A stretch of DNA of 64,000 nucleotides. Source: Spirochaetota bacterium (lineage in GTDB: Bacteria; Spirochaetota; UBA4802; UBA5550). Position numbers and translations under genes: made by a program. The notes under the pieces are model-generated. The model was not told the DNA's origin and searched no databases. It saw only the letters and a list, made by a program, of their open reading frames with translations. Position 1 is the stretch's first letter. The number at the start of each line of letters is the position of its first letter. Shown here in pieces: positions 1 to 64,000 of this stretch. The stretch lies in assembly GCA_025457915.1 (NCBI GenBank), contig JALOTL010000014.1, positions 5,156 to 69,155 on the forward strand, given 5' to 3'.

Positions 1-150
1 TGCTCCGGGTCGGATGAAATGGTCTCGGGAAACGTGACCAGCCGCGCCGGGATCGGGTGGTTCATCATGAAGCCGTTTTTCATCGGCGAGCTCGCGAGGG
101 CCGTGCGCGCAGCCCTGGATGAAGATCCCGGGCTGCGGCCTTTCAAATAA
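1..150 (+). CDS. Partial CDS, C-terminal end of a response-regulator receiver domain (5' end lies outside the window)
   Basis: Frame 1 is open from the window start to TAA at 148-150. The translation ends ...FIMKPFFIGELARAVRAALDEDPGLRPFK, a receiver-domain C-terminal KPF motif. Confidence 0.35.
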   Translation, partial: CSGSDEMVSGNVTSRAGIGWFIMKPFFIGELARAVRAALDEDPGLRPFK

Positions 151-318
151 ATTTCATTTAAAAATTAAATTATATGTTTCCAGGCGCCGGCCGCGTAAAG
201 GCGCATCCCCGCCAAGCCCCGCCAAAATGCGTTCCCGGCGGCGTGCCCCGCAAAATTTGGATTGATTTTTGCCCGAAACGGGGGATACTGCAGGTGTTTT
301 CCGTAAAAGGAGGCAGGA

Positions 319-645
319 ATGGAAATCACCGTTACGAAGAAAGCAAACGCCGTAATCCTGAAGGTCGACGGACGCATGGACGCGTCCACCAGCCCGGAGT
401 TCGACCGTGAGTGCGGCGCGCTCATAGACGCGGGCGAGAGGTCGCTGGTCGTGGATTTCGGCGGCCTTGAATACATAAGCAGCGCCGGGCTGCGCTCCCT
501 TCTCTCGGCGGCGAAAAAATTGAAGGCCATGCAGGGACAGATCAGGCTCTGCCGCATGGGCGGTCTCGTGCAGGAGGTGTTCGCCCTGTCCGGTTTCGCC
601 TCCATGTTCAGCATCTATCCCGGCGTGGAGGAAGCGCTTGCCTGA
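319..645 (+). CDS. STAS-domain anti-sigma-factor antagonist (SpoIIAA/RsbV-like)
   Basis: The 108-aa product has an ...VDFGGLEYISSAGLRSLL... STAS signature with the phosphorylatable Ser region. An AAAGGAGG RBS precedes the ATG at 319. Confidence 0.8.
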   Translation: MEITVTKKANAVILKVDGRMDASTSPEFDRECGALIDAGERSLVVDFGGLEYISSAGLRSLLSAAKKLKAMQGQIRLCRMGGLVQEVFALSGFASMFSIYPGVEEALA

Positions 646-1108
646 ACCAGCGAGACATTCCGCGGGTCCCCTGAGGCTCCCGGCCAGGCGGGAATCCCTG
701 GCCCTGGTCAGGGAATATGTCGGGAAGAACCTCGAGGCGTGCGGCCTGCCAGGGGACCGGCGGCTCAGGTTGGAGCTGGCGGTTGAGGAGATCGCGGCCA
801 ATATCATAACCTACGCCTATTCCCCCGCCGGAAGCGGGGACCTGGAATGCGGATTCGCCGCCGACGGGAAAACGGCCGAGGTTTCACTGACCGACTGGGG
901 CGCGGCGTTCAACCCCCTTGAAAAAGAGGACCCGGACCTTGCGCCTGAACTCGACCGCAGGGAGCCGGGCGGCCTCGGCATATATCTCGCAAGAAACCTG
1001 GCCGGTTCATGCAGCTACAGGCGCGATGGAGGCAGAAACATCCTTACCATCTCGATGCCGCTCCAGCCTGAAGCCGGCAGCGCGCGTTCAAAGGAGGAAG
1101 GGGCATGA
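638..1108 (+). CDS. Anti-sigma regulatory factor, Ser/Thr kinase with GHKL ATPase fold (RsbW/SpoIIAB-like)
   Basis: The ...ELAVEEIAANIITYAY...EPGGLGIYLARNLAG... HATPase_c motifs are present. It overlaps the STAS stop by 8 nt, and the exact start is uncertain. Confidence 0.7.
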   Translation: MPEPARHSAGPLRLPARRESLALVREYVGKNLEACGLPGDRRLRLELAVEEIAANIITYAYSPAGSGDLECGFAADGKTAEVSLTDWGAAFNPLEKEDPDLAPELDRREPGGLGIYLARNLAGSCSYRRDGGRNILTISMPLQPEAGSARSKEEGA

Positions 1109-2613
1109 GCGACTTTCATTTCAGGCTGGTCAGCGGCACGCACCTCTCCGGCCGCGAGGTCGAGGAGGCCTGCCTCGTTCTCAGCGCGGGCTACTCCGCG
1201 TGGCAGAAAAACCCGAAAAACCTCCATCCCGCGGTCACCGACACCTCGCCGGAAGCGTACAGGAAGGTGATGTGCAGCGACAACCACGAGGCAGTGCTGT
1301 ACTACGAGGCCGGCACCCTCCGGGGCGTATTCCTGCACGCCCTCTCGCCCGAATACGACCGCTACCCCCTCAGGAAAATCTCCTACCTGGCCGTCCAGCC
1401 GGCCGAGAAGGGATACGAGCCGCTGAAACGGATCTTCTCGCGGTACGCGGATTTCGTGAGGTCGCAGGGCGAGGACATGGTAATCACGAGCGACCTCGAC
1501 CAGGCAACCCTCAACGGCCTGCTTGAGCACGCCGGCTTCCACGAGGTCGTGGACAGGAACGAGACGTTCTTCATCCTGTCCCACCTGCTGCAGAAAAAAA
1601 TATTCTCCTTCCAGAAGGTGAACGGGGATTTCGTCATAGACCAGATCATCAAGCTCGAAGGCAAGGCGGTGAGGCGCGACAAGAAGCTCCTGAAGCTCCA
1701 GACCACGGGATACGACTTCTATAGTCTTTACAGGGACCAGCAGTCAAAGAGGCTGCGCCGCTCGATCTCGCCCGCCAGGATGGACCTGCTCAGGGCGGCT
1801 TTCGCGCGGGCCGCGGAGGGGGTGCATTTCATCAGCGCCTTCGACGGCACGATCACGCTGGACCGCGAGGACGGGGGAGGATTCAATCCCACGCCCCTGC
1901 TCATCGGCGAAAACGCGGACGGCCTGCGGGGCGAGATCATCGACGAAAAGGCGGGCCTGATATATCTCCTTCCGGGCACCGACGGGGAGCTGGCGAGGAT
2001 CGCTTCGCGCATAAGGTTCCGGCCGGGATTCTTCGATTTCCTTTTCTTCTGCCTCAAGGCCCTCGGTTCGGTCTACGTCATCTCCGGGGCGCTTCCCGGA
2101 CTGGTGCAAGCCGCGCTCGAGCGGCCCCTCGCGCCCGGGCTCCCGCTCTGCTACAGGGACCTGATCGAGAGCGTCATAGCGCCGGACATCACCATGCTCG
2201 GCGGGACGACGAAGAGGCTTTCCGACGGTTCGCTTCGGACCGCGTACAGGGCGGGCGGCGGTTTCGCGGACCTCTCCGGGGGCGAATATTCGGCGCGCAA
2301 GGACCTCATGGTCGAGTCCGTGCTTTCGCTGAAGGGCGACACAGCAGCTCCGGTTGTATATCTCTGCAGCGACCTGAGGGACGCGCCCGCCCTGGCCAGG
2401 CTGTACGATGAGTCGCGCAGGCGGTCATTGCCGGTGATTGTTTTCGATTTTGGAAAAGAGGCCGCGCTCTGGGTCAACAGGGAGGCGGCGGGCATGGACC
2501 CGGAGGCCAATCCCTATTTCAGCGTTGTAGGCATACGCGATTTCTACCAGATCCCGGTCATGCTCGAGGAGGCGGGACTGACCCTCGGACTGGACGAGGA
2601 CTTCCTGGCATGA
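1105..2613 (+). CDS. Hypothetical 502-aa protein inside the partner-switching operon, with a possible GNAT-like N-terminal region
   Basis: The ORF is long with codon usage like its neighbours. It has an ATGA overlap with the upstream kinase stop and another with the downstream phosphatase start. The N-terminal region (YLAVQPAEKGYEPL...HAGFHEV) loosely resembles an acetyltransferase fold. Confidence 0.5.
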   Translation: MSDFHFRLVSGTHLSGREVEEACLVLSAGYSAWQKNPKNLHPAVTDTSPEAYRKVMCSDNHEAVLYYEAGTLRGVFLHALSPEYDRYPLRKISYLAVQPAEKGYEPLKRIFSRYADFVRSQGEDMVITSDLDQATLNGLLEHAGFHEVVDRNETFFILSHLLQKKIFSFQKVNGDFVIDQIIKLEGKAVRRDKKLLKLQTTGYDFYSLYRDQQSKRLRRSISPARMDLLRAAFARAAEGVHFISAFDGTITLDREDGGGFNPTPLLIGENADGLRGEIIDEKAGLIYLLPGTDGELARIASRIRFRPGFFDFLFFCLKALGSVYVISGALPGLVQAALERPLAPGLPLCYRDLIESVIAPDITMLGGTTKRLSDGSLRTAYRAGGGFADLSGGEYSARKDLMVESVLSLKGDTAAPVVYLCSDLRDAPALARLYDESRRRSLPVIVFDFGKEAALWVNREAAGMDPEANPYFSVVGIRDFYQIPVMLEEAGLTLGLDEDFLA

Positions 2614-4601
2614 AGACACCCGAAACACTGAAGCGCGCGATTACGGCCGCGGCCTCCCTCTGGAAGGGCCGCCTTTCGGTGAAGCTGACCGCCTCGGTGC
2701 TCCTCAGCACCGGGTTCATTTTCTGCTCCGTCATCCTGTATTATTACTATTCCTCCAAGGCCATCGTGCTCGACGACGCCCAGACGAACGCCAGGAACCT
2801 CGCGCAGTCCGTCATCAACAGGATGATGATCCTCTCCAACTCCATCGAGACGCTGACGGCGCACACGGCGCGCTCGCTCGAGGTCTATTCCTTCAGGCAG
2901 GACCGCATACGGCAGGAACTCGGCCAGTTCGTCGCGAACAACAGGGACATCTACGGATCGGCGGTCGCCTTCGAGCCCTGGTCCCACGCGCCGGACAGGA
3001 AATATTACGCCCCGTACTGCCACAGGCGCGGCGAGTCCGTCGAGTTCACCGTGCTCGGCGGGCCGGAATACGATTACTTCTCGATGGGCTGGTACTCGAG
3101 ACCGAAGGAGTCCGGGAAGGCGATGTGGAGCGAGCCATACTTCGACAGGGGCGGAGGCAACATCATCATGACCACCTACTCCGTCCCCTTCTACAGCGGG
3201 ACCGGGCCCGGCAGGAAGTTCCGCGGCGTCGTGACCGCGGACGTGTCCATAGAATGGATACACGGGTTCGTCTCCACCCTGAAGTTCTACGACACCGGCT
3301 ACGCGTTCCTTGTGTCCGGAGAAGGGACGGTGGTTTCGCACCCGAACGCCTCGTACATTTTTTCCATGAACATCAACGAATTCACGCGCAGGACCGGGGA
3401 CGGCAGGATGATCGAGCTGTGCCGCAAAATAACGAAAGGGGACGCCGGGTACGGTTTCGCGCGGGATTTCTTCACCAAAAAGGAATCCTTCATTTATTAT
3501 GCCCCAATAATAGCCTCCGGCGCATCCATGGCCTCGATGGTCATATTCGTCCCGGAAGAGGAGCTGTTCGGAGACATACGCAAGCTAGCGCGCAACGTCT
3601 TCGCGATCGGGATAGTCGGGGCCGCGGCCCTCGTGCTGGTGATATCGGCCATCTCGCGGAGGATCACCCGCCCCATCCACTCCCTGGCGGGGATCACTCG
3701 GGAAATTGCCCGCGGCAACCTGGACATCGAGGTGCCCTGCCAGGACTCAGGCGACGAGATCGGCACCCTCGCCCTCTCCTTCACCTCCATGAAGACGGCG
3801 CTCAGAGAATACATCGCGGACCTCAGGGAAACCACCGCGGCCAAGGAAAGGATCGAGAGCGAGCTCAGCCTCGCCCGCGCGATCCAGCAGAGCTTCCTGC
3901 CCCGCGGGCCGCTTCCGGCTGGACCGGTATGCGGCTGCGACGCCTTCGGGGCCATAGAAATGGCGAGGCAGGTGGGCGGAGACCTTTACGATTTCTTCAT
4001 GCTGGACGGGGAACGGCTTTTCTTCCTGATCGGGGACGTTTCCGACAAGGGAATGGCCGCGGCCCTGTTCATGGCCGTCACCAGGACCCTGTTCCGCGCG
4101 GCGGCTTCGCCGCTGATGGAGCCCTCTGCGATTCTGGAACGCGTCAACCCGGAGCTCTGCCGGGACAACGAGTCATCGATGTTCGTGACCCTCTTCTGCG
4201 CCGTGTACCACACCCGAACGGGCGAGCTGAGGTATTCCAACGCGGGGCACAACCCCCCGCTGATCCTGAAGACGGACCGCACGGTCGTCCGCCTGGCGTC
4301 CCCCTCGGGGATCGCGCTGGGAGCGAAGGACGGCGCGGGCTACGAAACCGGCAGCGCGGCCCTCGGCCCGGGAGACGTCTGCCTGGCCTACACGGACGGC
4401 ATCACGGAAGCGATGGACCCGTCCGGGGCCTTCTACACGGAACCACGCCTGGCCGGGACGCTGGCTTCAGCGGAGGATTTTTCCCCGAGGGGACTGGTGG
4501 AACGCGTCCTCGGGTCCGTGCGGGACTTCGCCGGTGGTGCGCCGCAGTCTGACGATATGACTCTTTTCTGCCTGAGGAACACCGGCAGGGGTAACCCGTA
4601 G
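2610..4601 (+). CDS. Sensor PP2C-family serine phosphatase (RsbU/SpoIIE-like) with periplasmic Cache-like domain, transmembrane segments and HAMP
   Basis: It has an N-terminal TM segment and a roughly 300-aa periplasmic domain, then a second TM followed by a HAMP region (...GNLDIEVPCQDSGDEIGTLALSF...). The C-terminal PP2C motifs are GGDLYDF...FLIGDVSDKGMAAALFM...YTDGITEA. Confidence 0.8.
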   Translation: MKTPETLKRAITAAASLWKGRLSVKLTASVLLSTGFIFCSVILYYYYSSKAIVLDDAQTNARNLAQSVINRMMILSNSIETLTAHTARSLEVYSFRQDRIRQELGQFVANNRDIYGSAVAFEPWSHAPDRKYYAPYCHRRGESVEFTVLGGPEYDYFSMGWYSRPKESGKAMWSEPYFDRGGGNIIMTTYSVPFYSGTGPGRKFRGVVTADVSIEWIHGFVSTLKFYDTGYAFLVSGEGTVVSHPNASYIFSMNINEFTRRTGDGRMIELCRKITKGDAGYGFARDFFTKKESFIYYAPIIASGASMASMVIFVPEEELFGDIRKLARNVFAIGIVGAAALVLVISAISRRITRPIHSLAGITREIARGNLDIEVPCQDSGDEIGTLALSFTSMKTALREYIADLRETTAAKERIESELSLARAIQQSFLPRGPLPAGPVCGCDAFGAIEMARQVGGDLYDFFMLDGERLFFLIGDVSDKGMAAALFMAVTRTLFRAAASPLMEPSAILERVNPELCRDNESSMFVTLFCAVYHTRTGELRYSNAGHNPPLILKTDRTVVRLASPSGIALGAKDGAGYETGSAALGPGDVCLAYTDGITEAMDPSGAFYTEPRLAGTLASAEDFSPRGLVERVLGSVRDFAGGAPQSDDMTLFCLRNTGRGNP

Positions 4602-4723
4602 CCGGGCAGGAAACCGGTGAAATCCTCCCCCATTCAACCAATAAATGTCAAAAAAAATCACCGGGATGTCACAAATCAGCATGATTTCAGTATAAGAAGC
4701 ATAAGGAAAGACGGGTAAGCGCC

Positions 4724-5605
4724 ATGTACAATCCATTCGCGGAAAAAGACGGCCGCGGCGCAAGCGACGCCGATTATATCGCCGGAGCGCTGAAGGGCGA
4801 CCCGGAAGCGCTGGAGGGCCTCGTGTTGAGGCACCAGGCATGGATATTCAACATCGCGGTCAACATGACCAACGACGTGGAGGCCTCCCAGGACATAACA
4901 CAGGAGGTCCTCATAAAGGTCATAACGAACCTGTCTTCATACGATCCGGGTAAGGCGGCTTTCAGGACCTGGCTCTACCGCATCGCGGCGAACCACATAC
5001 TCGACATGAAGCGCAGCCGGAAAGAAAGAACCATGTCGGATCTTTACAGGGTGAAAAATTTCAACGAATACATGGCGTCCATACCGGACACCCGCAAATC
5101 CTCCAGGCCCGGCTACCCGGTGATCGCGGAGGAGACCAAAAAAGCCTGCCTCCAGTGCGTACTGCTCTGCCTCGGCAGGAGGGACCGCCTCGTTTTCGTT
5201 CTGGGCGCAATGTTCGGTGCCGGAGACGGAACCGGGAGCGAGATCTGCGGAATCTCTCGCGTAAATTACCGCAAGATCCTTTCGCGCTCGAGGCAGAGGG
5301 TGAGGGACTTTTTCATGAAAAACTGCGGGCTCGTCAGCGACGATAATCCCTGCAGGTGCGGAGAAAGAACGGCCCCGCTCGCCGCGCTCGACATGATCAG
5401 CGAGCCGGGCGTGAAGGCCATGCGCGAGTCCGGACAGACAATAGGCGATACGATAGGCAGGTCGGTGGAAGAGCTGGAGGACTCGTACCACGAGTTCACC
5501 GCGCTTTTCAGGAGCCAGCCGTTTTACCGGGGGCCGGACATGACGGCCTGGCTCAGGGACCTGCTCGGGAGGAGCGACATCCGGGCCCTCCTGGGCACGG
5601 AATGA
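4724..5605 (+). CDS. ECF-type RNA polymerase sigma-70 family factor with a C-terminal extension containing a CRCG motif
   Basis: Sigma region 2 (...RHQAWIFNIAVNMTNDVEASQDITQEVLIKV...FRTWLYRIAANHILD...) and a region 4 HTH (GISRVNYRKILSRSRQRVRDF) are present. An extra C-terminal domain of about 90 aa carries NPCRCGERT. Confidence 0.75.
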   Translation: MYNPFAEKDGRGASDADYIAGALKGDPEALEGLVLRHQAWIFNIAVNMTNDVEASQDITQEVLIKVITNLSSYDPGKAAFRTWLYRIAANHILDMKRSRKERTMSDLYRVKNFNEYMASIPDTRKSSRPGYPVIAEETKKACLQCVLLCLGRRDRLVFVLGAMFGAGDGTGSEICGISRVNYRKILSRSRQRVRDFFMKNCGLVSDDNPCRCGERTAPLAALDMISEPGVKAMRESGQTIGDTIGRSVEELEDSYHEFTALFRSQPFYRGPDMTAWLRDLLGRSDIRALLGTE

Positions 5606-5623
5606 AAACAGAGGAGAACAAGC

Positions 5624-6703
5624 ATGGACATGTACGAAAGGTTCAGGGAAATGCTCGACGCACACCCGTCAGGCGCGCCGGCCAGCGCGGCCTTCACGGA
5701 GATTTTAAAGATATTATTCACCGGGGATGAAATCGAGGCCGCCATCCATCTGGGGTTCATCCCGAAGACAGCGGAGCAGGTCGCGCTCGCGTCCGGCCTC
5801 GAGGTCAGGGAAGCCGAGCGGAGGCTCGACTCCATGGCGGGAAGGCTGGTGATCAATTCGCGCGTGAAGGACGGCGCCACGCTCTACTCCATCCTGCCCA
5901 CGGTCCCGGGACTCTTCGAACTGCAGTTCATGAACGGCGGCGGGACGCCGGCGCACGAGAGGCTGGGCGGGCTCTGGACCGAGTACAACGGCGAGGCCAT
6001 GATCAGGTCCCTGGCGGGCGAGCCGACCCCGCAGATGAGGGTGGTGCCGGTGCAGAAGTCCCTTCTTCCCGAAAACCGCATCCATACACATGACGAAATC
6101 GAACAGATGATCCGCGGATCGGATTACATCGCGGTCGCCCACTGCGCCTGCCGCGTCAGCAAACGCTCGTGCGGTTCGCCGACCGAGGTGTGCCTGATCT
6201 TCGGCGCGCTCGCGAAGGCCGTCGTCAGCCGGGGCAGCGCCAGGCTGGTCTCCGCCGACGGGGCCATGGACGTGCTCCGAACGGCCGAGGAGGCCGGGCT
6301 GGTCCACACAAGCAACAACAGCGCGGAAAAGCCGGTCATAGTCTGCAGCTGCTGCAGGTGCTGCTGCCATTTCCTGCGGGGGCTCACGGAGCACGGTGAG
6401 CGCAATGCCGTTTCGCCGAGCGCCTTCGCCGCGAAAGTGAGGCCGGACGACTGCACCGCCTGCGGGATCTGCAGGGACAGGCGCTGCCCGGTGAAGGCCA
6501 TCGAAGAGCGGGACGGCGCGTATGCCGCGGACCCTGAAAAATGCATCGGCTGCGGACTGTGCGCGTCCGGATGCCCGGCTTCGGCGATAGACATGGTACC
6601 CAGGGAAAAAATCCCCGAAGTCCCCGCCACCCAGCAGGAGATGATACTCACAATGCTGAAGGAGAAGGGGAAGCTGGAGAGGTTCATGAAGCTTTTAAGG
6701 TGA
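5624..6703 (+). CDS. Cys-rich iron-sulfur protein with C-terminal 2x[4Fe-4S] ferredoxin motifs; N-terminal domain unknown
   Basis: The C-terminal CTACGICRDRRCP and CIGCGLCASGCP are CxxCxxCxxxCP motifs. Further Cys clusters HCACRVSKRSCG and CSCCRCCCHF are present. The gene sits 19 bp downstream of the ECF sigma gene. Confidence 0.6.
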   Translation: MDMYERFREMLDAHPSGAPASAAFTEILKILFTGDEIEAAIHLGFIPKTAEQVALASGLEVREAERRLDSMAGRLVINSRVKDGATLYSILPTVPGLFELQFMNGGGTPAHERLGGLWTEYNGEAMIRSLAGEPTPQMRVVPVQKSLLPENRIHTHDEIEQMIRGSDYIAVAHCACRVSKRSCGSPTEVCLIFGALAKAVVSRGSARLVSADGAMDVLRTAEEAGLVHTSNNSAEKPVIVCSCCRCCCHFLRGLTEHGERNAVSPSAFAAKVRPDDCTACGICRDRRCPVKAIEERDGAYAADPEKCIGCGLCASGCPASAIDMVPREKIPEVPATQQEMILTMLKEKGKLERFMKLLR

Positions 6704-6797
6704 GGGGATTGTCGAAGAAATACGGCGATTGTGTCTTTGAAAATGTGATCGTAAGCCCGGGCTGCTCTATGAAAAAATACAGAAGAATCCGGGATTA

Positions 6798-6922
6798 GCG
6801 GAGGATTATTCCCCGGGGCGCATGGTGGAACGCGTCCCGGGGTCCGTGCGGGTGGAGCGCCGCAGTCGGACGACATGACGCTTTTCTGCCTGAGGAACAC
6901 CGGCGGGGGGGGGGAACCCACA
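6798..6922 (+). pseudogene. Degenerate duplicate of the last ~130 bp of the PP2C phosphatase gene (coordinates 4470-4601), with a G10 homopolymer
   Basis: By-eye alignment of 6798-6922 against 4470-4601 gives roughly 85% identity with one ~10-bp deletion. The copy does not reside in an intact ORF in that frame. A G10 run lies at 6905-6914. Confidence 0.6.
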
Positions 6923-7081
6923 GGCCGGCTCCGGCGTTTTTCACAGTCAGCATTAGAGGAATAATACCCGGTTGAATCTCTGCCAATCCCCTGACCGCTT
7001 ATGGCGCAGGAAATAAATAATGTCTTAAGAAAAAAATACTTGATGACGGACCGCTATTTCCGCATATTTATACAAAACAAG

Positions 7082-7258
7082 GAGAAAATTTATGGCGGCT
7101 TTGCGTGAAAAATACATCGTCGACGGCAAGGGAAAAAAAAGTGAAGTCATACTTCCAATCGAGAAATACAATGAACTGCTTGAAGACATCCACGACCTGG
7201 GCATCATCGCTGAAAGAAAAAACGATAAAACCCTGTCATTCGACGAGTTAAAAAAAAG
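7082..7258 (+). CDS. Small antitoxin (58 aa) of a type II toxin-antitoxin pair
   Basis: The ATG at 7082 is preceded by AAGGAGAAAA. The product MAALREKYIVDGKGKKSEVILPIEKYNELLEDIHDLGIIAERKNDKTLSFDELKKRIK is a typical short antitoxin partner. It lies immediately upstream of the RelE/ParE-like gene. Confidence 0.55.
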
Positions 7259-7272
7259 GATCAAATAGCCGC

Positions 7273-7527
7273 TTGTACGATATATGCTTCAAACAACAGG
7301 TCAAAAAAGATTTTAAGCATATTGAACGCCAATATGCGGCCGCCATAGTCGATAAAATCAAAACTCTTGAAAAAAACCCATTTCCTAAAAATTCGCGAAA
7401 ACTGACCGGAACCGAGATGTCATACCGTCTCAGGGTGGGTGATTACAGGATAATATACCAGGTTGACGTCAGACAGAAACTCATAACCATTTTTTACGTC
7501 CGTCACAGAAAAGACGCTTATAAATAA
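7273..7527 (+). CDS. RelE/ParE-family type II toxin (mRNA interferase-like)
   Basis: The motifs ...KQQVKKDFKHI...NPFPKNSRKLTGTEMSYRLRVGDYRIIYQVD...ITIFYVRHRKDAY match the RelE/ParE signature. A TTG start is likely. Confidence 0.8.
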   Translation: MYDICFKQQVKKDFKHIERQYAAAIVDKIKTLEKNPFPKNSRKLTGTEMSYRLRVGDYRIIYQVDVRQKLITIFYVRHRKDAYK

Positions 7528-7933
7528 TTGCAATGATTTACGCTTTGAATTTCCTGCCATAATCCGCCGGATATTTTCTAGCTCCCCTGGAATAGAATCG
7601 CCGCGCGCGCTTCGCGCTGTCCGGCCCGCCGCTTTTTTCTTCTGTAAAACTCTCCCGTTTCATGCCATCCTGCCGCATTGTTTTATCGCTTTGTGCCAGG
7701 GAATTTTTCCCTGTATAAACGGTGCTGTTTTCGGAAAGCCGTCCGCCAATTCGTCCACATTTTATGGAGTTAATCTGGTTTTAATCTTTATTATTGACAA
7801 GCGGTACCGGCAATGATATATTTAATATACGCCTGACGGGCAAGCCATTGTAAATCGCACGTTTTGTATTATTGCGGAACAGTTAAATGCATTTAAGGGC
7901 CACCCGCAAACATTCATTGATCTGGTTCTGGCC

Positions 7934-9286
7934 ATGGAAAGGGAAACGATAGAGAAAAGCGCCATCCGGAAAAAGTACTTCATCAAATCCCAGGTCATTG
8001 TCATGTTCGGCTATGCCATGACCCAGGCCGGGACCCTCGTCGCCAGGCAGCTCGGTTTCTCTTCGATTTCCTACGGTGAAATTCTATTCGTCACCCTCTC
8101 CACAATGGGATTTACCCTGCTCGTTACAGTCGTCGTGAAGCCGAAAAAAATCATAAGCAATGCATTCATCCAGACGGTCGTAAAGATACAATTCGTCTTC
8201 TGGCTTATGATGTACATGTTCTGGATATATTTTCTCCAGGAGGCCAGGATACTGGGTCTGTTTTTCGCCTTCATGCCTCTCATATTTCTCGCGACGAATT
8301 CGAATTTCATCCAATCGCTGATTATTTCAATAGCCGTTGCGGTTATCCAGCTTGTCGCGTCATATTACGCCATCAATTTCGCCCACCAGGGCGGGTCCTT
8401 CAAAGATGTCGTGTTCTATACATCATGGTTTTTTCCTTCGGCGTTATATATCGCCTATGTTGCCGGACTCTTTCACAAAAAGAGAAAAGAAGTCAGGCAG
8501 TCGAAACAGGATGCCGAACTTGCGCGCGACGCCCTCTGGGGAGAGATGGAACTCGCGAAAAAAATACAGACCATACTGCTTCCCAAAAGACCCGACATAT
8601 TGGGATATGAAATTGCAAGCTACATGAGTCCGGCCAATGAGGTTGGAGGCGATTATTATGATATAATCGACTTCAACGGCTATCACTGGATCATCATCGG
8701 AGACGTTTCGGGTCATGGCGTTCCCGCCGGACTGGTCATGATGATGACGCAGACCGCAATTCATAACTCCCTGCAGGACGATCCGAGGATATCTCCGTCG
8801 GACCTCCTGATAAAAATCAATAAAACCATTACGGCCAACATCAAACTGATGGACGAAAGCACATATATGACCATTACGGTCTTTGCCGTAGTCGAAGACA
8901 ATCATCTGGTCTACTCGGGTCTTCACCAGGATATTTTCATTTACAGGGAAAGGGATGACAGGGTGGAGACGCTGCAGACGGAAGGCATGTGGATCGGATT
9001 GATCGATGACATAACTCCCATGGTAAACGACAAAAAGTTCCACCTGGACAGGGGCGACTGCATGCTTCTCTATACCGACGGCGTGACGGAATCATGGGAA
9101 GCCGGTCATGGCAATGATGCCGACAAAAGAGCGCCCCGTTATTTCGGCAAAGACAGGTTGAAGGCAATATTAAACGACGGCGGCAAAAGCAGCCCTGAAA
9201 TACTCAAACGAAAAATCCTCGACGAGCTCAATCACTACAGGAACAACGACGACGTTACGTTTTTAATCATCAAAAGGGTCAACTGA
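7934..9286 (+). CDS. Membrane-anchored PP2C/SpoIIE-family serine phosphatase (N-terminal multi-TM domain)
   Basis: The N-terminal ~190 aa form a hydrophobic multi-TM region. They are followed by the PP2C motifs ...EVGGDYYDIIDF...IIGDVSGHGVPAGLVMMM...YTDGVTE. Confidence 0.8.
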   Translation: MERETIEKSAIRKKYFIKSQVIVMFGYAMTQAGTLVARQLGFSSISYGEILFVTLSTMGFTLLVTVVVKPKKIISNAFIQTVVKIQFVFWLMMYMFWIYFLQEARILGLFFAFMPLIFLATNSNFIQSLIISIAVAVIQLVASYYAINFAHQGGSFKDVVFYTSWFFPSALYIAYVAGLFHKKRKEVRQSKQDAELARDALWGEMELAKKIQTILLPKRPDILGYEIASYMSPANEVGGDYYDIIDFNGYHWIIIGDVSGHGVPAGLVMMMTQTAIHNSLQDDPRISPSDLLIKINKTITANIKLMDESTYMTITVFAVVEDNHLVYSGLHQDIFIYRERDDRVETLQTEGMWIGLIDDITPMVNDKKFHLDRGDCMLLYTDGVTESWEAGHGNDADKRAPRYFGKDRLKAILNDGGKSSPEILKRKILDELNHYRNNDDVTFLIIKRVN

Positions 9287-9533
9287 ACCCTGTTTTTGAA
9301 TTTCATTTCTTTATGGATCCCTATCATGGATCAAACAGAGGTGGATTAAAAAGTTAAATTAAGCGGCCGGGGTATACTGGATGGAGCGTTCATGCCGCCC
9401 ATCCATCTCTTCACAAAGTTGTAATCCATGCCGGGACTGCCGCCGCTGACGCACTTTCCACCTCCCGGGGAACGAAACAGTCACTGGCCGGACGTTTTGG
9501 TGCGGCGATGCCGGGGATGACAATACGCCTCGC

Positions 9534-10727
9534 CTACTTCAGGATGAACTCAAGCGTCCTTACGGGCCTGCCGTCGACCAGTATCTCCGCCATCCATTTT
9601 CCCGGCCCGCCGCCGATATCACGGCCCTTCAACGAATAGGACGTATACCACCAGCTCTTCAATGTCTTCCAGTTCCCGATATGCGCCGGTCCATTTTTGC
9701 CCGGAGCGTACACGATGATTTTCATTGAATAGGCGCCGGGAATATCGATCGGGACATACACGTAGACCGCGTCGTCGAGTGAAAAAACGCCGCCAGCGTC
9801 GACCGGCTTGAGGTCTTTTATGCTCCCGCACAGGACGATGTCCCCTTCGGACACGGGCGCCGTTTTCTTCACCGCGAGGCCGTTGTCCGAGTAGACCCCG
9901 CCCTCCTCGGGAACCGTCCTTTCACCGTAATCCGTGACGAACACGAAGGGGATGGCGCGCTTCCTGAATCCGTCCGCGGGGCGGGTCACCTCGAAGTGAA
10001 GGTGCGGGACGTTGCTGTACCCGCTGTTGCCGGAAAGCCCGATAAGGTCGCCGGCCTTCACCCTCCGTCCGACGGCGACCCTCACGCCGTCCTTTACGAG
10101 GTGGTAATAATGCCCCACGCTCCCGTCATCATGCAGGATGATGACGTAATTGGCCCTGTTCCTGTATGACGGTTCAAACCTGCCCTCCTCCTGCCGGTGC
10201 TCCGTGAACAGAACGACCCCGTCCCGGGCCGCGTGTATCGGCGTTCCAACGGGCATGAGGAAGTCGACCGCGTAAGCGGTATCGCCAAAGTGGGTGATCT
10301 TTCCGTTGAACCCCTGTCCGACGCGGAATTTTTTCCCCTTCTCGAAAGGAAGGCGGCAGGCGATTTCCTTTCCCTTCCCGGCGCAAGGCTCCCCCGACTG
10401 CCAGTTAAAGTAAATATTGGCGTTCCAGCTTTTCGAGGGATCGACGACGGTAAACTCCGCGATCTCAACCGGTTCCGGGCCGCGCACGACCTTCGTCAGC
10501 GGGAACCGCTGCGGCGACTTCAGGTTCTCGAGCCGCGGTTTTACCGTGAAGGTGACCGTGGTCACCATGTTCTCCACCGGGAGCCTGTTCCGGAATGCGA
10601 CCCTGACCCGGCCGCCATCCTGCTCCATGATCATGCAGACCGCGTCTTCGGAGCAGTATTCCGCGGGACCGGCGTAAAGCGCGCATGCCGTCAGTACGAT
10701 GATCGCCGCTGCCGTTATTCTTTTCAT
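9534..10727 (-). CDS. Secreted M23-family (LytM-domain) metallopeptidase
   Basis: A signal peptide is present. The M23 motifs are ...YAVDFLMPVGTPIHAARDGVV... (HxxxD-like) and GNSGYSNVPHLHFEV (HxH). Confidence 0.8.
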   Translation of the reverse strand: MKRITAAAIIVLTACALYAGPAEYCSEDAVCMIMEQDGGRVRVAFRNRLPVENMVTTVTFTVKPRLENLKSPQRFPLTKVVRGPEPVEIAEFTVVDPSKSWNANIYFNWQSGEPCAGKGKEIACRLPFEKGKKFRVGQGFNGKITHFGDTAYAVDFLMPVGTPIHAARDGVVLFTEHRQEEGRFEPSYRNRANYVIILHDDGSVGHYYHLVKDGVRVAVGRRVKAGDLIGLSGNSGYSNVPHLHFEVTRPADGFRKRAIPFVFVTDYGERTVPEEGGVYSDNGLAVKKTAPVSEGDIVLCGSIKDLKPVDAGGVFSLDDAVYVYVPIDIPGAYSMKIIVYAPGKNGPAHIGNWKTLKSWWYTSYSLKGRDIGGGPGKWMAEILVDGRPVRTLEFILK

Positions 10728-10799
10728 GGACGCACTCCTTTCATCATTCCAGCCGTAAATAAAAACTTACTCCCGCCGTCCGGGAATACAGCGGACCCG

Positions 10800-12266
10800 T
10801 CAATAACTGCCGCCGGTCACAGAGTTGAGGGCCTTCCGCATGCCCGGATAGATGCGCAGGGCGTTTTTGTAGTAAATCTTCTCAAGCACGTCGGGCGGCA
10901 GGTTCAGGCCGCGGTAGACGTATATGTTCCCTCCCATGAGGAACGTAGAGCCTGTGACGTATTCATCCGTTTCGAGAATACGGAATGTGCGCTCGTACTG
11001 CGCGGCAAACGCATCGTAATTGTTTTTCGCGGTATACTTGCTCATCAGGTCGCTGCCGAAGAGGATGCGGTCGGAGTACTTGATCATGAAGGAGCGCAGC
11101 CTGTCGGAGTCGCCCAGACAGTACTCGGTCAGACCGTAGCAGATATCCAGATTCAGGTTCGGATACGCCTTGAGCATGCGCTCGAGGCGCGTCAAGCGGA
11201 CTTCGTCGATCATCAGGCAGCCCATATGCGCCATCACTGCCACGAGCTTCGGGTGTTTGATTAAAACGCGCTCCCAGCGGTCCATGGCCTCGGTCCAGCG
11301 GGCCTCGGTAAACTCCTTGTTGAAAAATGGCTGGGCGACATGGACCGAAGCCCCCGGCAGCCCGACTTCGGCCATGCGGGCGTAAGTCGGGTCATTGACG
11401 GGATCGTCTATTCCCTTCTGGAACCCCCACCATATCTTGTAGCCGACGACATCGCCGCGCTTCGTCCACATCGTGATTTCTTCCGGCTTGAAGATGAGGA
11501 CATCGCGATATCCGGTCTGGATCACGTACTGGATGCGCTCGCCGTACCGCTTCCTGCTTTCCGCTGGACAAGACTCGTTCCAGCCAGTGTAGAAATTGCT
11601 GTCCAGGTCGACCCAGATGTCTATCCGGGTATCGTATTTTTTTTCCAGGACGCCGCCTATGGCGATGAAGTCGGCGTTCTTTTCCATGTTCATGATATGG
11701 GTGTGGACGTCGATGATGGGCACGCGCGACAGCCCGGGACGTTTGCGCGGTTGCTGGAACGCCTCGGTGACTATGGGTCGGAAGACAAATGTCTGGACAA
11801 GGTTCGGATCGATATCGCGCAGCAGGCCGCGCCAGCTGTCAACGCAGGTGATGACCTTACCGCTCGCGGAGTTGACGATCCGCACGCCTCCCCCCGGCGC
11901 CGCAATGAACCGCCAGCGCTGGGATTTCTTTGCCGTCCCCGGGGTGACAATCACCATGCCGTCCTTGCCTTCGCCCAGGCAGTAGCCCGAGATCTCGGCC
12001 ACGATGTTGAAATCACTGAAAACCGGCGTCGACTGCAGGTAGAACCGCTGGCCGATCCTTCCGTGAAATTTATAAAGCTGCAGGTCCCTGCCAACCGCAT
12101 TGGTCGTGATGTCGAGTACACGGTCGCCCGGGGTGATGGCGAGAGAGAACCGCTGGCCGGGCTGAGGCAGCGCCGCAGCGTTTTCATCCGCGGACAGGAA
12201 ACCGCCGGGGTACGGGGCCGACAGTGAAAAGAAAAGAAGCATTAAAACAGGGGTCAATAATCTCAT
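10800..12266 (-). CDS. Secreted metal-dependent amidohydrolase-fold hydrolase with N-terminal ricin-B-like (QxW) lectin domain
   Basis: A signal peptide is present. Beta-trefoil motifs QLYKF...QRWRF occur in the N-terminal part. The amidohydrolase core has ...IIDVHTHI... (HxH metal ligands). Confidence 0.6.
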   Translation of the reverse strand: MRLLTPVLMLLFFSLSAPYPGGFLSADENAAALPQPGQRFSLAITPGDRVLDITTNAVGRDLQLYKFHGRIGQRFYLQSTPVFSDFNIVAEISGYCLGEGKDGMVIVTPGTAKKSQRWRFIAAPGGGVRIVNSASGKVITCVDSWRGLLRDIDPNLVQTFVFRPIVTEAFQQPRKRPGLSRVPIIDVHTHIMNMEKNADFIAIGGVLEKKYDTRIDIWVDLDSNFYTGWNESCPAESRKRYGERIQYVIQTGYRDVLIFKPEEITMWTKRGDVVGYKIWWGFQKGIDDPVNDPTYARMAEVGLPGASVHVAQPFFNKEFTEARWTEAMDRWERVLIKHPKLVAVMAHMGCLMIDEVRLTRLERMLKAYPNLNLDICYGLTEYCLGDSDRLRSFMIKYSDRILFGSDLMSKYTAKNNYDAFAAQYERTFRILETDEYVTGSTFLMGGNIYVYRGLNLPPDVLEKIYYKNALRIYPGMRKALNSVTGGSY

Positions 12267-12499
12267 GTGGATCTCCTTGTTATCCAGCCACTATTATGCA
12301 GCATGCAACGGAAAGAATGCTGACTGAAAACAATTTACCGGAACGGTACGGGACCGTGTCAATAGTAAAATGAAGGGGGGCCGATTGAAGATTGCCGTCA
12401 ATCTTCACCGTGACGCATGCGATCGCGCCGATCGTCGAAATCCGCGGGCCCGCCAGGCATATACCTCCCGGGGCCCGTAACCCGTGCGTGTTTTTCTTT

Positions 12500-13264
12500 T
12501 CACGATTCCCGTTTCCCCTGGCCCCGGGCAATGAGCTCCGCGAGGATGACCCCGCGCGACCGCTCTTTCAACCTGTCGAGCTGGTCCTCGCCGTAGCCGG
12601 CGGTCTCAATTGCGGGATGTATCGTCATGATCGCGGTGCCGGGGAACACGTTCCAGCCCCCGGGCGGGAGAATGCGCCGGGTGCCGGTGATAGTGACGGG
12701 AAGCACCGGCAGGTTGAGCTCCCGGGCGATTACGAACGCCCCGTTTTTGAACTCACCGAGCTCGCCGGTCAGTGTCCGGGTCCCCTCGGGGAGAATGATG
12801 ATCGACGTGCCATCTACGATTTTGGAGCGGGCGGCATTGAGCGTGATTCTGAGCGCCTCCGGGCTCGAACGGTCGATGTAGATATTGCCGCCTATCTCGC
12901 CCGCATAACCGAACACGGGGACCTTCCGCAACTCCGACTTTATCACCCACTTGATGTTGATGCCGAGCCAGCCGTAGAGCACCAGGATATCATAATGGCT
13001 CTGGTGGTTGGCAATGACCACGTAAGAGCGGCCCTTCACGATGTTCTCCCTTCCGGTTACCTTCACCCGGATCGGCGTAATGCAGGCTATGAACCGCGAC
13101 CACCAGACCCCGGTCGTACGGTGCGCTACCCGGTCATTGAACAGGAACACAACGACGACGCCCATGGCCACGAAAAAGCAGGTCGCGAGCAGGCTCAGGG
13201 GAATGAACACCAGGAGCTTGTACGGCTGATAGAGGAGCCGGATAAGTTTTCGCGTGAAACCCAT
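12500..13264 (-). CDS. plsC: 1-acyl-sn-glycerol-3-phosphate acyltransferase (PlsC family)
   Basis: An N-terminal TM segment is followed by the HX4D motif (NHQSHYDILVL) and the EGTR box (ILPEGTRT). Confidence 0.8.
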   Translation of the reverse strand: MGFTRKLIRLLYQPYKLLVFIPLSLLATCFFVAMGVVVVFLFNDRVAHRTTGVWWSRFIACITPIRVKVTGRENIVKGRSYVVIANHQSHYDILVLYGWLGINIKWVIKSELRKVPVFGYAGEIGGNIYIDRSSPEALRITLNAARSKIVDGTSIIILPEGTRTLTGELGEFKNGAFVIARELNLPVLPVTITGTRRILPPGGWNVFPGTAIMTIHPAIETAGYGEDQLDRLKERSRGVILAELIARGQGKRES

Positions 13265-13324
13265 ACCAACAATCCTTAATCATAAAAAATAGACGCTACA
13301 GGCAGAACGCCGGGCCGGCGGCCG

Positions 13325-13870
13325 CTATTCAGCCGGGAAATATGACGTCCATACAATGGCGTCGAGAACGGCGGTCTGCAAACAGAACGCCGCGCATCCG
13401 ATTACCGCGAGCCGGTGGGCCCAGACGAGCGCGGCCGGCTGAACCGTGATGAGCGCCCCCAGGAGCAGCAGCGACGCAATGCCGGCAATTCCCAACACGA
13501 CGCGGATGCCTGTCCAGGCAATATGCGACGGGTTTGCAATCATATAAAACGTAAGCGGCATCCATAGCGCCGAGGGCACGAGGACCAGGGCATAGAGCCA
13601 TGGAAACAGTCCGTATGAAAAATGACCGGCGATCACGGCCTCGTCGGGGTCCATGCAAAACAGGATAAAATACGTAAAGGCAAGGTATCCCGCCGCCGCG
13701 GTGAACATCGATACGGTGTATACCGGCATAATGGCGCGGGGGACCCCGCCCCAGAGGGCACCGCGCGTTTCAGGGTGATTAATGATGCCGATAGCGTAGC
13801 TGACGAGCACGGCTATGCCGCCTATCAGATTTATCAGCAAAAGGAAGAGCTTATGCGCATGCATGTTCAT
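13325..13870 (-). CDS. Hypothetical integral membrane protein
   Basis: The 181-aa ORF has 5-6 predicted hydrophobic helices. No family was recognised. Confidence 0.5.
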   Translation of the reverse strand: MNMHAHKLFLLLINLIGGIAVLVSYAIGIINHPETRGALWGGVPRAIMPVYTVSMFTAAAGYLAFTYFILFCMDPDEAVIAGHFSYGLFPWLYALVLVPSALWMPLTFYMIANPSHIAWTGIRVVLGIAGIASLLLLGALITVQPAALVWAHRLAVIGCAAFCLQTAVLDAIVWTSYFPAE

Positions 13871-14326
13871 GGTATTTCCCCTGGCCCGGCGCTAAACAAT
13901 CTAAAATTAAAATATTCCTCATGTAAATTAATATACAACAATATTGGCCCGGCGAGTATATATCAAAAAAAAATATTAGCTGTTAAATGGTACCCGAGAC
14001 CGCGGCAGGATAGACGTTTACATCCATAAATTGCTTGATGGGTGTATCGTCCTTGTGAAGATGATTGTCATTAAAACTTCATAACATCAGCAAGGCAGAT
14101 TTGCTTTACTCATCTTTTCCCCCTCTCGGGGCATATATCGCCCCAGTCAGGGGCCGGGTTCATTAAGGGGGGATTTATAACTAAATCCCCCCTTCCACCC
14201 CCCTTAGTTCCGCTCTGCCGCGGCGGCTTGATTTCATCTACCAAATATTATCCGATCGGGGCCTGCGGAACTCAAACAAAGTTGTGAAGACTCGGACAGT
14301 CCTCGGCCAACTTTTATGGACGGCTT

Positions 14327-17300
14327 CGGTTCATCCCCACATGCGTGGGGAATACTTAATCTGGCGAATGGTCTTTATGAATTTATCCGGTTCATCCCCA
14401 CATGCGTGGGGAATACTAGTAATGTAGAAATTTCTGGTTCACCCTTTACGGTTCATCCCCACATGCGTGGGGAATACACGAGATCGCCCTTTTTGATTCG
14501 ATTCCGGCCCGGTTCATCCCCACATGCGTGGGGAATACCGGAATAGCCGCGACAAGCGCGTCGACATAGTCGGTTCATCCCCACATGCGTGGGGAATACG
14601 GCACGCCAATAACAGATGGAATTAACGGAAGCGGTTCATCCCCACATGCGTGGGGAATACGGTCGGTTGATCCGAATTCTGCCGCATTCTGACGGTTCAT
14701 CCCCACATGCGTGGGGAATACCAATAGAAGATATATCATCTATCGTCCATGAACGGTTCATCCCCACATGCGTGGGGAATACGGTCGAACGATAAACGGA
14801 TGCAGAAGATCATCCGGTTCATCCCCACATGCGTGGGGAATACTCCGATGAAGATATCGCAAATTGTATTTATGGCGGTTCATCCCCACATGCGTGGGGA
14901 ATACCGTTATCGCAAGCGCGGCATCGGCAGTTAAGACGGTTCATCCCCACATGCGTGGGGAATACAGTAGACCATTTCCAGTCTTTATAATTAGACCCGG
15001 TTCATCCCCACATGCGTGGGGAATACTTTTATTTCCTCACTTACTATGGCGCAATACCCGGTTCATCCCCACATGCGTGGGGAATACTTTAACAATGGAC
15101 GCAAATAAAATTCTTGATACGGTTCATCCCCACATGCGTGGGGAATACTAGCTTTCCACTCATCCAGCATCCTCGAGTAACGGTTCATCCCCACATGCGT
15201 GGGGAATACATCGGATGCCTCGACCGGCGACGCGGCGGCGGTTCATCCCCACATGCGTGGGGAATACGTTTTCCTGTGTTTTAAACGGATCGTCTGATCC
15301 GGTTCATCCCCACATGCGTGGGGAATACGAAAAACACCGGGGGCGCGTGGACCTGTTCCGCGGTTCATCCCCACATGCGTGGGGAATACAAAAACAGAAA
15401 TGACAGTCCCGGTTGACCCATCGGTTCATCCCCACATGCGTGGGGAATACTTAGCCTTGTCCATAAGCGACGGAGCCGGGGCCGGTTCATCCCCACATGC
15501 GTGGGGAATACTCCATAAAAAATCCTTTTAAAATAATTTAGTCCGGTTCATCCCCACATGCGTGGGGAATACTCGGACCAAACTGAGGGTCCCCAAATTT
15601 TGTGCGGTTCATCCCCACATGCGTGGGGAATACTCCATAAAAAATCCTTTTAAAATAATTTAGTCCGGTTCATCCCCACATGCGTGGGGAATACTAAAAA
15701 ATTGTCGTTTTTCATTTTTTGGCCTCCGGTTCATCCCCACATGCGTGGGGAATACATGAGAAAACACGGTTGTTTAAAATAACATGACGGTTCATCCCCA
15801 CATGCGTGGGGAATACCTGATATGCTCTGACATTATGTTTATATTCTCCGGTTCATCCCCACATGCGTGGGGAATACTTAATCTGGCGAATGGTCTTTAT
15901 GAATTTATCCGGTTCATCCCCACATGCGTGGGGAATACGCTGCTGCCTGTGTATATACAGTCATGTATCCCGGTTCATCCCCACATGCGTGGGGAATACG
16001 AACAATGAAAGAGACTGTAAACTGGAAGGATGCGGTTCATCCCCACATGCGTGGGGAATACGTTGCGGTAATAATAATCATGATAATCAGTTTCGGTTCA
16101 TCCCCACATGCGTGGGGAATACAAACCCCTTCATTCCGGCTTTTTTTACTATCGCGGTTCATCCCCACATGCGTGGGGAATACGTCCTATGGCCGGGGCA
16201 AGACGAAAAATTGAACGGTTCATCCCCACATGCGTGGGGAATACTATAAAAACCTACTGTCCACAATCCCGGCTCACGGTTCATCCCCACATGCGTGGGG
16301 AATACTGCGCCCTCATTCATCGGTTCGCCCTGGTCATCGGTTCATCCCCACATGCGTGGGGAATACCTGGGGAGCCTGCAGAGCGTGGGCGGGTCCCTCG
16401 GTTCATCCCCACATGCGTGGGGAATACAAGCGGTGTCAGCATAACAACGGCGGCGAACACGGTTCATCCCCACATGCGTGGGGAATACTTAATACACCTG
16501 CCTAAAATAGCAGAGTCCACCGGTTCATCCCCACATGCGTGGGGAATACCAACTCTCTCTCTGTTTTGGCATCCTGTATTGCGGTTCATCCCCACATGCG
16601 TGGGGAATACACCATCAGCAGTTGATTTTTTGAGACCATTACCGGTTCATCCCCACATGCGTGGGGAATACTCCCAACATGGTCCGGAGGAGGCGGATTA
16701 TTCCGGTTCATCCCCACATGCGTGGGGAATACTTGCCCGATCCAGTCGTCATGTTGGTTATTGCCGGTTCATCCCCACATGCGTGGGGAATACTTTTTTA
16801 CCTATCACCTGCCCCATTACTCTACCGGTTCATCCCCACATGCGTGGGGAATACAGCGTTACATTTTTTGTCGGGTTCGTTACATTCGGTTCATCCCCAC
16901 ATGCGTGGGGAATACTACTACATGATGGGGAATGCATCAGGGGATTGCGGTTCATCCCCACATGCGTGGGGAATACAGATGAACGAAAAAGAATTGAATC
17001 AGGACAAACGGTTCATCCCCACATGCGTGGGGAATACCCGGGAGCCTTTTCGATGACCGAGACATCCGGCGGTTCATCCCCACATGCGTGGGGAATACGG
17101 GCAATGCCCTGACTAATCTTGAAATCATAGCGGTTCATCCCCACATGCGTGGGGAATACAACATCCTGATTTGATCAAATAGACACTTTTTCGGTTCATC
17201 CCCACATGCGTGGGGAATACTATCACGTTTGACGTCACGGTGATAGTATCGCCGGTTCATCCCCACATGCGTGGGGAATACGAATTTGAACTGACTGGAG

Positions 17301-17830
17301 AAAAAGATTATAACGGTTCATCCCCACATGCGTGGGGAATACTCAGCCTTCCGGATGCGTCATATTCGCCCCCCCGGTTCATCCCCACATGCGTGGGGAA
17401 TACGTTCCCACCGCTATATCGGCAAACAAGCGCGACGGTTCATCCCCACATGCGTGGGGAATACTTCAATTGCAAACCGAGTTCATCGATTCGACGCGGT
17501 TCATCCCCACATGCGTGGGGAATACTGCATCAGCGTCGTTTGAAGTATTCGCGCTTTCGGTTCATCCCCACATGCGTGGGGAATACTCTCAAAGCGTCTA
17601 CATAGTGATTATGTTTATCGGTTCATCCCCACATGCGTGGGGAATACTGCCTTGCCTGCCTCGCCTTGCCTAGCCCCGCCGGTTCATCCCCACATGCGTG
17701 GGGAATACTTAAGTTTCGATTGGTTCGCCGTCCCGCTTTTAGGTTCATCCCCACATGCGTGGGGAATACTTAACCCACGTTTTCAACATCTCGGGGTCAT
17801 CCGGTTCATCCCCACATGCGTGGGGAATAC
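14327..17830 (-). CRISPR. Type I-E CRISPR array of 58 repeats (29 bp) and 57 spacers (mostly 32 bp, 61-bp period), transcribed on the minus strand
   Basis: On the plus strand the repeat reads CGGTTCATCCCCACATGCGTGGGGAATAC. Its reverse complement GTATTCCCCACGCATGTGGGGATGAACCG aligns 21/29 with the E. coli I-E repeat, including the 3' ...GGGGATGAACCG handle, and the plus orientation matches only about 11/29. It contains a 6-7-bp stem (CCCCAC/GTGGGG) with a 4-nt loop. All ORFs called inside this interval (HPHMRGEY, SSPHAWGI, FIPTCVGNT repeats) are artefacts of repeat translation. Confidence 0.97.
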
Positions 17831-17871
17831 TCTAAAACGATGTATAGTAGTTTTCAAGGAACTATGCTGAA

Positions 17872-18174
17872 TTATTCAGCCACATCATTACTCTTTTTCT
17901 TTTTTACCGGTTTACTCAGTAACGAAATTCCGTCAAAATCTATAACGTTTCTATCGGGATCACCATTCACCCTTATACCATACGACTGTTCAGTATTAGT
18001 TGTGAATATCATAATCGCATTCAAGTTCCACTCGGATACGATACGCTCCCACAGCTTATCCTTCACCCGTGCCCCGACATCGGCGACGAAAACGCCGCTT
18101 TTAACCTCAATAGCTAACCGCGACATCTCGCCCCTCTGCGAAGGGGTCGATTTCTCCAACATAATCACTACCAT
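17872..18174 (-). CDS. cas2: Cas2 (type I-E)
   Basis: MVVIMLEKSTPSQRGEMSRLAIEVKSGVFVADVGARVKDKLWERI... aligns with E. coli Cas2 ([47 protein letters not shown]...). Confidence 0.9.
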   Translation of the reverse strand: MVVIMLEKSTPSQRGEMSRLAIEVKSGVFVADVGARVKDKLWERIVSEWNLNAIMIFTTNTEQSYGIRVNGDPDRNVIDFDGISLLSKPVKKKKSNDVAE

Positions 18175-18991
18175 AAATCAAATCCTTCAAATCCGGTATG
18201 ATTCTCTTCATTATCCTTACCTGACGGAATCTATCCCGCAGCGAATATCTTACCCTGCGTTCTACGTCTTCTGCTGATTCTTTGACAATTTCGAAGGCGA
18301 CAGGAATTGTTATATCAGTTTTATACAGGTCGGCTATATCATAAACTAAAGAAAGTTGTTTGCCGGTGTGAACGAACCCGATCGCCGTTGAGAACCCGCA
18401 AGCCAGAATCGCGGCTTGAACCACGCCATATAAACACGCATTAGCTGAAGACAAAGCTCGGTTCAGCGGATCTCCATAATTCCAGTTCTCCTGATCATAA
18501 CTCCGTCCTTTCCAGTCCACACCATGTTCTTCCGATAAATCCTTATACGCCTTGCGCATACGGGCGCCTTCCATCCCTCGTATCTGTTCTATGGAGGCTT
18601 CCTTCTTTATTATTTCATTGAATCTTTTTTGATACATGGCCCTGATGACATTATCGCGCGACACAGGATCGCTGTAAATCTCAACCTGTTTCAATAAATT
18701 CCTCGATGAATATGTCCCAGAATAACCTGATGAATAAAAGCGCACTCCCATCTCGCCCGTCCATGCCACAAGACACCGGCTGTCAGAAATGCGTTTGATG
18801 GCCTCGTGAGTTATCGATGTGCCGGGACCGAGCATAAGCAGACAAAGGGTCTCGATCGGCACCGGTATTACCTTGTCGAGATAATGAAAACCGATAGATT
18901 TTTGATGCTGGTCTATAATGCCTTTCTCAAAATAGAGATAGGACCAGGTATCTTCGAACTTCGGAATTTCCTGAAGGTCGCGGTTGGTCAT
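18107..18991 (-). CDS. cas1: Cas1 (type I-E integrase)
   Basis: The 294-aa product shares ...PVPIETLCLLMLGPGTSITHEAIKRIS...GMEGARMRKAYK...LYGVVQAAILACGFSTAIGFVHTGKQLSLVYDIADLYK... with E. coli Cas1e. It overlaps the cas2 start by 68 nt. Confidence 0.92.
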   Translation of the reverse strand: MTNRDLQEIPKFEDTWSYLYFEKGIIDQHQKSIGFHYLDKVIPVPIETLCLLMLGPGTSITHEAIKRISDSRCLVAWTGEMGVRFYSSGYSGTYSSRNLLKQVEIYSDPVSRDNVIRAMYQKRFNEIIKKEASIEQIRGMEGARMRKAYKDLSEEHGVDWKGRSYDQENWNYGDPLNRALSSANACLYGVVQAAILACGFSTAIGFVHTGKQLSLVYDIADLYKTDITIPVAFEIVKESAEDVERRVRYSLRDRFRQVRIMKRIIPDLKDLIYGSDYVGEIDPFAEGRDVAVSY

Positions 18992-18993
18992 GG

Positions 18994-19671
18994 TTAACCT
19001 TTCTCCGCCTCAATTTTGTTTATTCTATGCGGAACAAATTGTCTTTTTCTGCTATCGAAGCTTATTGCATTGTCCAGCAAAGAATCTATTCCTTGTTTGA
19101 AATCATCGACATCCATTTGCCGTGTGAAACTTGAAATAGATTTTTCTCCAACGAGGGATTTAACTGCATCGGCTTCTGTTTCAAATAATCCCGCACATAC
19201 TGGTGCCGTTGGTATACAGCTTTTTCTGCCGAGCCAGATACCCCATGCAGGGTCCTTTAATGCTTGTGCGGCATTATCAAGTAAGTGTTTATCACCGGAT
19301 AATATCACACCGAATGCGGCATCATTCAGATATTGGCGGTAAGTGATCACGGCATTGGGATTGGAAGCACCGCTGGCTTTGATCGTTCCTTCAACGGTGT
19401 GATAATCAATCAACCTTCGTACTTCAAATACCCGTTTACCTTCAATGCGGGGTATTGAAATCGCAAGCATCTTAAGGGAAAGGAATTTTTCAAGAAAAGC
19501 TTTTTCATCATCCGATCCCCGCGAATAGCCGAGAGCTGCACAACACATGCCAGCAACAGCACTCTTGGTAGGCATGAGACCGGTGTTGCGCCGGTTAAAC
19601 TGGCTGTCGTATCCCCATGACTGCATGGGGCCTTCCAATCGCAAGGCAAGGTATCCGGTCTTATTTGACAT
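18994..19671 (-). CDS. cas5: Cas5e (CasD), Cascade subunit
   Basis: MSNKTGYLALRLEGPMQSWGYDSQF...LIDYHTV...QYLNDAAFGV...WLGRKSC matches the E. coli CasD N-terminus (YLILRLAGPMQAWGQPTFE...LRDYHTV...LGRRSC). Confidence 0.9.
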   Translation of the reverse strand: MSNKTGYLALRLEGPMQSWGYDSQFNRRNTGLMPTKSAVAGMCCAALGYSRGSDDEKAFLEKFLSLKMLAISIPRIEGKRVFEVRRLIDYHTVEGTIKASGASNPNAVITYRQYLNDAAFGVILSGDKHLLDNAAQALKDPAWGIWLGRKSCIPTAPVCAGLFETEADAVKSLVGEKSISSFTRQMDVDDFKQGIDSLLDNAISFDSRKRQFVPHRINKIEAEKG

Positions 19672-20695
19672 ATTTATCCACCTTCTTTAATAATTCATCA
19701 AGAGTAATATCAGGTATGGATTCACAGAGGGACTCATTCAGCCCCCATGTTTTTTTGTTATTATCATATTCGTTGTTTAACGCCTCCTTGGATAATTCAA
19801 AAATGCTTTTCCCATCCTTAGGACGTATCGGTTTTTCAAAAGCATTTACAAGCTGTATTGGATGACCTTCATCACGAACAACGCATTTTACATATCCTGG
19901 AAGCGTATTCCCATTCATCGAATTTCTTCGCGCAGAAGGCATTGCCATGAGAGTGGATTTTATAAAAGTTTTTACTACTTCTTTGCGTTCATTCAATGCA
20001 ACGGCTTCAAGATGGGATTCATCTGCAAGCATATCAAGGTTAAGGGCTGAAAATCTGTAATAGGTGGCTGAATTATATTCCAGTGTGCCCATCATACCAG
20101 CACCTACTTCTTCATTCTTTTGTCTGTCATCAACAGCAGTAAAAAAATCAATCTCGTTATCGGCTTTATGAGTTGAAATAGCATGAGAAAACATTGCTGC
20201 TCCTTCTATTTTAAGATCTGGAGCATCAGCCACCATTCTACCGAATAAACATAAATCCGCAGCATCCTTCAGTAAATCTTTTGATCCACCAGCTTTAATC
20301 GCCTTTTTCACATCTTTAGTAGCTGCATACTCCTTGGCCATTGACTCCAATTCCCTTTGTGTAGTAAAAAACATGGTCTTCACGCGGGTTTCTGTATCGA
20401 CTTTGTTCATCGCACCAGCAATGACTTTTGCACCCTCAATCGAATCATTCTTGTTTAGGCCTGCCTTTTGTAGTTGTTCAGTTAATGGTTCAATTATTAG
20501 TTTAGTTCTCTCCCCCCTAAACCCCTGAGGATATAATTCCTTGGCCATATCTCTTATCGCTCTCTTCCAGCACTGGCTGGACACTCGTGCCCGTTGTACA
20601 CCACCAAAAATCGCGGTCTTGGGCGAATTAAGATCATCGCGATTTAAACAGGAAACCGGTACTGATTGCAGAATATGTAATTCAAGATGTTTCAT
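19661..20695 (-). CDS. cas7: Cas7e (CasC), Cascade backbone subunit
   Basis: MKHLELHILQSVPVSCLNRDDLNSPKTAIFGGVQRARVSSQCWKRAIR... matches the conserved Cas7e N-terminus (…HILQ..P.SNLNRDD.G.PKTA..GGV.RARVSS..WKRA.R). Confidence 0.9.
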   Translation of the reverse strand: MKHLELHILQSVPVSCLNRDDLNSPKTAIFGGVQRARVSSQCWKRAIRDMAKELYPQGFRGERTKLIIEPLTEQLQKAGLNKNDSIEGAKVIAGAMNKVDTETRVKTMFFTTQRELESMAKEYAATKDVKKAIKAGGSKDLLKDAADLCLFGRMVADAPDLKIEGAAMFSHAISTHKADNEIDFFTAVDDRQKNEEVGAGMMGTLEYNSATYYRFSALNLDMLADESHLEAVALNERKEVVKTFIKSTLMAMPSARRNSMNGNTLPGYVKCVVRDEGHPIQLVNAFEKPIRPKDGKSIFELSKEALNNEYDNNKKTWGLNESLCESIPDITLDELLKKVDKYVK

Positions 20696-20706
20696 TGTGT
20701 TACTCC

Positions 20707-21348
20707 TTATTGTAATTTTAACGGTTGTATGACCATCATGCCGAACCCGAAGCCCTTGGCGCTGCCTATACCCATCATAAATGCCTTTTTAAAGGCTTCT
20801 CGATCTATAACTTCGAGGACTCCCTGAAATCTGATGCCTACGTGAAGCCCAGGGTCACTTTTAATCTGATTTTTTATAAACCGATAATTTTGCGCAGGCT
20901 CAATAAAAAGCGGGGGATCATCCAAAACTGAAAAGCCACTCTCTTGTGCCTTTCTGTTAAACCAGTTGATCTGATCTTCCAATATTGTAAGCGCTTTTCT
21001 CATTCCATTTTTAGTACGTTTACCCTTATCATCTGTTTTGGGAATCTTTTTCGTTGGATTTGCTTTTATATCGAAACGATAAAAATTATGATCAAGAAAA
21101 TCATTTTTTAATTCCCTTACCGCCCAACAATCTTCAGGACACCATTCGGGACGCATAGGCTCTTGTAATGCCAGAATAAAAAGCCGAAAACCTCTCTCAA
21201 CCGTATCGACCCTGAACAGAAAATCCCTAGTTTTATCAGGCTCACCGGGAAATGCCTTCCATGCGGCTTTATGCCATGCATAAACGTCAAAAAGCCTGTA
21301 ACGTGCCGCGGTTTTACAGTCTATTACAGCTTTACTCAGGTATTTCAT
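20707..21348 (-). CDS. cas6e: Cas6e (CasE), crRNA endoribonuclease; located upstream of cas7e/cas5e (non-canonical order)
   Basis: From the internal Met the product reads MKYLSKAVIDCKTAARYRLFDVYAWHKAAWKAFPGEPDKTRDFLFRVD..., aligning to E. coli CasE (MYLSKVII...LYQLHQGLWHLFPNRPDAARDFLFHVE). It has a Gly-rich C-terminal loop (GSAKGFGFG). The ORF extends to 21408 but the start at 21348 is preferred. Confidence 0.88.
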   Translation of the reverse strand: MKYLSKAVIDCKTAARYRLFDVYAWHKAAWKAFPGEPDKTRDFLFRVDTVERGFRLFILALQEPMRPEWCPEDCWAVRELKNDFLDHNFYRFDIKANPTKKIPKTDDKGKRTKNGMRKALTILEDQINWFNRKAQESGFSVLDDPPLFIEPAQNYRFIKNQIKSDPGLHVGIRFQGVLEVIDREAFKKAFMMGIGSAKGFGFGMMVIQPLKLQ

Positions 21349-21835
21349 CGACCACCTCCGCCCCAGACGCCCAGAAGGAAGTCGCCCAACGGGTTTTAAC
21401 ATTATCACCCCAATAGATCAGATCACTTTCCAGTAGGACGTAATTAACCGGTAATCCTTCCGCTTTTGCTCTCAGTACAATCCTTTTCACCCGTTCGCAA
21501 ATCTCATCTCGATTTGAGGCAATAAGGTATTGCAATCGCTTGGCCATTGTGCCAGGTTTAGAGTCAACTTTTCTTAATTCATTCCTTTCATCATCGCTGC
21601 ATAATTGAAAACACAATGAACCGATATTTCCTTTTAAAGTAGGCTCTGGATGGCTTGCGAATAATCCAGCAACGGTTTGTTTTACCCGAGCCTCATGTTC
21701 ATCTCCTATTCCGCCAAAATAGCCAAGATGCGGATATGCCCGAAAACGTTTGCTTTCAACCAGTGCGCATCGAAGATCGGCCATTAAACCCCGGTCATCC
21801 TTTTTCTTAACCAAATAATCAAGTAAAGCGCTCAT
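21332..21835 (-). CDS. cse2: Cse2 (CasB), Cascade small subunit
   Basis: The 167-aa alpha-helical protein sits between cse1 and cas6e. The motif ...DRGLMADLRCAL... is typical of Cse2. Confidence 0.75.
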   Translation of the reverse strand: MSALLDYLVKKKDDRGLMADLRCALVESKRFRAYPHLGYFGGIGDEHEARVKQTVAGLFASHPEPTLKGNIGSLCFQLCSDDERNELRKVDSKPGTMAKRLQYLIASNRDEICERVKRIVLRAKAEGLPVNYVLLESDLIYWGDNVKTRWATSFWASGAEVVDEIPE

Positions 21836-23469
21836 AGGTTTTCCTCCTCTTGATTTGTTTTTACCTGAATCGAATTAGTATCTTGTTCTTTTTTATTTAA
21901 AACCCTCCAGCCAAGCACAAAGGCCCTTATCTGACGCGGGGTTTCTCTGCCGCATACAAGCTTATACGATTCACGGGCTGCAGCAAAAAGTGTTTTCTGC
22001 CAAACTTTACGTGTTGCTTCGACTTTTTCAGCTGATGTACCTATTGCTTCAATATACAACATCAACAGCGGAAGTGATTTTTCGATAGTAGTCCAGTAGT
22101 GGGTGGTGGCTTTGGAATGTATTTGTACACGCAATAAATAAGATGAGCTGCTGCTCTTCAATCTCCCCTCCCAACCACCATCAAAAGCTTTTCTATATTC
22201 TTCTATCGCCCAGCCTAACTTCTTCGATATTATTTCTGCGAACTGGACTTCATTTTCATAAGCTGCTCGTCCTGCATTACTAAACATTTTTTCATTCACA
22301 TGATATACACTATCTACCATATCAATAATTGAAGCTTGGTCTCGTGCTAAAGCGAGTATATGAAAATCAACGGATTCATTCTGATCAATATTCATCAGGC
22401 ATAGTGGGCCTCCTGCTTGTTGTGCTTTTCTTTTAACAACCATAGATGGAAGCTCTCGCCACGTTGCCGTTTCAGGATTGAATCTTAACAACGAAAAAAT
22501 TTGTTTTTTTGTGTTTCTTGACAAAATTACGGTTGCAGTAACTTCTGGCGGGAAAGGTATTTTTGAATTAAATGATCGATACATTAATCCTTCACCAATG
22601 ATCATGCAATCACATGATGGAAGAATTCTTATAAGACGACTTAGCGGCACCAATCTTCCTAGATACGTCTCTGTGGCATTATTGATGAAATCTACATCTG
22701 ACCGTTTTGATGGAAATTTTTCCCATATTGGGTTGCCCCAATAGTTTTCTCCCAGTGGTGAGTAATGCATTCGTAGTTCTTTTTTTGTTATTAGATTCTT
22801 ATTAATCGTCTTAGCGATATTTGAAGATCTGATGAAACAATGATACATACTGCCTGGTGAACAGGGACCATCCGATGGATTTGGAGGTTTTTTTTCTGGT
22901 GGAATACCGCCCCATATTACTGCTGCTGTTTTACCACCTGCAAGGAAAAAATTCTGAAATGATAAAAGTTGCACAGCAATTTCAGAAGGGCTGAACTCCC
23001 GGAGAATTTGAGATGATGCTTCATGATCGAATAAGGTCGGATTGACACCTGATGCTAGCGTATGATCTAGTTTGCTTAATGATATCTGTCCGCCCTCATC
23101 ATCATTGTCTTGGTTTTTATCCATTTGTGACTTTGTTAAATTTGCTATCTGCAAAAAAGGCTTCTTGGGATGAAACAAATCGAAGGAATCACGCCATTTA
23201 TCCAGATAGTTTCGTGCAGCTCCGGGAAGTATTTCTTTCGCATTGAGCCAATCATCGTAATCTTCTGGCCCATCAAGCGAGGCATGTGCAATGCAGAGCA
23301 ATAAACGCATGAGAGATACTCGCTCGTGCGGTCTGACTGCAAGATCAGCATAATTTTCACCATCGGCAAAAACATCCATCAAGCCGATCAATCTATATTC
23401 ACCTTTCAAATTAGTGACAGGTATCCACTTTTCATCGACAAGATTGAATCCCTTATTCTGACGATTCAT
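21832..23469 (-). CDS. cse1: Cse1 (CasA / Cas8e), Cascade large subunit
   Basis: From the internal Met the product reads MNRQNKGFNLVDEKWIPVTNLKG..., matching the Cse1 N-terminus (MNLLIDNWIPVR...). It is about 545 aa. The ORF as called extends to 23487 and overlaps cas3. Confidence 0.85.
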   Translation of the reverse strand: MNRQNKGFNLVDEKWIPVTNLKGEYRLIGLMDVFADGENYADLAVRPHERVSLMRLLLCIAHASLDGPEDYDDWLNAKEILPGAARNYLDKWRDSFDLFHPKKPFLQIANLTKSQMDKNQDNDDEGGQISLSKLDHTLASGVNPTLFDHEASSQILREFSPSEIAVQLLSFQNFFLAGGKTAAVIWGGIPPEKKPPNPSDGPCSPGSMYHCFIRSSNIAKTINKNLITKKELRMHYSPLGENYWGNPIWEKFPSKRSDVDFINNATETYLGRLVPLSRLIRILPSCDCMIIGEGLMYRSFNSKIPFPPEVTATVILSRNTKKQIFSLLRFNPETATWRELPSMVVKRKAQQAGGPLCLMNIDQNESVDFHILALARDQASIIDMVDSVYHVNEKMFSNAGRAAYENEVQFAEIISKKLGWAIEEYRKAFDGGWEGRLKSSSSSYLLRVQIHSKATTHYWTTIEKSLPLLMLYIEAIGTSAEKVEATRKVWQKTLFAAARESYKLVCGRETPRQIRAFVLGWRVLNKKEQDTNSIQVKTNQEEENL

Positions 23470-26020
23470 CAGACACCCCCTGGGCACGTATTATTTCCAA
23501 ACCTTTATCAATAGTCCATTTAAGTCTTATTCCTTTTTTCAAATTAGCGACATCGAGAAAGCCTCCATCACCAGGCACTGATAAAATCACACAGCCTGAA
23601 ACATATTTCGGAAGATAAGCTAAAGATATTTTTTTTTCGAAAACCCATGCGGGCACTTTAACAAGATTTTTTTGAATCGCTTTTCCAGTATCCTTGCTTT
23701 TCTTCCCGGTTTTTTCTTCTTTTCGGGGTATTTGAGAACCGTTTAATAGAATAATAAAATTATCTAATCGCTCTCTGGCAAGTATTATGGACACCGTCGA
23801 CTGGGTATTATAGCGAGTCATTACTTCTTCTTCATCGTCAAGTGATGGCATTTTTAAAATCGCTGTGGCAATTAGAGCTTTCTGCATGAGACCGTTCTTT
23901 TTTTCATGCAAGTCAGCTTTAAGCTCTTTCCATGATTCTGATGGTTCAACATTTTCGGAATAAGTATATTCTATAATTGAACGGATATCAAAGGGAATTA
24001 AGATGGTTTTGGTGTCACGCTTTTTCCACTCCATATAGGTTCGAAGCAAAACATAAGGATCGTATACATATGCTTTATTTCCTAATGCTTTACGAATTTC
24101 GCTCGATGTCATTTCAATGGATTGCTGAATATTAAAACTCTCCTTAAGAATCCAGAGTTCCGGCTTTTCAATTGGCCGTAAATGCCGATTGTGTCTCCAC
24201 AATCTCCCGATACGTTGGAGAAGCATATCAGTCGGTGCAAGTTCGGTTATAATCAAGTCGGCATCGATATCCACGCTCTGTTCTACAACCTGAGTAGCTA
24301 CCAGAATACATGAACCGCGCCCATTCCCATTTTTTCCAAGTTTTTCTAGCCATTTTTGCTCAATCTCCTCTCTTCTAAAAAACGGAAATCGAGAATGTAA
24401 AAGGCCGATCTCGACTGATCCTCGGTTTTCTTTATGTTTAAAAGAGTCGTATATTTCCTGTGAACGGGCAATAGTATCGCATATCCAAACTATCGAAGCT
24501 CCATTTTGCGCTTTTCCCCATGCATTAGAAATTGCTTTATTTTCATCAATAAAGCGTATGGCTATTTCTTTATTTTCTGGAGAATCAAGCGTAACGTCTG
24601 GTAGTATTTGTCCATCTGCGGTTTTTCCGCTGAGAAGAGGGTACCCGTTTGAGGAAGTCTTTTCATCATTATCAATGTCAAGCAATTCTATTCGCCGCGT
24701 TGCAGTAAGCGTGGCAGAGAGTATAATTACTGTGGCGCCAAGTTGTACGAGAGATCGACATAAATTATTTATGAGTGTTCCAGTATATATATCATAGGAA
24801 TGCACTTCATCAAGAATCACCACTTTGCCAGCCAGCGCAAACAGGCGAACAAAGAAATGCTTAACAGCTATAACACCCATGAGCGCCTGGTCTACAGTTC
24901 CTACACCAAATGGTGAAAGCAATGCGCGTTTTGGAGATGAAAACCAATCATATGCTGAGTCTCTTTCTTGGCTATCTCCATCAGGGTTGTTATTAATCTC
25001 CGGGATTTCAATTTTGTCATCTAATAACCAAGAGTTGCCGTGTATTAATTGTATAGATAGTGTTTTTTCGCAGATTCTATTGATAAAATCGACAACCCTT
25101 AGATGGATACGATTACTTGTAGTTTGGGTGGGGAGCGCAAAATAAATACCCGAAGCCTTTCCACTATTACAAAGCTGATAAGCAACGGAAAGTGCGGCTT
25201 CTGTTTTCCCTATACCCATAGGTGCTTCAATGACATAAATACCAGGCTCTTTTATAAATGCATTAACTGCAGTCTGTAGAGCATTTGCCTCGAATTCGAA
25301 GTAATCATAGAAATGCTTGCCGTTAATAATTGAAGGACGCACAAAACCAATATTATATAATGCTTCTTGGGTCCGTATTCTCGATTCTTCTGGGGGGATA
25401 TTACTCCCGGCAGGAAAAAACCGCTCATCGGACCCGATCCAATCGGACACCGTTGTCAAACCTGCAACAAACCAAAGGAGTGGATTGTCCGGTTTAACCG
25501 GGGAACTAATCAATTTGCCGTTGTTTTCAATAAAACTCTTTGCTACTTGACGACGCTTTTCTTCCCAGTAATCGTCACTCATTCCGAATCCCGGCAATAA
25601 TCCTCTCTCTCCATTATAGGTTATCCGACCGTGATGAGCGCCGATGGCCGCAGCCCAAAGCGTTGATGACATGCGGTCAAGTCCTGTATCCATTAATAAG
25701 TGCTCAATAGTATATTGGCTTACTTGAGAATGATTATATGGTGAGTTATCCCATCCATTTCGAATATCTTCCTTTTCCAAATTATACTTATGAAGCCACC
25801 CATGGCATTTCCTTTGAAATTGTGGAGAGATTTTACCTAAATCATGAAGGCCCGAGAGTATGGAAATATCAGTATTGGTAATATCAATACTGATTCTGGG
25901 ATAAAATATCGAAAAAATGCATTTTGCTACTGATGCAACATTTTGCATGTGGTGGTAAACATCTATCCCTGGGTTTTTATCTTCTGTTGTTTTTGCCCAA
26001 AATTCAATGTTATTCTGCAT
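23453..26020 (-). CDS. cas3: Cas3, HD nuclease fused to a superfamily-2 DEAH helicase
   Basis: The N-terminal HD domain has ...VYHHMQNVASV...LHDLGKISPQFQ.... The helicase has Walker A (APMGIGKTEAAL), a DEVH box (VILDEVHSYD) and motif VI (QRIGRLWR). The product is 855 aa. Confidence 0.93.
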   Translation of the reverse strand: MQNNIEFWAKTTEDKNPGIDVYHHMQNVASVAKCIFSIFYPRISIDITNTDISILSGLHDLGKISPQFQRKCHGWLHKYNLEKEDIRNGWDNSPYNHSQVSQYTIEHLLMDTGLDRMSSTLWAAAIGAHHGRITYNGERGLLPGFGMSDDYWEEKRRQVAKSFIENNGKLISSPVKPDNPLLWFVAGLTTVSDWIGSDERFFPAGSNIPPEESRIRTQEALYNIGFVRPSIINGKHFYDYFEFEANALQTAVNAFIKEPGIYVIEAPMGIGKTEAALSVAYQLCNSGKASGIYFALPTQTTSNRIHLRVVDFINRICEKTLSIQLIHGNSWLLDDKIEIPEINNNPDGDSQERDSAYDWFSSPKRALLSPFGVGTVDQALMGVIAVKHFFVRLFALAGKVVILDEVHSYDIYTGTLINNLCRSLVQLGATVIILSATLTATRRIELLDIDNDEKTSSNGYPLLSGKTADGQILPDVTLDSPENKEIAIRFIDENKAISNAWGKAQNGASIVWICDTIARSQEIYDSFKHKENRGSVEIGLLHSRFPFFRREEIEQKWLEKLGKNGNGRGSCILVATQVVEQSVDIDADLIITELAPTDMLLQRIGRLWRHNRHLRPIEKPELWILKESFNIQQSIEMTSSEIRKALGNKAYVYDPYVLLRTYMEWKKRDTKTILIPFDIRSIIEYTYSENVEPSESWKELKADLHEKKNGLMQKALIATAILKMPSLDDEEEVMTRYNTQSTVSIILARERLDNFIILLNGSQIPRKEEKTGKKSKDTGKAIQKNLVKVPAWVFEKKISLAYLPKYVSGCVILSVPGDGGFLDVANLKKGIRLKWTIDKGLEIIRAQGVSDESSE

Positions 26021-26290
26021 TATTTATAAAACCAATATCTAATATTAATAATTGCTTAATAATTATTTTCATCTCCCCGTCTTTACAACATACAATCTCC
26101 TCCCTGACAGAAAGTGACATATACATCCGTTTGGCACCCAAAAAGAGTTGAAACTTTTTAAAATATATATAATAATATTATTATATGCAAACTGTTTTTT
26201 ATAGTTTTAACTTTTCATTTTGAAGTAATTTAATTATGCGTTAAAAAACATCTTTGATCTTAGTATTAATATTTTTTAGGAGCTATTCCA
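26021..26290. promoter_or_regulatory. AT-rich divergent promoter region between cas3 and the WYL regulator gene, containing a 20-bp perfect palindrome
   Basis: The 270-bp intergenic region is very AT-rich. A perfect palindrome ATATAATAATATTATTATAT lies at 26167-26186. The RBS AGGAGCTATTCC precedes the WYL gene ATG at 26291. Confidence 0.5.
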
Positions 26291-27262
26291 ATGAAATATG
26301 GCAAACCTCTCCTCTCAAGGATACAATTTATTGATGCCCGTATCCGTGATGGTAAATATCCCAATTCACGTAAACTTGCAGAAGAGTATGAGGTTAGTGA
26401 ACGAACTATTCACCGTGATATTGATTATATGAGGGACATGCTTGGTTGCCCAATAGAATATAATAAAAATAAACGTGGCTATTATTACGCAGAGCCCTTC
26501 TTTTCACTCCCTTCCGTACAAATAACCGAAAAAGAACTATTTGCATTTTGTGTAGCAGAAAAAGCATTAGAAGAATACCGTGCTACCCCTCTATATGACA
26601 CTTTAGCTAAAGTCTATAAAAAACTTACCGAAAATTTAACAGATGAAATTACAGCCAATTTTTCATGGTTAAATCCTGATATATCATTCATTCAACAAAG
26701 CACAACAATAATCACACCTTCAATCTGGGAAACAATATCTACTGCACTTTATACTCATTCTGTTTTAGATGCCAGTCATCGTAAAGCCGGCGCCACCAAA
26801 TCAACTAAACGCTTGATAGAGCCATATCATATGGCAATCTATGAAGGAGAATGGTATTTAATAGGCTACTGTAGATTAAAAAAAGAAACATTAATATTCG
26901 CAATATCACGATTTGAAAGTGTGAAACGTTTAAACGAAACATTTGTAAAACCAGAAACATTTAACATTAATGAATATTTAGGTTCTCATTTCGGTATAAC
27001 AAGAGAAAATGAGAATTATCAGGTCAAAGTGAAATTCAACTCCACAGCTGCACCTTATATCTTGGAACGTAATTGGTCTTGCGACCAAACAATAGATAAA
27101 AATAAAGATGGAAGTATTATTTTAACTTTTAAATCAAATTCTATCAAAGAAGTAAAGCGCTGGGTCTTAAGTTGGGGTTCAACAGTTGAGGTTATTTCCC
27201 CAAATGAGTTAGTACTGGATATTTATAATGAATTAAAATTGATGATAGAAAATTACAAATAA
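26291..27262 (+). CDS. HTH-WYL-domain transcriptional regulator (DeoR-type HTH N-terminus, central WYL domain, C-terminal WCX-like extension)
   Basis: The N-terminus carries the HTH ...YPNSRKLAEEYEVSERTIHRDIDYM.... The WYL motif reads ...RLIEPYHMAIYEGEWYLIGYCRLKKETLIFAISRF.... The gene is divergent from cas3. Confidence 0.8.
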   Translation: MKYGKPLLSRIQFIDARIRDGKYPNSRKLAEEYEVSERTIHRDIDYMRDMLGCPIEYNKNKRGYYYAEPFFSLPSVQITEKELFAFCVAEKALEEYRATPLYDTLAKVYKKLTENLTDEITANFSWLNPDISFIQQSTTIITPSIWETISTALYTHSVLDASHRKAGATKSTKRLIEPYHMAIYEGEWYLIGYCRLKKETLIFAISRFESVKRLNETFVKPETFNINEYLGSHFGITRENENYQVKVKFNSTAAPYILERNWSCDQTIDKNKDGSIILTFKSNSIKEVKRWVLSWGSTVEVISPNELVLDIYNELKLMIENYK

Positions 27263-27604
27263 ATTGTTTTTTAACGAATGGCATCACCTTTTTATTATAA
27301 ATTTTTTTCGTTCCTTGATTCAAATTCCCGTCTCATAATTCATCTCTTCCTCCTTTCTTCCTCCTATGTTGCTCCTATCTAGCTCCTATGTTGCTCCAGT
27401 ATATTTTTTTTTAATTTTTAAAGAAGATCTCTACGTTTCAATAATTGGTAAAAATTTTAAAAAATTTCCTCAAAAATTTTCATAAACCCCTCCCCTGCTC
27501 GTCAATTTATTAAAAGCACATAAGGAGGTATGGCATGTAGAACAAAAAATTCGTAATCAATCTCAAAAGTTCAAAAATTATTTAAAGCCATAGGAGGTAT
27601 AATC

Positions 27605-28228
27605 ATGGCAAAAGTAGATTTAAATCCCGTCTTCGAGGGATTCAGTAAAAAAATCGGAGAACTCGTTTTTTACACGAAAGGTGGCATGGCCTTCGTAAGA
27701 AGGCTGGGGTCATTTAAAAATCCCAACAGCCCGAAACAGCTTGAAGTGAGAAACCGTTTCATGCAGGCAACCGGTCTCTGGAAAACAGTCGGCGGCATCA
27801 TGCACCGCGGCTGGTACGAATACGCAAAAAAGAAAAGGCTTTACGGTTACCCGGCCTTTATAGGTGAAAACACTAAAAGGTTTGCTAACCAACTTGCGCC
27901 GGACCTCTTCAAGGAACACGGTGAGGCCCCTCTTTCATCTTTCACCTGCGAACCTTCTGCGTCATCAGGTGAAATTATGTGTTCATTCACAAATCCATCT
28001 TCAAATGCTGAAAAACATGTTACTCTCTTCGCACATGAAAAGTTAAATGGTCAGCCTATTGTTGAGGTCAGAAGAATCGATCTTGGTCTCTCTCCTGCAT
28101 CGCCACATGCAGTGTCTGGTTTTGAACCCGGAAAAACTTATACCATTCATGCGGTTGTAACAGACAGGATGTATCCTGAAGCGGAATCATCTTCAGCGTC
28201 TCTTTCGCACGAATCATTGGTTAACTGA
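27605..28228 (+). CDS. Hypothetical 207-aa protein of unknown function at the edge of the cas island
   Basis: The ATG at 27605 has a strong RBS (AGGAGGTATAATC). No family was recognised. The gene is followed by a bidirectional hairpin terminator. Confidence 0.5.
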   Translation: MAKVDLNPVFEGFSKKIGELVFYTKGGMAFVRRLGSFKNPNSPKQLEVRNRFMQATGLWKTVGGIMHRGWYEYAKKKRLYGYPAFIGENTKRFANQLAPDLFKEHGEAPLSSFTCEPSASSGEIMCSFTNPSSNAEKHVTLFAHEKLNGQPIVEVRRIDLGLSPASPHAVSGFEPGKTYTIHAVVTDRMYPEAESSSASLSHESLVN

Positions 28229-28595
28229 GACTTTAATTTTACAACAGAGTTAAAGATGAAAGGGCCCCGTGCTAGCCGGGGCCCTTCTTATGTTTAGCGA
28301 CGGTATTCGCCTGACGGTCGCCTGAAAAAAAATATTTTATCATAAAAAACTTCACCGGCCATCCGGGCCAGGGCAGCGTGATATCCGATGTAGATGACAA
28401 TGAGCGGGAGCACACCGAAAACTTCTGACGCGCACGGATGCGACAGGCAGGAAGCCTTAGTGCTGCCGATGCCAAGCTGACGACCGGAGGGAAGGAAGTC
28501 CTGTAAGGAGACGGCAAGGAGGCAGCCCCCTGATGCCGACGCCGACAGGATGTCGAAAAGGCGTCGGCCGTTAATAATCTCTTCCTGAGGGAATT

Positions 28596-28640
28596 CCTAA
28601 AAAGCAAACAAAAAAGCCGTTCCATCGGAGCGGCTTTTTT
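28596..28640. terminator. Bidirectional Rho-independent terminator between convergent genes
   Basis: CAAAAAAGCCGTTCCATCGGAGCGGCTTTTTTT forms a GC-rich stem (AGCCGTTCC/GGAGCGGCT) flanked by an A-run and a T-run. Confidence 0.7.
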
Positions 28641-28663
28641 TATTAAATATACCGATACGCGGA

Positions 28664-29332
28664 TTATTCGATGGATTCAACCGTACCGCCGATTCTATAG
28701 TCCACGCTGTCGGCTTTAAATTTCACTTTTACCTTGTCGTTTGGTTTCAGCTTGTCTGCTTTCGATGCCAGGTTATCGGCATAGGCCAGTGTAACCTGCT
28801 TCGAGTATGGGTCGTCGCTATGGCAATCCATGATTTTTTTGCCCCCCTCCGTCCTTTTACCGGTGAAGACGACGGTTAAGGCAAAAGATTTACCAAGGGA
28901 CTCTTTACCGTCGAGAATAATGGAGCAGGCGGAAACGGCCGGATCTTTAAGAGTGCCGCTTACGGGCTTCCCGTCGAGACCGGCGACTTCGATGAGCTCG
29001 CCGCTGAGCGTGCTGTATTTGTCGTTTTTCGTTATCTTGAATTTATAGATGAATTTCTGGCCGTACGTCAGATTCAGGATTTTATTTTTCATGGTCTTGG
29101 GAACATAAACAAAAATTGTCGCGGTATTGCCGGTGCCGAATAACCGGACGTAAGGACCGGTGTCGTCGCTTTCAATGTTAACCTGCTGGAGCGTCAGGGT
29201 ATAGGTTTTCCCCATGGAATCCTTGGCGGCGATTATCGGATCAAGGCTTTCCCCTTCCGATTTTAGGTTGGATGAACAGGCTGTGACTGTGAACAATAAA
29301 CCCGCAAAAAGAAGCAATAAATACTTTCTCAT
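28664..29332 (-). CDS. Hypothetical lipoprotein
   Basis: A signal peptide with lipobox (LLFTVTAC|S) is present. The 222-aa product matches no recognised family. Confidence 0.6.
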   Translation of the reverse strand: MRKYLLLLFAGLLFTVTACSSNLKSEGESLDPIIAAKDSMGKTYTLTLQQVNIESDDTGPYVRLFGTGNTATIFVYVPKTMKNKILNLTYGQKFIYKFKITKNDKYSTLSGELIEVAGLDGKPVSGTLKDPAVSACSIILDGKESLGKSFALTVVFTGKRTEGGKKIMDCHSDDPYSKQVTLAYADNLASKADKLKPNDKVKVKFKADSVDYRIGGTVESIE

Positions 29333-29701
29333 ATAAATCTCCTTCTTTGAATATTAGTTTGTGTCTGGCTGCATGATGCATTAAACATATAAAGCGCACA
29401 ATCCGATTTTTTCAATACAAATATTTTCGGCTCTCTCCTGAATACCGGGAAAATACGATAGAAAGAAAAAAAATTCAAGCGGCTTTAACTGCGCGTGAGA
29501 CTTATCGCCGGGGATCAGGAACCGATAATGAGCGGCATCTCGCCCGGAAAGCGGTTTTATTAAATACTTTTTCACGGTTTGAATGATTTTTTCCGTTGCC
29601 GGCATCCCCCCGGCGCGGAGAGTTGTCCCCGATACGCTGTATTCATACGAAGATGAAGAAGAGAACCGGCCCGGATGCTTCTCCGTTTCCTACGTCATTT
29701 T

Positions 29702-31648
29702 TCATGCAATCGCTTCCTGCAATATCTCGACGACCCGTATCGGGTTCGCCTTTCCGCGGATTCTCACCAGCCCGATCATTCGATGCGGGTATTTGTCCCT
29801 GTCGGCGGCTTTATCGAAGCTTTCCATGCTCAACAGAATTTTTGTATTCAGTTTTTTGTTCAAGCCTTCGAGCCTCGATGCGGTGTTTACGGCATCGGAA
29901 ATAACGGTGGTATCCATCCTGTTCTCTTCGCCTATGGTCCCGAGGACGAGCGTTCCGGTGTGTATTCCCACCCCGATGTTGATGTCCGTTTCTCCGCAGA
30001 GCCTGTAGCAGTCGTTCAGTTCCCGGAGCGCCCGGTGCATCTGGATTGCGGCATTGATCGCATCGTCGACGGATTCCGGAAAGAGCGCCATGATCGCGTC
30101 CCCGATATACTTGTCTATGAACCCGTTGTTGCTTCTTATTATCGGGGCGATTTTTTGCAGGTATGAATTCAGGAAGTCGATGTTTTCCTTGGGCGACATC
30201 CGCTCCGAGATTTTGGTGAAGGAACGTATATCCGAAAAGAGCACCGTCATCTCCCTTATGCTCTGGTCCCCGAGTTTGATCTCCGCGATGTTCTCGCGGT
30301 CGAGGTACCGCAGAAACTCTTTCGGCACGAACCGCGAAAAAGATTCCGCCGTCTCTTTCTGCCGCTCGAACGCCTCCCTCTGCACCGACTCTTTTTCACG
30401 CTGCATGATCCTCATCCTGTCCGCGAGGGCGAGGGACATCAATATGATCTCGAACGCGGACCCCATGAGTATGGAATAATCGGTGAAGAGATTATGCGGC
30501 AGCAGACCGAAGTTTTTCATGGGCAGAATTATGAAGCCGCTGATTATGCCGATCCATGCGACGAGGTACAGACGCGCGGGCCGGTATCCCGTCATGAAGC
30601 TTTTAACGGCCGTGAAAAGCAATATGATCGAACCGGCGATCGAAAGGAAAGAAACGATCTGGACGGCGATGCGGTATTCCAGGAACCACGCGGCCGGGAT
30701 GTTGCATATGAAGAGGACGACCATGCCGAGGACCGCTTTATTCAGATACGGGGCGTTTTTGCGGGACTGGAGAAACAACCGGCCGAAGGTGTTCATGAAA
30801 ATGGCGAGTACAGATCCGGACATCGGGGTCGACATCATATGGGCCCAGATGCTTTCCTTCGGGAAATAAACTCCAGTCAGACCGTTAAGTGAAAGCTGGA
30901 AAACGGCGGCCGATAAAATGTAGAGGACATATACCAGGTAGTCCCTGGAACGGATCGTGATGAAAATGAACAGGTTGAGGAGCGCCATTACCAGCAGGAG
31001 GCCGAAGTAAAGCCCGAATACGTACTGCTCGTTCATGGCGGACTGGACGAAGGCCCGCGATTCCCACACTATGAGCGGGATGTTCATCGACCCCTCTGTT
31101 TTGATCCGCAGGTATACCTCATGGGTGCGGCCCGGTTCCGACGGTATCTGGACCACCGCGTTCCGGTAAGGCGTCTCGCGGTCATTGTAAGCGACCACGG
31201 TCCCGGCCTCTTTCTTCACCACGGTAGAACCGTCCTTTATATAGTATTGCACATCGTCGATGAGGGGATATCCCACCTCGAGGAGCAGCTTTTTTGTCTC
31301 CCTGATGTTTTTGACCGGTGCACAGGCATATTTGAAATAAATCCAGTATGCCGATCCGGTGAAACCGAAATTCAACGTTTTCTTTGTCAATGGCCTGAAC
31401 GGATCTTTTGTTTCCGAAAGCTCGAGCAGTTGCCTGAACGTCAGGTTCCCGGTTTTATCCTCATAATACGACACGCTCCTGTCGATCCGTTGCGACTGGA
31501 ACGGGCCGCTGAATTTTATCGTGCCCTTTTTTACGGTCTTTGAATCCGCTGCTGAAAGAGGGAACGAGAGGAGGACAATAAAAAACACGAATAAGGCGGT
31601 AAATACTCCCCTGTATCCCGATGCAGCGATGTTAATTCGCATGTTCAT
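29702..31648 (-). CDS. Sensor class-III adenylate/guanylate cyclase with 7TMR-DISM extracellular and 7TM receptor domains
   Basis: A signal peptide and a roughly 170-aa extracellular domain are followed by 7 TM helices. The cyclase catalytic core has ...VLFSDIRSFTKISE...FIDKYIGDAIMALF...GIHTGTLVLGTIGEENRMDTTVISDAVNTASRLE.... Confidence 0.8.
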   Translation of the reverse strand: MNMRINIAASGYRGVFTALFVFFIVLLSFPLSAADSKTVKKGTIKFSGPFQSQRIDRSVSYYEDKTGNLTFRQLLELSETKDPFRPLTKKTLNFGFTGSAYWIYFKYACAPVKNIRETKKLLLEVGYPLIDDVQYYIKDGSTVVKKEAGTVVAYNDRETPYRNAVVQIPSEPGRTHEVYLRIKTEGSMNIPLIVWESRAFVQSAMNEQYVFGLYFGLLLVMALLNLFIFITIRSRDYLVYVLYILSAAVFQLSLNGLTGVYFPKESIWAHMMSTPMSGSVLAIFMNTFGRLFLQSRKNAPYLNKAVLGMVVLFICNIPAAWFLEYRIAVQIVSFLSIAGSIILLFTAVKSFMTGYRPARLYLVAWIGIISGFIILPMKNFGLLPHNLFTDYSILMGSAFEIILMSLALADRMRIMQREKESVQREAFERQKETAESFSRFVPKEFLRYLDRENIAEIKLGDQSIREMTVLFSDIRSFTKISERMSPKENIDFLNSYLQKIAPIIRSNNGFIDKYIGDAIMALFPESVDDAINAAIQMHRALRELNDCYRLCGETDINIGVGIHTGTLVLGTIGEENRMDTTVISDAVNTASRLEGLNKKLNTKILLSMESFDKAADRDKYPHRMIGLVRIRGKANPIRVVEILQEAIA

Positions 31649-31873
31649 TGATCTCCATTGTAATTATCCGACATATATCCGTCATCCGGAGATTTCCGGT
31701 ACATAATGGACAGTATCCTATCTTCGATCCGCAAGCAAGCCGGATTTTACCCGCATCACCGGACCGGTTAAAAAACATGACAGCTCCCGAAAATTTTTTT
31801 CCGTTAAATTAATCTCATGCCGGCGCTGCTATCAGTTCCGCCCGGCGTCCGCAATCCATGATCTTCATAATAT

Positions 31874-32608
31874 TCATCCCTGCTTCACGGGCCCCTTGTA
31901 TGGTATCAGCATGGGGACCCGTTTTTGATAGTCTCGATATCCATCCCCGAAATCGGCGACCAGGTCCCGTTCCTCAAGAATCGTCCCGATGATGATCCAG
32001 CCTGTCCACATGATGTTAAACAGGAGCCTGTCTTGGCTGAGGTGAGGATTCGCCCATATCATGATCAGACTGAAAAAATAAAGAGGATGGCGGACCCATA
32101 GATAGGGGCCCTTCGCCGTGAGGGGCGGTATTTTTCGCGGCTTGCCGCTGATGAGACGGCGTATATTCAGGGTGCCGAATGGATCGAAAAACCCGAGCGA
32201 TTTGATGCCCCAGTAGAATCCGGCCATGCCGAGAATGAACATGAACCGGAGGGCCCAGTACCACGCGCCTTCCGCGGACAAAAACGCGTCCGCTGTCTGC
32301 CAGAAGATTATCATAAGGGCAAGGGGTATGCTCGAAGTTATGGAATAGAAAGCACCGTAATAATCGGCCGGTACAAGGTCCCGGAGCTTTCCGCGCATGC
32401 CTTTTCGCACAATTATGCTGTGCTGTAAAAAGAACAGCAGGCAGAGTGCGGCATCAACAACAAGCGCCTGGTCCTTTTGCAGCCCCAGGTCCACGAGGTT
32501 GAACGGCCCGAAGAACAGAAACGCATAAAAAGGAATCAAGGAGCCCGCCCCCAGGATGAGTGTTGTATACAGGAGTATATAGTTTTTTGCCTTGTTCATT
32601 TTTTTCAC
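31874..32608 (-). CDS. Membrane methyltransferase-family protein (isoprenylcysteine carboxyl methyltransferase / NnrU-like fold)
   Basis: It is a multi-TM protein with a ...LWVRHPLYFFSLIMIW...ILEERDLVADFGDGYRDYQKRVPMLIP C-terminal signature typical of the ICMT/PEMT family. Confidence 0.6.
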   Translation of the reverse strand: MKKMNKAKNYILLYTTLILGAGSLIPFYAFLFFGPFNLVDLGLQKDQALVVDAALCLLFFLQHSIIVRKGMRGKLRDLVPADYYGAFYSITSSIPLALMIIFWQTADAFLSAEGAWYWALRFMFILGMAGFYWGIKSLGFFDPFGTLNIRRLISGKPRKIPPLTAKGPYLWVRHPLYFFSLIMIWANPHLSQDRLLFNIMWTGWIIIGTILEERDLVADFGDGYRDYQKRVPMLIPYKGPVKQG

Positions 32609-32667
32609 CTCTTTTGCTGTAAATCATCAGGGCCACCCGCTTTTTTAAAAGCGGGGAGCGGCCGATT

Positions 32668-33480
32668 TTATTTTTTTCGCGCGTATACTTTGATGCTGGC
32701 GATGGAATCAAACAGGCTTTTGCCGGCCCCCCTGGTCATGCCGGTTTCTTCCCTTATCTTCTCCGCTATCGGATCATTGGCCCACAATTCCGCCGGTATT
32801 CTGTTTTCTTCGATGATCTGTACATCGCTGAAACCGGCATCGGCGATCATTTGAAGATAGCTTTCTTTCTTCACGGCCCCCGCAATGCAGCCGACGTAGG
32901 CGCTTACGGATTTTGCGACACTTTCCGGAAGATCCCCGGTAAGAACGACATCGGATATCATTATCCTGCCCCCTTCTTTGAGGACGCGATGGGATTCCCG
33001 AAAAACACGTTCTTTTCTAGTCGATAGATTGATCACGCAATTGGAGATGATCAGATCGACCGAGGAATCCGCCACCGGAAGGTTCTCGATTTCTCCAAGT
33101 CTGAATTCGACATTGCCGTGTCCGATCTTTACGGCGTTTTGCCTCGCCCTGTCAATCATTTCCGCCGTCATGTCGACCCCTATGACCTTTCCAGACGGAC
33201 CCACCTTTTGTGCGGCCAGGAAGCAGTCGATCCCGCCGCCGGAACCGAGGTCGAGAACGGTTTCGCCTTCCGAGATTGAAGCGAGCGCCGTCGGGTTGCC
33301 GCACCCCAGACCCATGTTCGCGTTTTCAGGGATGGATTTGAGTTCATCCTCTGAATATCCGACCTTGATGCTCGTCGCGCGGGCATTCGACTTTGCGGCT
33401 CCGCAGCAGGATGATGAGACATTTTGCGCGATTTTCGCGTATTCCCCGCGGACGATTTTTTGTTGACCGTTATTTTCCAT
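32668..33480 (-). CDS. arsM: Arsenite S-adenosylmethionine methyltransferase
   Basis: The product has the ArsM-specific motifs ...MGLGCGNPTALAS..., a SAM-binding VLDLGSGGGID and conserved Cys in ...YVGCIAGA.... Confidence 0.8.
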   Translation of the reverse strand: MENNGQQKIVRGEYAKIAQNVSSSCCGAAKSNARATSIKVGYSEDELKSIPENANMGLGCGNPTALASISEGETVLDLGSGGGIDCFLAAQKVGPSGKVIGVDMTAEMIDRARQNAVKIGHGNVEFRLGEIENLPVADSSVDLIISNCVINLSTRKERVFRESHRVLKEGGRIMISDVVLTGDLPESVAKSVSAYVGCIAGAVKKESYLQMIADAGFSDVQIIEENRIPAELWANDPIAEKIREETGMTRGAGKSLFDSIASIKVYARKK

Positions 33481-33506
33481 TGCAGCTCTCCTTGAATATA
33501 TTATTT

Positions 33507-33523
33507 AGTTGTATATTACAACT
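33507..33523. promoter_or_regulatory. Putative MarR operator 1 (GTTGTA-N3-TACAAC inverted repeat) upstream of arsM
   Basis: AGTTGTATATTACAACT has perfect 7-bp arms. It lies 27 bp upstream of the arsM start and shares GTTGTA-N3-TACAAC(C/T)ATAATG with the second site. Confidence 0.5.
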
Positions 33524-33536
33524 ATAATGCAGAAAA

Positions 33537-33998
33537 TTATTGCTTTTTGCAGCATTCGCCCGGATTGCAGCATCTATCCATTGATCTGATGAAAATTTCA
33601 AGGGATTGAATAACATCCTCCCTTTTGTTTTCCGGGATGGAATTACCCATATCAACCATGAAATCCGATATGCAATCCTGTACATTTTTAAAAACCGCCT
33701 TGCCCCTGCCCGTAAGATGCAGTTCAACCGCGCGCGAGTCGTGGGCGGATTGGGTTTTTTTAAGGTACCCCATTTTAACCAGAGGATCGACAAGCCTGGT
33801 TGTCGTGCTTTTCTCAACGGAAAGAAGGGTATGGAGAGCGGACATTTCCAGCGAACCGGTCCGCGCCACATAGCTGAGAATTGAATACTGCGTAAACGTC
33901 AAATCCTCGCAGAATTTCGATTCGGTCTGAAACACCCGCAGGGATATTATGAGGCGCCTGATAACCGATAAAAGCTGTTTGTCGTATGCAGTTTCCAT
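33537..33998 (-). CDS. MarR-family transcriptional regulator
   Basis: The winged-HTH region is ...LTFTQYSILSYVARTGSLEMSALHTLLSVEKSTTTRLVDPLVKMGYLKK...DSRAVELHLTGRG.... The start is chosen at METAYDK (33998) because a palindromic operator overlaps it. Confidence 0.75.
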   Translation of the reverse strand: METAYDKQLLSVIRRLIISLRVFQTESKFCEDLTFTQYSILSYVARTGSLEMSALHTLLSVEKSTTTRLVDPLVKMGYLKKTQSAHDSRAVELHLTGRGKAVFKNVQDCISDFMVDMGNSIPENKREDVIQSLEIFIRSMDRCCNPGECCKKQ

Positions 33999-34024
33999 TA
34001 TGGTTGTAATATACAACCATAATG
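33996..34024. promoter_or_regulatory. Putative MarR operator 2 (29-bp interrupted palindrome) overlapping the marR start codon
   Basis: CATTATGGTTGTAATATACAACCATAATG has 13-bp perfect arms around an ATA spacer, and it overlaps the marR ATG. This arrangement suggests autoregulation. Confidence 0.5.
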
Positions 34025-34389
34025 TCCGGACGTCAACTGTTTTTTAAGTTTTTTTTTACGGCGCATATTTTTATTAAACCGGCGGGAATACCGCGCGTCA
34101 CGATGCATGACCCGTCAATACTTCCAGCATCCGTGTGGTTAATTATTAATATTGGATCAAGTAAAAAACAATTAACATTCCCTGCCGGCATCCTGGCTGA
34201 GCCATGCCGCTCATTACAATATTATGGATTGAAAAATCTTATCAACAGCTGCGAATTTCCCCGGTAGCATTCAATAAAAAAACCGTAATACCAGCATATC
34301 GGCATGCGGATTTTCCCTCGATGTGCGGCACATAAAATGGGGGCCGGTCACACCGACCAGGGGGCGGTATATAGTTTCCGGTAAATTTT

Positions 34390-34417
34390 ATAGGCGCCGA
34401 TTCGAATCGGCGCCTAT
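34390..34417. repeat. 28-bp perfect palindrome (core GGCGCCGATTCGAATCGGCGCC), copy 1, downstream of paralog 1
   Basis: ATAGGCGCCGATTCGAATCGGCGCCTAT is self-complementary over 28 bp. It is followed at 34428-34500 by three degenerate 19-bp units (CCGATGCYTGTRTRTAACC). Confidence 0.7.
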
Positions 34418-34521
34418 GGATAAATCTCGATGCTTGTGTGTAACCCCGATGCCTGTATATAACCCGGCGCCTGTATGAAACGGGGCCCGTACAGGCAGGC
34501 ATCATCCCCGGCATCCCTTCC

Positions 34522-35415
34522 TCAGTTCTCCTTCCCTCCGCCGAAGCCTATGAAGTACGACGCAGCGAGGGTTACGCCGTAGAAATGGTCGTCCCGCAGG
34601 TGCTGTTTATTCGGGAAGTTATGCACGTACTGGTACCTGAACCCGGCTGATATGGTGGTTGAAATCGGCTCTATCAAGTACGCCAGGGAAGGAGTAAGGT
34701 TTACGCCCAGGCCGCCGATGTACCTGCGGGTGTTGTAATTCGGCCATACCATCCATATGGTAAATTTCGAGAGAACCACTAAAGCCGAGGTGTCGTAATC
34801 GGAAGCGATCGTGGACGTCTGGACTATTGAAATGTTGGAAATGAAATAAAGCCCGGCCGCGATATGGACATTCAGGTTTACGCCGAGTCCGGGCGAATAG
34901 GAGCCTATCGAGGTCTTCTTTGGCATGTACCCTACGCCGTCCTTTGCCCCGATGTCCACGATAGGGGTCTTGTATTTATAAGACTGGTATTTGAACCCGA
35001 TGTAGAGCTTCAGGTAATCCGTGACCTGGTATCCCACCGTGGAATCCATGTCGTATTTGACCGTCTTGCTCTTCATGTAAACCGGGTTCCAATACGGTAA
35101 TTGCGTCATATCGGTTATAAATTCCGTCATCAAGGACCTGTAGCGCCCCATCAGGAACGTGCCTGACAGGTATAATTTTCCGATCTTTAATGATGCAATC
35201 GGACCGTAGAGGAACTCCGGATCGATTTTGATGTTTTCCTTCGCGTGAATAAATACGATTTTTTTATCGGGCCTTGGATTGAAATAACCGGGCGACCACC
35301 ACGCGTACCAGGTCATGGCGCCGACGCTCAATCCGTCTTCAGCGGATGCGCTGGAAAAAAGTCCGAAACACACGGTTATAAGGAAAAGAAATATTGCCGT
35401 GATAGTGTTTTTCAT
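34522..35415 (-). CDS. Secreted / outer-membrane hypothetical protein, paralog 1 of a three-member family (YAWWSP motif)
   Basis: The signal peptide is MKNTITAIFLFLITVCFGLFSSASA. The mature part is near-identical to the product of 38838..39740, and the C-terminal ~110 aa are identical. Its composition resembles a beta-strand-rich OMP. Confidence 0.6.
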   Translation of the reverse strand: MKNTITAIFLFLITVCFGLFSSASAEDGLSVGAMTWYAWWSPGYFNPRPDKKIVFIHAKENIKIDPEFLYGPIASLKIGKLYLSGTFLMGRYRSLMTEFITDMTQLPYWNPVYMKSKTVKYDMDSTVGYQVTDYLKLYIGFKYQSYKYKTPIVDIGAKDGVGYMPKKTSIGSYSPGLGVNLNVHIAAGLYFISNISIVQTSTIASDYDTSALVVLSKFTIWMVWPNYNTRRYIGGLGVNLTPSLAYLIEPISTTISAGFRYQYVHNFPNKQHLRDDHFYGVTLAASYFIGFGGGKEN

Positions 35416-35797
35416 ATATTCACCTGCTTTATGATTTCCTTGAGCTGTAAAAAATCCTTTAATCGCCCTCTCTAACCCATAGGGCATAATTTTAAAGTTA
35501 TGAAAATAAAATTATTGTTATAACATGGTTTTTTTAAAATTTTCCATTAATTATTTCGTCATTTTAATCATCTGCAGGTTATAATCCTGGCCACATCTTA
35601 TTTCAATAATGTTTTCAATTAAAACTTAATATTAAAATTTGTCCGAGGACCGGTTATTTTAATTTATTATTGACAATAAACAATTTTTTCTAAAACTTGT
35701 TTGAATAAATAACCGGCATCTATTCACATTTATAAAGCGCAGGCAAGAACTGTTATGTCAATGACACCATGTGGAATTCCCATAAGGGTTTGATCAG

Positions 35798-37267
35798 ATG
35801 CTTTTTAATTCAATTGAATTTATTGTCTTTTTTCCTATAGTTACTTTTCTTTATTTTTTTCTCCCACATAAATACAGATGGTCCATGCTTCTTGCGGCAA
35901 GCTGCATTTTTTACATGGCCTTCATACCTGTCTATATTTTCATCCTTGGAATAACAATTCTAATAGATTATACAGCTGCATTATGGATAGCATCTTCCGA
36001 GGGTAGGAAAAAAAAATTATATTTAATCATTAGTATTATTTCAACTTGTCTTGTTTTATTTGTTTTCAAGTATTTTAATTTCTTTAACAGTAATTTTGCG
36101 AGAATTGCATCTTTCTTCCACTGGAAGTATCCGATAGAGATCATAAATATTATCCTTCCCATAGGGCTTTCTTTTCACACGTTTCAAAGCCTGAGCTATG
36201 TTATTGAGGTATACAGGGGAAACCAGAAACCGGAACGGCATTTCGGCGTATACGCGCTATATGTAATGTTTTATCCCCAGCTTGTTGCCGGACCTATCGA
36301 GAGGCCCCAAAATTTACTTCATCAATTCCATGAAGAGCATTTCATCAATTATTCGAGAATAACAGATGGACTCAAGCTGATGGCCTGGGGGATGTTCAAG
36401 AAGGTCGTAATTGCTGACAGATTGGCTATTCTTGTCAATCAGGTGTATAATGATCCGACAGTATATTCCGGCTTTCCATTGATTCTTGCGACTGTATTTT
36501 TTTCTTTTCAGATATATTGTGATTTTTCGGGATATTCGGATATAGCCATCGGTTCCGCCCAGGTTATGGGTTTTAGATTGATGGACAACTTCAACAGGCC
36601 CTATTTTTCCAAATCCGTAGCCGAATTCTGGAAGAGATGGCATATATCGCTGTCGAGCTGGTTCAGGGATTATCTCTATATTTCACTCGGGGGCAAAAAA
36701 GTCGGCAATAGCAGGTGGCAGTTTAATCTTTTTTTCACTTTCCTTGTAAGCGGATTATGGCACGGCGCCAATTGGACATTTGTCGCCTGGGGGGCGATTA
36801 ATGGGCTGTTTCTTTTATGCTCAATCTGGACTAAGAAATTAAGGGAAAAAATTGTCGCTGTCTCCGGAATTTACAGGTTCCCTAGGTTTTATAAATACAT
36901 GAGGGTATTGTTTGTTTTTTCATTAATCAGCTTCGCCTGGATTTTTTTCAGGGCAAAAAATATTTCGGATGCATATTACATAATAACCCACATGTTTAAA
37001 AATCTGATTAATGTGAATGTTATCTCCAAGAATCTGCTGATAATATCGCATGGATGGCTGAAATTGACCGGTTATGAAATAATTATTTCAATACTTATGA
37101 TATTGTTCATGGAAGCGGTTCACTTGATTCAAAGACACGGGAGCATCAGGCGCATGCTTTCCGAGAAGCCGGTATGGGTAAGATGGTCCATATATTTTAT
37201 AATTACATACAGTATCATATTTTTCGGCGTGTTCGATAATACTCAATTTATTTATTTTCAGTTTTAA
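35798..37267 (+). CDS. MBOAT-family membrane-bound O-acyltransferase (AlgI/DltB-like)
   Basis: Multi-TM helices are present with the conserved MBOAT His region (...FWKRWHISLSSWFRDYLYISLGG...). The gene is low-GC relative to its surroundings. Confidence 0.8.
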   Translation: MLFNSIEFIVFFPIVTFLYFFLPHKYRWSMLLAASCIFYMAFIPVYIFILGITILIDYTAALWIASSEGRKKKLYLIISIISTCLVLFVFKYFNFFNSNFARIASFFHWKYPIEIINIILPIGLSFHTFQSLSYVIEVYRGNQKPERHFGVYALYVMFYPQLVAGPIERPQNLLHQFHEEHFINYSRITDGLKLMAWGMFKKVVIADRLAILVNQVYNDPTVYSGFPLILATVFFSFQIYCDFSGYSDIAIGSAQVMGFRLMDNFNRPYFSKSVAEFWKRWHISLSSWFRDYLYISLGGKKVGNSRWQFNLFFTFLVSGLWHGANWTFVAWGAINGLFLLCSIWTKKLREKIVAVSGIYRFPRFYKYMRVLFVFSLISFAWIFFRAKNISDAYYIITHMFKNLINVNVISKNLLIISHGWLKLTGYEIIISILMILFMEAVHLIQRHGSIRRMLSEKPVWVRWSIYFIITYSIIFFGVFDNTQFIYFQF

Positions 37268-37276
37268 AATAAAAAC

Positions 37277-38314
37277 ATGGAAATTAAAAAAGTTAAAAAT
37301 TTACCGGTAATAAAAAAGCTCTTCATCAAGTTTTTTATATTGTCCGTTCCATTTTTAATGATATTGCTTTCATATGTAATACTTGACCCATTTAAAGTTA
37401 TTTACCATTATGATAATTATTTTAAGGATACGTTTTCTTATCTTAACAGAGATTTCATATCAACAGAAATTTTTTTAATGAATCGAGAAAAACACCGTTA
37501 TGATTCTTTCATATTTGGGAGTTCAAGGACACTTGCGTATGATCCGGCCGACTGGAAGCCTCACCTTGACGCTAATGATTCAATATTTTGCTTCGATGCA
37601 TCGGGTGAAACAATTTTTGGCATTGATAAAAAAATTCAATATATAGATGCCCTGGGTGATTCCGTAAAGAATGTTCTTATCATCATTTGTCCAGATGTTA
37701 GTTTCAACAAGGTGCAGAATATTAAGCAGCACCTTTTCATCAAGCACCCGCTCCTTTCCGGTGAATCATATTCCGGGTTTCATTTTATCTATTTAAAATC
37801 CTACCTGTCAAATGGCTTTTTCATCAGATACCTTGATTATTTAATATTCAGAAATTTTCGTCAATACATGATCGGTTATATAGATAATAAAAAATTTATG
37901 CATGACACAACCACTAATTTTATCACCATACTCGATTGGGAAGAGGAATTGAATGAAGATGAATCAAAATATTATTCATCAAGGAAGGATGTTTTTTTCA
38001 TAAGGCCTTCATTTAACCCTGAAGAAAAGAAAGGCATCAATGAGGGGATTGAAAAAATGCTTATAAATATCCGAAAAATATTCAATAAACACAAAACAAA
38101 TTATAAAATAATCATCAGCCCTCTATATTATCAAAAAAAAATAAATTTTTCCGACCTGGAAAAACTAAAAAATATTTTTGGCCAGAAAAATGTTTTCGAT
38201 TATTCAGGAAAAAATAAAATCACTGAAAATGTTTACAACTATTATGAACCATCCCACTACCGCACAAAAGCAGGAAAACAAATAATCAATGAGATTTATA
38301 GATACCGTCAATAA
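37277..38314 (+). CDS. Hypothetical membrane-anchored protein, likely the O-acyltransferase partner of the MBOAT (AlgJ/AlgX/DltD-like role)
   Basis: It has an N-terminal TM anchor and is located immediately downstream of the MBOAT gene. It is low-GC and no catalytic motif could be assigned. Confidence 0.45.
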   Translation: MEIKKVKNLPVIKKLFIKFFILSVPFLMILLSYVILDPFKVIYHYDNYFKDTFSYLNRDFISTEIFLMNREKHRYDSFIFGSSRTLAYDPADWKPHLDANDSIFCFDASGETIFGIDKKIQYIDALGDSVKNVLIIICPDVSFNKVQNIKQHLFIKHPLLSGESYSGFHFIYLKSYLSNGFFIRYLDYLIFRNFRQYMIGYIDNKKFMHDTTTNFITILDWEEELNEDESKYYSSRKDVFFIRPSFNPEEKKGINEGIEKMLINIRKIFNKHKTNYKIIISPLYYQKKINFSDLEKLKNIFGQKNVFDYSGKNKITENVYNYYEPSHYRTKAGKQIINEIYRYRQ

Positions 38315-38722
38315 TCTTTCGCTTTTTTTCATCAATCTGAATCAAGAAACCATGCAGTCTCCCGATCGCTTTTAATATGCAAATCCCCAGTCAGCAAACC
38401 ATAGATGTTTAGACAAAGATAGGATTATGCGGTGAACTGAAGACCGGGAAGAAAGAGCAGAACGAGTTTCAATTTTGCATTACAGTTCATGATGCATTAT
38501 TGATTCGAACACCAATTGAATTAATTGAAACATCAATAAAGGCTACAAAACAGGAAATGGTGAAAGCAAGTAATGATGATTTTCTGAATGCAGCTTCAAC
38601 ACAGGCCACCACTCCGGGGGATGTGGTATTGTTCTCCGGGTACCGTCGCGGCAGGCGCGTTGTTCGCGGATATAAACTTCACCGACCAGGGATCGGTATA
38701 TATTTTCCGGTAAATTTTATAT

Positions 38723-38741
38723 GCGCCGATTAAAATCGGCG
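38723..38741. repeat. Palindrome copy 2 (variant GCGCCGATTAAAATCGGCG) downstream of paralog 2, with the same flanking TTCCGGTAAATTTTATA and 19-bp tandem units
   Basis: The stem is CGCCGAT/ATCGGCG with loop TAAA. Downstream are CCCGACGCTTGTGCATAACC, CGATGCTTGCGTGTAACC and CGGGGCCTGTATGGGCC. Confidence 0.6.
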
Positions 38742-38837
38742 TCCGTGTGCAGAGCCCGACGCTTGTGCATAACCCGATGCTTGCGTGTAACCCGGGGCCT
38801 GTATGGGCCGGCATCATCCCCGGTAATATCCCCCCCA

Positions 38838-39740
38838 TCAGTTCTCCTTCCCTCCCCCGAAGCCTATAAAATATGACGCCGCGAGGGTTACGCCGTAGAA
38901 ATGGTCGTCGCGCAGGTGCTGCTTGTTCGGGAAGTTATGCACGTACTGGTACCTGAACCCGGCCGATATGGTGGTTGAAATCGGTTCTATCAAGTACGCC
39001 AGGGAAGGCGTAAGGTTTACGCCCAGCCCGCCGATGTACCTGCGGGTGTTGTAATTCGGCCATATCATCGGGATGTTGTTTCCCGGGGTGAAAGGGAGAA
39101 GCACGAAGGCCGAGGTGCCGTAATCGGAAGCGATCGTGGACGTCTGGACTATTGAAATGTTGGAAATGAAATAAAGCCCGGCCGCGATATGTACGTTCAG
39201 GTTTACGCCCAGCCCGGGCGAATAGGAGCCTATCGAGGTCTTCTTGGGTATGTACCCTCCCCCGCCCCTTGCCCCGATATCCACGAAAGGGGTCTTGTAT
39301 TTATAAGACTGGTATTTGAACCCGATATAGAGCTTCAGGTAATCCGTGACAGGGTATCCCACGGTGGAATCCATGTCGTATTTTATCGTATTGTTCTTCA
39401 TGTAAACCGGGTTCCAGAACGGCATAAGGATCGGATCGGTGATGAATTCAGTCGTCACTGATTTGTAGCGCCCCATCAGGAACGTGCCTGACAGGTATAA
39501 TTTTCCGATCTTTAACGATGCGACCGGTCCGTAGAGGAACTCCGGGTCGATTTTGATGTTTTCCTTCGCGTGAATAAATACGATTTTTTTATCGAACCTT
39601 GGTGTGAAATAACTGGGCGACCACCACGCGTACCAGGTCATGGCGCCGACGCTCAATCCGTCTTCAGCGGACGCGCTGGAAAGAAGGCCTCCGAAGACAA
39701 AAAACAGCGCGAGACATATGACGTTCACGGTCGTTTTCAT
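38838..39740 (-). CDS. Secreted / outer-membrane hypothetical protein, paralog 2 (near-identical to paralog 1)
   Basis: The signal peptide is MKTTVNVICLALFFVFGGLLSSASA. The mature sequence differs from paralog 1 only in the central region, and the C-terminal halves are identical. Confidence 0.6.
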   Translation of the reverse strand: MKTTVNVICLALFFVFGGLLSSASAEDGLSVGAMTWYAWWSPSYFTPRFDKKIVFIHAKENIKIDPEFLYGPVASLKIGKLYLSGTFLMGRYKSVTTEFITDPILMPFWNPVYMKNNTIKYDMDSTVGYPVTDYLKLYIGFKYQSYKYKTPFVDIGARGGGGYIPKKTSIGSYSPGLGVNLNVHIAAGLYFISNISIVQTSTIASDYGTSAFVLLPFTPGNNIPMIWPNYNTRRYIGGLGVNLTPSLAYLIEPISTTISAGFRYQYVHNFPNKQHLRDDHFYGVTLAASYFIGFGGGKEN

Positions 39741-39806
39741 TTATTTCTCCTTGCTTTCCGGAAACCTTGCCGCTTCCGCCCCATAAACAAATATCGGCTT
39801 CCTATA

Positions 39807-39828
39807 GGCGCCGATTCGAATCGGCGCC
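39807..39828. repeat. Palindrome copy 3 (GGCGCCGATTCGAATCGGCGCC), upstream of paralog 2
   Basis: The core is identical to copy 1. It is again preceded by TATA and followed by the related units CGTGTATTGTAACTCGGCGCCTGTGCGTAACCC. Confidence 0.7.
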
Positions 39829-40073
39829 CGTGTATTGTAACTCGGCGCCTGTGCGTAACCCTGTGCGGGGCCGTCATAATCACAATACAGCATTCTGCAG
39901 GATATCAATATTTGATGACAAAAATAAACATATGTCAATTATTATTTATCCCCGGGCGGCCCCCCCTTCAATAAACCGTTTTAATTTCAATTCTCTTCCA
40001 TAATAAATATAAGTCTTGAAAATTAAGCGCGCCTGTGCAATAAAAGACTCTGTCCAATGAGAGGTGTTCTGAA

Positions 40074-41903
40074 ATGGAAAACATTGAAGCCGTACGCAAG
40101 GACCTTAAAAATTTCAAAAACCTGTTCATCCTGTACACCGAGGGCGTGAGCTACCTCATACTGGTGCCCCTCGTGGTGCTCTACATCTGGGTCGACCTCG
40201 ACCTCAGGTACGACCAGGGAATGAACATGCTCAAGTTCACGGTCATTGCTGTGGTCATATCCGTGATCACCACGAACATCAACGACATGATAGTGCTTTC
40301 GCCGATAATAAAATACTTCAAGAAGCTCCTTGCCGGCGAACCGGCCCCCGAAGATGAATACGCCGCGGCGCAGAAAAGGTTTTTCTCCCTGCCCTACATA
40401 CACGGCATCGGGTCGTACCTCCGCTGGGTGTTCGGCCTCCTCCTGGCCATACCGCCCTTCATCCTCACAACCGACCTTACGAACATGCAGGTGGTGAACA
40501 CCCTTTTCATATTCATGGCCATCCCGCCGCTCGGGGGGATACTCTTCTTCTTCCTCACGGAGATATACATCCAGAAGCTCCTGAACAGGGGGATATTCAC
40601 CCGCCTCGTCATAAAGGGGTTCACGAAAAGCATGAGCTTCAGGCGGAGGCTGTTCCTGTCCATACTCACGATCGTCACGATCCCGGTCATCGGGATAAGC
40701 GGGTACTACACCATCCTCCTCGAGTCCGCGAACGCGCTCGACAGGGTTTCCTTCCTCAAGTTCGGGGCAGTCGTTCTTTTCGGCGTGGTGGTGGCCGCGA
40801 GCGTCACGCTCACAATGTGGCGATCGATCAAGGACAAGATCGGCCTGATATCCGCGTTCCTCACGCGCATCGGCGCGGGCGACCTTTCCGCGCCCAAGGG
40901 GGTCATCGCGGTCATGGACGAGCTCACGAAGATCAACCAGACCGTCTATCTGATGAAGAAGAACATCACGGAGATGATAGCTGACATAAATTCAATTTCC
41001 TCGAAGCTCGACGACTCGACGCACGAGATATCCAGCATCACGCAGTCCTTCACCGACGTGACGCAGAACCAGGCGGCCACGGTCGAGGAGGTCACCGCCA
41101 CCATCGAGGAGATCTCCGCCGGGATGGACGGGATCACCTCCGGCGCCCAGGTCCAGCTCAAGAGCCTGCTGGCCCTTCTCGCCAGGATGGGCGAGCTCTC
41201 GGGCACCATCCGGGAGATGTCGCAGGAGATCACCAGCGCCACCCAGCTCGCGTCGTCCATGAACACCGACGTGGCGAGCGGCGAACTGTCGCTCCGCGGG
41301 ATGAACGGGAGCATGCTGAAGATCAGCGAGAGCTCCCAGCAGATGACAGGCATCGTGAACATCATCAACGACATATCCGACAAGATCAACCTCCTGTCGC
41401 TGAACGCCTCCATCGAGGCGGCCCGCGCCGGCGACTCCGGCAGGGGCTTCGCGGTCGTCGCGGACGAGATATCCAAGCTCGCCGAGAACACCGCGTCGAG
41501 CGTCAAGGACATAGACTCCCTCATCAAGGCCATGGACGCGGAGATCCGCAAGGGGATCTCCGACGTGTCCGACGTCGTCGAGAGGATGGGCAGGATAACT
41601 TCCGGCATCAACTCGATGGGAGGCATGGTCGGGAAGATATCGGGCATCATGCAGAAGCAGGTCGAGACGAACGAGATGGTCGACAGGGAGGCCACCAGCG
41701 TCAAGGCCAGGTCCGAAGAGATCGAGACCGCGACCATGGAGCAGAAGATCGCCATCGGAGAGGTCGTCAGGTCGGTCACGAAAATCAACGAGCTCACCCA
41801 GACCATATCAGCCGGTTCCGAGGAGATCACGGCCAACACAATGGAGAACGCGAAGATAGCCGACATACTGAAGAAAAAGGTCGACCAGTTCAAGCTCACG
41901 TGA
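40074..41903 (+). CDS. Methyl-accepting chemotaxis protein with multi-TM N-terminal sensor, HAMP and MCP signalling domains
   Basis: A hydrophobic N-terminal half is present. The highly conserved MCP signalling motif is ...NLLSLNASIEAARAGDSGRGFAVVADEISKLAENTASS.... Confidence 0.85.
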   Translation: MENIEAVRKDLKNFKNLFILYTEGVSYLILVPLVVLYIWVDLDLRYDQGMNMLKFTVIAVVISVITTNINDMIVLSPIIKYFKKLLAGEPAPEDEYAAAQKRFFSLPYIHGIGSYLRWVFGLLLAIPPFILTTDLTNMQVVNTLFIFMAIPPLGGILFFFLTEIYIQKLLNRGIFTRLVIKGFTKSMSFRRRLFLSILTIVTIPVIGISGYYTILLESANALDRVSFLKFGAVVLFGVVVAASVTLTMWRSIKDKIGLISAFLTRIGAGDLSAPKGVIAVMDELTKINQTVYLMKKNITEMIADINSISSKLDDSTHEISSITQSFTDVTQNQAATVEEVTATIEEISAGMDGITSGAQVQLKSLLALLARMGELSGTIREMSQEITSATQLASSMNTDVASGELSLRGMNGSMLKISESSQQMTGIVNIINDISDKINLLSLNASIEAARAGDSGRGFAVVADEISKLAENTASSVKDIDSLIKAMDAEIRKGISDVSDVVERMGRITSGINSMGGMVGKISGIMQKQVETNEMVDREATSVKARSEEIETATMEQKIAIGEVVRSVTKINELTQTISAGSEEITANTMENAKIADILKKKVDQFKLT

Positions 41904-42337
41904 CGCGGGGACGGCACATGAAACGCATACACGGCAGGCTCCTCATCGCGACGGGCGTAATACATTTAATCTGCACTTTCCTGCCGGGCGTATTCGGCAG
42001 GCAGTTCGCCGCTTTTTCCAGGACCGCCTTTTTCTCGATAAGCGAAGGGATACTCTCCTTCCCGATGTTCGGGGGATCAATCGATTACGAGGCCTTCGCC
42101 GCTTTCTGGTTCTTTTACGCGGGGCCGTTCATCATCGGGTGCGGGCTCCTCGTCGACAGGATCGAAAAGCTTGAGGGCCGCCTGCCCCTGTACCTTTCCG
42201 CGTTCATCACCGCGGTCACGCTGATCGGGTCCTACATGATACCCGCGTCCGGCATGACCGTCATCATGATTCCCCAGTGCGTTTACATGTTAGCGAGGAG
42301 CCGGAAGCCCGGGAATTTCCGGGGGAATGGGTCGTAG
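41900..42337 (+). CDS. Hypothetical small membrane protein
   Basis: It has 3-4 hydrophobic helices and overlaps the MCP stop. The alternative start MKRIHG lies at 41918. Confidence 0.45.
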   Translation: MTRGRHMKRIHGRLLIATGVIHLICTFLPGVFGRQFAAFSRTAFFSISEGILSFPMFGGSIDYEAFAAFWFFYAGPFIIGCGLLVDRIEKLEGRLPLYLSAFITAVTLIGSYMIPASGMTVIMIPQCVYMLARSRKPGNFRGNGS

Positions 42338-42348
42338 ACTCCGCCGGT

Positions 42349-42873
42349 CTACTTCATCTTCACCTGCACTATGCCTGATATCGGAATGGTAACGACCCCG
42401 CTGGAGGTATTCATCTTCACGTTCTTACTGTCCTGCAGATAAATCACGCCCAGGAGCCTGGTACCGTCGTCCAGCGTGACCTCCTCGAGCTTGTGGTAAT
42501 ATTCCTTGATCTCCCTGTCGGTCTCCAGGATCGGCGCCTTCTCCACGTCCGGGACGTATAAATATACCGGCAGGCCCCTGGCCATCTTACCCAGATACTT
42601 GCCGTTCCCAGGGATGAGCCTGCACTTCGCCACTGTCTGCATTGGAAACGTCGCGGTCATTATCACGACCCTGTCGCCGATCCGCACGTACAGCCTGCTG
42701 CCCATGAAAATTTTCTGGCCGGCATTGGGGGACTGCACGATGATCTCTCCCGTGGATTGATTCACGCTGCCGATTTTGCCTAAAAGCTCCCCGTCAACTG
42801 ATAATAGCGGCGCTTCCAGAAGCATTATTGAAATGAACGCCGTTCCCATATGGAAAAATAAAAAATTTTTCAT
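42349..42873 (-). CDS. Secreted hypothetical protein, paralog A of a two-member family
   Basis: A signal peptide is present. The N-terminal domain LDGELLGKIGSVNQSTGEIIVQ...LYVRIGDRVVIMTATFPMQTVAKCRLIP is about 60% identical to the product of 44375..45127. Confidence 0.55.
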   Translation of the reverse strand: MKNFLFFHMGTAFISIMLLEAPLLSVDGELLGKIGSVNQSTGEIIVQSPNAGQKIFMGSRLYVRIGDRVVIMTATFPMQTVAKCRLIPGNGKYLGKMARGLPVYLYVPDVEKAPILETDREIKEYYHKLEEVTLDDGTRLLGVIYLQDSKNVKMNTSSGVVTIPISGIVQVKMK

Positions 42874-43218
42874 GCAGTCCGTCCCTGTATAAAATCGATA
42901 AGATGGTCCATGAATTGCGCTGTTTTTAACGTATATCGTTTTCATATTCCGCGGGCTGAAATAATCAAGAAGGATTTATTCCCGGGAAAATAAAAACACA
43001 TTTATTGCTTCTTTCAATACGGAAGAGGCCGGATGCGGACAGTCATCCGCCTTATATCCGGCGTACAGACTGCTGGAAATAAGGTATCGGGAATCTTTCC
43101 AATGCGTGCAGGATCATCGGAATATCCAATAATATCATCTCACCCTGCCCTGGCCCCTCCCATCCAGGGAGCGGGATAAGGATATCCGGCAAAAGTCCCG
43201 CCATAAGCCAACGCGCCC

Positions 43219-44205
43219 TTATATCTTGAAATTATACGTAACCGACAGCACGACCCCGTAGAAATAGTCAGTAGTGCCGTTGAAAACATCCCTGCCTGAA
43301 TACCCTAAAATTTTATTCTGAATCAGCATGGTAAACACGTTATATGTGCTGTCGTAGTAGCTGTGCACCAGCCTGCTGCAGTACATCTTCAGCATCTGGA
43401 AGCGGAACCCCGCGGACACGGTGACCGATGCGGCCGTAATATAATACGCGAGGGAAAGGCTCCCGTTCATTCCGGCGGCGTTGAATTTCTGGTTCTGCCT
43501 GTTCATGAATGCGTTCAACGACAGGGGGCTGAACGCCTTTTCGTTCCAGTCGACGTACGACCTCATGTAAACGCCTGAAAGGTTTCCCAGCAGGTACAGG
43601 TCCTCCGCGACCGGCAGGACCGTGCCCAGCCCCAGTCCCGCGCCGTATCCGTCTGATTCGGCCGTGTAGTTGTACAGCCAGAAATCCGCGGCCGTCGGGG
43701 CGCTGGTCAAAAACGTTTTCAACGGCCTGCTGCTGTAAGAGTAGCCCTGGTACTTGAACCCGCAGAAAATCTTCAGGTACGGCAGGGGGGAATAATTGAC
43801 CGTGGTGTCCGAATCGTATTTTTTCATCCGGAGCGAGACGTTCTGGGAGATAATGTCCGGGCCGGGATATAATTTCATGCTTCCCCCGGTTTGGCCGTAG
43901 GGAGAGCCCATGGTGAACACGGAGGAGAAGCTCCATTCGTCCGAGACCTTCACTGACACCGCGGGCCCGTATAAAAACGAACCGGACTCCTTCCATCTGG
44001 ACCGCAAGTAGATTTCACCGTATTCCATATAGTGCAGGGCCTTGATCCTGTTCGAGTACCTGTTCTGGAAATAATTCTTGAAATACGGCGACCACCACGC
44101 GTACCAGGCCATCGGTCCCGCGCTGATTTCCAGCGCACGTGCGGGTCCCATAAAAGAGTTTAGCAGAAACAACGAAAACAGGGCAAGCAGGGTGATCTTC
44201 TTCAT
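43219..44205 (-). CDS. Secreted / outer-membrane hypothetical protein, divergent paralog 3 of the YAWWSP family
   Basis: The signal peptide is MKKITLLALFSLFLLNSFMGPARA. The motifs MAWYAWWSPYF and LKIFCGFKYQGYSY are shared with paralogs 1 and 2. Confidence 0.55.
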   Translation of the reverse strand: MKKITLLALFSLFLLNSFMGPARALEISAGPMAWYAWWSPYFKNYFQNRYSNRIKALHYMEYGEIYLRSRWKESGSFLYGPAVSVKVSDEWSFSSVFTMGSPYGQTGGSMKLYPGPDIISQNVSLRMKKYDSDTTVNYSPLPYLKIFCGFKYQGYSYSSRPLKTFLTSAPTAADFWLYNYTAESDGYGAGLGLGTVLPVAEDLYLLGNLSGVYMRSYVDWNEKAFSPLSLNAFMNRQNQKFNAAGMNGSLSLAYYITAASVTVSAGFRFQMLKMYCSRLVHSYYDSTYNVFTMLIQNKILGYSGRDVFNGTTDYFYGVVLSVTYNFKI

Positions 44206-44374
44206 ATGACCGCGCATCCAGTCACGCTTCCGGAGCGTTTTTTTTTACGGTCTAATGATTTTCCGGAGCTTGTATTTGTCAATTTGTAAATTTCCGGGGC
44301 TGAACGCCGCGCCCGTTTTTACGCGCCGCAAGATTTCCGGAAGGCTTTTTTTAATTGCCGTGAAAATCCGGCGC

Positions 44375-45127
44375 CTAGTTGGGAGTCCTCACGTACTGGT
44401 AGCGGACGCTTTCCGGGTCCGGAACCCTTGCCTTGAATCCATTATACGCCTCCGGGACCATCCCGGTCCACAGGTACAGCAAGCCCCACACCTCCACGGT
44501 TTTGCCGTCTGCGCTTATTTTTCCCTGCACGTCCCCTACCTGCACGCTGCTGTAGTTTTCCCTGTTCGGGTACGGATTGTAGCGGGCCGTAAAGGTCCTG
44601 CCTGTAAGTCTTCCCTTGAAAAGCACCCACTTGATATAAGCGGAATGTCCCGGGCCCGCGGCAGGGCAGTTATGGTACGCCGTGATGTCGTCCCCCGCTA
44701 TCTCGAAGGTGATCCTGTTGCACGAGGTATCGCCCTTGATCATCCACAATCCGCCGAGATCAACCCCTCTTTTCGAAACGGCCGGGGCCGCGGGGGTCTC
44801 GACTCCCTTCACGTAGGCATACACCCTCATTTCCCTCGTTATGCTCCTGAGTCTTGCGGCGTGTTCCGGAAGGAGCCTGCATTTCGCCGTGGCCTGCATC
44901 GGGAACACAGCGGTCATAACGACCGGCTCGCCGTTCAGCCTGACGTAAAGCTTCATTCCCATGCGTATCTTCTCCCCGGCCTCGCCCGCCTGGACGATGA
45001 TCTCGCCCGTGGCAGCGTTAACGGAGCTCACCTTGCCGATAAGCTCCCCGTCAAGTGAATGGAGATCCGGATGCGTGAAAATCAAACTGAAAAGGATTAC
45101 TGACGCGGGAATGATCATTTTTTTCAT
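44375..45127 (-). CDS. Secreted hypothetical protein, paralog B (longer C-terminus)
   Basis: The signal peptide is MKKMIIPASVILFSLIFT. The N-terminal domain is shared with paralog A. Confidence 0.55.
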   Translation of the reverse strand: MKKMIIPASVILFSLIFTHPDLHSLDGELIGKVSSVNAATGEIIVQAGEAGEKIRMGMKLYVRLNGEPVVMTAVFPMQATAKCRLLPEHAARLRSITREMRVYAYVKGVETPAAPAVSKRGVDLGGLWMIKGDTSCNRITFEIAGDDITAYHNCPAAGPGHSAYIKWVLFKGRLTGRTFTARYNPYPNRENYSSVQVGDVQGKISADGKTVEVWGLLYLWTGMVPEAYNGFKARVPDPESVRYQYVRTPN

Positions 45128-45268
45128 GATAATTCTCCATGGGGAAATGATTTGGATATTTATCCGGTAGCACAACCGGCGGGGATGTCAAGATTTATAT
45201 TGCGGAAAATATTCCGGGCGCGCGCATCCGTTAATGGAAAATTATTTCATGACGCGTGAAATATCAAA

Positions 45269-45463
45269 CTATTTCTTCCCCGGTTTTCCCAGGGCTAAAA
45301 AGACCGTCACGCTGATGACGGCCAGGATCACCATGCAAGCGGTCATGCCCGTCTTGAAGTGCCGAGGGACCCCGGGCCTCGCCAGTAGCTGGTACCACCA
45401 CCCTGCAAAAACAATATTGACCAGGGCAATTATGGCCGCAAGCAGCACCCTGTCGCGATTCAT
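45269..45463 (-). CDS. Possible small (64 aa) two-TM membrane protein
   Basis: It is an ORF with two hydrophobic segments and no recognisable family. Support is weak. Confidence 0.3.
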   Translation of the reverse strand: MNRDRVLLAAIIALVNIVFAGWWYQLLARPGVPRHFKTGMTACMVILAVISVTVFLALGKPGKK

Positions 45464-45521
45464 TTTCCGACCTCCTTCATTTCCCTCCGGAAAGCCGGCC
45501 GCGGTCGGGAATTCATTCCTC

Positions 45522-46094
45522 TCACGCGCTTTTTATAACGACCGCGCGGCTGAAAAAGACCCCCGGTTCTTCGATGATTTCAAATCCGGTCCGCCTGATC
45601 ATGTCCTTGACTTTTACGAAATCGTTTTTTGAAACATGGAATTTCGGCTCGACGATCAAGGCTTTCCCGTCCCGCTTCAGCAGGGTCCTGATTTCCCTTA
45701 AAAAGGCCTCCTGGTCCGGCACCTCGTGGAGCATGTAAAACACCAGTATGAAATCGTTTTCCACGGACAGGCCGGTCCCGTCGCTTCCGCATTTGTGGAG
45801 CCTGACCGTATCCGCGAGACCGGCGCCGTCTATTTTTTTCCTCAATATCTTGAGCATATCCTCCTGGAGATCGGCCGCGGTCACTTTCCCCGATTTACCT
45901 GCCAGCCTCGCCATTTCCATCGTGAAAAACCCCGGGCCGCAGCCCAGGTCGAGAACAGTCATCCCTTCCCTGATATAAGGCTTCAGCATCTTTCCCGGGT
46001 CATGGAACAGCCTGCGTATATTCAAATCCAGCGCACCGGCATGCTCGGCCGGGCATACTCTGTTTTTCCTGTCCGGTTCCATATTTTTCTCCAT
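45522..46094 (-). CDS. Class I SAM-dependent methyltransferase
   Basis: Motif I is VLDLGCGPGFF, with downstream acidic and motif II/III spacing. The start is chosen at MEKNMEPDRK. Confidence 0.7.
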   Translation of the reverse strand: MEKNMEPDRKNRVCPAEHAGALDLNIRRLFHDPGKMLKPYIREGMTVLDLGCGPGFFTMEMARLAGKSGKVTAADLQEDMLKILRKKIDGAGLADTVRLHKCGSDGTGLSVENDFILVFYMLHEVPDQEAFLREIRTLLKRDGKALIVEPKFHVSKNDFVKVKDMIRRTGFEIIEEPGVFFSRAVVIKSA

Positions 46095-46255
46095 GATATT
46101 TTTATCCCGGGTATTAAACCCCCGTTCAATGGAACTGTCAAGCGCCAAAATCCACATATGTATATGATACTTGATTTTTGGTTTGACTCCGGCGCCTTTC
46201 GGGTCAATGCTAACGGCATAACGGCTTTCCATATCAACCGAAAGGAGCAACGTTT

Positions 46256-46903
46256 ATGCATTATTCGCCCGGGTATTATTTAATGATTTTAGCGCTGTTA
46301 TTTTCCGTGTTCACGGGGTGCAAGAAGGAAACCGCCGTGGTCGATTCTCCGGGCGGACTGGTGTTCAGGGACGCGCCCTCTGCGAATTCGAAGCGCATCT
46401 ATTCTCTCATCAACAATACCGGCGTGGTCGTCCTGGAAAACGGGCCGAGGGAAACCATCGGCGGGAAAACCGGCATCTGGCAGAAGGTCAGGGTCGGCTC
46501 CGACGAGGGATGGGTCTTCGGCGGGTACCTTTCAGGCAAAGTTCCCGAGGGCCGCAGGACGGAGTACCTGTTCTCCGCCGAGGGCAACAGCACGGCGGTC
46601 ATCTACCTCTCGTTATACAAAAACAAGTCGTTCGACCTGTATTTTGAAAGCATGCTGGACGGCGGGGAAAAATATACGGTCATCAAGGGGAAATGGAACA
46701 AACAGGGGAACGATATAGTCCTGAAATTCGACGCGGCCCAGCCTGGCTGTCCGGAATGCGCGGTAAAATATTTTTTCGTCAATTCGGACGGGAGGAAATG
46801 GGACAGCGCGGTCAGGATCATCGACGACAATACCTATTCCTTCGACAAATCCGTCGGCGGAATCGCCCTGTGGGGCGTAACCTGCATGAAATACGAATTC
46901 TAG
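46256..46903 (+). CDS. Lipoprotein with bacterial SH3-like domain
   Basis: The lipobox is LLFSVFTGC. The SH3b-like motifs are ...VFRDAPSANSKRIYSLINNTGVVVLE...GIWQKVRVGSDEGWVFGGYL. The RBS GAAAGGAGC precedes the start. Confidence 0.7.
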   Translation: MHYSPGYYLMILALLFSVFTGCKKETAVVDSPGGLVFRDAPSANSKRIYSLINNTGVVVLENGPRETIGGKTGIWQKVRVGSDEGWVFGGYLSGKVPEGRRTEYLFSAEGNSTAVIYLSLYKNKSFDLYFESMLDGGEKYTVIKGKWNKQGNDIVLKFDAAQPGCPECAVKYFFVNSDGRKWDSAVRIIDDNTYSFDKSVGGIALWGVTCMKYEF

Positions 46904-47147
46904 ACGATACGGCGGAACATGTCGGACCGCATTAATAAAAAAGGCGCCGGGCAAAGACTTTGAAATCCGTTATTTAAAAAATCCTTGTAATTCATCAGGT
47001 ATTGAATAATCATTGATAAAACCCGGTTCGGTAATGTCAGAGACATTAATAAAATCAGAAAATCTGATATCCGGATCCATGCGGTTAATAAGGATAAATT
47101 TAACATCAACTTTTATCAACAAATCAAATATCGGGGACAATGACTAC

Positions 47148-47414
47148 ATGAGCATGAATAAATTAAAAAAACATCTCGAGGAACTTAAATCGGAAGCAAA
47201 TAAACTCAAGGCCGGCGATAATGAAACGAGAGAGAAAATGACCGTCCTTATTTCCGAGATTGAGCATTTGCTGGAAAATCCGGACGATTCCGCTCACAGG
47301 AGCCTGGTAATCAATAACCTGCAGGACCATGTTGAGAATTTCGAAATCAAGCATCCCGATTTAACAGGGGTATTAAACCAGATTATGGTGATGCTCGGCA
47401 ATATGGGAATCTAG
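47148..47414 (+). CDS. Small coiled-coil protein (DUF4404-like)
   Basis: MSMNKLKKHLEELKSEANKLKAGDNETREKMTVLISEIEHLLENPDD... is 89 aa and low-GC. Confidence 0.5.
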   Translation: MSMNKLKKHLEELKSEANKLKAGDNETREKMTVLISEIEHLLENPDDSAHRSLVINNLQDHVENFEIKHPDLTGVLNQIMVMLGNMGI

Positions 47415-47734
47415 CGTCCGATTCATCAATCCGGGGCGGGCCGGGACCGCTATAATTCAGCCCCTTAGACGGTTGGCAATAAAATCCGCGATTCTTGCTT
47501 AAAGTTTGCTATTCTCTCCGATCCTGGTTACATTATATATGAAACTAGCGGGATGACCCCATATATAGATGGGAAAAAGCAGAAAAAAGAAGTTTGTATA
47601 TCATCCCCAAACAGAATTAAATATGTTAATGCTGTTTTGATGAAGGCCAGACCGTAAGAAAGTGTGGCCTTCTAATTTATAGATTGGGTATTTTATCCTT
47701 TTGATTCTGAATAAAGTATAAAAGAGGCGGCAAT

Positions 47735-48064
47735 ATGAAATATTACGATATTTTGTGGGATGAAAATCCAGGTATCAATCAAAAATTAGCTGTTGCTTTT
47801 GACCAGATAATTTCAACAAATAAAATATTCCCTCAATATGGGAAATACGGCAACTTCAATAGTTCACTTGCCAACAGAAGACCCCTCGGTTTTAAATTCT
47901 CGAATGAGCTGGAAGATAAGATCAAAAAAATTTTGAAAAAATTAAAGGTCATCGAGTATTTTAAAGAAAGAACGGCAGGGGAAGAGGAGTTAAAAAAAAC
48001 TACAACAAAAGCGGACATTCAGGGAGCTGGATCATGTGTTGCAGATATAACGGCAGCAACATGA
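47735..48064 (+). CDS. Hypothetical 109-aa protein (low-GC insert)
   Basis: The RBS AAAGAGGCGGCAATATG is present. No family was recognised. Confidence 0.45.
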   Translation: MKYYDILWDENPGINQKLAVAFDQIISTNKIFPQYGKYGNFNSSLANRRPLGFKFSNELEDKIKKILKKLKVIEYFKERTAGEEELKKTTTKADIQGAGSCVADITAAT

Positions 48065-48187
48065 TGCTGAGCCGAATGCATTTTAAAAGTCTTATGCTTG
48101 GATTCATTGTGTAAATACCCGTCTGATATTTCAGCATTGGCATCAACTGCAAGCGATCAAACATCGGAATGATTTTGTCGTCCAATC

Positions 48188-48246
48188 CCTCGCCGGAATC
48201 GCCCCGCGGGGCATCGCCTGCATGAAATACGAATTCCAGTCGATGA
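48188..48246 (+). repeat. Degenerate direct repeat of the 3' end of the SH3b lipoprotein gene (46852-46909)
   Basis: CCTCGCCGGAATCGCCCCGCGGGGCATCGCCTGCATGAAATACGAATTCCAGTCGATGA aligns with CGTCGGCGGAATCGCCCTGTGGGGCGTAACCTGCATGAAATACGAATTCTAGACGATA at roughly 85% identity. The stop TAG has become CAG. Confidence 0.65.
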
Positions 48247-48609
48247 CAAATTCATCGACCTCGCCTATTCAGACCCGCCTGGCCCGAAGGTATACCGGCA
48301 GGACATGTATCCGGTAAAAACATCGGGTCCCCCGATGTCGCGTCCCGCGGGCAACACCTGGTGATGCGGTTCTCCGAAATTAATGACCGCCCAGATGTTG
48401 AACCCGATACCGTTCCTGCCCCAGCCTTCGATCCGGGCCATGTAAAAAAGCTCCGCGCCTGCCGCTACCGATCCCGTCAATTTCCGCTGGACATGCCCCG
48501 CCGGGCGGGCATAAAATTAATTATTTTACAAAAAAATCACAACAAAAAACGCCCCCGGATCGTATATAATACAGGTACCTGAAACGGAAGGGAGCGGGAC
48601 AAAGCCTGA

Positions 48610-49167
48610 ATGATGAAATCGCTAATCGAACGGATCCGCGTCGCGCTGGACGGCGGCGACCCGGATAAAAGGGAGTCCCTGATGGAATACATCTGGTCGG
48701 AATACGGGCACAGGGTCTCGTATTATATCTCGACGATCGTTTCCAGGGACACGGCCCATTTCGACGACATCTTCCAGGACGCGATGATAAGAATTTTTGA
48801 AAACATCGGCTCTTACGATCCCGCCTATTCCTTCAACACGTGGATATACAGCATCGCCAGGAACCTTTGCTTCGACTACCTGAAAAGGCCGCAAAACGCG
48901 GCCGAAGGAATGCTGATGGATGATTTCCCCGACCCGGGAAGCGGCCCGCAGGAGGCGGCGCTAAGGGACGAGGTGATGCACAGGATCGACGCCTCGATCA
49001 GGGGGCTTTCTGCCGGGGACAGGGAAATCGCCTACCTCAGATTTTTTGAAAACCTGAGGTACAGGGAGATCAGCGCGCTCACGGGCGTGAAGCTTAATAC
49101 CGTGAAGGCGAAGCTCAGGCTGATAAAGGACAGACTGCGCGCCGGGCTCGGGGACATTTATTACTAG
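48610..49167 (+). CDS. ECF-type RNA polymerase sigma factor
   Basis: Region 2 is ...FQDAMIRIFENIGSYDPAYSFNTWIYSIARNLCFDYL.... Region 4 is ...YLRFFENLRYREISALTGVKLNTVKAKL.... Confidence 0.8.
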   Translation: MMKSLIERIRVALDGGDPDKRESLMEYIWSEYGHRVSYYISTIVSRDTAHFDDIFQDAMIRIFENIGSYDPAYSFNTWIYSIARNLCFDYLKRPQNAAEGMLMDDFPDPGSGPQEAALRDEVMHRIDASIRGLSAGDREIAYLRFFENLRYREISALTGVKLNTVKAKLRLIKDRLRAGLGDIYY

Positions 49168-49180
49168 GCGGAGGCTTGCC

Positions 49181-49513
49181 ATGGATATCGAAAAACGGCT
49201 GAAAAAGTACTACGGCATCAAGACGCGGGAAAGCGGAACGCCCGCTGATTTCAGCGCGGTAAAGCGCATGTGCCGTTTCGAGGCGCCGGCGCCGTTTTCC
49301 GGTTTAACCGTCAGCCTCCGTTTTTACGGCGCCGTGTGCCTTGTCCTGGCGGCGCTCGCGGTGTCCGGCTCGCTCTACACATCGCCCATACACGGGGTGA
49401 TGGACGGGGTCTTCCGGCCTTTCAATTCCGGGGACGCGGTATTCGCGGGCCTTAACGGCTTCAGGGTGCTTGTCCGGAAGGACCTGGAAAAAAATCAGGG
49501 AGAAAGAATATGA
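49181..49513 (+). CDS. Putative membrane-anchored anti-sigma factor
   Basis: It lies immediately downstream of the ECF sigma gene. It has a short cytoplasmic N-terminus, a single TM segment (AVCLVLAALAVSGSLY) and a short periplasmic tail. Confidence 0.45.
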   Translation: MDIEKRLKKYYGIKTRESGTPADFSAVKRMCRFEAPAPFSGLTVSLRFYGAVCLVLAALAVSGSLYTSPIHGVMDGVFRPFNSGDAVFAGLNGFRVLVRKDLEKNQGERI

Positions 49514-49959
49514 CTAAAATGTATTTCGTATGCGTGGCAATCATAGCCGGGATTTTCACAGGGGTCATGGCGCTCATCGGCGGGCTCGGGTATTTCTTCG
49601 ACCCGGCATCGGTCGCTTTCCTGTTCACGCCGGTGCTGTTCGTCCTCCTGACGAACTTCAGCCCGGGCGAAATTTTGAGGTCTTTCAGGGCGGCGATGTC
49701 CGGCTGCGACGCCGGCGCGGCTGAGCTCAGGAATTCGCTCCTCTTCTTCCGGACGGCGCAGAAGGCGCTGCTGGTGGTGGCGGTGCTCGGCTTCCTCACG
49801 GGCTTCATAACGATGGCGGCCGGCGAGAACGATTTGGGCAGGTTCAAGGTGGGGTTCGGCGTGGCGATCCTGGTCCTCTATTACGCGCTTGCCGGCATCA
49901 TGCTCGTCACGCTTCCCTTCACAAGCGCGCTGAAGAAGAAGCTGAACCGGCTCGGATAA
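49510..49959 (+). CDS. Hypothetical 4-TM membrane protein co-transcribed with the sigma/anti-sigma pair
   Basis: It overlaps the upstream stop (ATGA) and has four hydrophobic helices. Confidence 0.5.
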   Translation: MTKMYFVCVAIIAGIFTGVMALIGGLGYFFDPASVAFLFTPVLFVLLTNFSPGEILRSFRAAMSGCDAGAAELRNSLLFFRTAQKALLVVAVLGFLTGFITMAAGENDLGRFKVGFGVAILVLYYALAGIMLVTLPFTSALKKKLNRLG

Positions 49960-50660
49960 AACCGGTTATCCCGGTACGGCAGCCAGCGCCGGCTGCCGTA
50001 CCTTTTATCGAATTCCCCGCACTTCTCCGCGGATCATGTTACGGATGAATTCTTTTAAACTTGACGTGCCCGTAAAAAACCCGAAATAATAAAACACCGG
50101 GAATCCAGGCAGGAAAAGAAGCACGACAGGGACGAGAAAAGTCGTCAGAGGGAGATCGAACAGAGCCGCAGGACAACATCAGAATGGCAAGCTATAGAAA
50201 TTACAAGTACTGACCTGCGGTTTCACCGGGACGATTTTCCCAGCATCCTGAATATAACGATATCCATAATCGCCAGCAGGAACGCAACAGAACCGGATAC
50301 CAGCCTGACCTTTCCGGACTGCTCGGATGTCGGAAATAGTTCCATGCTCCCTGTGACCGCATATACTGCCGACAATACGCAGGCAGCCGAGCAGACCACA
50401 AGGACTGTGACTAAAATAATTCTTTTCATGTATTTAAGTTTTTCCCGTGAAATCCCCCGACGGCCAGTTACCCGCGCATCATTAAAAAAAACCGGGCCAT
50501 GGTTCAGGAGAATGCAGATAAGGCGATCCCGGCGGCTATCAACAGCATCGCGAACAACGATTTTTTAAACTGGGTATCCGTCACGGACATGATTCTTAAA
50601 ATATCCCTCACCTTTTCCCCCGGCTGCAATTATTCATGAAAAATACCTCCCGGTAATAAT

Positions 50661-51617
50661 TCAGTCGGCGAGCTCTTCCGGTTCCGCGATCTCGATATTG
50701 TTCCTCCTCAGGAATTCCCGGAACCCGTAGACCTTCCTGCCCAGGAATGTCATGGCGACCGCGTCCGCCGGGCAGTTGTTGACGCAGCCCATGCAGAGTA
50801 TGCATTTTTTCCTCTCGACCGAGCCCTCGCCCGGATGGATCGCCTGCACCGGGCAGCCTTTCTCGCACCTGAGGCACTGTATGCACCTCGTCCTGTCGAC
50901 CCGGTGCTCCCCAATGAGGAACCTGGTACCGGCTATCTGCGGGAGGTGCCTGAATATCGTGCCGGCCTCGAACCTCATTTCGGCCGGGAAAGGCGTGCCG
51001 CGCCGCACGGTCCCGAGAATGTCAGCCGCGCAGGCGCGGGCCCTGGCGTACGTTTCACCGTCCGGCAGGTTCCTGAATTTTAGTATCCGCGATTCGTTGC
51101 CCATGGACCAGGTGGGCGCGTAGGTCGACATGTTCCCGAAGAGGCCCATGCCCGCCGGAACGCCTCCCTTCCCCGCGAGGGCCTCGAGGATGGCGCAGGC
51201 CGTGTTGTGCTGGTTGTCGCCCTTGCCGCCGAAGGTCACGAAGGCGGCGACCGGGATGCCGTCGATCGCCGGAACCGAAGATATCCATTCCATGAGGTTG
51301 CCCGGCACGTCGAGGTAATAAACCGGCGAGCCCACCGCAATGATATCGTACGACGGCGCCGCGGCCGCGTCGATCTCACGGTAATCCGCGGTGGTGACCT
51401 TGAGTCCCTTCCTTTCCCATGCCCGAGCGATGATCCTTCCGATACGCCTCGTGTGGCCGGTCTGGCTGTACCAGACGACAAGCGCCTTTTTCGGTTTCCC
51501 GAATTTCATCGCGGGACGCGGCTTTTCCTCCGAAAAGAGGCCCGCGCCCGGAATGGAAAGGGCCGCTGCGGCCGCGGCTGTTTTAATTATGAATGATTTC
51601 CTTGTTTCCCTGGACAT
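50661..51617 (-). CDS. Tat-exported flavodoxin-fold plus 2x[4Fe-4S] ferredoxin-domain protein
   Basis: A twin-arginine-like signal (SRETRKSFIIKTAAAAAALS) is present. The flavodoxin-like part (VVWYSQTGHTRRI) is followed by C-terminal CIQCLRCEKGCP and CILCMGCVNNCP motifs. Confidence 0.7.
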   Translation of the reverse strand: MSRETRKSFIIKTAAAAAALSIPGAGLFSEEKPRPAMKFGKPKKALVVWYSQTGHTRRIGRIIARAWERKGLKVTTADYREIDAAAAPSYDIIAVGSPVYYLDVPGNLMEWISSVPAIDGIPVAAFVTFGGKGDNQHNTACAILEALAGKGGVPAGMGLFGNMSTYAPTWSMGNESRILKFRNLPDGETYARARACAADILGTVRRGTPFPAEMRFEAGTIFRHLPQIAGTRFLIGEHRVDRTRCIQCLRCEKGCPVQAIHPGEGSVERKKCILCMGCVNNCPADAVAMTFLGRKVYGFREFLRRNNIEIAEPEELAD

Positions 51618-52739
51618 GCCGTCTATCCCCCTTATTCAACTATTTCAACCGGTATACCGGCATCAATCATTGTAGATGCCATCGATGATTCCGCTGAATT
51701 TTTTTCTATGGCCTTTCTTTATATCTTCATGGTCGGGGTCAGGTCCCCTGGCATCATGTACATGAGGGTTTTTCCCCTTTCACGGTGTTCCGCGAGCACT
51801 TTTGCATAATCCCTATCCATCGTTCCCCTTCCAGGAATTAAATTTTTCATGAACTCGCTATCGCTGAAGCGGCCGGAAAGCCCGTCTGCACTATGGATAA
51901 TAAGGGAATTGGATAAATGAAGGCAACAACAAATTCACGTGCCCCGCCGCCGCTCACGGATCATCAGTATAAATATATATTGAAATATCCGTCCGATCAG
52001 GTCACCATGAGCCATACCGCTGCATGATCCAGAGCGATATGCAGACATTAATTAAAATACGGTGACAGGAAATGAAACGTAAGGGCCCCAGAGACCGGCT
52101 GGCAGGGGACGGAAAAAAAATTCGTGAATAGCGCCCTCTCCGGGCGCACTGCTGATGCCGGCGAAGCGCACCCCGGCCGACGGAGAGCGCTTCGAGGTTT
52201 TCAACATGCCCTTTCCTTTCCGAATGACGCTGCCACGGAAGCCTGAACACGCGCGTGGCCCGCCATCTGTTCGACAGGCTCAACGGAAACATGGTCCTTC
52301 CCCGCGCGCCGCTCGGGCGCAATCAAAGCTGTCGTGATTGAATGCGAAGAAATGTATTTCGAAGTGGCGCCTTCTATCTCCACCAGTAAGGAGACATGAT
52401 CCGGTATTGACCGCCATATCCTCGGCGCGCCGTTTCAGAATTTAAAAAAGCAGATCCGCCCCATGGCAATGGGCGGGTATTCATGGCATACCCATCACAC
52501 GGGTTTTCGATTTGAATCAATCGAACACGATAAACGCAGGCCGTCCCGCGCAATAAATAAACACCACGGGAAAAATCCGGCGGCGGCATACGGATTCAAA
52601 TCCCGGCATGCGGGTGCATGCCGGCCTTGGCCGGATTCCCGTGAATGACATTCCCGAATGTGTTATTCTACGGCATTACGGATGCCGTTCCGGAAAACAA
52701 TAAATTTCCAGGAAACGATAACGGCAGGAATACAGTTTA

Positions 52740-53012
52740 TTAATATCGCTGGGTTCTGCGAGGTCTATCTTCCTTGGGTTTTGCTACGTTTACCTTGATG
52801 TTTCTTCCTTCGATTTCTTTGCCATCGAGCTCTTTGATAGCTTCGTCGCCTTCCGACTGGTTCGGCATTTCAACGAATCCGAAGCCTTTTGAACGACCGG
52901 TTTCCCTGTCGATGACGATTTTGCTTTCCGATACGGAACCGAAAGCCTTGAACAACTTCTCCAGATCTTCATCCGTCATTTTATAAGACAGATTTCCCAC
53001 ATAAATATTCAT
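52740..53012 (-). CDS. RRM-domain RNA-binding protein
   Basis: RNP2 is MNIYVGNLSY and RNP1 is KGFGFVEM. The product is 90 aa with a C-terminal basic tail. Confidence 0.85.
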   Translation of the reverse strand: MNIYVGNLSYKMTDEDLEKLFKAFGSVSESKIVIDRETGRSKGFGFVEMPNQSEGDEAIKELDGKEIEGRNIKVNVAKPKEDRPRRTQRY

Positions 53013-53253
53013 CTTCACCTTTCTCCTTAGAATGCAGAATGCTTGATAATTGATTATTACCAAATTTAACAATCAATTACACATATGGTATTAATTGTCA
53101 AGAATGAATCGTTTTTAATGCATCTTTACACGGCAATTTCCTTAATCATCCAGGGCGTTATTTCATCGAAAAATCTTGCGAGTTACCCTTAATTTGAAGA
53201 ATATGGCCGGTTTTAGGAATTAACCGGATGATGAATCGGATTCATCCTGCCCT

Positions 53254-54450
53254 TTAAAACAGTGCCGATGGGCCGATTTTAAGCATGCCGTAAATGCTCC
53301 TTGCGTTCATCATTTTCCTGAACAGGGAATTTACTGAAATATTGACTTCATCGCCAAGGGCCCACAGGACCTTTTCCAGCAAAAAATGGGTTTTAAAGGT
53401 AAAATTTGAGCTGTTTAGAGTCATTGTGCAGCCGTAGCAATAGGTCAGCAGGTCTTTTTTCCCGGCCGCCCTTATATCCTTCCTTTTAATAATGCCGGCG
53501 TCCAGGACATCCTTTATCTTCCCCTTCCTGTACAGCGCGTTGATCCCGCAGCATGCCGCGTCTTTCCCGCCGTGCGCGAGCGGGGTTATTTTAATGCCGA
53601 TATGCCCGCACAGCCTGCCGATCGATTCCGCGAAATTTTCGTCAAATACGCCGCCGAAGCATGAATCCGAGACCGCGGCATCGATATTCAATTTCCTCAT
53701 GACCGGGATCTTTCCCAGGGTTATCTGCTCTTCAAGGTATTCATAAATAGAAATGGTTTGAAAAGGGAAATCCATTCCCAGGTAATCCGGGTAATAAGAA
53801 ACGAAGGTTTCCTGGCAAGATCCGCATAATACTATTATGCGGCTGAATTTCGACTTCGAGAGTGTTTTGATCAAGTCGGAGGCAATGACTTTCGCTTCAT
53901 CGAACAGGCCGCTTTTCACGGCTATGTTCCCGCAGCAGTCGTTTCCGCCGCCGAATTTCGGGATATCCGCTAAAATTTTTGAATTCTCGATATAATCCGG
54001 GAACATCCGGCTCACGCATCCGCACCATATGATGTCGCCGGATTCCTTCGGCTTTCCCCATTTTTCAAGGATATCCTTCTGTTTTTTATTGTGGGATTTG
54101 TAGACGTCCAGGTAAAAATTGCTTCCCCGGTCACTCCCGCTCATCCCGTTTATCATGTACTCGATCGGGAGCGGGAGGCTTTTTTCATTTTTTCTTCTAT
54201 CGTTAAAGCGCTGAAGCAGCAGGGCCATGGGATTCGCTCCGGCCGGGCACAGGCGGTTGCACCTCGAGCACATGACGCAATGATCCAGGTAATAATCGCA
54301 GTCGGTGCCGTCCATCAGATCATTTATGCCGCGCTTCGCTTCGGCCGGATCAAGGTCCTGGTAAAAGCAGTCCCGGAGGCATATTCCGCATTTCCTGCAT
54401 TTGTCCGGCCTGAAGGAATCAATGAATGATTTATTCCCGTTAATTTTCAT
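53254..54450 (-). CDS. (Fe-S)-binding protein with N-terminal 4Fe-4S clusters and CCG domains (HdrD/GlcF-like)
   Basis: The clusters CRKCGICLRDC and CVMCSRCNRLCP are followed by Cys-rich CCG-type motifs (IIWCGCV, NDCCGN, LCGSCQ, ACCGINA). Confidence 0.65.
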   Translation of the reverse strand: MKINGNKSFIDSFRPDKCRKCGICLRDCFYQDLDPAEAKRGINDLMDGTDCDYYLDHCVMCSRCNRLCPAGANPMALLLQRFNDRRKNEKSLPLPIEYMINGMSGSDRGSNFYLDVYKSHNKKQKDILEKWGKPKESGDIIWCGCVSRMFPDYIENSKILADIPKFGGGNDCCGNIAVKSGLFDEAKVIASDLIKTLSKSKFSRIIVLCGSCQETFVSYYPDYLGMDFPFQTISIYEYLEEQITLGKIPVMRKLNIDAAVSDSCFGGVFDENFAESIGRLCGHIGIKITPLAHGGKDAACCGINALYRKGKIKDVLDAGIIKRKDIRAAGKKDLLTYCYGCTMTLNSSNFTFKTHFLLEKVLWALGDEVNISVNSLFRKMMNARSIYGMLKIGPSALF

Positions 54451-54722
54451 TTCAAGGCTGCCGCGGCTTCATTATCGATTGACGGTTCAAAGAAAACTTT
54501 ATTATATGCGTTTTTATTCACCTGGATGATGCCCTGTTGTTTTCATTCCCGTGACTATTGAACATCCTGGTTGTAAAATGAATCCATAAAAAATGATGAC
54601 GGCATAGCGAGGGCGCCGGTACAATTGATTTGAAATTCCTGATGCCGCACCCCCATGTCACTTCGTAAAAAAAGTTCCAGCAAAAAATTGATGCTTGAGG
54701 ATTCCGTACACGAAGTGAAAGG

Positions 54723-56237
54723 TCATATAATGTCCATGCATATCAGGCATATATCATCATCAAAAGTATCCGCCTTTCTGTAAGCGACAAGCTCCTCCAT
54801 CAGTTTATCAAGAAATTTATCGCAGGGAAGACCGTGATTGTCGATAAAGACCTGCCCCATGTGCGCGTATTCAAACAGTGTATCATCGTCGACCGGCCTT
54901 GCTTCGACAAGACCGTCGGTGTAAAGAAGCAGTTTGCTACCGGCCTGGAAAAATTCCATGTGGTTTTCAAATTTTTTATTGGCCCGGGCAAGCATGTTGT
55001 TCGAAAACATGGCAATGGCCGTGTTCTTTCCGCCCTGGAGCTGTTTCACATCTTTATCGGTAATTATATAGGGCTGGTTATGCCCCGCGTTTGCGTACAG
55101 GAAGGATTTTTCACACGGATCATAGATCCCGCAGAATGCCGTCACGAAATTTCCAGCGGTCTGGCTCTGCAGGACCTCGTTCATATGATAAAGCAGGGAT
55201 GCCGGGTCGTATATAAGGTCCCCCGCCTGGAGGATGATGGTTTTAATCATCGATGTTATAAAGGCGGCCGGGACCCCGTGACCCGAGACGTCACTGAGAA
55301 ATATTCCGATGTTGTCCGAATCCTTGAATGATATGAAATTATAAAAATCGCCCCCGAGCTGTTCCATGGGTTTATACACGGATGATATGAACGGCACGGG
55401 CGTAGTATCCGGTATTAATTTTTTCTGGATTTTTCTCGCCAGTATTATTTCATGCTCCATTATCTGGTTTCTGGACTGCAGTTTGTTTCTTTCGATTTCC
55501 AGCTCGAGGGTCCTTTCCCTGACTATATTTTCAAGCATGGTGCTGTATGTTTTCAGCATGTTGAAATTATTATTGTCCTCCTGTATAAAATCCATGAACA
55601 TATAAAGGACGTAAATAAAAAACAGGAATTCAATTATCATCGGGAATTGATATATTTTATGCGCGACCGAGAAGTCATTGATCCCCCCGACTATGCCGAC
55701 AAGGCTGAATATTAAAGATGCGACCCTGTTTTTTAAGTTCTTTTCATGGAAAATACTCCTGTAAATCGTAAACAGGAAAATCATTATATAGCCGAAAGAA
55801 TATATCGTATAGGCCAGGTTGGTTTTAGCAAACCGGTAATCAAAAGTCATGAAATACGCATTGATCTGCAGATGCGTAATCGGATACGAGGTGAAGATAT
55901 CAAACGGGATGATGAATAGATACGCAAAAGAGAAATATAGATAAAAATTGACGATTTTATTTCTTTTCAGGTAGGCGGTATAAATCGTCAATAATGTCGA
56001 CGACGAACAAATCAGCGCCCCGACCATTTTCAGCTTGTGAAGTATCAGTATGGTTGAATCAGAATAATCATTCGACAGCAGCAATTCGAACAATATAAAA
56101 ATAGCGGCCCCGAGGCTTGACAGGCTGAAATAAAAATATTTATCGATGGCCTTATATATTTTCAAGACCCTGATAAAATAATAAACGGCGATAAATATTA
56201 AGATAGAAGAAAGAGATATTAAAATTAATTTATACAT
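54723..56237 (-). CDS. 7TM-sensor PP2C/SpoIIE-family serine phosphatase
   Basis: A roughly 230-aa N-terminal domain with 7 hydrophobic helices is followed by a coiled coil. The PP2C motifs are ...QLGGDFYNFISF...IFLSDVSGHGVPAAFITSM...YTDGLVEA. Confidence 0.8.
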   Translation of the reverse strand: MYKLILISLSSILIFIAVYYFIRVLKIYKAIDKYFYFSLSSLGAAIFILFELLLSNDYSDSTILILHKLKMVGALICSSSTLLTIYTAYLKRNKIVNFYLYFSFAYLFIIPFDIFTSYPITHLQINAYFMTFDYRFAKTNLAYTIYSFGYIMIFLFTIYRSIFHEKNLKNRVASLIFSLVGIVGGINDFSVAHKIYQFPMIIEFLFFIYVLYMFMDFIQEDNNNFNMLKTYSTMLENIVRERTLELEIERNKLQSRNQIMEHEIILARKIQKKLIPDTTPVPFISSVYKPMEQLGGDFYNFISFKDSDNIGIFLSDVSGHGVPAAFITSMIKTIILQAGDLIYDPASLLYHMNEVLQSQTAGNFVTAFCGIYDPCEKSFLYANAGHNQPYIITDKDVKQLQGGKNTAIAMFSNNMLARANKKFENHMEFFQAGSKLLLYTDGLVEARPVDDDTLFEYAHMGQVFIDNHGLPCDKFLDKLMEELVAYRKADTFDDDICLICMDII

Positions 56238-56519
56238 AAAAATTAAATCAATAAACGCAAATACACAGTATCAAATCCAAATAAAGGGCGCACCAGGATA
56301 CAGCGCCCGTTCCATCAGATCATTTATTACGGTAATTCATCTATGCATCCCAAAAGAGTTGATGGATGAAGTGTGTATATTAACCGGCTGGTTTTACAAA
56401 AAGTCAATCTCTATTTAAATCGTTCAAGGCTTTTCAAGAAGTTCAAAAGCGGGACGCTTTGGTGAAAATAAAAAAAAACGGACGCCTGGGCGTCCGTCAT
56501 TTACCGGAGAGAATCGGTT

Positions 56520-56726
56520 TCAGTCCTTGTCGTTTTCGATTTCCTTCATGAGGCTGTCGGCCGTGGACTTGGCGTTCCCCGCGTTGATCAGCTTTTCAGC
56601 CATCTTTGCGGCCTCGAGGACCGATATGGCCTTGTCTATAGTCACGCCGCTTTCTTCCATCTTCTTGCACCCGAAGGCGCCCATGACGGCTGCGGCAAGG
56701 ATTATAAGTGCAAATCTTTTCAGCAT
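56520..56726 (-). CDS. Small lipoprotein (68 aa)
   Basis: The lipobox is MGAFGC. The region is low-complexity and Lys/Ala-rich. Confidence 0.4.
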   Translation of the reverse strand: MLKRFALIILAAAVMGAFGCKKMEESGVTIDKAISVLEAAKMAEKLINAGNAKSTADSLMKEIENDKD

Positions 56727-56738
56727 CGTTTTTCCTCC

Positions 56739-57125
56739 TTATTTTTTCTCTTCAGGCTTGTTGATGCGCTCAAGCGCCTTATTGTGGCGTGTAAGCTCCT
56801 TTTGCCTCAGCATGATTGCTTTCGCGGTGAGGTCCTTGTCCTTCTTTTCCGCGCCCAGTTTCGTTATCCTGTCTATCTTTGCCATGCGCTGCGCGTGCTT
56901 GTTGTTTTCCTTGACCAGCTTGGCCTGCTTTGCATCGGCTTTTTTGTCCTCTTTCTTGTCGCCCTTGGCCTCTTTGGCGTCTTTCTTGCTTTCCTTGTCA
57001 GCCTTCTCTATCTCCTTCTTGAGCATCTCCTTGGCCTTCTCGTTTTTTGCGCCCGCGGGAGCGCTGAAGGCGAGGGCCAGGCAGCCTGCCAGAATGACGG
57101 TCATGAAAATTTTAAAATGCTTCAT
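56739..57125 (-). CDS. Secreted Lys/Glu-rich low-complexity protein
   Basis: The signal peptide is MKHFKIFMTVILAGCLALAFSAPAGA. It is followed by KEAK/KKDK repeats. Confidence 0.45.
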   Translation of the reverse strand: MKHFKIFMTVILAGCLALAFSAPAGAKNEKAKEMLKKEIEKADKESKKDAKEAKGDKKEDKKADAKQAKLVKENNKHAQRMAKIDRITKLGAEKKDKDLTAKAIMLRQKELTRHNKALERINKPEEKK

Positions 57126-57241
57126 TGACTTCTTCTTCCTCCTATAAAAAAATTTTTTAATGCCTAAATGGAACAGGAAAAGAAACTTATCATCCGGATT
57201 CCCGGATGTCAAGTTATTTAATTATCATTTTCCGCGGCCTT

Positions 57242-57976
57242 TTAAACCGCTATTTTAACGACTAAAAAGGCCGTGATATTTACGGCAAATAGAATGTAAA
57301 ACCACTTCAGGTCCGGGACGAAAACATTTTCCTCTATAATGCGGTTTACCGTCCTCTTGGCCGCTCCGGAAACAGTCTCCATCTCAAGCTCGCCGCTTCC
57401 CGCGCCCAGCTCCTCGACGACGTCGGTCAGTATGCCGCCGAAGTCGATCCTGTCCATGAGTTTCCCCGCCAGGAGCCTCATGGGCCACGGCAAGTTCTCG
57501 AGGCCGGCGATGAACCGCGGCAGGACCTCGAGGATCCTGGACCCGGTCACGGCCTTCTTCATCCCGCCGGCCGTCCCCTTTTCAGCCGCGTAATCGAAAA
57601 GCCTGTCTATCATGTAGTCGGTCACGAAGTCCCTGTTGTCGTTTATCACGTAATGGACCGCCTTCGTCACCCCGTGCTTTTTACCGAGTACAAGGTACAC
57701 GGCGGGAAAGCCGATCCCGAAGCCCAGGATCATCAGGGTCACCGGCCAGCACGCGATCATGAGCGTGACAAGAGCGATGACCGCTCCCGCGGGACCGGCG
57801 CCAGCAATCGGCATGCCCGGCACCCCTTTAAGGACGGCTCCCATCTCCGGTGCAAGGATGACCAGGAATATTATATTCAGCAGGACGGCAAACAGGAAGA
57901 AGCCGGCGGCCCTGCTTAAAATATAAAACGAGCACCTGGATACCGTTTTAAGGATTTTTAAAGCATCCAATTTCAT
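57242..57976 (-). CDS. Hypothetical membrane protein
   Basis: The 244-aa product has several hydrophobic helices. No family was recognised. Confidence 0.5.
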   Translation of the reverse strand: MKLDALKILKTVSRCSFYILSRAAGFFLFAVLLNIIFLVILAPEMGAVLKGVPGMPIAGAGPAGAVIALVTLMIACWPVTLMILGFGIGFPAVYLVLGKKHGVTKAVHYVINDNRDFVTDYMIDRLFDYAAEKGTAGGMKKAVTGSRILEVLPRFIAGLENLPWPMRLLAGKLMDRIDFGGILTDVVEELGAGSGELEMETVSGAAKRTVNRIIEENVFVPDLKWFYILFAVNITAFLVVKIAV

Positions 57977-58059
57977 ACTCTGCCCCCTGAAAATTTTTCA
58001 TTAATTATCATCATACCGGATATAATATATATCAAGCGGAATACCGCAGGAGCGGCATT

Positions 58060-58512
58060 TCATCCTTTTTCGGCCCGTTCCTTCAGGATCAGGCAGTAGG
58101 CATCAAAGGCCGTTTTCAGCTTTTTTGCATAGAGCAGGTAAACAAGGGGCGCCAGCGGACCGTGGAACTCCTCGTAATTTACAAATAACGTCGCCCCGCC
58201 GGGATGGTCCCCGCATATCTGCCACCTGAAGCTTTTTATCCCCGGCCGGCCCCTGGTGCGCGAGGTGCCCATGCAGAATGAATTCTCCCCGGGCCTTATC
58301 TCGAGTATCATTTCATGTTCGTTTCTGAGGAGCTTCCTGTCGGTCATCCGGCAGTCCAGGTCGAATTCGGCCCCGGTACTGAAATCCTCGTTCCGCAGGG
58401 TGATCCGCGGTGTGAAGCTGTTCCACTCCGGATACCTGTCGAAATCCGTAATTATCGAATAGACCCTTGACGGGCCCGCGTTTATGATTATTTCCGACAA
58501 AACCCGTTTCAT
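58060..58512 (-). CDS. SRPBCC (START/Bet v1-like, polyketide-cyclase fold) domain protein
   Basis: The motifs ...SEIIINAGPSRVYSIITDFDRYPEWN... are typical of the SRPBCC superfamily. The start is chosen at MKRVLSE. Confidence 0.55.
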   Translation of the reverse strand: MKRVLSEIIINAGPSRVYSIITDFDRYPEWNSFTPRITLRNEDFSTGAEFDLDCRMTDRKLLRNEHEMILEIRPGENSFCMGTSRTRGRPGIKSFRWQICGDHPGGATLFVNYEEFHGPLAPLVYLLYAKKLKTAFDAYCLILKERAEKG

Positions 58513-58540
58513 GTTTTTCGTCCCTCCCCCCGTATTTTCG

Positions 58541-59428
58541 TCACGGCGCATCCGTCCGGCCGCAGTATCCGCCCAGGAGAAATCCCTCCACAAGGTCGGC
58601 AGCCATACCCGCCCCCCTTTCATTCAGGTGTATGAAATCGGTCAGCAGGATGAAGCCGTATTTGTCCGAAATCTCCGTGTAGTCCATGCGCAGTATGTGC
58701 CGCCTGATCAGGCCCATGTACATTGCCGCCGGGTAGTCCCTCTCGTACCTGCCGCGCGCCCTTGCGCCCGATCCGGCAACCGTCTCCCTCATCCTCTCGT
58801 TCAGCGGCAGATAGGCTGCGCCGAATTTCCGCGCCGTTTCCCTCGCGACAGCGGCATAGCGTGCGGACCCGGTGAAGCCCGCTGAACCCGGGTCCTCGCC
58901 GATGACCGGTATCGACATGACTGCGATCCTGGCGCGGGTCTTTCCCCGGAGACCGGAACAGATTTTTTCCATGTTTTCCCTGTACCACCCTATATCGGGC
59001 CTTTTCGGAAGGGCCATGTTCCTGATGTAGTGCTTCATGCCGGACTGGCTCAGCGTCGCGTTCAGGTCGTTGGTCCCTATGAGGACCACGACGAAGTCAG
59101 GCCTGCACCCGGCGACCTCCCCGATCCTCAGGGAGGCGTTGTACGCGAGCTCGGTGTTGACTCCCGCGTTCACGAATTCATATCCCTTACCCATCATCCT
59201 TGACGAGAGCATGTCAACGAAATTGGCGCTTACCGAGCCGCGGGTAACGCTGTCCCCGAGACAGACCACCGTCCTGCTCCCGGGCGCGGCCCGCTTTGCA
59301 AGAAAGGCTGCCGGGCTGTTGGGAGCGGGCTCATGCAATTTTTTATTCATGTAAAAATAGGACGCCGCAAGGAACCCCGCGGGAAATATAAGGACTGCCG
59401 CGGCGGCGGCTATGATCTTTTTTTTCAT
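58541..59428 (-). CDS. Secreted SGNH/GDSL-family hydrolase
   Basis: A signal peptide or anchor is present. Block I is VVCLGDSVTRG, block III is LIGTNDL, and block V is DFIHLNERG (DxxH). Confidence 0.7.
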   Translation of the reverse strand: MKKKIIAAAAAVLIFPAGFLAASYFYMNKKLHEPAPNSPAAFLAKRAAPGSRTVVCLGDSVTRGSVSANFVDMLSSRMMGKGYEFVNAGVNTELAYNASLRIGEVAGCRPDFVVVLIGTNDLNATLSQSGMKHYIRNMALPKRPDIGWYRENMEKICSGLRGKTRARIAVMSIPVIGEDPGSAGFTGSARYAAVARETARKFGAAYLPLNERMRETVAGSGARARGRYERDYPAAMYMGLIRRHILRMDYTEISDKYGFILLTDFIHLNERGAGMAADLVEGFLLGGYCGRTDAP

Positions 59429-59560
59429 TATCTGTCGCCTTCTTGAACGGTTGCGTCTGAGTATTTCACGGCCCTGACGGGAGGTCAATACATTTAACGC
59501 GCCCGGACATGCATCCCGGCCAATATTTATTCTTGACGAAATATCCTTTGATTGTAATCT

Positions 59561-60568
59561 TTGATACAGGCAATATACTGTCCATACACGAGGTCTACAA
59601 TGATCCTTATCACCGGAAGCGGCTCACTCACTGGAAAAACCCTTTTAAACAAACTCATCCAACAGGGGCAGAAGGTCAGGTGCCTTGATTTCGAAAAGCC
59701 GAAGGTCCTGCCGAAAGGCGTGGATTTCATCGCGGGAGACGTGCTGGACGAGGCGCTCTTGAAAAAGGCGTGCCATGGCGTCACGGACGTCTTCCATTTC
59801 ATGGACATAAAGGACGCAAAGCATTACGGCCGCAGGAACATGAAAAAAATCAACGTAAGGGGGACCGAGAACCTTCTCTTCGCGGCCGGAAGGGCCGGGG
59901 TAAAAAAATTCATGTTCCTCTCCAGCTATGAAATCTACGGGAGGAGCAAAAAAATACCGATACGCCAGGATGACAGGAAAAAGCCGGTCACAAGGTACGG
60001 GAAGGACAAGCTCAGGGCCGAAAAAATATGCAATGAATACATCAAAAAGGGCGACATGGCGATCACCATCATCAGGCCGGCCCTTACGATCGGGCCCGGC
60101 ACTGACAACCCGATAATACTGATCACCCTGCTCATGGCCCTCGGGATGGCGGATGCGAACAGGATGTACATCTCCGGAAACGGCGACAACAGGTTCCAGC
60201 TCATACACCCGGACGACGTGGTCGAGGCCGTCCTTCTGGCCCACGGATCCGAAAAGGCCGCGGGAAAGGTTTACAATCTTGGTTCCGACAACGTGCCCAC
60301 GCAGATGGAGCAGGTAGTGAAGATGATGGAGCTGGCCAAGCTCGACTGCACGATCAGGCACCTTTCCCCGGGATACACCAGGTTCCTGTCGTTCGTCATG
60401 AAGCCGTTCAAGGTGAGCTACCTGAACAAGGAGCACCTGGTACTGCTTCTCAACACGATACTCATGGATTGCCAGGTTGCGAAGGACGACCTGGGATGGG
60501 AGCCGGTGAAGACGAACCTGGATATTCTTCTCGAAACGATAAAATGGTACAAGGAGGAGAAGCTCTAG
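59561..60568 (+). CDS. NAD-dependent epimerase/dehydratase (extended SDR family)
   Basis: A Rossmann GxxGxxG (ITGSGSLTG) is followed by the catalytic YxxxK (YGKDK). Confidence 0.8.
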   Translation: MIQAIYCPYTRSTMILITGSGSLTGKTLLNKLIQQGQKVRCLDFEKPKVLPKGVDFIAGDVLDEALLKKACHGVTDVFHFMDIKDAKHYGRRNMKKINVRGTENLLFAAGRAGVKKFMFLSSYEIYGRSKKIPIRQDDRKKPVTRYGKDKLRAEKICNEYIKKGDMAITIIRPALTIGPGTDNPIILITLLMALGMADANRMYISGNGDNRFQLIHPDDVVEAVLLAHGSEKAAGKVYNLGSDNVPTQMEQVVKMMELAKLDCTIRHLSPGYTRFLSFVMKPFKVSYLNKEHLVLLLNTILMDCQVAKDDLGWEPVKTNLDILLETIKWYKEEKL

Positions 60569-60580
60569 GACCGGGGCCGG

Positions 60581-62242
60581 TCAGCGCTTCTTCTTTTTGC
60601 CGTCGTCCGGATCACCTTCCTGCTTTCCGCGGGCAAGGGCGGCGAACGGCATCGTTACAATCTTCTTTATAAAATCATATATCTTTATGAATATCAGCAT
60701 GAGGAACTGTCCCATGCTCCCCTTGCCCACGTCCATTGTAAAAAGAAGCTGGCCCGCCCTCATCTCCTTCGAGGAAAGTTTCCTGCTGTCCAGCTGCATC
60801 TGCTTGAGGAGCTGCTTCGCCTGTTTCTTGGCGAGCTTCATCATCTCCCTGTCCTCCTTGAACTCCTTAACCTCCATGAAGGTCCAGAGCAGCTCGGGGT
60901 CTTTCAGGAGCTGCTGCTTCAGCTGTGCCACCCGTTCGGACGCGTTCACGAGACGCTGGTTTTCCGCGTTGCCGTTTTCGAGGAGCATCTGGATGTACTG
61001 CGAAAGAAAGTGGGTCTGCTTGAAGAGCCTGTCCTTCTCCTCGGGGTGAAGACCTGACATGTCGACGGAGTAAAACCTGTCGATGGCCTCGTTTATGTAT
61101 TTGAGGGTCGTGTCATCCACCTGGAAGAGGCCGTCCATTTCCAGGTCCTTAATTTCTATGTACTTGTCCGAGATCTCCTTGAGGTCCTTGAACATCTTGT
61201 CCGATATGTCGAAGATCAGCCTGAAGACCCTTTTCTCGGTGGTCGACATGCCGCTGTCGTCGCCGCTCTGGATCCTGTTGACCTGCTTCTTGATGTCCCT
61301 GATGTTTATCATGGTGGGATCGAAATCGAGCCTTTCGCCCTTGAGGTAGCCCTCGAGTTCGAAGAAGTCCGGCTCCGGTATCTCGTCCCCTATCTTCAGG
61401 ACGTTGAGCTTGATGTCGCCGAGTTTGAACTTCATGAGGTTCTTGTCGATCTTGCTTATGCCGTCGGTCACCACCAGTATCTCGGTCTTCATCATCTCCT
61501 TGTCGAACTTGATGTCGCTTATGGCCTGGTTCACGGCTATTTCGATATTGGTGCTGGTGCCGCCCGTCGTGGTGAGGAGAACCTCCTCTATCAGACGCGG
61601 GAAGTCCTCCCTCTTCTCGATTTTGAACAGTTTGCCCGCCTTCGAATCAAACGGCCTGTAGAAGAGCTTCGCCTTGCTTTCCAGCTTCCGCCTGAGAAAC
61701 TCGGCCACTATGCACTTGGCGTAGAAGGTCCTCATCTTAACCTCCATCGACTTCGAGCGGTCGAGAAGTATATAGCACTTCTGCTCGAAGCGCGTGGCGT
61801 CCTTCCCCTTCTGGTCGCGCGACGTGGTGATGGGCCTGAAGCTGTCGGCCTCGGTTTCGAAAAACCTCTGCACAAGAAGTGACTTCGTGAAGATCTTTAC
61901 ATCTAGGAGTTCGTCAAGGGCCAGTTCCCTGGGAAGTGCCCTCTTCAGGTCGTTGATGTTTTTGTAGGTCTCGATTTCCATCCGGTCGCCGATCGGCGCG
62001 ATCTTCTCGAGCCTGTTGATCTGTATGCTCTCCTTCCTGTCGGGCTCAAAGACCTTTTCCTCTTTCGTCATTTCCTGGAGGGCTTCGTATGCCTCGGTGG
62101 TTTTGTCCTCGGAGAATATTATCCTTGCGATCTCGAAGAGCATGAAAAATTTCGGCGGGAGCATGTGCTTCATGCTGTCAAAAAATCCCATCGATTCCCA
62201 GTATTGAAAAAAATCGACCTCCCTTCTTTCCCCGTCAAGCAT
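60581..62242 (-). CDS. VWA-domain protein (ViaA-like partner of an AAA+ ATPase)
   Basis: The central VWA/MIDAS region is ...CYILLDRSKSM...TGGTSTNIEIAVNQAI...ILVVTDG.... The gene is directly downstream of the RavA-like ATPase gene. Confidence 0.6.
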   Translation of the reverse strand: MLDGERREVDFFQYWESMGFFDSMKHMLPPKFFMLFEIARIIFSEDKTTEAYEALQEMTKEEKVFEPDRKESIQINRLEKIAPIGDRMEIETYKNINDLKRALPRELALDELLDVKIFTKSLLVQRFFETEADSFRPITTSRDQKGKDATRFEQKCYILLDRSKSMEVKMRTFYAKCIVAEFLRRKLESKAKLFYRPFDSKAGKLFKIEKREDFPRLIEEVLLTTTGGTSTNIEIAVNQAISDIKFDKEMMKTEILVVTDGISKIDKNLMKFKLGDIKLNVLKIGDEIPEPDFFELEGYLKGERLDFDPTMINIRDIKKQVNRIQSGDDSGMSTTEKRVFRLIFDISDKMFKDLKEISDKYIEIKDLEMDGLFQVDDTTLKYINEAIDRFYSVDMSGLHPEEKDRLFKQTHFLSQYIQMLLENGNAENQRLVNASERVAQLKQQLLKDPELLWTFMEVKEFKEDREMMKLAKKQAKQLLKQMQLDSRKLSSKEMRAGQLLFTMDVGKGSMGQFLMLIFIKIYDFIKKIVTMPFAALARGKQEGDPDDGKKKKR

Positions 62243-62254
62243 GGCCGTATTCCG

Positions 62255-63757
62255 TCAGTAGATGTCCCGGTAATCCCTCAGGATGCCCTCTTTAAGCTCC
62301 CTCGCCTCCTCCACTGCCGGGTTCAGCTCGACGACGCTGTTCTTGAGGGCCTCTATCGTCATCTTATCCTTCGACTCTTCATCCGCTCTTCTCCTCTGCG
62401 GGAATATCTTTTTAAGAATATCCCTGAGGCCCTGGACAAGGCCCTTCTTCTCAAGGATCATGTCCCTCTTCTCCGGTGTCTCCCTGATTTCCTGTAAAAG
62501 CCTCCTGACGTTAAGCAGAAACTCCAGCTGCGGGATCGCACCGGTCGCGTTGAAGTGGACCATGGTCTGCTGGTATGCGTCCAGGTACACGTCAACCTCC
62601 GATTTGTCCTTGGCCTTCACGGAAACGTAGCTGTTGAGCGTGCAGAGCGCGAGATAAAGCTCCTTGAGGTCCTCCTCGTTCGCGCTGAACCTGTTGTTGA
62701 TCAGGGCGGAGGCGCGCATGAAGTCGGCGAGCTTCGCCCTCTTCCTGGGGCTGACGAAGTAATTGTAGTCGCTCTTCCTCATTTCGCTGACGAACCTGTT
62801 TATCACCGTGTTCTTCATGAAGTACAGGAAGTCGGAAATCTCGACCTTGATCGCCTTGTTGTTGTTCTTGATGATGTCGTGGAGGTAGAGTATCTGGTTG
62901 AAGTACATTTTCTTTTCAGGATCCATGGGCTTCCCGCCGCTGAAGGCGTAGGTGTGGTCTATCAGGAGCTGGGAGTAGACGTTGTTGTCCTCCGGAATGA
63001 TCGACTTGTATGTAAACCTGTCGAGGACGGCCTCGGTGACCTCGTTCATCCTCATGTAGTTGGCCGTGGCTATGGCGGAGTGCACCGCCACGTCGATCTG
63101 CTCCGAGCCGTTGATGAACTTCCTCTCGTTCAGCACGGAGAGAAGCGAGCGGAGCACCACGTCACTGGCGTCGAAGAACTCGTCGAGGAACACGAGGTTT
63201 GCCTCTATTATTGACCCCTTGATGTTGTGCCTTATCCTGCCTTTTTTAAACTCGTCTATGTTGTACGGCCCGAAGTAGTTGTCCGGAGTCTGGTCCTTGC
63301 TGGCCTGGCTGGAAAAAATCCTCGCTCCCTCGAAGGTGTTGAAGATATAGTTGGTGAGATAAGACTTCGCCATGCCGGTCCGGGACAGGAGGAGCATGTG
63401 CTCGCCCGTGAGGATCGCGTATATGGCCTGCCTTATGATCTCGTCCCTGCCTATGACGTTCTCGGATATCCTCTTCATGTGCCAGTTCAGGTACTCGATG
63501 ATCGTGGGAATATGGTACTCTCCAGAGGACACCGCTGCCAGGGACGATATCTCGGACTTCTTGTCCGGGACCTTCTCCGTCGACGAGGTTATCACGTGCG
63601 GCATGTCCGTCTTCCTCGACGGCGCGGACTGGTCGAAATCCCCCTGGTCCATTGTCACCTGCGGTTCCGGGATGCCTCCCCCGAAGCTGTAGGCGCCGAT
63701 TACCTCGTAGCCCTCGTCCTTGTATCTGCTTTTGATTTCGCTGGGTATGTTGATCAT
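62255..63757 (-). CDS. RavA/MoxR-like AAA+ ATPase (about 500 aa)
   Basis: Walker A is HMLLLSRTGMAKS (GxAKS, as in RavA). Walker B is LVFLDEF. An additional C-terminal helical region gives a length of about 500 aa, as in RavA. Confidence 0.65.
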   Translation of the reverse strand: MINIPSEIKSRYKDEGYEVIGAYSFGGGIPEPQVTMDQGDFDQSAPSRKTDMPHVITSSTEKVPDKKSEISSLAAVSSGEYHIPTIIEYLNWHMKRISENVIGRDEIIRQAIYAILTGEHMLLLSRTGMAKSYLTNYIFNTFEGARIFSSQASKDQTPDNYFGPYNIDEFKKGRIRHNIKGSIIEANLVFLDEFFDASDVVLRSLLSVLNERKFINGSEQIDVAVHSAIATANYMRMNEVTEAVLDRFTYKSIIPEDNNVYSQLLIDHTYAFSGGKPMDPEKKMYFNQILYLHDIIKNNNKAIKVEISDFLYFMKNTVINRFVSEMRKSDYNYFVSPRKRAKLADFMRASALINNRFSANEEDLKELYLALCTLNSYVSVKAKDKSEVDVYLDAYQQTMVHFNATGAIPQLEFLLNVRRLLQEIRETPEKRDMILEKKGLVQGLRDILKKIFPQRRRADEESKDKMTIEALKNSVVELNPAVEEARELKEGILRDYRDIY

Positions 63758-63769
63758 ACTGAACCCCCT

Positions 63770-64000
63770 TCAGACGACAACCGGGAGGGCGATCTTGATC
63801 GAGGTGCCCTCGCCCGGTTTGCTCTTTATCCCTATCGAGCCGCCCAGATTTTCGATGATCGTTGACACGATCATCAGCCCGAGGCCCGTGGCCTTTTTGC
63901 CCTTCGTGGTGAAGAACGGCTGGAATATCCTCTTGAGGTTTTCCTCGGATATCCCCATGCCGTGGTCGGTGATGGTAAGAAAAACGAACATGCCTTTTTC
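63770..64000 (-). CDS. Partial histidine kinase (C-terminal HATPase_c domain; N-terminus beyond the window end)
   Basis: The G1/G2 boxes are ...ITDHGMGISEENLKRIFQPFFTTKGKKATGLGLMIVSTIIENLGGSIGIKSKPGEGTSIKIALP. Confidence 0.6.
   Translation of the reverse strand, partial: EKGMFVFLTITDHGMGISEENLKRIFQPFFTTKGKKATGLGLMIVSTIIENLGGSIGIKSKPGEGTSIKIALPVVV

Follow-up and report, generated by a model that had tools for sequence, protein, structure and literature searches.

Two pairs of identical spacers in the type I-E CRISPR array of a Spirochaetota bacterium: ordinary array dynamics and a tentative case for re-capture

How do two spacers of one CRISPR array come to be present twice, each time as an exact copy? 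This question is raised by an array in a 64,000-nt stretch of DNA from an uncultured Spirochaetota bacterium represented by a metagenome-assembled genome (MAG; GCA_025457915.1 JALOTL010000014.1:5156-69155), the whole of which is called the window below. A preliminary description of the sequence had pointed out the two pairs and had offered three origins without choosing among them, namely segmental duplication, recombination between repeats, and repeated acquisition of the same protospacer.

The array was extracted by script with the repeat CGGTTCATCCCCACATGCGTGGGGAATAC, which gave 58 repeats and 57 spacers (55 distinct) between positions 14327 and 17830. The number of spacers was as described beforehand, as was the placing of the second copy of the first spacer about 25 units in (sp1 and sp26). 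Tandem Repeats Finder returned periodicities of 61 nt and 122 nt, in agreement with the extracted array. All repeats but one are identical (57/58); the sole variant, at 17741, begins with A and not C in the plus-strand reading. Spacer length is 32 nt in 55 of the 57 spacers, with sp15 measuring 29 nt and sp28 33 nt. The units that matter here are as follows.

14327-17830, minus strand: type I-E CRISPR array with 29-nt repeats and a 61-nt period, transcribed from right to left
14327-14355, minus strand: terminal (trailer) repeat, an exact consensus copy, not degenerate
14356-14387, minus strand: spacer 1 (sp1), the trailer-most unit and oldest position; copy of spacer 26
15512-15543, minus strand: spacer 20 (sp20), 19% GC; copy of spacer 22
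15573-15604, minus strand: spacer 21 (sp21), the lone unrelated spacer separating sp20 from sp22
15634-15665, minus strand: spacer 22 (sp22); copy of spacer 20
15878-15909, minus strand: spacer 26 (sp26); copy of spacer 1, with neighbours (sp25 and sp27) unrelated to sp2 or to the trailer flank
17741-17769, minus strand: sole variant repeat, with T and not G as its last transcribed base; the incoming spacer is sp56

No further repeat remnant was found to the left of the terminal repeat. The presence of a copy at the normally inert terminal position, next to a perfect terminal repeat, is mildly unusual.

Both pairs are identical over their full length, as had been claimed: sp1 and sp26 read TTAATCTGGCGAATGGTCTTTATGAATTTATC (32/32 nt), and sp20 and sp22 read TCCATAAAAAATCCTTTTAAAATAATTTAGTC (32/32 nt). 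The reservation that scripted extraction might show the copies to differ therefore falls away. Together with its flanking repeats, sp22 (15605-15694) makes up a 90-nt perfect direct repeat of 15483-15572. With 57 spacers drawn at random, the expected number of identical 32-mer pairs would be about 1596 x 4^-32, or about 1e-16; the identical pairs are therefore not the product of chance. An all-versus-all comparison in both orientations revealed no other related pair of spacers, the longest shared word being a 10-11-mer, and no spacer had a self-targeting match elsewhere in the window at up to 6 mismatches. Both identical pairs are genuine, and ordinary array dynamics lie behind them. Spacer duplication within arrays is an already known phenomenon that has been quantified before (SpacerPlacer 2024, PMC11472070; Kupczok et al. 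2015, PMC4524480), and it occurs here at the usual rate: duplicated spacers account for 2/57 (3.5%), and a survey of CRISPRCasdb classed about 3.3% of spacers as duplication candidates and found at least one in about half of the array groups (SpacerPlacer 2024, PMC11472070). The earlier view that exact duplicates are uncommon is thereby tempered.

What is repeated are single repeat-spacer units, at a distance of 2 units in one pair and 25 in the other. On either side of sp1 lie the trailer flank and sp2, and on either side of sp26 lie sp25 and sp27; sp20 is flanked by sp19 and sp21, and sp22 by sp21 and sp23. The neighbours of all four copies are unrelated, tandem identical units are absent, and no neighbouring spacer is repeated, which refutes a simple block duplication, the segmental origin among the three that had been offered.

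The locus itself was then typed and oriented. All eight cas genes exceed the NCBIfam type I-E cut-offs, and the Pfam calls in the source record concur.

23453-26020, minus strand: cas3 (NCBIfam type I-E)
21832-23487, minus strand: cse1 (NCBIfam type I-E)
21332-21835, minus strand: cse2 (NCBIfam type I-E)
20707-21408, minus strand: cas6e (NCBIfam type I-E)
19661-20695, minus strand: cas7 (NCBIfam type I-E)
18994-19671, minus strand: cas5 (NCBIfam type I-E)
18107-18991, minus strand: cas1e (NCBIfam type I-E)
17872-18126, minus strand: cas2e, 84 aa in the JGI call; the ORF reaches 18174
17831-17871, minus strand: leader-proximal segment separating the cas2 stop from the first repeat

The genes run in the order cas3-cse1-cse2-cas6e-cas7-cas5-cas1-cas2 from 26020 down to 17872. 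The repeat, which reads GTATTCCCCACGCATGTGGGGATGAACCG on the minus strand, contains a 6-bp stem (CCCCAC/GTGGGG) with a 4-nt loop; it is a palindromic 29-nt repeat with a ...GGGGAT.AACCG end, it alternates with 32-33-nt spacers at a period of 61 nt, and it presumably resembles the E. coli type I-E repeat. No Rfam match at the gathering score was obtained in 13000-19000. The locus is a complete type I-E CRISPR-Cas.

Relatives with an 85%-identical Cas1 conserve the roughly 30 nt next to the repeat at 17831 but not the sequence just upstream. In addition, the AAG PAM lies 5' of the phage protospacers described below only in the minus-strand orientation. The minus-strand repeat, the position of cas2 at 17872, the conserved 30 nt and the side of the AAG collectively place the leader at 17831 and beyond, and the first unit is leader-distal, as had been read from the sequence before. 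With the leader adjoining cas2, sp57 is the newest unit and sp1 holds the oldest position. The identical Cas1 and flanking proteins are known from one sample only, JGI metagenome 3300037461, where Cas1 is on contig Ga0392394_0000090; exact look-ups of Cas2 and of the 648-aa ORF gave no match, with differing start calls as the probable cause.

Eight non-duplicated spacers match two phage contigs of this same metagenome. IMGVR_UViG_3300037461_000269 (UViG_000269), which was found by an IMG/VR scan with sp24 and sp29, is a 36.9-kb phage contig of 42% GC that encodes the small and large terminase, portal, head protein, protease and helicase. Three loci together gave 34.5 kb of it, and this sequence was scanned along with 69 other viral loci. 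IMGVR_UViG_3300037461_000610 (UViG_000610) is a contig related to it. The protospacers are listed below, the first six on UViG_000269 and the last two on UViG_000610.

sp6: 1 mismatch, at position 7; PAM GGG; strand as sp24
sp13: 3 mismatches, distal; PAM AAG; other strand
sp24 (15756-15787, minus strand of the window): 31/32, with the mismatch at seed position 1; PAM AAG; reference strand
sp45: 1 mismatch, at position 10; PAM AAT; strand as sp24
sp47: 3 mismatches, at positions 13, 15 and 25; PAM ACG; other strand
sp54: 2 mismatches, at positions 5 and 18; PAM AAG; strand as sp24
sp50 (17343-17374, minus strand of the window): perfect match; PAM AAG
sp52 (17465-17496, minus strand of the window): perfect match; PAM AAG

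An AAG PAM is present at about 5-6 of the 8 phage protospacers, and the others have AAT, ACG or GGG alongside further differences. In type I-E of E. coli, the last transcribed base of a repeat derives from the PAM of the incoming spacer. Here, too, the AAG precedes the protospacer on the 5' side and its G ends the repeat, and the sole variant repeat deviates at that base alone. Acquisition by this system takes place with an AAG PAM, and the system is active in situ. On one strand, 168 nt separate the protospacers of sp50 and sp52; in the array, a single spacer lies between sp50 and sp52, and the 430-nt stretch that holds the two sites has 9 AAG sites. On UViG_000269, a single strand carries the sites of sp24, sp45 and sp54 inside 2.2 kb; two of the six sites on this contig are on the other strand, and the strand bias is thus not strict. 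At five of the six (sp24, sp54, sp45, sp6 and sp47), the phage differs at the PAM or seed. Several spacers per invader, clustered and on one strand, with differences at PAM or seed, make up the pattern of priming-type acquisition. Acquisition in the array is locally clustered, not uniform. Protospacer choice is not uniform either, given that 25/55 spacers end in A (p=0.006) and 10/55 in AA (p=0.014).

The target search that had been proposed for the spacers thus yielded phage targets for these eight and none for the duplicated ones. No protospacer of sp1/26, sp20/22, sp21, sp23 or sp25 was found in the phage and plasmid collections, IMG/VR, one metagenome scan, one genome scan, the 34.5 kb of UViG_000269 and the 69 viral loci, the limits for these spacers being 8 mismatches on UViG_000269 and 5 on the other viral loci. 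BLAST searches (E<=1) with the 55 distinct spacers gave no match among 50,697 phage records or 72,556 plasmids, and exact IMG/VR scans with sp20, sp21, sp1 (nt 7-32), sp23 (nt 1-26), sp25, sp54, sp2 and sp6 were empty. The metagenome scan with sp20 and sp21 returned one chance chimera, 26/32 to sp20 in an unrelated ORF, from a collection evidently without the source sample. The genome scan with sp1 and sp23, run against species representatives without this MAG, returned six chance matches in A/T-rich sequence of at most 26/32.

Spacers 20 and 22-26 are AT-rich (19-31% GC), and we considered sp20-sp26 as one burst from a single AT-rich invader. The case for this is weak: permutation gives p = 0.01-0.03 when the duplicates are counted and 0.06-0.15 when they are removed, sp24 maps to a phage of 42% GC that contains none of the others of sp20-sp26, and the location of three of the four copies within 7 units is not significant (p about 0.10).

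For the origin of the pairs, we tentatively and narrowly prefer re-capture of the same AAG-flanked protospacer by Cas1-Cas2, with insertion at the leader end; for the duplicated spacers themselves, with no target found, this is what we infer. An AAG-flanked protospacer would have been captured once and, later, a second time by Cas1-Cas2; sp22 would have entered the array two acquisitions later than sp20, and sp26 25 later than sp1. Under the ruler mechanism, and with the PAM-derived G kept at the end of the repeat, a protospacer captured twice would give identical units. One event per pair suffices, and the repetition of single units with differing neighbours is in keeping with it. The support is circumstantial, and to this extent the preliminary suggestion of re-acquisition has gained ground. 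The locus is complete, its eight phage-matching spacers target contigs that co-occur with it, mostly with an AAG PAM, and sp50 and sp52 look like a burst in which, with 9 AAG sites in 430 nt, taking the same site twice would be roughly a 1-in-10 event. Moreover, sp24, sp45 and sp54 indicate return to one region across a long array history, the PAM and seed differences in the phage are the classic condition for primed adaptation, and the A and AA ends testify to a biased choice of spacers. The younger copies, sp22 and sp26, fall within five units in the AT-rich run, which weakly favors re-capture as well, although the significance of that run is lost without the duplicates.

Several observations weigh against re-capture. 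For neither pair did the searches described above yield a protospacer. In the largest survey, 695 insertions away from the leader were counted against 8 at the leader end while another copy was present (SpacerPlacer 2024, PMC11472070), a strong prior for rearrangement. A target that is matched perfectly by a spacer of the cell should be destroyed, and the literature examined holds no documentation of the re-capture of an already-targeted protospacer. That the terminal spacer should be the one re-sampled is a 1-in-25 coincidence, and the 90-nt direct repeats around sp20 and sp22 must have survived 35 later acquisitions. Re-capture has its better case in sp20/sp22, whereas sp1/sp26 is close to a three-way tie.

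The second contender, possible but in our estimate less probable than re-capture, is Cas-independent, repeat-mediated copying of a single unit, with the secondary copy either internal or at the trailer end. Such copying could proceed by replication misalignment with two template switches, by a conversion-like exchange between misaligned sister arrays, or by a block duplication of which a part was later deleted. The first 28 transcribed bases are the same in all 58 repeats, the normally degenerate terminal repeat included, and with identical repeats every one of them is a substrate for recombination. A single internal unit distinguishes two related arrays, L003 and L007, which indicates that single-unit repeat-mediated events occur in this lineage. 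Furthermore, the survival of the unstable 90-nt repeats fits a recent rearrangement. Simple misalignment, however, gives tandem blocks of the form XX or XYXY, none of which is present, and a second, less likely step is therefore needed here: an X-Y-X arrangement requires two events, and its XYXY intermediate more readily reverts. A conversion-like exchange would have to proceed across 29-bp arms, which are at the limit of homologous recombination. For sp1/sp26, a duplication of 25 units and a deletion of 24 units would be needed, which is very unlikely when set against a published mean deletion block of 2.7 units (SpacerPlacer 2024, PMC11472070). The prior from other arrays nevertheless speaks for copying. 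Of the duplication candidates in the survey cited above, 86% were placed away from the leader end, and in some data sets, E. coli type I-E among them, duplicates within an array account for 1-11% of the spacers. Reviews blame misalignment or recombination between repeats for spacer duplications (Garrett 2021, PMC8047081), and deletions accompanied by duplications of other spacers have been seen experimentally.

An event at the unusually intact terminal repeat was considered for sp1/sp26, and we regard it as improbable; sp1 would then not be the oldest memory. By one route, Cas1-Cas2 would have integrated the same prespacer ectopically into the terminal repeat. By the other, sibling arrays sharing an anchor spacer would have been joined, with the leader-proximal repeat of variant A (sp1-sp25) linked to the terminal repeat of variant B (sp26-sp57). 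Either route yields the structure in a single step. One copy is exactly terminal, which random placement would give in about 4-7% of cases, and the terminal repeat is perfect, unlike typical degenerate ones. Both processes also have precedents: within one community, variant arrays have been shown to have anchor (trailer-end) spacers in common (Lam and Ye 2019, PMC6617893), and ectopic integration away from the leader is documented in other systems (cited in Garrett 2021, PMC8047081). On the other hand, the terminal position was spotted post hoc and has been reported to be rarely involved in rearrangements, recombination between arrays is rare, the terminal repeat would be the site of only about 1 in 32 such joins, variant arrays were not recovered, and sp20/sp22 would be left unexplained. 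If sibling arrays had indeed been joined, sp2-sp25 and sp27-sp57 would be parallel and not sequential histories, and the reading of the array as a timeline would break.

An assembly artefact, in which the assembler looped through or mis-joined repeats of a real array that holds each spacer once, is very unlikely, since the junctions in the array (flank to sp1, sp1 to sp2, sp25 to the sp1 copy, the sp1 copy to sp27, sp20 to sp21, and sp21 to the sp20 copy) are incompatible with any duplicate-free linear array. The suspicion, which the preliminary description had voiced, has some grounds. The sequence comes from a metagenome assembled from short reads; the one other assembly of this run, SRR12684589 (Logan, k=31), stops at both edges of the array, at 17804 (in the first repeat) and 14160, and gives no independent confirmation; and a related array from another, low-coverage assembly has suspicious two-spacer block repeats and loops back at the contig end. 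The window consists of two joined JGI contigs of metagenome 3300037461 and is not a second assembly. Ga0392394_0000686 ends at window position 30507, and Ga0392394_0000090 begins at 30633, a position extrapolated linearly from an identical 20.9-kb locus and not read directly. The contigs overlap by exactly 127 nt, pointing to a final de Bruijn k of 127. The repeat-spacer-repeat unit of 90 nt is shorter than k-1, and each copy thus shares single k-mers, and hence single reads, with its own neighbours; the junctions from sp21 to the sp20 copy and from sp25 to the sp1 copy must occur in reads.

Collectively, the preliminary interpretation, which was sensibly hedged, is partly supported. The case adds nothing new in kind, and its value is modest, that of a well-resolved example. 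Its assets are the 58 repeats, a terminal repeat that is intact, and the co-occurrence of a phage with differences at PAM and seed. For single-unit, non-adjacent duplicates, the choice between re-capture and rearrangement is still treated as open in the literature. Duplicated spacers are also a caveat, in that array order is no clean timeline and the longer direct repeats that they create destabilise the array.

The array can be compared with four known situations. In ectopic integration, the target repeat is duplicated and the spacer comes to lie between two perfect repeats, as at the trailer end here; that process is known mainly from type II-A systems or leader mutants, and here it is the structure alone that suggests it. 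With anchor spacers and recombination between arrays (PMC6617893; PMC4524480), the locus shares the trailer-end position of sp1, and an anchor join gives exactly this structure; the difference is that no sibling arrays were recovered here, and the route is speculative. Duplications by misalignment likewise place exact units twice in an array, at a similar frequency (3.5% here and 3.3% in the survey) and with identical repeats as the substrate, but the units here are single and non-adjacent, no block is repeated, and one copy is terminal. The primed, hot-spot acquisition of E. coli type I-E differs in gene order, cas6e preceding cas7 and cas5 in our locus, and in the distance from cas2 to the first repeat, which is just 41 nt here; the re-capture of an identical protospacer is, in our array, something that we infer. 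The two systems nevertheless have in common the cas set, the 29-nt repeat, the 32-nt spacers and the AAG PAM with its G retained, together with one-strand clustering in a phage region and differences at PAM and seed.

Six of the 57 spacers in the minus-strand array, numbered from the trailer end (sp1, oldest position) to the leader end (sp57, newest), matched a single 36.9-kb phage contig, IMGVR_UViG_3300037461_000269, from the same metagenome as the array. The phage loci compared were L023, L024, L026 and L044.

Spacers matching UViG_000269, with the state of the phage site
14661-14692, sp6: PAM GGG and a difference at position 7
15088-15119, sp13: no PAM or seed difference
15756-15787, sp24: difference at position 1
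17038-17069, sp45: PAM AAT
17160-17191, sp47: PAM ACG
17587-17618, sp54: difference at position 5

Given that PAM or seed differences were found at five of the six sites (all but that of sp13), this looks like a pattern of escape in situ. Two further spacers matched a second, related phage contig, UViG_3300037461_000610.

Spacers matching UViG_3300037461_000610
17343-17374, sp50: perfect match, AAG-flanked
17465-17496, sp52: perfect match, AAG-flanked

Their sites on the phage locus (L025, 4482-4513 and 4681-4712) lie on one strand, 168 nt apart, and in the array only a single unit separates the two spacers; this is priming-like local acquisition.

The spacers themselves were nearly uniform, and only sp15 (15210-15238, 29 nt) and sp28 (16000-16032, 33 nt) departed from 32 nt. 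Their PAM-distal ends were enriched for A (25 of 55 distinct spacers, p=0.006) and for AA (10 of 55, p=0.014). A motif affecting acquisition has been described in E. coli, and the bias at the spacer ends is reminiscent of it. The sole variant repeat, at 17741 and adjoining sp56, carries T instead of G as its last transcribed base. Since it is this base that is copied from the PAM in type I-E systems, sp56 probably derives from a non-AAG or slipped site.

The terminal repeat is degenerate in most arrays; here the trailer-end repeat (14327-14355) is a perfect copy, and no repeat remnant was found beyond it (14200-14326). A perfect hairpin, GGGGGGATTTA-TAAC-TAAATCCCCCC, occupies 14167-14192 between the trailer and the neighbouring gene, and the k=31 Logan contig from the source run stops just short of it, at 14160. 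At the leader end (17831-17990), the first repeat is only 41 nt from the cas2 stop codon, so that any leader functions more than about 40 nt from the repeat necessarily lie, at least in part, within the coding sequence of cas2. The 30 nt nearest the first repeat are kept in relatives.

One related type I-E array, L003 (17295-18723, ERZ724040 NODE_250; Cas1 85% identical), has at least 124 repeats. Two-spacer blocks occur twice in it, 9 and 8 units apart, and the contig end loops back into spacer 114; because coverage was only 4.8x, these features may reflect an assembly loop. L003 shares 99 spacers with L007, from a different sample, in the same order but for one internal unit. The window itself joins JGI contigs Ga0392394_0000686 and Ga0392394_0000090 at 30507-30633, within a 648-aa ORF, and their exact 127-nt overlap indicates assembly at k=127.

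The cas region (18000-28000) looks like an acquired island, given its GC content of 34-44% versus 56-62% in the left flank. Upstream of cas3 lies one divergent gene:

26291-27262, plus strand, WYL-domain regulator gene

There are signs of shuffling between the adaptation and effector modules. The gene order at 18994-21408 is cse2-cas6e-cas7-cas5, whereas it is cse2-cas7-cas5-cas6e in the relatives L003-L012, whose Cas1 is 85% identical and whose repeat is near-identical; their Cas3, Cse1 and Cse2 differ in size from those of the window.

Follow-up and report, generated by a model that had tools for sequence, protein, structure and literature searches.

The timing of CRISPR-Cas expression is poorly understood outside a few model organisms. 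WYL-domain proteins were predicted in 2014 to be ligand-sensing switches. Fusions of WYL and Cas3 have been reported (PMC4012209). Sll7009 of Synechocystis, a WYL repressor of a subtype I-D CRISPR-Cas locus, is the single CRISPR case with experimental support. It is the only experimentally supported WYL control of cas/CRISPR expression cited in the sources used here (PMC9122601; PMC4012209). CapW and BrxR, which repress CBASS, BREX and other defence islands, belong to the three-domain wHTH-WYL-WCX family. Their genes lie at the edge of the defence system. Both proteins sense single-stranded DNA (ssDNA), and the site they bind, close to the promoter, is an inverted repeat whose halves are 5 bp apart (PMC9122601; PMC11662680).

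DriD and PafBC are activators that sense ssDNA. DriD of Caulobacter crescentus is an ssDNA-activated transcription activator with the domains wHTH-3HB-WYL-WCX. Its optimal site is ATACGACAGTAACTGTCGTAT (PMC13004042), and the base-reading arginines are Arg37 and Arg41 (PMC10853764). A box located 10 nt 5' of the driD ATG activates the divergent CCNA_03891 promoter, which has no -35 element (PMC9186387; PMC13004042). PafBC activates the LexA-independent DNA damage response of Actinobacteria. PafBC is a heterodimer or a tandem fusion and uses the non-palindromic RecA-NDp motif (PMC6789036).

Here we describe a WYL regulator gene that is adjacent to a type I-E cas operon. The window is the whole 64,000-nucleotide stretch of DNA that was analysed, and its relevant features are listed in Table 1. 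Homologous loci are cited by their numbers (L004 and so on).

Table 1. Features of the regulator-cas3 region, in positions of the window.
Feature	Position	Strand	Basis
CRISPR array, 58 copies of the 29-nt I-E repeat, plus strand CGGTTCATCCCCACATGCGTGGGGAATAC	14327..17830	-	repeat search, 61-nt periodicity
cse1, cse2, cas6e, cas7, cas5, cas1, cas2 (type I-E), ORFs overlapping or abutting	17872..23487	-	Pfam
cas3, 855 aa, HD nuclease and helicase, first gene of the operon	23453..26020	-	Pfam Cas3_HD, Cas3-like_C_2, Helicase_C
Spacer between cas3 and the WYL gene, 270 bp, 24% GC, containing all regulatory candidates	26021..26290	.	ORF coordinates, composition
68-nt conserved block 5' of the closest WYL homologues	26085..26152	+	two alignments and nhmmer
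Putative -10 hexamer TATGTT of the leftward (cas3) promoter, without a recognisable -35	26087..26092	-	position table, inference
Candidate operator, pseudo-palindromic DriD-type box CTGACAGAAAGTGACAT, core GACA-N5-TGAC at 26106-26118	26104..26120	.	alignment, dyad enrichment
Conserved motif ACATCCGTTT (ACATCYRTTW), between the box and the WYL promoter	26123..26132	+	present in seven loci
Predicted sigma-70-type WYL promoter, TTGAAA - 17 nt - AATAAT	26148..26176	+	consensus scan, 10/12 matches
20-bp perfect AT palindrome ATATAATAATATTATTATAT, TATAAT on both strands, overlapping the -10 region of the WYL promoter	26167..26186	.	letter check
WYL regulator gene (DriD-like transcription factor, wHTH - helical linker - WYL - WCX, 323 aa)	26291..27262	+	Pfam, PADLOC, phmmer, AF2/Foldseek

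The product of the WYL gene is a genuine HTH-WYL-WCX regulator. An N-terminal HTH and a WYL domain had been claimed for it in an earlier note, and profile searches bear out both. Pfam places HTH_11 at aa 26-64 (E 1.7e-8; 34.6 bits against a cut-off of 25), WYL (PF13280) at aa 146-212 (E 5.3e-15; 55.6 bits against 21.8) and WCX (PF25583) at aa 242-318 (E 5.7e-16; 59.1 bits against 23.9). The WYL signature peptide quoted in the note is found in the product by alignment. The regulator carries W188-Y189-L190, of which W188 and Y189 are invariant among 47 homologues. AGGAG lies directly 5' of the ATG start codon. The PADLOC models of CRISPR-associated WYL proteins match the regulator with an E value of 6.6e-39, and the N-terminal third of the PADLOC Cas3c model is also matched; this search gave no further matches.

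By sequence and by predicted fold, the regulator is closest to DriD, then to PafBC, and farther from the repressors CapW and BrxR. In a phmmer search of the PDB, DriD chains were matched at E 4e-9 to 1e-8 and PafBC at 5e-8, and CapW/BrxR chains were absent from the matches at E<0.01. The AF2 model has a pLDDT of 81.9, with three helices and a beta hairpin at aa 5-66 and a low-confidence helical linker at aa 70-140 (pLDDT 47-67). Foldseek places DriD 8tp8 at the top of the PDB matches to this model (E 6e-18, TM 0.62). Ranks 1-8 are all DriD chains (E 6e-18 to 8e-14; TM 0.57-0.63 for the full-length chains), PafBC follows at E 8e-14, and CapW/BrxR are at E of about 3e-10 with TM 0.33-0.41.

The recognition helix of the regulator reads R38-T39-I40-H41-R42, and the family consensus is SxRTIxRDI. 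The R-T-x-x-R of the regulator resembles R37-T38-x-x-R41 of DriD by pattern only (PMC10853764), and when the N-terminal 116 aa were searched alone against the PDB, DriD was not among the matches. Conservation of the DriD ssDNA pocket is partial, as judged from the phmmer alignment and the published list of ssDNA-contacting residues (PMC9186387). R178, Y192, W206 and R288 of DriD are kept as R174 (invariant), Y189, F203 and K286, and R176, R204, R207 and Y240 are changed to T172, L201, A204 and T237.

Pfam identified all eight cas genes of a complete type I-E set. They run in the order cas3-cse1-cse2-cas6e-cas7-cas5-cas1-cas2 from 26020 down to 17872, with cas6e preceding cas7. The genes downstream of cas3 match CRISPR_Cse1, Cse2, CRISPR_assoc, Cas_CT1975, Cas_Cas5d, Cas_Cas1 and Cas2CT1978. 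For cas3, the NCBIfam domain models cas3_core and cas3_HD score above their cut-offs; the top match is PRK09694, the full-length Cas3 equivalog, yet its score is under the cut-off. The earlier note had described the cas genes as a single minus-strand unit from cas3, and they plausibly form one transcription unit beginning there. The ORFs overlap or abut, and a minus-strand terminator scan of the operon returned a single weak 5-pair hairpin, within cas6e (20796-20783). The CRISPR array is presumably transcribed from the minus strand, judging by the polarity of its repeats against the I-E repeat consensus. The head-to-head arrangement of cas3 and the WYL gene across an AT-rich spacer is as the note had stated.

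The 68-nt block in this spacer is kept in the seven loci with the closest relatives of the regulator. An nhmmer profile built from four loci found the block in three independently fetched ones, L095 (5e-11), L096 (3e-13) and L097 (1.5e-8), always immediately 5' of the WYL gene. Within the block, about 50 bases left of the AT palindrome, is the DriD-type box. The box aligns column by column with the perfect GACA-N5-TGTC boxes of L094, L096 and L004. This dyad is present in 33 of 94 upstream regions and in 17 of 3694 control windows, or, with one mismatch allowed, in 59 of 94 and 316 of 3694. Since the loci are related by descent, these counts and the position counts given below overstate independence. 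The family operator consensus is GTAGGACA-N5-TGTCCTAC, and its dyad core GACA-N5-TGTC matches the core of the optimal DriD site (PMC13004042).

The copy of the box in the window has one mismatch in the right half and lacks the GGTAG flanks. The same TGAC right half is found in 9 of the 38 non-redundant loci. With a matrix trained on the other loci, the box ranks 4th among 63,978 window positions, with a score of 5.7 compared with a training median of 24.4. The best matrix match of the whole window, at 54717-54739, lies over the stop codon of a SpoIIE-phosphatase gene; it was set aside as a further box, being probably a chance match. The ACATCYRTTW motif next to the box is present in the window, L081, L094, L095, L096, L097 and L004, with extra copies in L081 (inverted), L004 and L012. 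A reading of the block as a RecA-NDp-like promoter of the PafBC type was dropped in favour of DriD, for which site and promoter sequences are published.

On the cas3 strand, the putative -10 hexamer TATGTT is 13 nt from the box core. The position table contains a TATnnT hexamer at this fixed distance: on the strand opposite the WYL gene, the 38 non-redundant box loci have T in 32, A in 32, T in 22 and, after two unconstrained positions, T in 27. The left neighbour is divergent in 24 of 32 box-bearing loci. Since the box is 13 nt upstream of TATnnT and a -35 element is absent, the box occupies the place of a -35. Hexamer and box together have the geometry of a DriD-activated promoter, a function that we predict from sequence. 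The regulator gene has its own predicted promoter further right. Relatives keep its TTGNNN -35, as TTGTAT or TTGTAC behind an A-tract, and where the -10 aligns they have TATACT-like elements.

We assign a probability of about 45% to the reading that a DriD-type factor, liganded by ssDNA, acts on the box and activates leftward transcription from cas3 to cas2. The regulator would be a homodimeric wHTH-WYL-WCX factor of the DriD type. The ligand of its WYL domain would most probably be ssDNA arising from DNA damage or infection. The liganded dimer would bind CTGACAGAAAGTGACAT as the local copy of the GACA-N5-TGTC operator that most family members have upstream. Once bound, the dimer may assist RNA polymerase in initiating leftward transcription that extends from cas3 as far as cas2. 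The regulator gene itself would be driven from the sigma-70-like promoter, and the AT palindrome would merely happen to be the -10 region of this promoter. A more specific proposal is that the ssDNA-sensing activator is wired to the cas3 promoter so that ssDNA from infection, from damage or made by Cas3 switches on CRISPR-Cas; we regard this as possible but unlikely.

The same protein and box may also work with the opposite sign. A repressor of the CapW/BrxR style would block one or both of the divergent promoters, and binding of ssDNA to the WYL domain would then de-repress cas. In the sources used here, the characterised defence-linked WYL regulators are all repressors, namely Sll7009 (I-D CRISPR), BrxR and CapW (PMC9122601; PMC4012209; PMC11662680). 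The hexamer has a palindromic TATA core, and on the plus strand TACAAT (26091-26096) overlaps the hexamer. A rightward promoter, with the box on its downstream side, is therefore a second reading of this DNA and would amount to BrxR-like repression (PMC9122601). Where the box and the palindrome lie would also allow a rightward promoter to be repressed. In the compact loci of the family, the box is 20-30 nt 5' of the WYL ATG and 3' of a plus-strand TATCAT-type hexamer, an arrangement that resembles the BrxR R-box and the suggested autorepression of driD (PMC9186387; PMC9122601). However, in sequence and fold DriD and PafBC, both activators, are nearer to the regulator than CapW/BrxR are (TM 0.62 for DriD versus 0.33-0.41). 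The hexamer is also conserved in a way more typical of a -10 when it is read opposite to the WYL gene: the final T is then present in 71% of loci, compared with 37% for the plus-strand reading. In addition, the box does not overlap the sigma-70-like promoter of the WYL gene. Repression through the box is an improbable reading.

The adjacency to cas3 can also be incidental. A portable module of WYL gene, box and promoter would have landed beside cas3 through island shuffling, the regulator would act on itself or on distant targets, and cas would use another promoter. The linkage of WYL proteins with CRISPR, on which the earlier note had drawn, holds in that it recurs at cas3 in three other independent loci, two of them of type I-C. 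It does not hold as a trait of the family, since cas3 (subtypes I-E and I-C) is near only 4 of about 95 loci. In L009 and L066, cas3 was detected by an HMM derived from three Cas3 proteins. A tblastn search with the eight I-E Cas proteins of the window against 80 homologous loci gave no matches and is too insensitive for other subtypes. The module would normally drive other genes, in the clade of the window a RAYT/IS200-like gene. Gene neighbourhoods differ greatly among about 90 homologues and include genes for a chemoreceptor, a Na+/H+ exchanger, AddAB-like, SbcCD-like and SNF2-HEPN proteins, enoyl-CoA hydratase and others. All-against-all clustering of the neighbouring ORFs gave no universally conserved neighbour. 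Since Pfam scans of ten divergent partner genes revealed no common function, a DNA-damage regulon cannot be claimed for the family.

Loci of the clade nearest to the window keep a RAYT/IS200-like gene, instead of cas3, as the divergent partner. In L081, a RAYT-like gene and a 5' fragment of cas3 lie between the WYL gene and cas3. No WYL gene is present in the 2 kb of sequence available upstream of the most closely related I-E operon, whose Cas3 is 70% identical. From the partner in the clade and from this operon, the cas3 junction in the window may be recent. The GC content of the WYL gene (31%) contrasts with that of the cas operon (about 40%), and the minus strand of the spacer has other promoter-like sites at 26191-26162 and 26048-26019. 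Against mere chance, the adjacency to cas3 is repeatedly seen, in two subtypes, and takes three different arrangements. L066 (type I-C) has cas3 directly 3' of the WYL gene and, about 100 nt 5' of the cas3 ATG, a second site that resembles the box, ATAGGACGGTATTTGTCTCAC, with a PWM score of 20.1. In L100, an unrelated WYL-WCX protein (22% identity) is encoded directly 5' of a related I-E cas3. In the window itself, whatever the history, the conserved leftward hexamer and the box now face cas3, and neither a gene nor a terminator separates them from it. On balance, incidental adjacency seems rather improbable.

The clade of WYL regulators to which the family belongs is large and spans Spirochaetota, Desulfobulbia and PVC bacteria. 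A metagenome scan with the regulator protein returned distant relatives only (24-36% identity).

In the earlier note, the AT palindrome was proposed as a plausible operator. In the corresponding model, the WYL protein would control both divergent promoters through it. The palindrome is exact, as the note had stated. When the spacer was shuffled 20,000 times with its dinucleotides preserved, a zero-spacer palindrome with arms of at least 10 arose in 0.22% of cases (P about 0.002). No further copies with up to 3 mismatches were found in the 64-kb window, nor was a second copy of its 14-nt core. The palindrome has TATAAT on both strands and lies over predicted promoter elements in both directions. 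Where L096 aligns with it, another AT-rich dyad, GGATATATTCTATATCC, is present. However, the palindrome is missing from all seven loci with the closest homologues, despite conserved recognition helices and although the block to its left is kept. The GAC/GTC bases that mark the family dyad are absent from it. Moreover, it is (ATA)n/(TAT)n in DNA of 24% GC, where -10-like hexamers and slippage-prone repeats are expected, and it coincides with the predicted -10 of the WYL promoter. The palindrome is very unlikely to be the operator, and the box is likely the better candidate by comparison of the upstream sequences. Folded as RNA, the palindrome gives a weak hairpin (-4.1 kcal/mol, z -0.87) that is no better than those of shuffles, and an Rfam search of both strands of the spacer with E up to 1 gave no match. 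A riboswitch, sRNA or terminator reading was rejected on these two grounds.

The regulator is a plausible and fairly ordinary case of a known type of defence-gene regulator. The locus is a compact, testable system with a defined 17-bp box, a divergent promoter and a nearest solved relative that is understood mechanistically. If cas3 is activated in response to ssDNA, sensing of the DNA-damage type would be tied directly to adaptive immunity, and the DriD mechanism would be used beyond DNA repair. Interference would also enter a positive feedback loop, in which ssDNA made by Cas3 raises cas expression and spacer acquisition. Among WYL proteins that control defence systems, the known cases are repressors, and an activator would be a first. 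If the regulator merely represses, it would be another instance of the CapW/BrxR logic. The operator consensus is supplied for a WYL clade that is otherwise uncharacterised.

Compared with the known systems, the regulator shares with CapW and BrxR the three-domain family and a place beside a defence operon. It differs from them in length (323 aa versus about 285 aa) and falls outside their clade by sequence. Like Sll7009, as this protein is described in the portions of the sources used here, it is a WYL regulator tied genetically to a type I CRISPR-Cas locus, of subtype I-E rather than I-D. PafBC is its second-best match, and a proposed likeness is that PafBC is an activator at promoters without a usable -35. 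Unlike PafBC, the regulator is a single 323-aa chain with no adjacent paralogue, and the family operator is a dyad.

The likeness to DriD is the closest. The regulator and DriD have nearly the same length (323 and 327 aa) and an identical domain order, DriD is the top match in both sequence and fold, and the R-T-x-x-R recognition-helix pattern is present in both. They differ in that the two proteins are only 17-19% identical and several ssDNA-contacting residues are not the same. The box flanks are ATAC/GTAT in DriD and GTAG/CTAC in the regulator family. In the clade of the window, the box is about 185 nt from the regulator ATG, and the regulator gene has a second promoter of its own. In both systems, however, the operator core is GACA-N5-TGTC and the box lies between the regulator gene and a divergent promoter, here a putative one, without a -35. 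The targets of DriD are DNA-damage genes, whereas the target proposed here is a CRISPR-Cas operon.

The candidate operator of the WYL protein, here called the box, lies in a 68-nt conserved block immediately left of an AT-rich palindrome in the cas3/WYL spacer. The block can be aligned in the window and in three comparison loci, L081, L094 and L004. A profile built from these four recovered it in L095 (E 5e-11), L096 (3e-13) and L097 (1.5e-8), all obtained after the profile had been defined, and L009 has a compressed version. Unbiased dyad enumeration in 94 upstream regions of the WYL family found GGACA-N5-TGTCC in 25 regions (0.05 expected) and GACA-N5-TGTC in 33 (0.35 expected). In 320-nt windows, the exact GACA-N5-TGTC dyad is present in 33/94 upstream and 17/3694 control windows, and with one mismatch in 59/94 and 316/3694, respectively; the box-bearing loci behind these counts are phylogenetically related. 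The family consensus, GTAGGACA-N5-TGTCCTAC, shares the GACA-N5-TGTC core with the optimal DriD site, ATACGACAGTAACTGTCGTAT (PMC13004042). The right half of the window's orthologous box is TGAC instead of TGTC, a variant shared by 9/38 non-redundant loci, which belong to several clades. Scored by a matrix whose training loci did not include the window, this box ranks 4th among 63,978 window positions, and its modest score results from differing flanks. The top family-matrix match in the window (score 13.8) coincides with the stop codon of a gene for a SpoIIE phosphatase and lies 5' of an Fe-S/CCG-domain gene; it is probably a chance match and could be a second target. L066 has a second box-like site about 100 nt 5' of its cas3 start. 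The motif ACATCYRTTW fills part of the interval from the box to the WYL promoter and also occurs in L081, L094-L097, L004 and L012. It has additional copies in L004, L012 and L081, the one in L081 being inverted and close to where WYL transcription is predicted to begin.

A hexamer on the opposite strand accompanies the box on the side away from the WYL gene, at a constant 13 nt from the core. Its counts in the 38 non-redundant, phylogenetically related box loci are T 32/38, A 32/38, T 22/38, n, n and T 27/38, the pattern of conservation expected of a -10 element. No -35 is evident, and the box fills that position. Leftward transcription is predicted to start near 26080, about 60 nt 5' of the cas3 ATG. 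The left neighbour is divergent in 24/32 box-bearing loci. The TATA core is legible on both strands (TATCAT in Desulfurivibrionaceae), so the box may instead lie shortly downstream of a promoter that points rightward, which would amount to BrxR-like or driD-like autorepression. Repression in the manner of the WYL repressors CapW and BrxR, through this box, is a serious rival to activation.

The earlier note had recognized the product as an HTH-WYL regulator, and Pfam confirmed this with matches above the curated cut-offs to HTH_11 (aa 26-64), WYL (aa 146-212) and WCX (aa 242-318). The PADLOC CRISPR-associated 'WYL' model matches the protein at E 6.6e-39. The N-terminal third of the PADLOC 'Cas3c' model also aligns to it, which is explained by known WYL-Cas3 fusions (PMC4012209). 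In a phmmer search against all PDB sequences, chains of the activator DriD were at the top (E 4e-9 to 1e-8), followed by mycobacterial PafBC (5e-8), and chains of CapW and BrxR were absent at E<0.01. An AlphaFold2 model built on an alignment of 47 sequences (mean pLDDT 81.9) was searched against PDB by Foldseek, giving DriD (8tp8; E 6e-18, TM-score 0.62), PafBC (E 8e-14), CapW/BrxR (E about 3e-10, TM-score 0.33-0.41) and the VI-D accessory protein WYL1 (E 2e-6). The recognition helix, S-E-R38-T-I-H-R42-D-I (family consensus SxRTIxRDI), resembles the R-T-x-x-R helix with which DriD reads its operator through Arg37 and Arg41 (PMC10853764); the correspondence of R38/R42 is from the pattern alone, not from a computed HTH alignment. 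The residues holding ssDNA in DriD include R176, R178, Y192, R204, W206, R207, Y240 and R288 (PMC9186387). In the phmmer alignment, R178, Y192, W206 and R288 are conserved or replaced by similar residues (R174, Y189, F203 and K286), whereas R176, R204, R207 and Y240 are not. By analogy with DriD, PafBC and CapW, ssDNA would be the most likely ligand.

Proximity to cas3 was assessed in 80 genome loci from Spirochaetota, Desulfobulbia and PVC bacteria (homologues of 38-55% identity), plus contigs of the closest metagenomic homologues (53-60%). WYL neighbourhoods are highly variable and include a chemoreceptor, an Na+/H+ exchanger, an AddAB-like helicase-nuclease, an SbcCD-like pair, an SNF2-HEPN protein and enoyl-CoA hydratase. 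SbcD-like phosphoesterase and SbcC-like AAA_23 ATPase genes are downstream of the homologue in L091, L093 and L001, and the AddAB-like pair in L069/L071 is divergent with a one-mismatch box. Such DNA-end-processing neighbours are in keeping with a link to DNA damage or ssDNA in some members of the family. A Cas3 HMM placed cas3 near the WYL gene at three more independent loci, four of about 95 in total, so that cas3 linkage is a minority state that recurs across subtypes and arrangements. In L081/L082 (type I-C), the genes diverge and are separated by a RAYT/IS200-like gene and a 5' fragment of cas3; in L066 (type I-C), cas3 is directly 3' on the same strand; in L009, the genes are divergent with two small ORFs between them.

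The adjacency of WYL and cas3 may also be incidental, since the closest clade usually has a RAYT/IS200-like (Y1 transposase-like) gene as divergent partner, namely in the three closest loci with enough upstream contig (L081, L097 and L094). The window has no RAYT-like gene; one also lies 5' of cas3 in L081 and immediately 5' of cas3 in L098, the closest I-E operon (Cas3 70% identical), where the 2 kb of available sequence upstream of cas3 contain no WYL gene. A WYL-RAYT-cas3 neighbourhood network is possible; ssDNA is a substrate of Y1 transposases as well as of Cas3. The cas3 HD-domain fragment in L081 comes from a different cas3, sharing 38% identity with the resident one and 56% with that of L066. 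It is a recombination scar at the cas3 5' end beside the WYL module. The next closest I-E locus, L100 (Cas3 57% identical), encodes an unrelated WYL-WCX protein immediately 5' of cas3 and in the same orientation. It therefore appears that cas3 has acquired WYL regulators on more than one occasion, in line with the general WYL/CRISPR association described in 2014 (PMC4012209).

The palindrome reported in the earlier note is exact and has no other copy in the window with up to three mismatches; when the 24% GC spacer was shuffled with dinucleotides preserved, only 0.22% of the shuffles contained one that long. As an operator of the WYL protein it is a weak candidate, because it is not conserved in relatives, unlike the block to its left. 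It aligns between the conserved -35 of the WYL gene's sigma-70-like promoter and a second conserved motif, ATG(T/C)AAAC, found just 3' of the WYL -10; in relatives, TATACT-type -10 elements occupy this interval. The palindrome consists of (ATA)n/(TAT)n, with TATAAT readable on both strands. At the aligned place, L096 alone carries another AT dyad. RNA folding of the palindrome was no better than that of shuffles, and an Rfam search of the spacer gave no match. Most simply, the palindrome is the AT-rich -10 region of the WYL gene's own promoter, and its symmetry may be fortuitous or serve another factor.

Feature coordinates in the window and in the comparison loci
Feature	Locus	Position	Strand	Details
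CRISPR array	window	14327-17830		58 repeats, 57/58 identical
Promoter-like TTGAAA-17-TAGAGT	window	17857 to 17829	-	overlaps first CRISPR repeat
cas3, cse1, cse2, cas6e, cas7, cas5, cas1, cas2	window	down to 17872	-	complete type I-E set
cas3	window	23453-26020	-	start codon 270 bp from WYL gene
Upstream ORF	window	26010-26072	-	20 codons, MKIIIKQLLILDIGFINNAE; GGGGAG directly 5'
Conserved block	window	26085-26152		68 nt
Hexamer TATGTT	window	26092 to 26087	leftward	
TACAAT	window	26091-96	rightward	possible promoter
Box	window	26104-26120		CTGACAGAAAGTGACAT
ACATCYRTTW	window	26123-26132		
WYL -35	window	26148-53		TTGAAA; TTGTAT in relatives
AT palindrome	window	26167-26186		ATATAATAATATTATTATAT
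WYL gene	window	26291-27262	+	323 aa; ATG start with AGGAG before it
CT-rich tandem repeat	window	27345-27397		11-nt unit TCTTCCTCCTA, 4.8 copies; just 3' of WYL gene
Unannotated ORF	window	27605-28228		207 aa; weak DUF6266 match; beyond CT-rich repeat
GC-rich palindrome	window	34390-34417		ATAGGCGCCGATTCGAATCGGCGCCTAT; 28 bp, perfect
MBOAT block	window	35798-38314		low GC
GC-rich palindrome	window	39807-39828		GGCGCCGATTCGAATCGGCGCC; 22 bp, perfect
Fe-S/CCG-domain gene	window	53254-54450	-	
Top family-matrix match	window	54717-54739		GAAAGGTCATATAATGTCCATGC
SpoIIE-phosphatase gene	window	54723-56237	-	
cas3 HD-domain fragment	L081	6712-6888	-	58-aa ORF between RAYT-like gene and resident I-C cas3
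RAYT/IS200-like gene	L081	7127-7708	-	
RAYT/IS200-like gene	L094	2-154	-	
RAYT/IS200-like gene	L097	1-306	-	
RAYT-like gene	L098	1471-1956	+	
Iteron-like array	L100	4587-4802		9.4 tandem copies, 23-nt unit ATCAGGATGGTAGCAGTCGAGGG; precedes WYL-WCX gene
WYL-WCX gene	L100	4931-5845		304 aa; 22% identical to window's WYL protein
AddAB-like pair	L069/L071	4113-9781		
SbcD/SbcC-like pair	L091	10025-13257		

The I-E cas ORFs overlap or abut, and the only minus-strand terminator-like match in the operon is a weak 5-pair hairpin within cas6e. At its cas-proximal end the array comes to within 41 nt of the cas2 stop codon, so that hardly any space is left for a conventional leader. The cas3 start has no Shine-Dalgarno sequence. 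The upstream ORF terminates with an 11-nt overlap at the cas3 start codon, and translational coupling is possible; the GGAG-ATG spacing is very short. A compositional island spans about 14000-28200 (cas operon about 39-46% GC, WYL gene and spacer about 31%, flanks 55-62%), which suggests horizontally acquired DNA. Further low-GC patches occur at 7-9 kb, 35-38.5 kb, 47-48 kb and 53-57 kb. The MBOAT block is bracketed by the two GC-rich palindromes, which have a common core and each adjoin a gene whose product weakly matches an outer-membrane beta-barrel.

The proposal of the earlier note that the WYL protein controls the cas operon is partly supported: the position of the gene makes control of cas3-cas2 plausible, and the palindrome is a weak choice of operator. 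The best-supported mechanism for cas3 control is DriD-like activation via the box. The WYL protein would bind the box in a ligand-dependent manner and, once bound, would activate the leftward promoter without a -35. That WYL regulators occur at CRISPR loci is well established, and the point of interest at this locus is the sign of regulation, activator versus repressor. The box/-10 layout of the family is that reported for DriD, whose activated promoters have the DriD site in place of a -35, with an invariant spacing to the -10 (PMC9186387; PMC13004042). A box located 10 nt 5' of the driD start codon likewise serves the divergent CCNA_03891/01149 promoter (PMC9186387; PMC13004042).

Follow-up and report, generated by a model that had tools for sequence, protein, structure and literature searches.

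The question raised by this locus is how a low-GC pair of genes, one of them for an acyltransferase, came to lie between two closely similar genes for predicted outer-membrane proteins. The locus is part of a window of 64,000 nt (positions 5,156–69,155 of the forward strand of contig JALOTL010000014.1, assembly GCA_025457915.1), the whole stretch of DNA analysed here, from the metagenome-assembled genome (MAG) of an uncultured Spirochaetota bacterium. The initial annotation took it to be foreign cargo flanked by a recently duplicated or converted direct repeat, and prone to deletion or amplification. The reading favored here, with a probability of about 0.7, is that a two-gene envelope-acylation cassette was acquired horizontally and now sits within a tandem pair of outer-membrane-barrel genes.

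Layout of the locus and its direct repeat

The two minus-strand ORFs (genes A and B, Table 1), the MBOAT O-acyltransferase gene and the co-oriented gene that adjoins it are all present as first annotated, and the identity of gene C to B supports its description as a third, more divergent member of the family. The block between A and B, noted as AT-rich, has a GC content of 0.28–0.41, against about 0.5 in its flanks. The insert of 3.3 kb holds the two cassette genes and no other ORFs. Next to the cassette, the ORF list and Pfam place the two barrel genes, a gene for a MarR regulator and a chemotaxis-receptor (MCP) gene. No polysaccharide synthesis genes flanking the cassette within the window were found by the same means. 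The layout is genuine but ordinary.

Table 1. Coordinates of features at the A/B locus, numbered from the first base of the window (L001 and L002 are contigs from relatives, described in the text)
Feature	Position	Strand	Description
Gene A	34522–35415	-	MCU0848452.1, MUD12_11250; 297 aa; signal peptide ending ASA/ED; predicted 10-stranded outer-membrane beta-barrel
A/MBOAT divergent intergenic region	35416–35797		AT-rich, GC 0.29
MBOAT O-acyltransferase	35798–37267	+	489 aa
Partner protein of the MBOAT	37277–38314	+	345 aa; starts 9 bp past the MBOAT stop
Spacer, cassette to 3' flank of B	38315–38679		GC 0.42; no convincing ORF
Gene B	38838–39740	-	MCU0848455.1, MUD12_11265; 300 aa; paralogue of A
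Gene C, third divergent family member	43219–44205	-	30% identical to B
3' flank of A	34351–34521	-	homologous to the flank of B (73% with gaps) and to the 3' flanks in L001 and L002
A flank, short GC hairpin	within 34351–34521	-	first part in gene orientation
A flank, 18–19-nt tandem units	34428–34495	-	
A flank, 28-bp perfect palindrome	34390–34417	-	ATAGGCGCCGATTCGAATCGGCGCCTAT
A flank, terminator-like hairpin	34358–34342	-	end of flank
3' flank of B	38680–38837	-	same module as the flank of A
B flank, 18-nt units	38746–38805	-	
B flank, degenerate palindrome	around 38723–38743	-	
B flank, terminator-like hairpin	38698–38680	-	
Third module copy	39804–39859	-	one 18-nt unit and perfect palindrome GGCGCCGATTCGAATCGGCGCC; about 65 bp upstream of the ATG of B
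Conserved upstream block	39907–39944	-	TAATAATTGACATATGTTTATTTTTGTCATCAAATATT; 36/38 identical to the upstream region of P0003 in L002

A and B had been described as encoding nearly identical proteins, and these are 85.7% identical over their full length (244 of 276 residues in the mature part). The repeat is direct, as annotated, but about 1.0 kb long rather than about 1.2 kb. Positions 34351–35361 align with 38680–39686 at 87% identity over 1027 aligned columns, with a spacing of 4316–4329 bp. The repeat starts where the signal peptide ends and runs on to a terminator-like hairpin that lies ~170 bp beyond the stop codon; homology breaks off sharply within the signal-peptide codons, and the sequence upstream is unrelated except in the area of the ribosome-binding site. 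Downstream of the genes there is conservation, over about 170 bp and not the 230 bp or so first given. The suggested nucleotide alignment put identity at 90% for the mature coding sequence and at 73% for the flank, gaps counted, and at about 10% divergence the longest identical runs are only 73 bp. The C-terminus that is identical between the proteins comprises 74 residues rather than some 110. Before them lies a divergent loop of 19 residues that includes an indel, and 42 more identical residues precede the loop. The 3' halves reported as identical are so as protein but not as nucleotides, for the protein-identical tail carries silent differences and the last 225 nt of the two genes differ at 13 positions.

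The palindrome and the 18–19-bp tandem units noted 3' of both genes were found. A third copy of this module, absent from the initial annotation, shares the orientation of the other two. Within the 64-kb window the module occurs at three sites, all at A/B (both 3' UTRs and the presumed 5' leader of B), and within that window a dispersed REP- or MITE-like repeat was rejected on these grounds. The palindrome is kept in two other populations, and the module is absent from other Spirochaetota loci of the family. A search of Rfam with 33.9–40.2 kb (E ≤ 1) gave no match to the module. The small ORFs over the flanks (34242–34514 and 38596–38838) were rejected as genes, as their frame is not conserved between the copies. 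The conserved block upstream of B looks promoter-like (TTGACA) and holds TGACA-N12-TGTCA. Around the ribosome-binding site of A, only about 10–20 nt resemble the 5' UTRs of B and of L001.

The acyltransferase cassette and its origin

The assignment of the MBOAT stands, with a score of 95.7 bits against Pfam PF03062 (cutoff 27, E 4e-27). Its best NCBIfam match, the DltB model TIGR04091, falls short of its cutoff of 375 bits with a score of 139.4; with that score, and without dltA, dltC or dltX among the neighbours, an identity as DltB of a Dlt pathway was rejected. The motifs RWH(282)ISLS and GLWH(322)GANW, which hold candidates for the conserved MBOAT histidine (His315 in PatA), are kept in the six homologues read. 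The last residues are FIYFQF, here and in six homologues from several phyla, an instance of the FXYXXF acyl-shuttle motif, which is defined and its role described in PMC12148441. Fused to an MBOAT, this motif marks systems that use acyl-CoA, not Dlt (PMC12148441).

The neighbouring gene was annotated as a presumed partner, and its predicted structure indicates that it is a true one. The partner protein had no matching model in Pfam or NCBIfam, but a structural model (pLDDT 95.5) has a transmembrane helix (9–36) and an alpha/beta domain with the SGNH fold. DltD and PatB are among its top structural matches, the longest being with DltD (205–209 aligned residues), at 8–16% identity to solved SGNH proteins. 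In 43 sequences of the partner family, S83 (in FGSSR) and H327 are invariant and E324 is nearly so (ExxH). The family has 360 homologues and pairs with FIYFQF-tailed MBOATs; the same two genes adjoin in loci L003, L004 (in Algoriphagus, within a glycosyltransferase-rich cluster) and L018/L019. These features point to a PatAB/AlgIJ-type envelope-acylation cassette with a candidate Ser/His catalytic pair in the partner. If the pair works like PatA/PatB and AlgI/AlgJ, the MBOAT would move an acyl group, probably acetyl, from cytoplasmic acyl-CoA to its own C-terminal tyrosine, and the SGNH partner would hand it on to an extracytoplasmic glycan.

The description of the cargo as foreign-looking is borne out by its composition and by its homologues. 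GC3 is 0.435 in the MBOAT gene and 0.32 in the partner gene, against 0.67–0.88 in A, B, C and the MCP gene. Homologous cassettes are found in DNA with a GC content of 26–33%, the closest of them in low-GC genomes that include Bacteroidota, and the partner homologues with a source name are mostly from Bacteroidota. MBOAT homologues occur in many phyla; among those sampled, the nearest MBOAT shows 72% identity and the nearest partner 50%, too little to point to a donor. GC content is patchy across the window in general (31–63%), the other large low-GC block being a type I-E cas operon.

Taken together, the cassette was probably acquired horizontally from a low-GC donor. It would have entered the spacer of a pre-existing tandem barrel pair, parting A from the promoter of B and giving A an AT-rich upstream region; the promoters of both A and the MBOAT gene must now lie in the intergenic region between them. 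No integrase, transposase, IS element or target-site duplication was found at the insertion, the window contains no tRNA gene, and the best word shared by the boundaries is a 10-mer inside the MBOAT coding sequence. A genomic island or composite transposon formed by the direct repeats was rejected, as there are no mobility genes and the repeats on either side consist of host genes instead of IS copies. Because the cassette would have been inserted into a tandem pair, the direct repeat would be a by-product of the landing site and not part of a mobile element.

Searches for close relatives, in genome contigs with protein B and in metagenome contigs with the alignment and a 26-nt conserved DNA word, gave nothing usable, so the evidence from synteny comes from two short contigs found by exact-protein look-up. 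In L001, which has no island, a family gene present as its 3' end is followed by a 45-bp spacer and then an A-type gene. The contig is 1.6 kb long and its first 102 nt are the same as the 3' end of its own gene, so the upstream copy is seen as a fragment, and misassembly is possible. The 170-bp flank found at B is missing from the upstream gene, so the island is not the only difference between the two arrangements. L002 encodes P0003, a single-copy relative, and has no cassette. In L008, a Spirochaetota MAG, an MBOAT gene and a family gene lie about 5 kb apart. The event is read here as an insertion from composition and phyletic pattern only, and could instead have been a loss in the lineage of L001.

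Loss is what would have happened if the cassette were ancestral, with a low GC content specific to these genes, and had been deleted in the lineage of L001. This is unlikely. It would agree with the lack of mobility genes or insertion scars, with the patchy GC content of the window and with the MBOAT near the family gene in L008. However, the GC3 of 0.32–0.44 fits the low-GC genomes that carry such cassettes and lies a long way below the values of the neighbouring barrel and MCP genes, and the other low-GC block, the cas operon, is of a kind that is itself typically mobile. The L008 MBOAT gene has native GC content and a product that shares only 50% identity, and between it and the family gene lie several genes in mixed orientation. 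In none of the eight other Spirochaetota family loci is the cassette adjacent to the barrel gene. A conserved linkage of outer-membrane protein and MBOAT was rejected, the sole other case being L008, 5 kb off across intervening genes.

Divergence and history of the barrel genes

A and B are predicted to be outer-membrane beta-barrels with a signal peptide and about 10 strands. The suggested barrel prediction was run, and both model as barrels of 10 long strands (AlphaFold pLDDT 79, pTM 0.73, with only 21 sequences behind the model). An N-terminal hydrophobic helix is followed by the ASA/ED site, and long loops alternate with short turns. The four long loops are presumably surface-exposed, with a topology assumed from canonical outer-membrane proteins. 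In Pfam, A and B score 19.3 and 18.2 bits against PF13505, below its cutoff of 28.7, and gene C has no match; NCBIfam has none for the barrel proteins, and a family-profile search of the sequences of solved structures gave nothing significant. Two family members carry precomputed PF05150 hits. The family comprises 917 clusters at 50% identity, all eight of its loci from species-representative genomes are in Spirochaetota, and L009 and L011 carry tandem pairs as well. As paralogues in tandem, A and B belong to this Spirochaetota barrel family, for which neither Pfam nor NCBIfam has a qualifying model.

Recent gene conversion or duplication had been deduced from the identical 3' halves, and the synonymous sites contradict it. 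By segment, dS between A and B is 0.23, 0.24, 0.22 and 0.28, the last value being that of the protein-identical tail, and 0.25 gene-wide. The last 74 codons have 12 synonymous differences and a dN of 0 (the dS of 0.28 was computed over the last 74–77 codons). Because dS in the tail is as high as elsewhere and dN is 0, the identity of the tail reflects constraint, not recent conversion; a recently converted or duplicated pair was rejected, as synonymous divergence in the tail is not near zero.

The heterogeneity in dS lies between loops and scaffold, not between 5' and 3' parts. In the loop-side segments L2–L4, dS is 0.52 and dN 0.20, against 0.19 and 0.006 in what is left of the mature part once all four loop-side segments are set aside. 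Of the 32 differences between the mature proteins, 23 fall within 84 loop residues and 9 within the 191 others (Fisher p = 3e-7). A dN/dS of 0.03 shows strong purifying selection on the barrel scaffold and C-terminus, and the ratio of 0.4 in the loops does not support positive selection there.

Among the informative sites, 19 group A with B apart from the relatives P0002 and P0003, 26 group A with P0002 and B with P0003, and 7 group A with P0003 and B with P0002. The 26 sites are clustered in loops – the loop variants of A match P0002, from another metagenome, and those of B, together with its upstream region, match the single-copy P0003 in L002. A and B are shown to be mosaic, the loops of A grouping with an orthologue from another population and the scaffold sites grouping A with B. 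Older, patchy gene conversion appears to have evened out the scaffold and left the loops apart.

Conversion does occur in the barrel family, because the tandem copies of a relative are identical over their last 102 nt. This would fit an active island, in which conversion or duplication was recent and the 1-kb repeats drive excision or amplification, making the acyltransferase genes switchable; so would the direct orientation and length of the repeats, their identical runs of up to 73 bp, and the concerted evolution of the scaffold (the 19 sites grouping A with B and the lower scaffold dS). Such an island is nevertheless improbable. The dS of the tail is not below the gene average and the repeats are only 87% identical overall. 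A second assembly, the 38-kb contig L013 (JGI 3300037461), which may come from the same sample as the MAG, has an identical layout at 99.994% identity over 16.8 kb (1 mismatch). No hybrid A/B protein was found in the protein collection searched, and L001 is not the product expected of A×B excision, because it keeps two genes 45 bp apart and not one hybrid. Loss of the cassette through the repeats is possible.

The flank module could be a dedicated cis-element that coordinates or shuffles this barrel subfamily, with the cassette captured there, but this is a long shot. It would then, for instance, be bound by a regulator or an RNA-binding protein, or act as a signal in recombination, and A×B recombination would act as a combined surface switch, removing the envelope-acylation genes and making a loop-chimeric barrel together.

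It is very unlikely that barrels and cassette form one functional unit kept by selection, the barrels exporting, binding or being the target of the acylated polymer. The genes do adjoin physically, outer-membrane components occur in alginate and cellulose acetylation operons, and L008 offers a loose proximity of MBOAT and family gene. However, the orientations here are divergent and convergent, not operonic; the cassette occurs without the barrel family in L003, L004, L014 and L018, and the barrel family without the cassette in seven of the eight loci and in L001 and L002. For a polysaccharide channel, an OpcA-type barrel with 10 strands would also be small. An assembly artefact, in which a low-GC fragment of another organism was stitched between two repeat copies, is hardly credible: the window does come from a MAG and the insert is compositionally foreign and repeat-bounded, but the separate JGI contig has the same structure, unique sequence links each repeat to the insert, and the repeats would not collapse in assembly because they are only 87–93% identical.

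The locus opens no long-standing question. Horizontal acquisition would mean that a minimal MBOAT–SGNH surface-acylation cassette can cross phyla and land inside a tandem pair of outer-membrane-protein genes. Two families without a qualifying Pfam or NCBIfam model are flagged: the Spirochaetota barrels with loop-restricted variation and the SGNH partner. As a caution, identical protein stretches in paralogues need a check of synonymous sites before recent gene conversion is invoked.

Comparison with known systems

The cassette resembles PatAB and AlgIJ in that an MBOAT with a fused FXYXXF tail (here FIYFQF) stands beside an extracytoplasmic SGNH-fold protein, and in that this partner has a membrane anchor, a conserved serine and histidine, and PatB among its top structural matches. 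Unlike those systems, it has no ape1-like esterase and no AlgF-, AlgX- or AlgK-type genes nearby. It stands alone here, whereas the Algoriphagus homologue lies in a glycosyltransferase-rich cluster. There is also a likeness to DltB/DltD, in the best NCBIfam match of the MBOAT and the DltD-like N-terminal anchor of the partner, but the MBOAT is far under the DltB equivalog cutoff and no dltA, dltC or dltX is nearby.

OpcA of Neisseria (2vdf), the Legionella major outer-membrane protein (9nh1, PF05150) and pOmpT (7xw0) are small barrels like A and B, with a signal peptide, long loops and short turns. Identity to these proteins is 8–16%, and the C-terminus of A and B (...YFIGFGGGKEN) has no terminal aromatic residue, unlike those of the small barrels compared.

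Helicobacter babA/babB, Neisseria opa and Treponema tpr are outer-membrane paralogue families shaped by intragenomic gene conversion. Unlike these, A and B are only two close copies, with no silent donor cassettes or phase-variation repeat tracts, their loop dN/dS is 0.4, which does not show diversifying selection, and they belong to an uncultured organism. Like them, A and B are closely linked, with a conserved scaffold and variation in the predicted surface loops, and the phylogenetic conflict along the two genes indicates conversion.

Structure of the locus

The locus is probably a tandem pair of barrel genes, A and B, into which a two-gene MBOAT–SGNH cassette of horizontal origin has been inserted. 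The window comes from a metagenome-assembled genome of Spirochaetes/Spirochaetota, and A (MCU0848452.1, MUD12_11250) and B (MCU0848455.1, MUD12_11265) are both from a 79-kb contig.

Features of the locus, in window coordinates
Feature	Position	Strand
MarR gene	33537–34016	-
3' flank of A	34351–34521	
Gene A	34522–35415	-
AT-rich intergenic region	35416–35797	
MBOAT gene	35798–37267	+
Partner gene	37277–38314	+
Spacer	38315–38679	
3' flank of B	38680–38837	
Gene B	38838–39740	-
Divergent intergenic region after B, before MCP gene (333 bp)		
Methyl-accepting chemotaxis protein (MCP) gene	40074–41903	+

Positions 30507–47267 are matched by a separate 38-kb JGI contig (sample 3300037461) with one mismatch and identical gene order, and the A and B repeat copies are too diverged to have been collapsed during assembly. 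This makes it very unlikely that the assembly is chimeric. Next to the pair, a 22-nt inverted repeat (33508–33529, GTTGTATATTACAACTATAATG; 33996–34017, CATTATGGTTGTAATATACAAC; 95% complementary) brackets the MarR gene almost exactly; its two halves may serve as operators.

The direct repeat described in the initial annotation is real and far beyond chance. A repeat search gave blocks of 300 nt and 239 nt at 92–93% identity and a flank block of 96 nt at 81%, spaced by 4316–4329 bp, and BLAST joined 34351–35361 and 38680–39686 in one match of 1027 columns at 87% identity. Global alignment of A and B with their flanks places the onset of homology abruptly at the last signal-peptide codons; the regions upstream of the genes and most of the signal-peptide codons could not be aligned (60% identity, dS about 1.6). 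Nucleotide identity is 90% in the mature coding region and 73%, gaps counted, in the 3' flank of about 170 bp, with a terminator-like hairpin marking the end of homology. The proteins are 85.7% identical. They do share an identical C-terminus, but it comprises only the last 74 residues, not the 110 or so first reported, and is preceded by a divergent 19-residue segment with an indel of 3–4 residues. The downstream tandem units, reported as 19-bp, are present in 2–3 copies with a period of 18–19 nt, and the proposed third family member at 43219–44205 (gene C) holds up, at 30% identity. As a structural description, the initial annotation was broadly correct.

Downstream of both A and B, in gene orientation, are a short GC hairpin, 18-nt units, a palindrome, an A/T-rich stretch and the terminator-like hairpin. 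The palindrome, a perfect 28-mer in the A flank, is degenerate in the B flank; it is also found 3' of family genes in L001 and L002, the two short metagenome contigs that carry the close relatives of A and B. A third copy of this module, in the same orientation, lies about 65 bp upstream of the B ATG; it comprises a single unit plus a perfect 22-mer palindrome, and has about 80% identity to the A flank over 59 nt. The core CCGATTNNAATCGG occurs at only three sites in the 64 kb, all at module copies, versus 0.03 expected. No Rfam family matches the module. The simplest reading is that it represents the 3' UTR and terminator, copied when the gene was duplicated, the upstream copy being a relic of a former array member.

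Divergence and history of the barrel genes

A and B are predicted to be tandem, loop-variable outer-membrane barrel genes of Spirochaetota. Their matches to OMP_b-brl in Pfam are sub-threshold only, with none in NCBIfam, and a profile from 21 relatives matched 917 clusters at 50% identity among the 1.8 billion representatives searched. All eight family loci from species-representative genomes are from Spirochaetota, and tandem family pairs were also found in two of the compared loci (L009 and L011). The AlphaFold2 model, built on the 21-relative alignment, shows a signal helix followed by a roughly 10-stranded barrel (pLDDT 79, pTM 0.73). On this model, the four long loops, which total 84 residues, hold 23 of the 32 differences between mature A and B; the remaining 191 residues hold 9 (Fisher p = 3e-7), mostly at strand ends next to the loops. 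The long loops would face outward, because this is the canonical topology of outer-membrane proteins. Two further paralogues, at 42349–42945 and 44375–45175 (both -), bracket gene C and are 51.5% identical over 99 aa. They are without a Pfam match and have weak matches to the Leptospira lipoprotein models LipL45 and LA_0442 N-terminal domain; they form a second direct-repeat gene pair flanking something in this neighbourhood.

The identical tail had been attributed to recent gene conversion, but alignment at the nucleotide level refutes this – the genes are more diverged than the proteins suggest, the very outcome that the initial annotation had named as refuting it. Between A and B, the final 225 nt contain 13 nucleotide differences, and the C-terminal 74–77 codons have dN = 0 and dS = 0.28, versus a dS of 0.22–0.24 in the three other mature segments (Nei-Gojobori). 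Silent divergence in the tail is thus like that elsewhere while dN is zero, meaning that the protein identity results from constraint. Over the whole mature part, dS is 0.246 and dN 0.054; the values are 0.52 and 0.20 in the loop-side segments L2–L4, and 0.19 and 0.006 in the mature part outside all the loop-side segments. The heterogeneity between A and B is real, and is one of loops versus scaffold.

Contig L002 has a single family gene, P0003, 64–65% identical to B. The block 39907–39944 upstream of B is identical at 36 of 38 positions to a block upstream of P0003, so B is the positional counterpart of the single-copy gene. This block, in which TGACA-N12-TGTCA overlaps a TTGACA box, is a candidate site for regulator binding at the B promoter. 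In L001 (JGI sample 3300010429), the 3' end of another family gene is followed, after 45 bp and with no island, by P0002, a protein of 93%-class identity to A that is in the same 90% cluster and has loop variants in common with it. A related population thus has an island-free tandem pair. The window and L001 differ by more than the island, since the upstream gene in L001 does not have the 170-bp flank that B carries.

The four-taxon site patterns disagree: A pairs with P0002 at 26 sites, which cluster in the loops and at the very 3' end, and with B at 19 sites spread over the scaffold; 7 sites show the third pattern. Because of this conflict and the lower scaffold dS, the sequences point to older conversion between A and B, in patches and leaving the loops untouched, or, as an equivalent reading, to exchange of loop alleles. 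The upstream fragment in L001 has its last 102 nt identical to the 3' end of P0002 (L001 1–104 and 942–1043). Either this is very recent conversion or duplication, or the contig end is bounded by a repeat; unless it is such a contig-end artefact, very recent conversion would have occurred in the barrel family in the L001 population, though not in the window.

The acyltransferase cassette and its origin

The 489-aa cargo protein belongs to the MBOAT family (PF03062); it resembles DltB, although its score falls far short of the equivalog cutoff. Its C-terminus, FIYFQF, fits the FXYXXF acyl-shuttle motif and is found in all six MBOAT homologues read. The tyrosine of this motif is auto-acetylated by PatA and the acyl group is then taken by PatB, and in acyl-CoA-using MBOAT–SGNH systems the motif is fused to the MBOAT (PMC12148441). 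No Pfam or NCBIfam model matches the 345-aa partner, which has 360 homologues; across 43 sequences of the family, S83 (FGSSR) and H327 do not vary and E324 hardly does. The pair thus amounts to a complete MBOAT–SGNH acyl-transfer module, which by analogy would work as PatA and PatB do. In a Nitrospirota locus (L014 5001–7527), an MBOAT 69% identical to that of the window, with the same FIYFQF end, is followed by a 351-aa protein with GSS, GxSG and DGMH-like motifs and no BLAST similarity to the window partner. It thus seems that MBOATs close to one another in sequence can have SGNH-like partners from different families.

The cargo had been called foreign-looking, and this is borne out by its composition and its relatives. 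GC3 is 0.435 in the MBOAT gene and 0.32 in the partner gene; it is 0.67–0.76 in A, B and C and 0.88 in the MCP gene. MBOAT homologues of 62–72% identity are found in Nitrospirota, Margulisiibacteriota, Clostridia, Omnitrophota, Elusimicrobiota and Bacteroidia, and partner homologues (identity at most 50%) with a source name are mostly from Bacteroidota (Algoriphagus, Bacteroidia, Bacteroidales, Ilyomonas and others). Adjacent MBOAT and partner genes also occur in L003, L004 and L018/L019, in DNA of 26–33% GC; the pair in L004 (Algoriphagus) sits inside a glycosyltransferase-rich cluster. In the eight other Spirochaetota loci of the barrel family, no barrel gene has the cassette beside it. GC3, homologue distribution and absence from the family loci thus make it well supported that the cassette was probably acquired horizontally. 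No integrase, tRNA or target duplication marking an insertion was found at the cassette. An MBOAT of native GC is encoded in Spirochaetota JTS-AC98 (L008 11107–12798; 50.6% identity over 237 aa). An outer-membrane-family gene lies about 5.3 kb away from it, beyond several mixed-orientation genes, and that locus ends inside the MBOAT gene.

GC in the window is patchy overall (31–63%), which suggests a mosaic region. The largest low-GC block (18107–27262; GC 0.31–0.46, GC3 about 0.33) carries a minus-strand type I-E CRISPR-Cas operon encoding Cas3, Cse1, Cas7 (CT1975), Cas5, a Cas6e-like protein (CRISPR_assoc) and Cas1; after it comes a divergent gene for a WYL/WCX/HTH regulator (26291–27262). 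A CRISPR array would presumably lie at 14–18 kb. Elsewhere GC is 61–63% over 1–7000, 37% at 47000–48000 and 42–47% at 53000–57000.

Likely consequences of the proposed insertion

In L001, the A-type gene follows its upstream gene by 45 bp, and the two probably share a transcript. In the window, 3.4 kb lie between A and B, and A would need a promoter of its own within the AT-rich inserted DNA; the AT-rich region upstream of A has several weak sigma-70-like matches. Were A and B to recombine homologously, the cassette would be lost and a single hybrid gene would remain. Such a deletion, which the initial annotation called likely, is possible because there are identical runs of up to 73 bp; nothing in the sequences compared indicates that it takes place.

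Follow-up and report, generated by a model that had tools for sequence, protein, structure and literature searches.

The 3' end of a lipoprotein gene in a spirochaete genome recurs about 1.3 kb downstream of itself, with AT-rich DNA in between. Does this arrangement record an integration at the end of a gene, and, if so, is the DNA between the two copies a single element? The locus lies in a 64-kb window, the whole stretch of DNA analysed here. A first-pass annotation of this window had proposed a two-gene insert and, on account of a second repeat at a phosphatase gene, a family of integrase-less elements that repeatedly enter at gene 3' ends. The features of the locus and its alignment with the related locus L003 are collected in Table 1.

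Table 1. Features of the lipoprotein locus, with the blastn alignment to L003.
Feature	Position in window	Strand	Position in L003	Description
Phosphatase gene (Cache-HAMP-SpoIIE)	2610-4601			Basis of the other case in the first-pass annotation
SH3b (SH3_3) lipoprotein gene	46256-46903	+		Pfam SH3_3 E = 2.3e-07; lipobox FTGC; intact; target with duplicated 3' end
Left repeat copy	46842-46908	+		Last 62 nt of the lipoprotein gene including the stop codon, plus 5 nt
43-nt spacer	46909-46951	+		54% GC, host-like; between left copy and AT-rich DNA
DUF4404 module	46952-47430 (end approximate)	+		GC 0.38; upstream non-coding DNA, gene, short tail
DUF4404 gene	47148-47414	+		88 aa; Pfam PF14357 E = 1.5e-19
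109-aa-ORF segment	47431-48177 (start approximate)	+		GC 0.37; absent from L003
Conserved hairpin	47637-47671	+		35 nt, upstream of the 109-aa ORF; fold z = -4.9 and -6.9
109-aa ORF	47735-48064	+		83-aa conserved core and 26-aa C-terminal extension (alignment)
Right repeat copy	48178-48244	+		Non-coding; 21 nt past the stop of the convergent remnant
Truncated remnant of 302-aa protein gene	48265-48497	-		C-terminal 71 aa; BLASTP 72% identity, E = 2e-32
ECF-type sigma factor gene	48610-49167	+		Conserved right flank, 88% nt identity to L003
Aligned block	46112-47427		893-2227	79% (blastn)
Aligned block	48208-48497		2238-2528	77% (blastn)
Aligned block	48495-49733		3156-4391	88% (blastn)
Window DNA absent from L003	47428-48207 (~780 nt)		2228-2237 (10 nt in its place)	blastn
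L003 DNA absent from the window			2529-3155	No window counterpart (blastn)

The direct repeat is 67 nt long and its copies agree at 56 of the 67 positions (84%). A blastn search of the lipoprotein gene against the whole window recovers it with E = 1.2e-14, confirming the recurrence reported at first pass. Its local alignment score is 79, compared with 18.8 +/- 2.3 for 300 shuffles, and the 19-nt exact run inside it, CTGCATGAAATACGAATTC, occurs twice in the window against 0.02 matches expected. Folding of the copies gave z values of about 0, with no secondary structure. Outside the 67 nt, the lipoprotein gene resembles the downstream DNA neither at the DNA nor at the protein level. No longer stretch of coding sequence was thus duplicated along with the repeat, and the outcome that would have refuted the first-pass annotation did not occur.

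The two copies are in different states. The left copy is the genuine end of the lipoprotein gene, and the non-identical homologues P0002 and L003 (85-86% aa) also stop at ...CMKYEF*. The right copy is crossed by no ORF of at least 40 aa, its old stop codon TAG now reads CAG, and four of its differences are amino-acid-changing. The lipoprotein itself is very rare, with two homologues among 5.8 billion proteins, one of them non-identical, and it has no paralogue elsewhere in the 64-kb window.

The DNA between the copies is compositionally distinct from its surroundings. It has 38.1% GC and falls to 31% in 200-nt windows; the low GC of the insert had thus been correctly noted, but the flanks are at 52% and 57% and not at the ~65% estimated before. 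GC3 is 0.54 in the DUF4404 gene and 0.33 in the 109-aa ORF, compared with 0.75-0.77 in the flanking genes. The foreign DNA does not extend from repeat to repeat. At the right copy the AT-rich DNA directly adjoins, whereas at the left copy the spacer intervenes, so that the AT-rich stretch starts at about 46952 and not, as first proposed, at 46910. This spacer is common to the relatives L002 and L003, and it is missing 5' of the DUF4404 module in two other loci, L013 and L020. Part of the low GC is a trait of the DUF4404 family, because in L014, an unrelated high-GC context, the GC3 of the DUF4404 gene (0.54) is also below that of its neighbours (0.68-0.84).

Three related loci, L002, L003 and L018, were informative in the collections searched. 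L018 comes from the window's own strain (99.99% identical) and adds nothing, and exact-protein look-ups with the lipoprotein and the sigma factor likewise returned the same strain only (L001, L018, L019). An alignment search of genome and metagenome collections with the lipoprotein, in which an empty site was sought, gave no relatives and no empty site. In L002, the lipoprotein is 86% identical in amino acids and ends with ...CMKYEF*; the 65 nt past its stop codon align with the left junction of the window up to 46946, ending 5 nt before the module boundary. L003, a 4.4-kb sequence, was reached via its DUF4404 protein. It carries the lipoprotein gene, the DUF4404 gene, a 302-aa gene on the opposite strand and the ECF sigma factor gene, in an order collinear with the window, and its syntenic DUF4404 gene encodes a protein of 88% aa identity.

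L003 also dates the duplication. Its DUF4404 module is directly followed by a decayed counterpart of the 3'-terminal 37 nt of the right copy, collinear with that of the window and separated from the left copy by about 590 nt. It is more decayed than the window's right copy, and a profile search recognises it no more than marginally (E = 0.066). The two right copies agree with each other at the sites that distinguish the left copy of the window from that of L003 (CG at positions 38-39, C at 41, A at 50), and the T-to-C change in the former stop codon is common to both. In the comparison of the four copies, this is how an outgroup to both left copies would be expected to look, which places the duplication before the window and L003 lineages separated. 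Change has been faster on the L003 side, which accounts for 9 of the 12 left-copy differences, and the DUF4404 upstream region of L003 has a GC content of 0.43 compared with 0.31 in the window. Because the duplication is common to L003 and both right copies are decayed, the scar reflects a past event and not present mobility.

Next to the right copy lies the convergent gene. This 302-aa gene is intact in L003; in the window, ~630 nt comprising its 5' part and the promoter are deleted, as judged by the blastn breakpoints. Ancestrally, it faced the lipoprotein gene as its convergent neighbour, and the right copy, 21 nt from the convergent stop, occupies the place expected for the lipoprotein gene's original 3' end after displacement. 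The locus is an indel hotspot, with an extra 188-aa gene upstream in L003 and two thirds of the convergent gene missing from the window.

These deletions would also suit a different origin, in which a tandem lipoprotein paralogue was deleted almost entirely and left nothing but the right copy, the AT-rich genes having arrived independently. The window does contain tandem paralogues with AT-rich DNA between them (34522-35487 and 38838-39740). However, a paralogue would be expected to leave more than 67 nt of similarity at the DNA or protein level, and neither the window nor the homologues retrieved from 5.8 billion proteins supply one. The fragment, moreover, lies exactly at the expected end of the convergent gene's neighbour, and its separate trimming would be needed in each of two lineages. 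We consider this origin improbable.

The AT-rich DNA encodes, as the first-pass annotation stated, a DUF4404-like small protein and an unknown 109-aa protein. The DUF4404 match is full-length, with 70.9 bits against a gathering cut-off of 27 and coverage of profile positions 1-83 of 83. The gene forms a module together with ~195 nt of conserved non-coding DNA upstream, including the 20-mer AAAAAATCCTTGTAATTCAT at 46976-46995, and a tail of ~16 nt past the stop codon, in which TTCATCA is kept in 4 of 4 contexts. L013, which is AT-rich (GC 38%), has exactly 46952-47428 in common with the window at 82.6% nucleotide identity, the DNA on either side being unrelated; the DUF4404 copies themselves are 85% identical and the upstream non-coding DNA 83.9%. 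L020 shares 46969-47414 in a non-syntenic context. Both of these AT-rich contigs contain the DUF4404 module without the lipoprotein gene and with reproducible ends.

Remoter DUF4404 genes lie in unrelated neighbourhoods, and among species-representative genomes the homologues are only 34-48% identical and belong mostly to Gammaproteobacteria. No papers on DUF4404 were found in the literature. The 88-aa protein gave nothing significant against PHROGs, PADLOC and NCBIfam, and DUF4404 had no match in viral contigs. A metagenome scan with a 19-nt motif from the DUF4404 upstream region returned 120 matches, with DUF4404 present in 0 of the 80 loci listed; these matches look like chance hits on an A-rich word.

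The 109-aa-ORF segment has a separate distribution. Loci L004-L009 share 47725-47989 (77%) and the hairpin (94%) with the window, the gene being in another context there. Homologues of the ORF are 83-99 aa long, and the window ORF carries the 26-aa extension. The family is extremely rare, with one cluster below E = 1e-10 among 1.84 billion representatives, and a relative of 33% identity occurs on two predicted viral contigs. Searches of Pfam, PHROGs, PADLOC and NCBIfam assigned the ORF to no family, and the AlphaFold model of the protein (pLDDT 48.5) is too poor for a fold search. We favour a later insertion of this segment in the window lineage over its deletion in L003, because the breakpoint between L003 and the window falls within a few bases of the DUF4404 module end defined by L013 and L020. 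A deletion in L003 would also be allowed by a borderline similarity (p about 0.045) and a GGGGC microhomology at the two junctions of the segment.

The insert is thus not the two-gene unit proposed at first. Because L003 has the DUF4404 gene without the 109-aa ORF and the module stands alone, with the same boundaries, in L013 and L020, the two modules were probably acquired separately. The content between the copies is a mosaic of spacer, DUF4404 module and 109-aa segment, not one element.

Machinery that could have moved this DNA was sought throughout. Neither the insert nor any other ORF scanned in the 64-kb window encodes an integrase, a transposase or another recombinase, in agreement with the first-pass statement that no integrase is retained. 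The region contains no terminal inverted repeats, no tRNA or tmRNA genes and no Rfam families. Phage and plasmid searches with the insert DNA and the 109-aa protein gave no match, CRISPR spacers compared with the insert and related loci matched over 13-20 nt only and never inside the insert, and no link of the insert to defence was found.

Two classes of element fit poorly. Direct repeats around inserted DNA recall the target-site duplication of a transposon or insertion sequence, but the region has neither terminal inverted repeats nor a transposase domain; transposase target duplications are typically short, and 67 nt is far longer. An integron gene cassette, which would call for intI nearby and an attC site 3' of each ORF, is disfavoured by the lack of an integrase among the window ORFs scanned and by the sole conserved hairpin, which lies 5' of the 109-aa ORF and not 3'.

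The proposal of an element family rested on the phosphatase gene, where the same architecture was thought to recur. The 3'-end copy there is real: the last 123 nt of the gene (4469-4591) are copied at 6797-6909 with ~89% identity and a 10-nt gap. However, the DNA between these copies has 60% GC and encodes genes of host composition, a sigma-70-type gene (GC3 0.79) and a 4Fe-4S gene (GC3 0.84), and the low-GC RelB/ParE pair lies outside the repeats. The phosphatase and lipoprotein repeats have no common sequence, their comparison scoring 16, which is the noise level. A further pair of repeats in the window, 92% identical (34351-35328 and 38680-39653), is made up of whole genes, two paralogues that enclose an AT-rich pair of MBOAT genes. 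The lipoprotein, phosphatase and MBOAT-flanking structures do not define one element family.

On the first-pass reading, cassettes that lack an integrase and are mobilised in trans would form a family that enters gene 3' ends time and again, duplicating the end on each occasion; the 109-aa segment would then be a second, nested insertion at the end of the DUF4404 gene. Two gene-3'-end fragments in one 64-kb window, the viral-contig relative of the 109-aa family, and the borderline resemblance (p about 0.045) of the DUF4404 end and tail to the DNA left of and inside the right copy all point in this direction. Nevertheless, no flanking direct repeats surround DUF4404 or 83-aa homologues in other genomes, and a third, degenerate repeat copy between the DUF4404 module and the 109-aa segment was not found, an nhmmer profile and local alignment remaining at null level. 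Mobilisation in trans also sits poorly with an old, decayed scar and with the negative searches for recombinases in the ORFs scanned, for terminal inverted repeats, for phage or plasmid relatives of the insert DNA and the 109-aa protein, for DUF4404 in viral contigs and for CRISPR spacers within the insert. Taken as a whole, this reading is very improbable. A broader version, in which AT-rich single-gene modules with their own upstream control region would enter one after another at gene 3' ends in this spirochaete lineage, either independently of a recombinase or in trans, duplicating 40-120 nt each time, would make the 109-aa segment a nested second event and the phosphatase fragment a third; it seems to us just as doubtful.

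The reading that we prefer, with a probability of about 50%, is that the locus is a degraded scar left when DNA inserted long ago at the lipoprotein gene's 3' end, with the geometry of an integrative element. The part of the earlier interpretation that concerned integration agrees with this geometry, with the intact end of the gene on the left, its displaced and non-coding copy on the right and compositionally foreign DNA between them. As in integrative elements, flanking direct repeats are present, one of them inside the 3' end of the target gene, and the target gene stays intact with an ORF ending like those of its homologues; the integrase expected near one end is missing from the insert and from the ORFs scanned in 64 kb. 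No empty site was found in any relative, so that we infer the polarity of the insertion. The repeat and its age, the module boundaries, the composition and the lack of recombinases in the window ORFs scanned are established here, and from a site-specific recombinase as the maker of the junctions, which we infer, the following course would result.

Not long before the lineages of the window and L003 diverged, foreign DNA would have come in at the lipoprotein gene's end. The gene would have retained a complete end, the present left copy, while its original end, the present right copy, would have been pushed downstream beside its old convergent neighbour and then have decayed, TAG becoming CAG. 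An AT-rich donor may have supplied the DUF4404 single-gene module. A second AT-rich segment, which bears the rare 109-aa orphan ORF and its upstream hairpin, would have been added in the window lineage alone. Any recombinase would since have been lost, and there is no sign of present mobility.

Several observations weigh against such a scar. Its smallest version, the about 590 nt of L003, is far under the size of any autonomous element, and neither the insert nor the window ORFs scanned encode a recombinase. The spacer parts the AT-rich DNA from the left copy. The copies resemble each other mainly 5' of the exact core, where an attP replacement fragment needs no resemblance, and the low GC3 of the DUF4404 family itself, as seen in L014, weakens the compositional argument.

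Much of this would be accommodated by an origin independent of any recombinase, in which lipoprotein-spacer-DUF4404 DNA of a related spirochaete entered the genome. Two routes are conceivable, homology within the lipoprotein gene on one side combined with an illegitimate join through microhomology on the other, or a small circle that integrates Campbell-style by way of the shared 3' end. Both would place the donor's gene end, spacer and DUF4404 module ahead of the recipient's last 67 nt. Studies of Acinetobacter and Streptococcus pneumoniae have described homology-facilitated illegitimate recombination. The spacer of normal GC and the lipoprotein-like 5' part of the repeat would then simply be a relative's donor DNA, the tiny insert of L003 would fit, and an integrase, of which the ORFs scanned gave no trace, would be unnecessary. 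The DUF4404 tail weakly resembles the 5' part of the right copy (p about 0.045), which points the same way, but this microhomology signal is borderline and the compared windows were picked post hoc. Moreover, events of this kind usually delete or replace recipient DNA and do not duplicate it, and 67 nt at 84% identity is short for a RecA-dependent crossover, although they were perhaps identical when the event took place. We rank this origin second, as a possible but clearly less probable one.

An integration scar of the preferred kind has well-described counterparts. Integrative elements in protein-coding genes carry a fragment of the target gene in attP, and the displaced fragment is found at the far end of the element; such elements may be degraded, and where att sites are restored they may line up in tandem arrays (Mageeney et al. 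2020, PMC7192596). Like these, the lipoprotein locus combines a preserved target function with a displaced fragment at the other end and compositionally foreign inserted DNA, and the second acquisition beside one repeat copy resembles a tandem array (PMC7192596). Unlike them, it has neither the int gene nor the length of at least 2 kb by which they are defined, and, unlike their arrays, it shows no third att copy between the modules and no empty reference site was found (PMC7192596).

The e14 prophage of Escherichia coli K-12 is flanked by icd and by the C-terminal pseudogene icdC (PMC13626634). There, as here, an intact target gene end runs into the insert, a non-functional C-terminal fragment lies on the far side, and the copies are similar and not identical. 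e14, however, is 15 kb long, has its own integrase and still excises, whereas the present insert is 0.6-1.3 kb long, with a 67-nt duplication and no recombinase. SGI1-type islands at the trmE 3' end share integration at the 3' end of a protein-coding gene; SGI1 is large, integrase-bearing and mobilised by a helper plasmid, none of which is seen at this locus (PMC8409611). By analogy, the locus is best read as a further example of an integration scar of the e14/icd-icdC type, which is a known kind.

Beyond annotation, the locus matters little. In the annotation, the 67-nt right copy should appear as a displaced fragment of the lipoprotein gene, and 48265-48497 as a truncated pseudogene. An undescribed route of gene gain would come into view only if the improbable serial-insertion reading were correct. 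A flanking repeat together with a drop in GC can mimic a single cassette even though the content is a mosaic of different ages. Our analysis also indicates that small orphan genes can persist at an indel hotspot in a higher-GC spirochaete genome after the integration machinery is gone.

The Cache-HAMP-SpoIIE phosphatase gene, which the first-pass annotation had regarded as the first case of such a duplication, has its 3' end repeated downstream in a copy sharing ~89% identity with the original and containing one 10-nt gap. The DNA between the two, which has a host-like GC content (0.60), harbors two genes, one of sigma-70 type and one of 4Fe–4S type. Further duplicated DNA is found in the window, where two segments of ~1 kb (34351-35328 and 38680-39653) share 92% identity and contain a pair of secreted-protein genes. 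The DNA lying between these paralogues is 35% GC. The cas genes also have a GC content (~40%) far lower than that of host genes, and adjoin a large CRISPR array with 57 spacers, 55 of which are 32 nt long. Two spacers each occur twice, and none from this array matches the insert, the AT-rich DNA between the two copies of the lipoprotein gene 3' end.

Features of the window, with counterparts at other loci where available
Feature	Coordinates	Strand	Remarks
Cache-HAMP-SpoIIE phosphatase 3' end	4469-4591		
113-nt copy of this 3' end	6797-6909		2.3 kb downstream
RelB-like antitoxin/ParE toxin pair	7092-7527		low GC; directly right of phosphatase fragment
Further SpoIIE gene	7934-9286		beyond the 3'-end copy
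CRISPR array	14327-17830		58 repeats of 29 nt, CGGTTCATCCCCACATGCGTGGGGAATAC
cas genes, including Cas1 and Cas3 HD-helicase	within 18107-27262	minus	
WYL/WCX/HTH regulator	26291-27262		next to CRISPR array, as are cas genes
Secreted-protein paralogue, complete	34522-35487	minus	inside ~1-kb duplication
MBOAT acyltransferase	35798-37267		with 345-aa partner, between the paralogues
Secreted-protein paralogue, complete	38838-39740	minus	inside ~1-kb duplication
Third secreted-protein paralogue	43219-44217		
35-nt hairpin	47637-47671; L004 9836-9870		5' of 109-aa ORF
Truncated pseudogene	48265-48497	minus	C-terminal 71 aa of 302-aa protein intact in L003

Within the insert, the 109-aa ORF is preceded by a hairpin that shares 94% identity with the equivalent site in loci L004-L009, which harbor homologues of this ORF in other gene contexts, whereas the coding region there is only 77% identical. 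The hairpin is strongly structured (z = -4.9 and -6.9), and has no Rfam match. In the alignment, the 109-aa ORF possesses a 26-aa C-terminal extension (47984-48064) lacking in its homologues of 83-99 aa, and this extension likely arose through loss of the ancestral stop codon. In L004, from an unrelated genome, an 11-nt unit with the core TTTCATG is repeated in tandem approximately nine times 3' of the 83-aa homologue (10634-10732), and these repeats look iteron-like.

The DUF4404 gene of the insert has an upstream 20-nt motif, AAAAAATYCTTGTAATTCAT (46976-46995), which is found ~85-170 nt 5' of DUF4404 genes at five loci (the window, L003, L013, L020, and L010). The motif may represent a promoter or operator of the DUF4404 gene family. 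Scanning bulk metagenome data with the motif alone gave only matches that appear to be due to chance.

The truncated pseudogene shows 72% identity (E = 2e-32) to the 302-aa protein of L003, a related locus with the lipoprotein and DUF4404 genes, and compared with L003 it has lost ~630 nt, including the gene start. Moreover, L003 contains an additional gene (within 245-892) between the methyltransferase and lipoprotein genes, encoding a 188-aa protein with no family match. This gene is missing from the window, and the locus is therefore variable both upstream and downstream of the lipoprotein gene.
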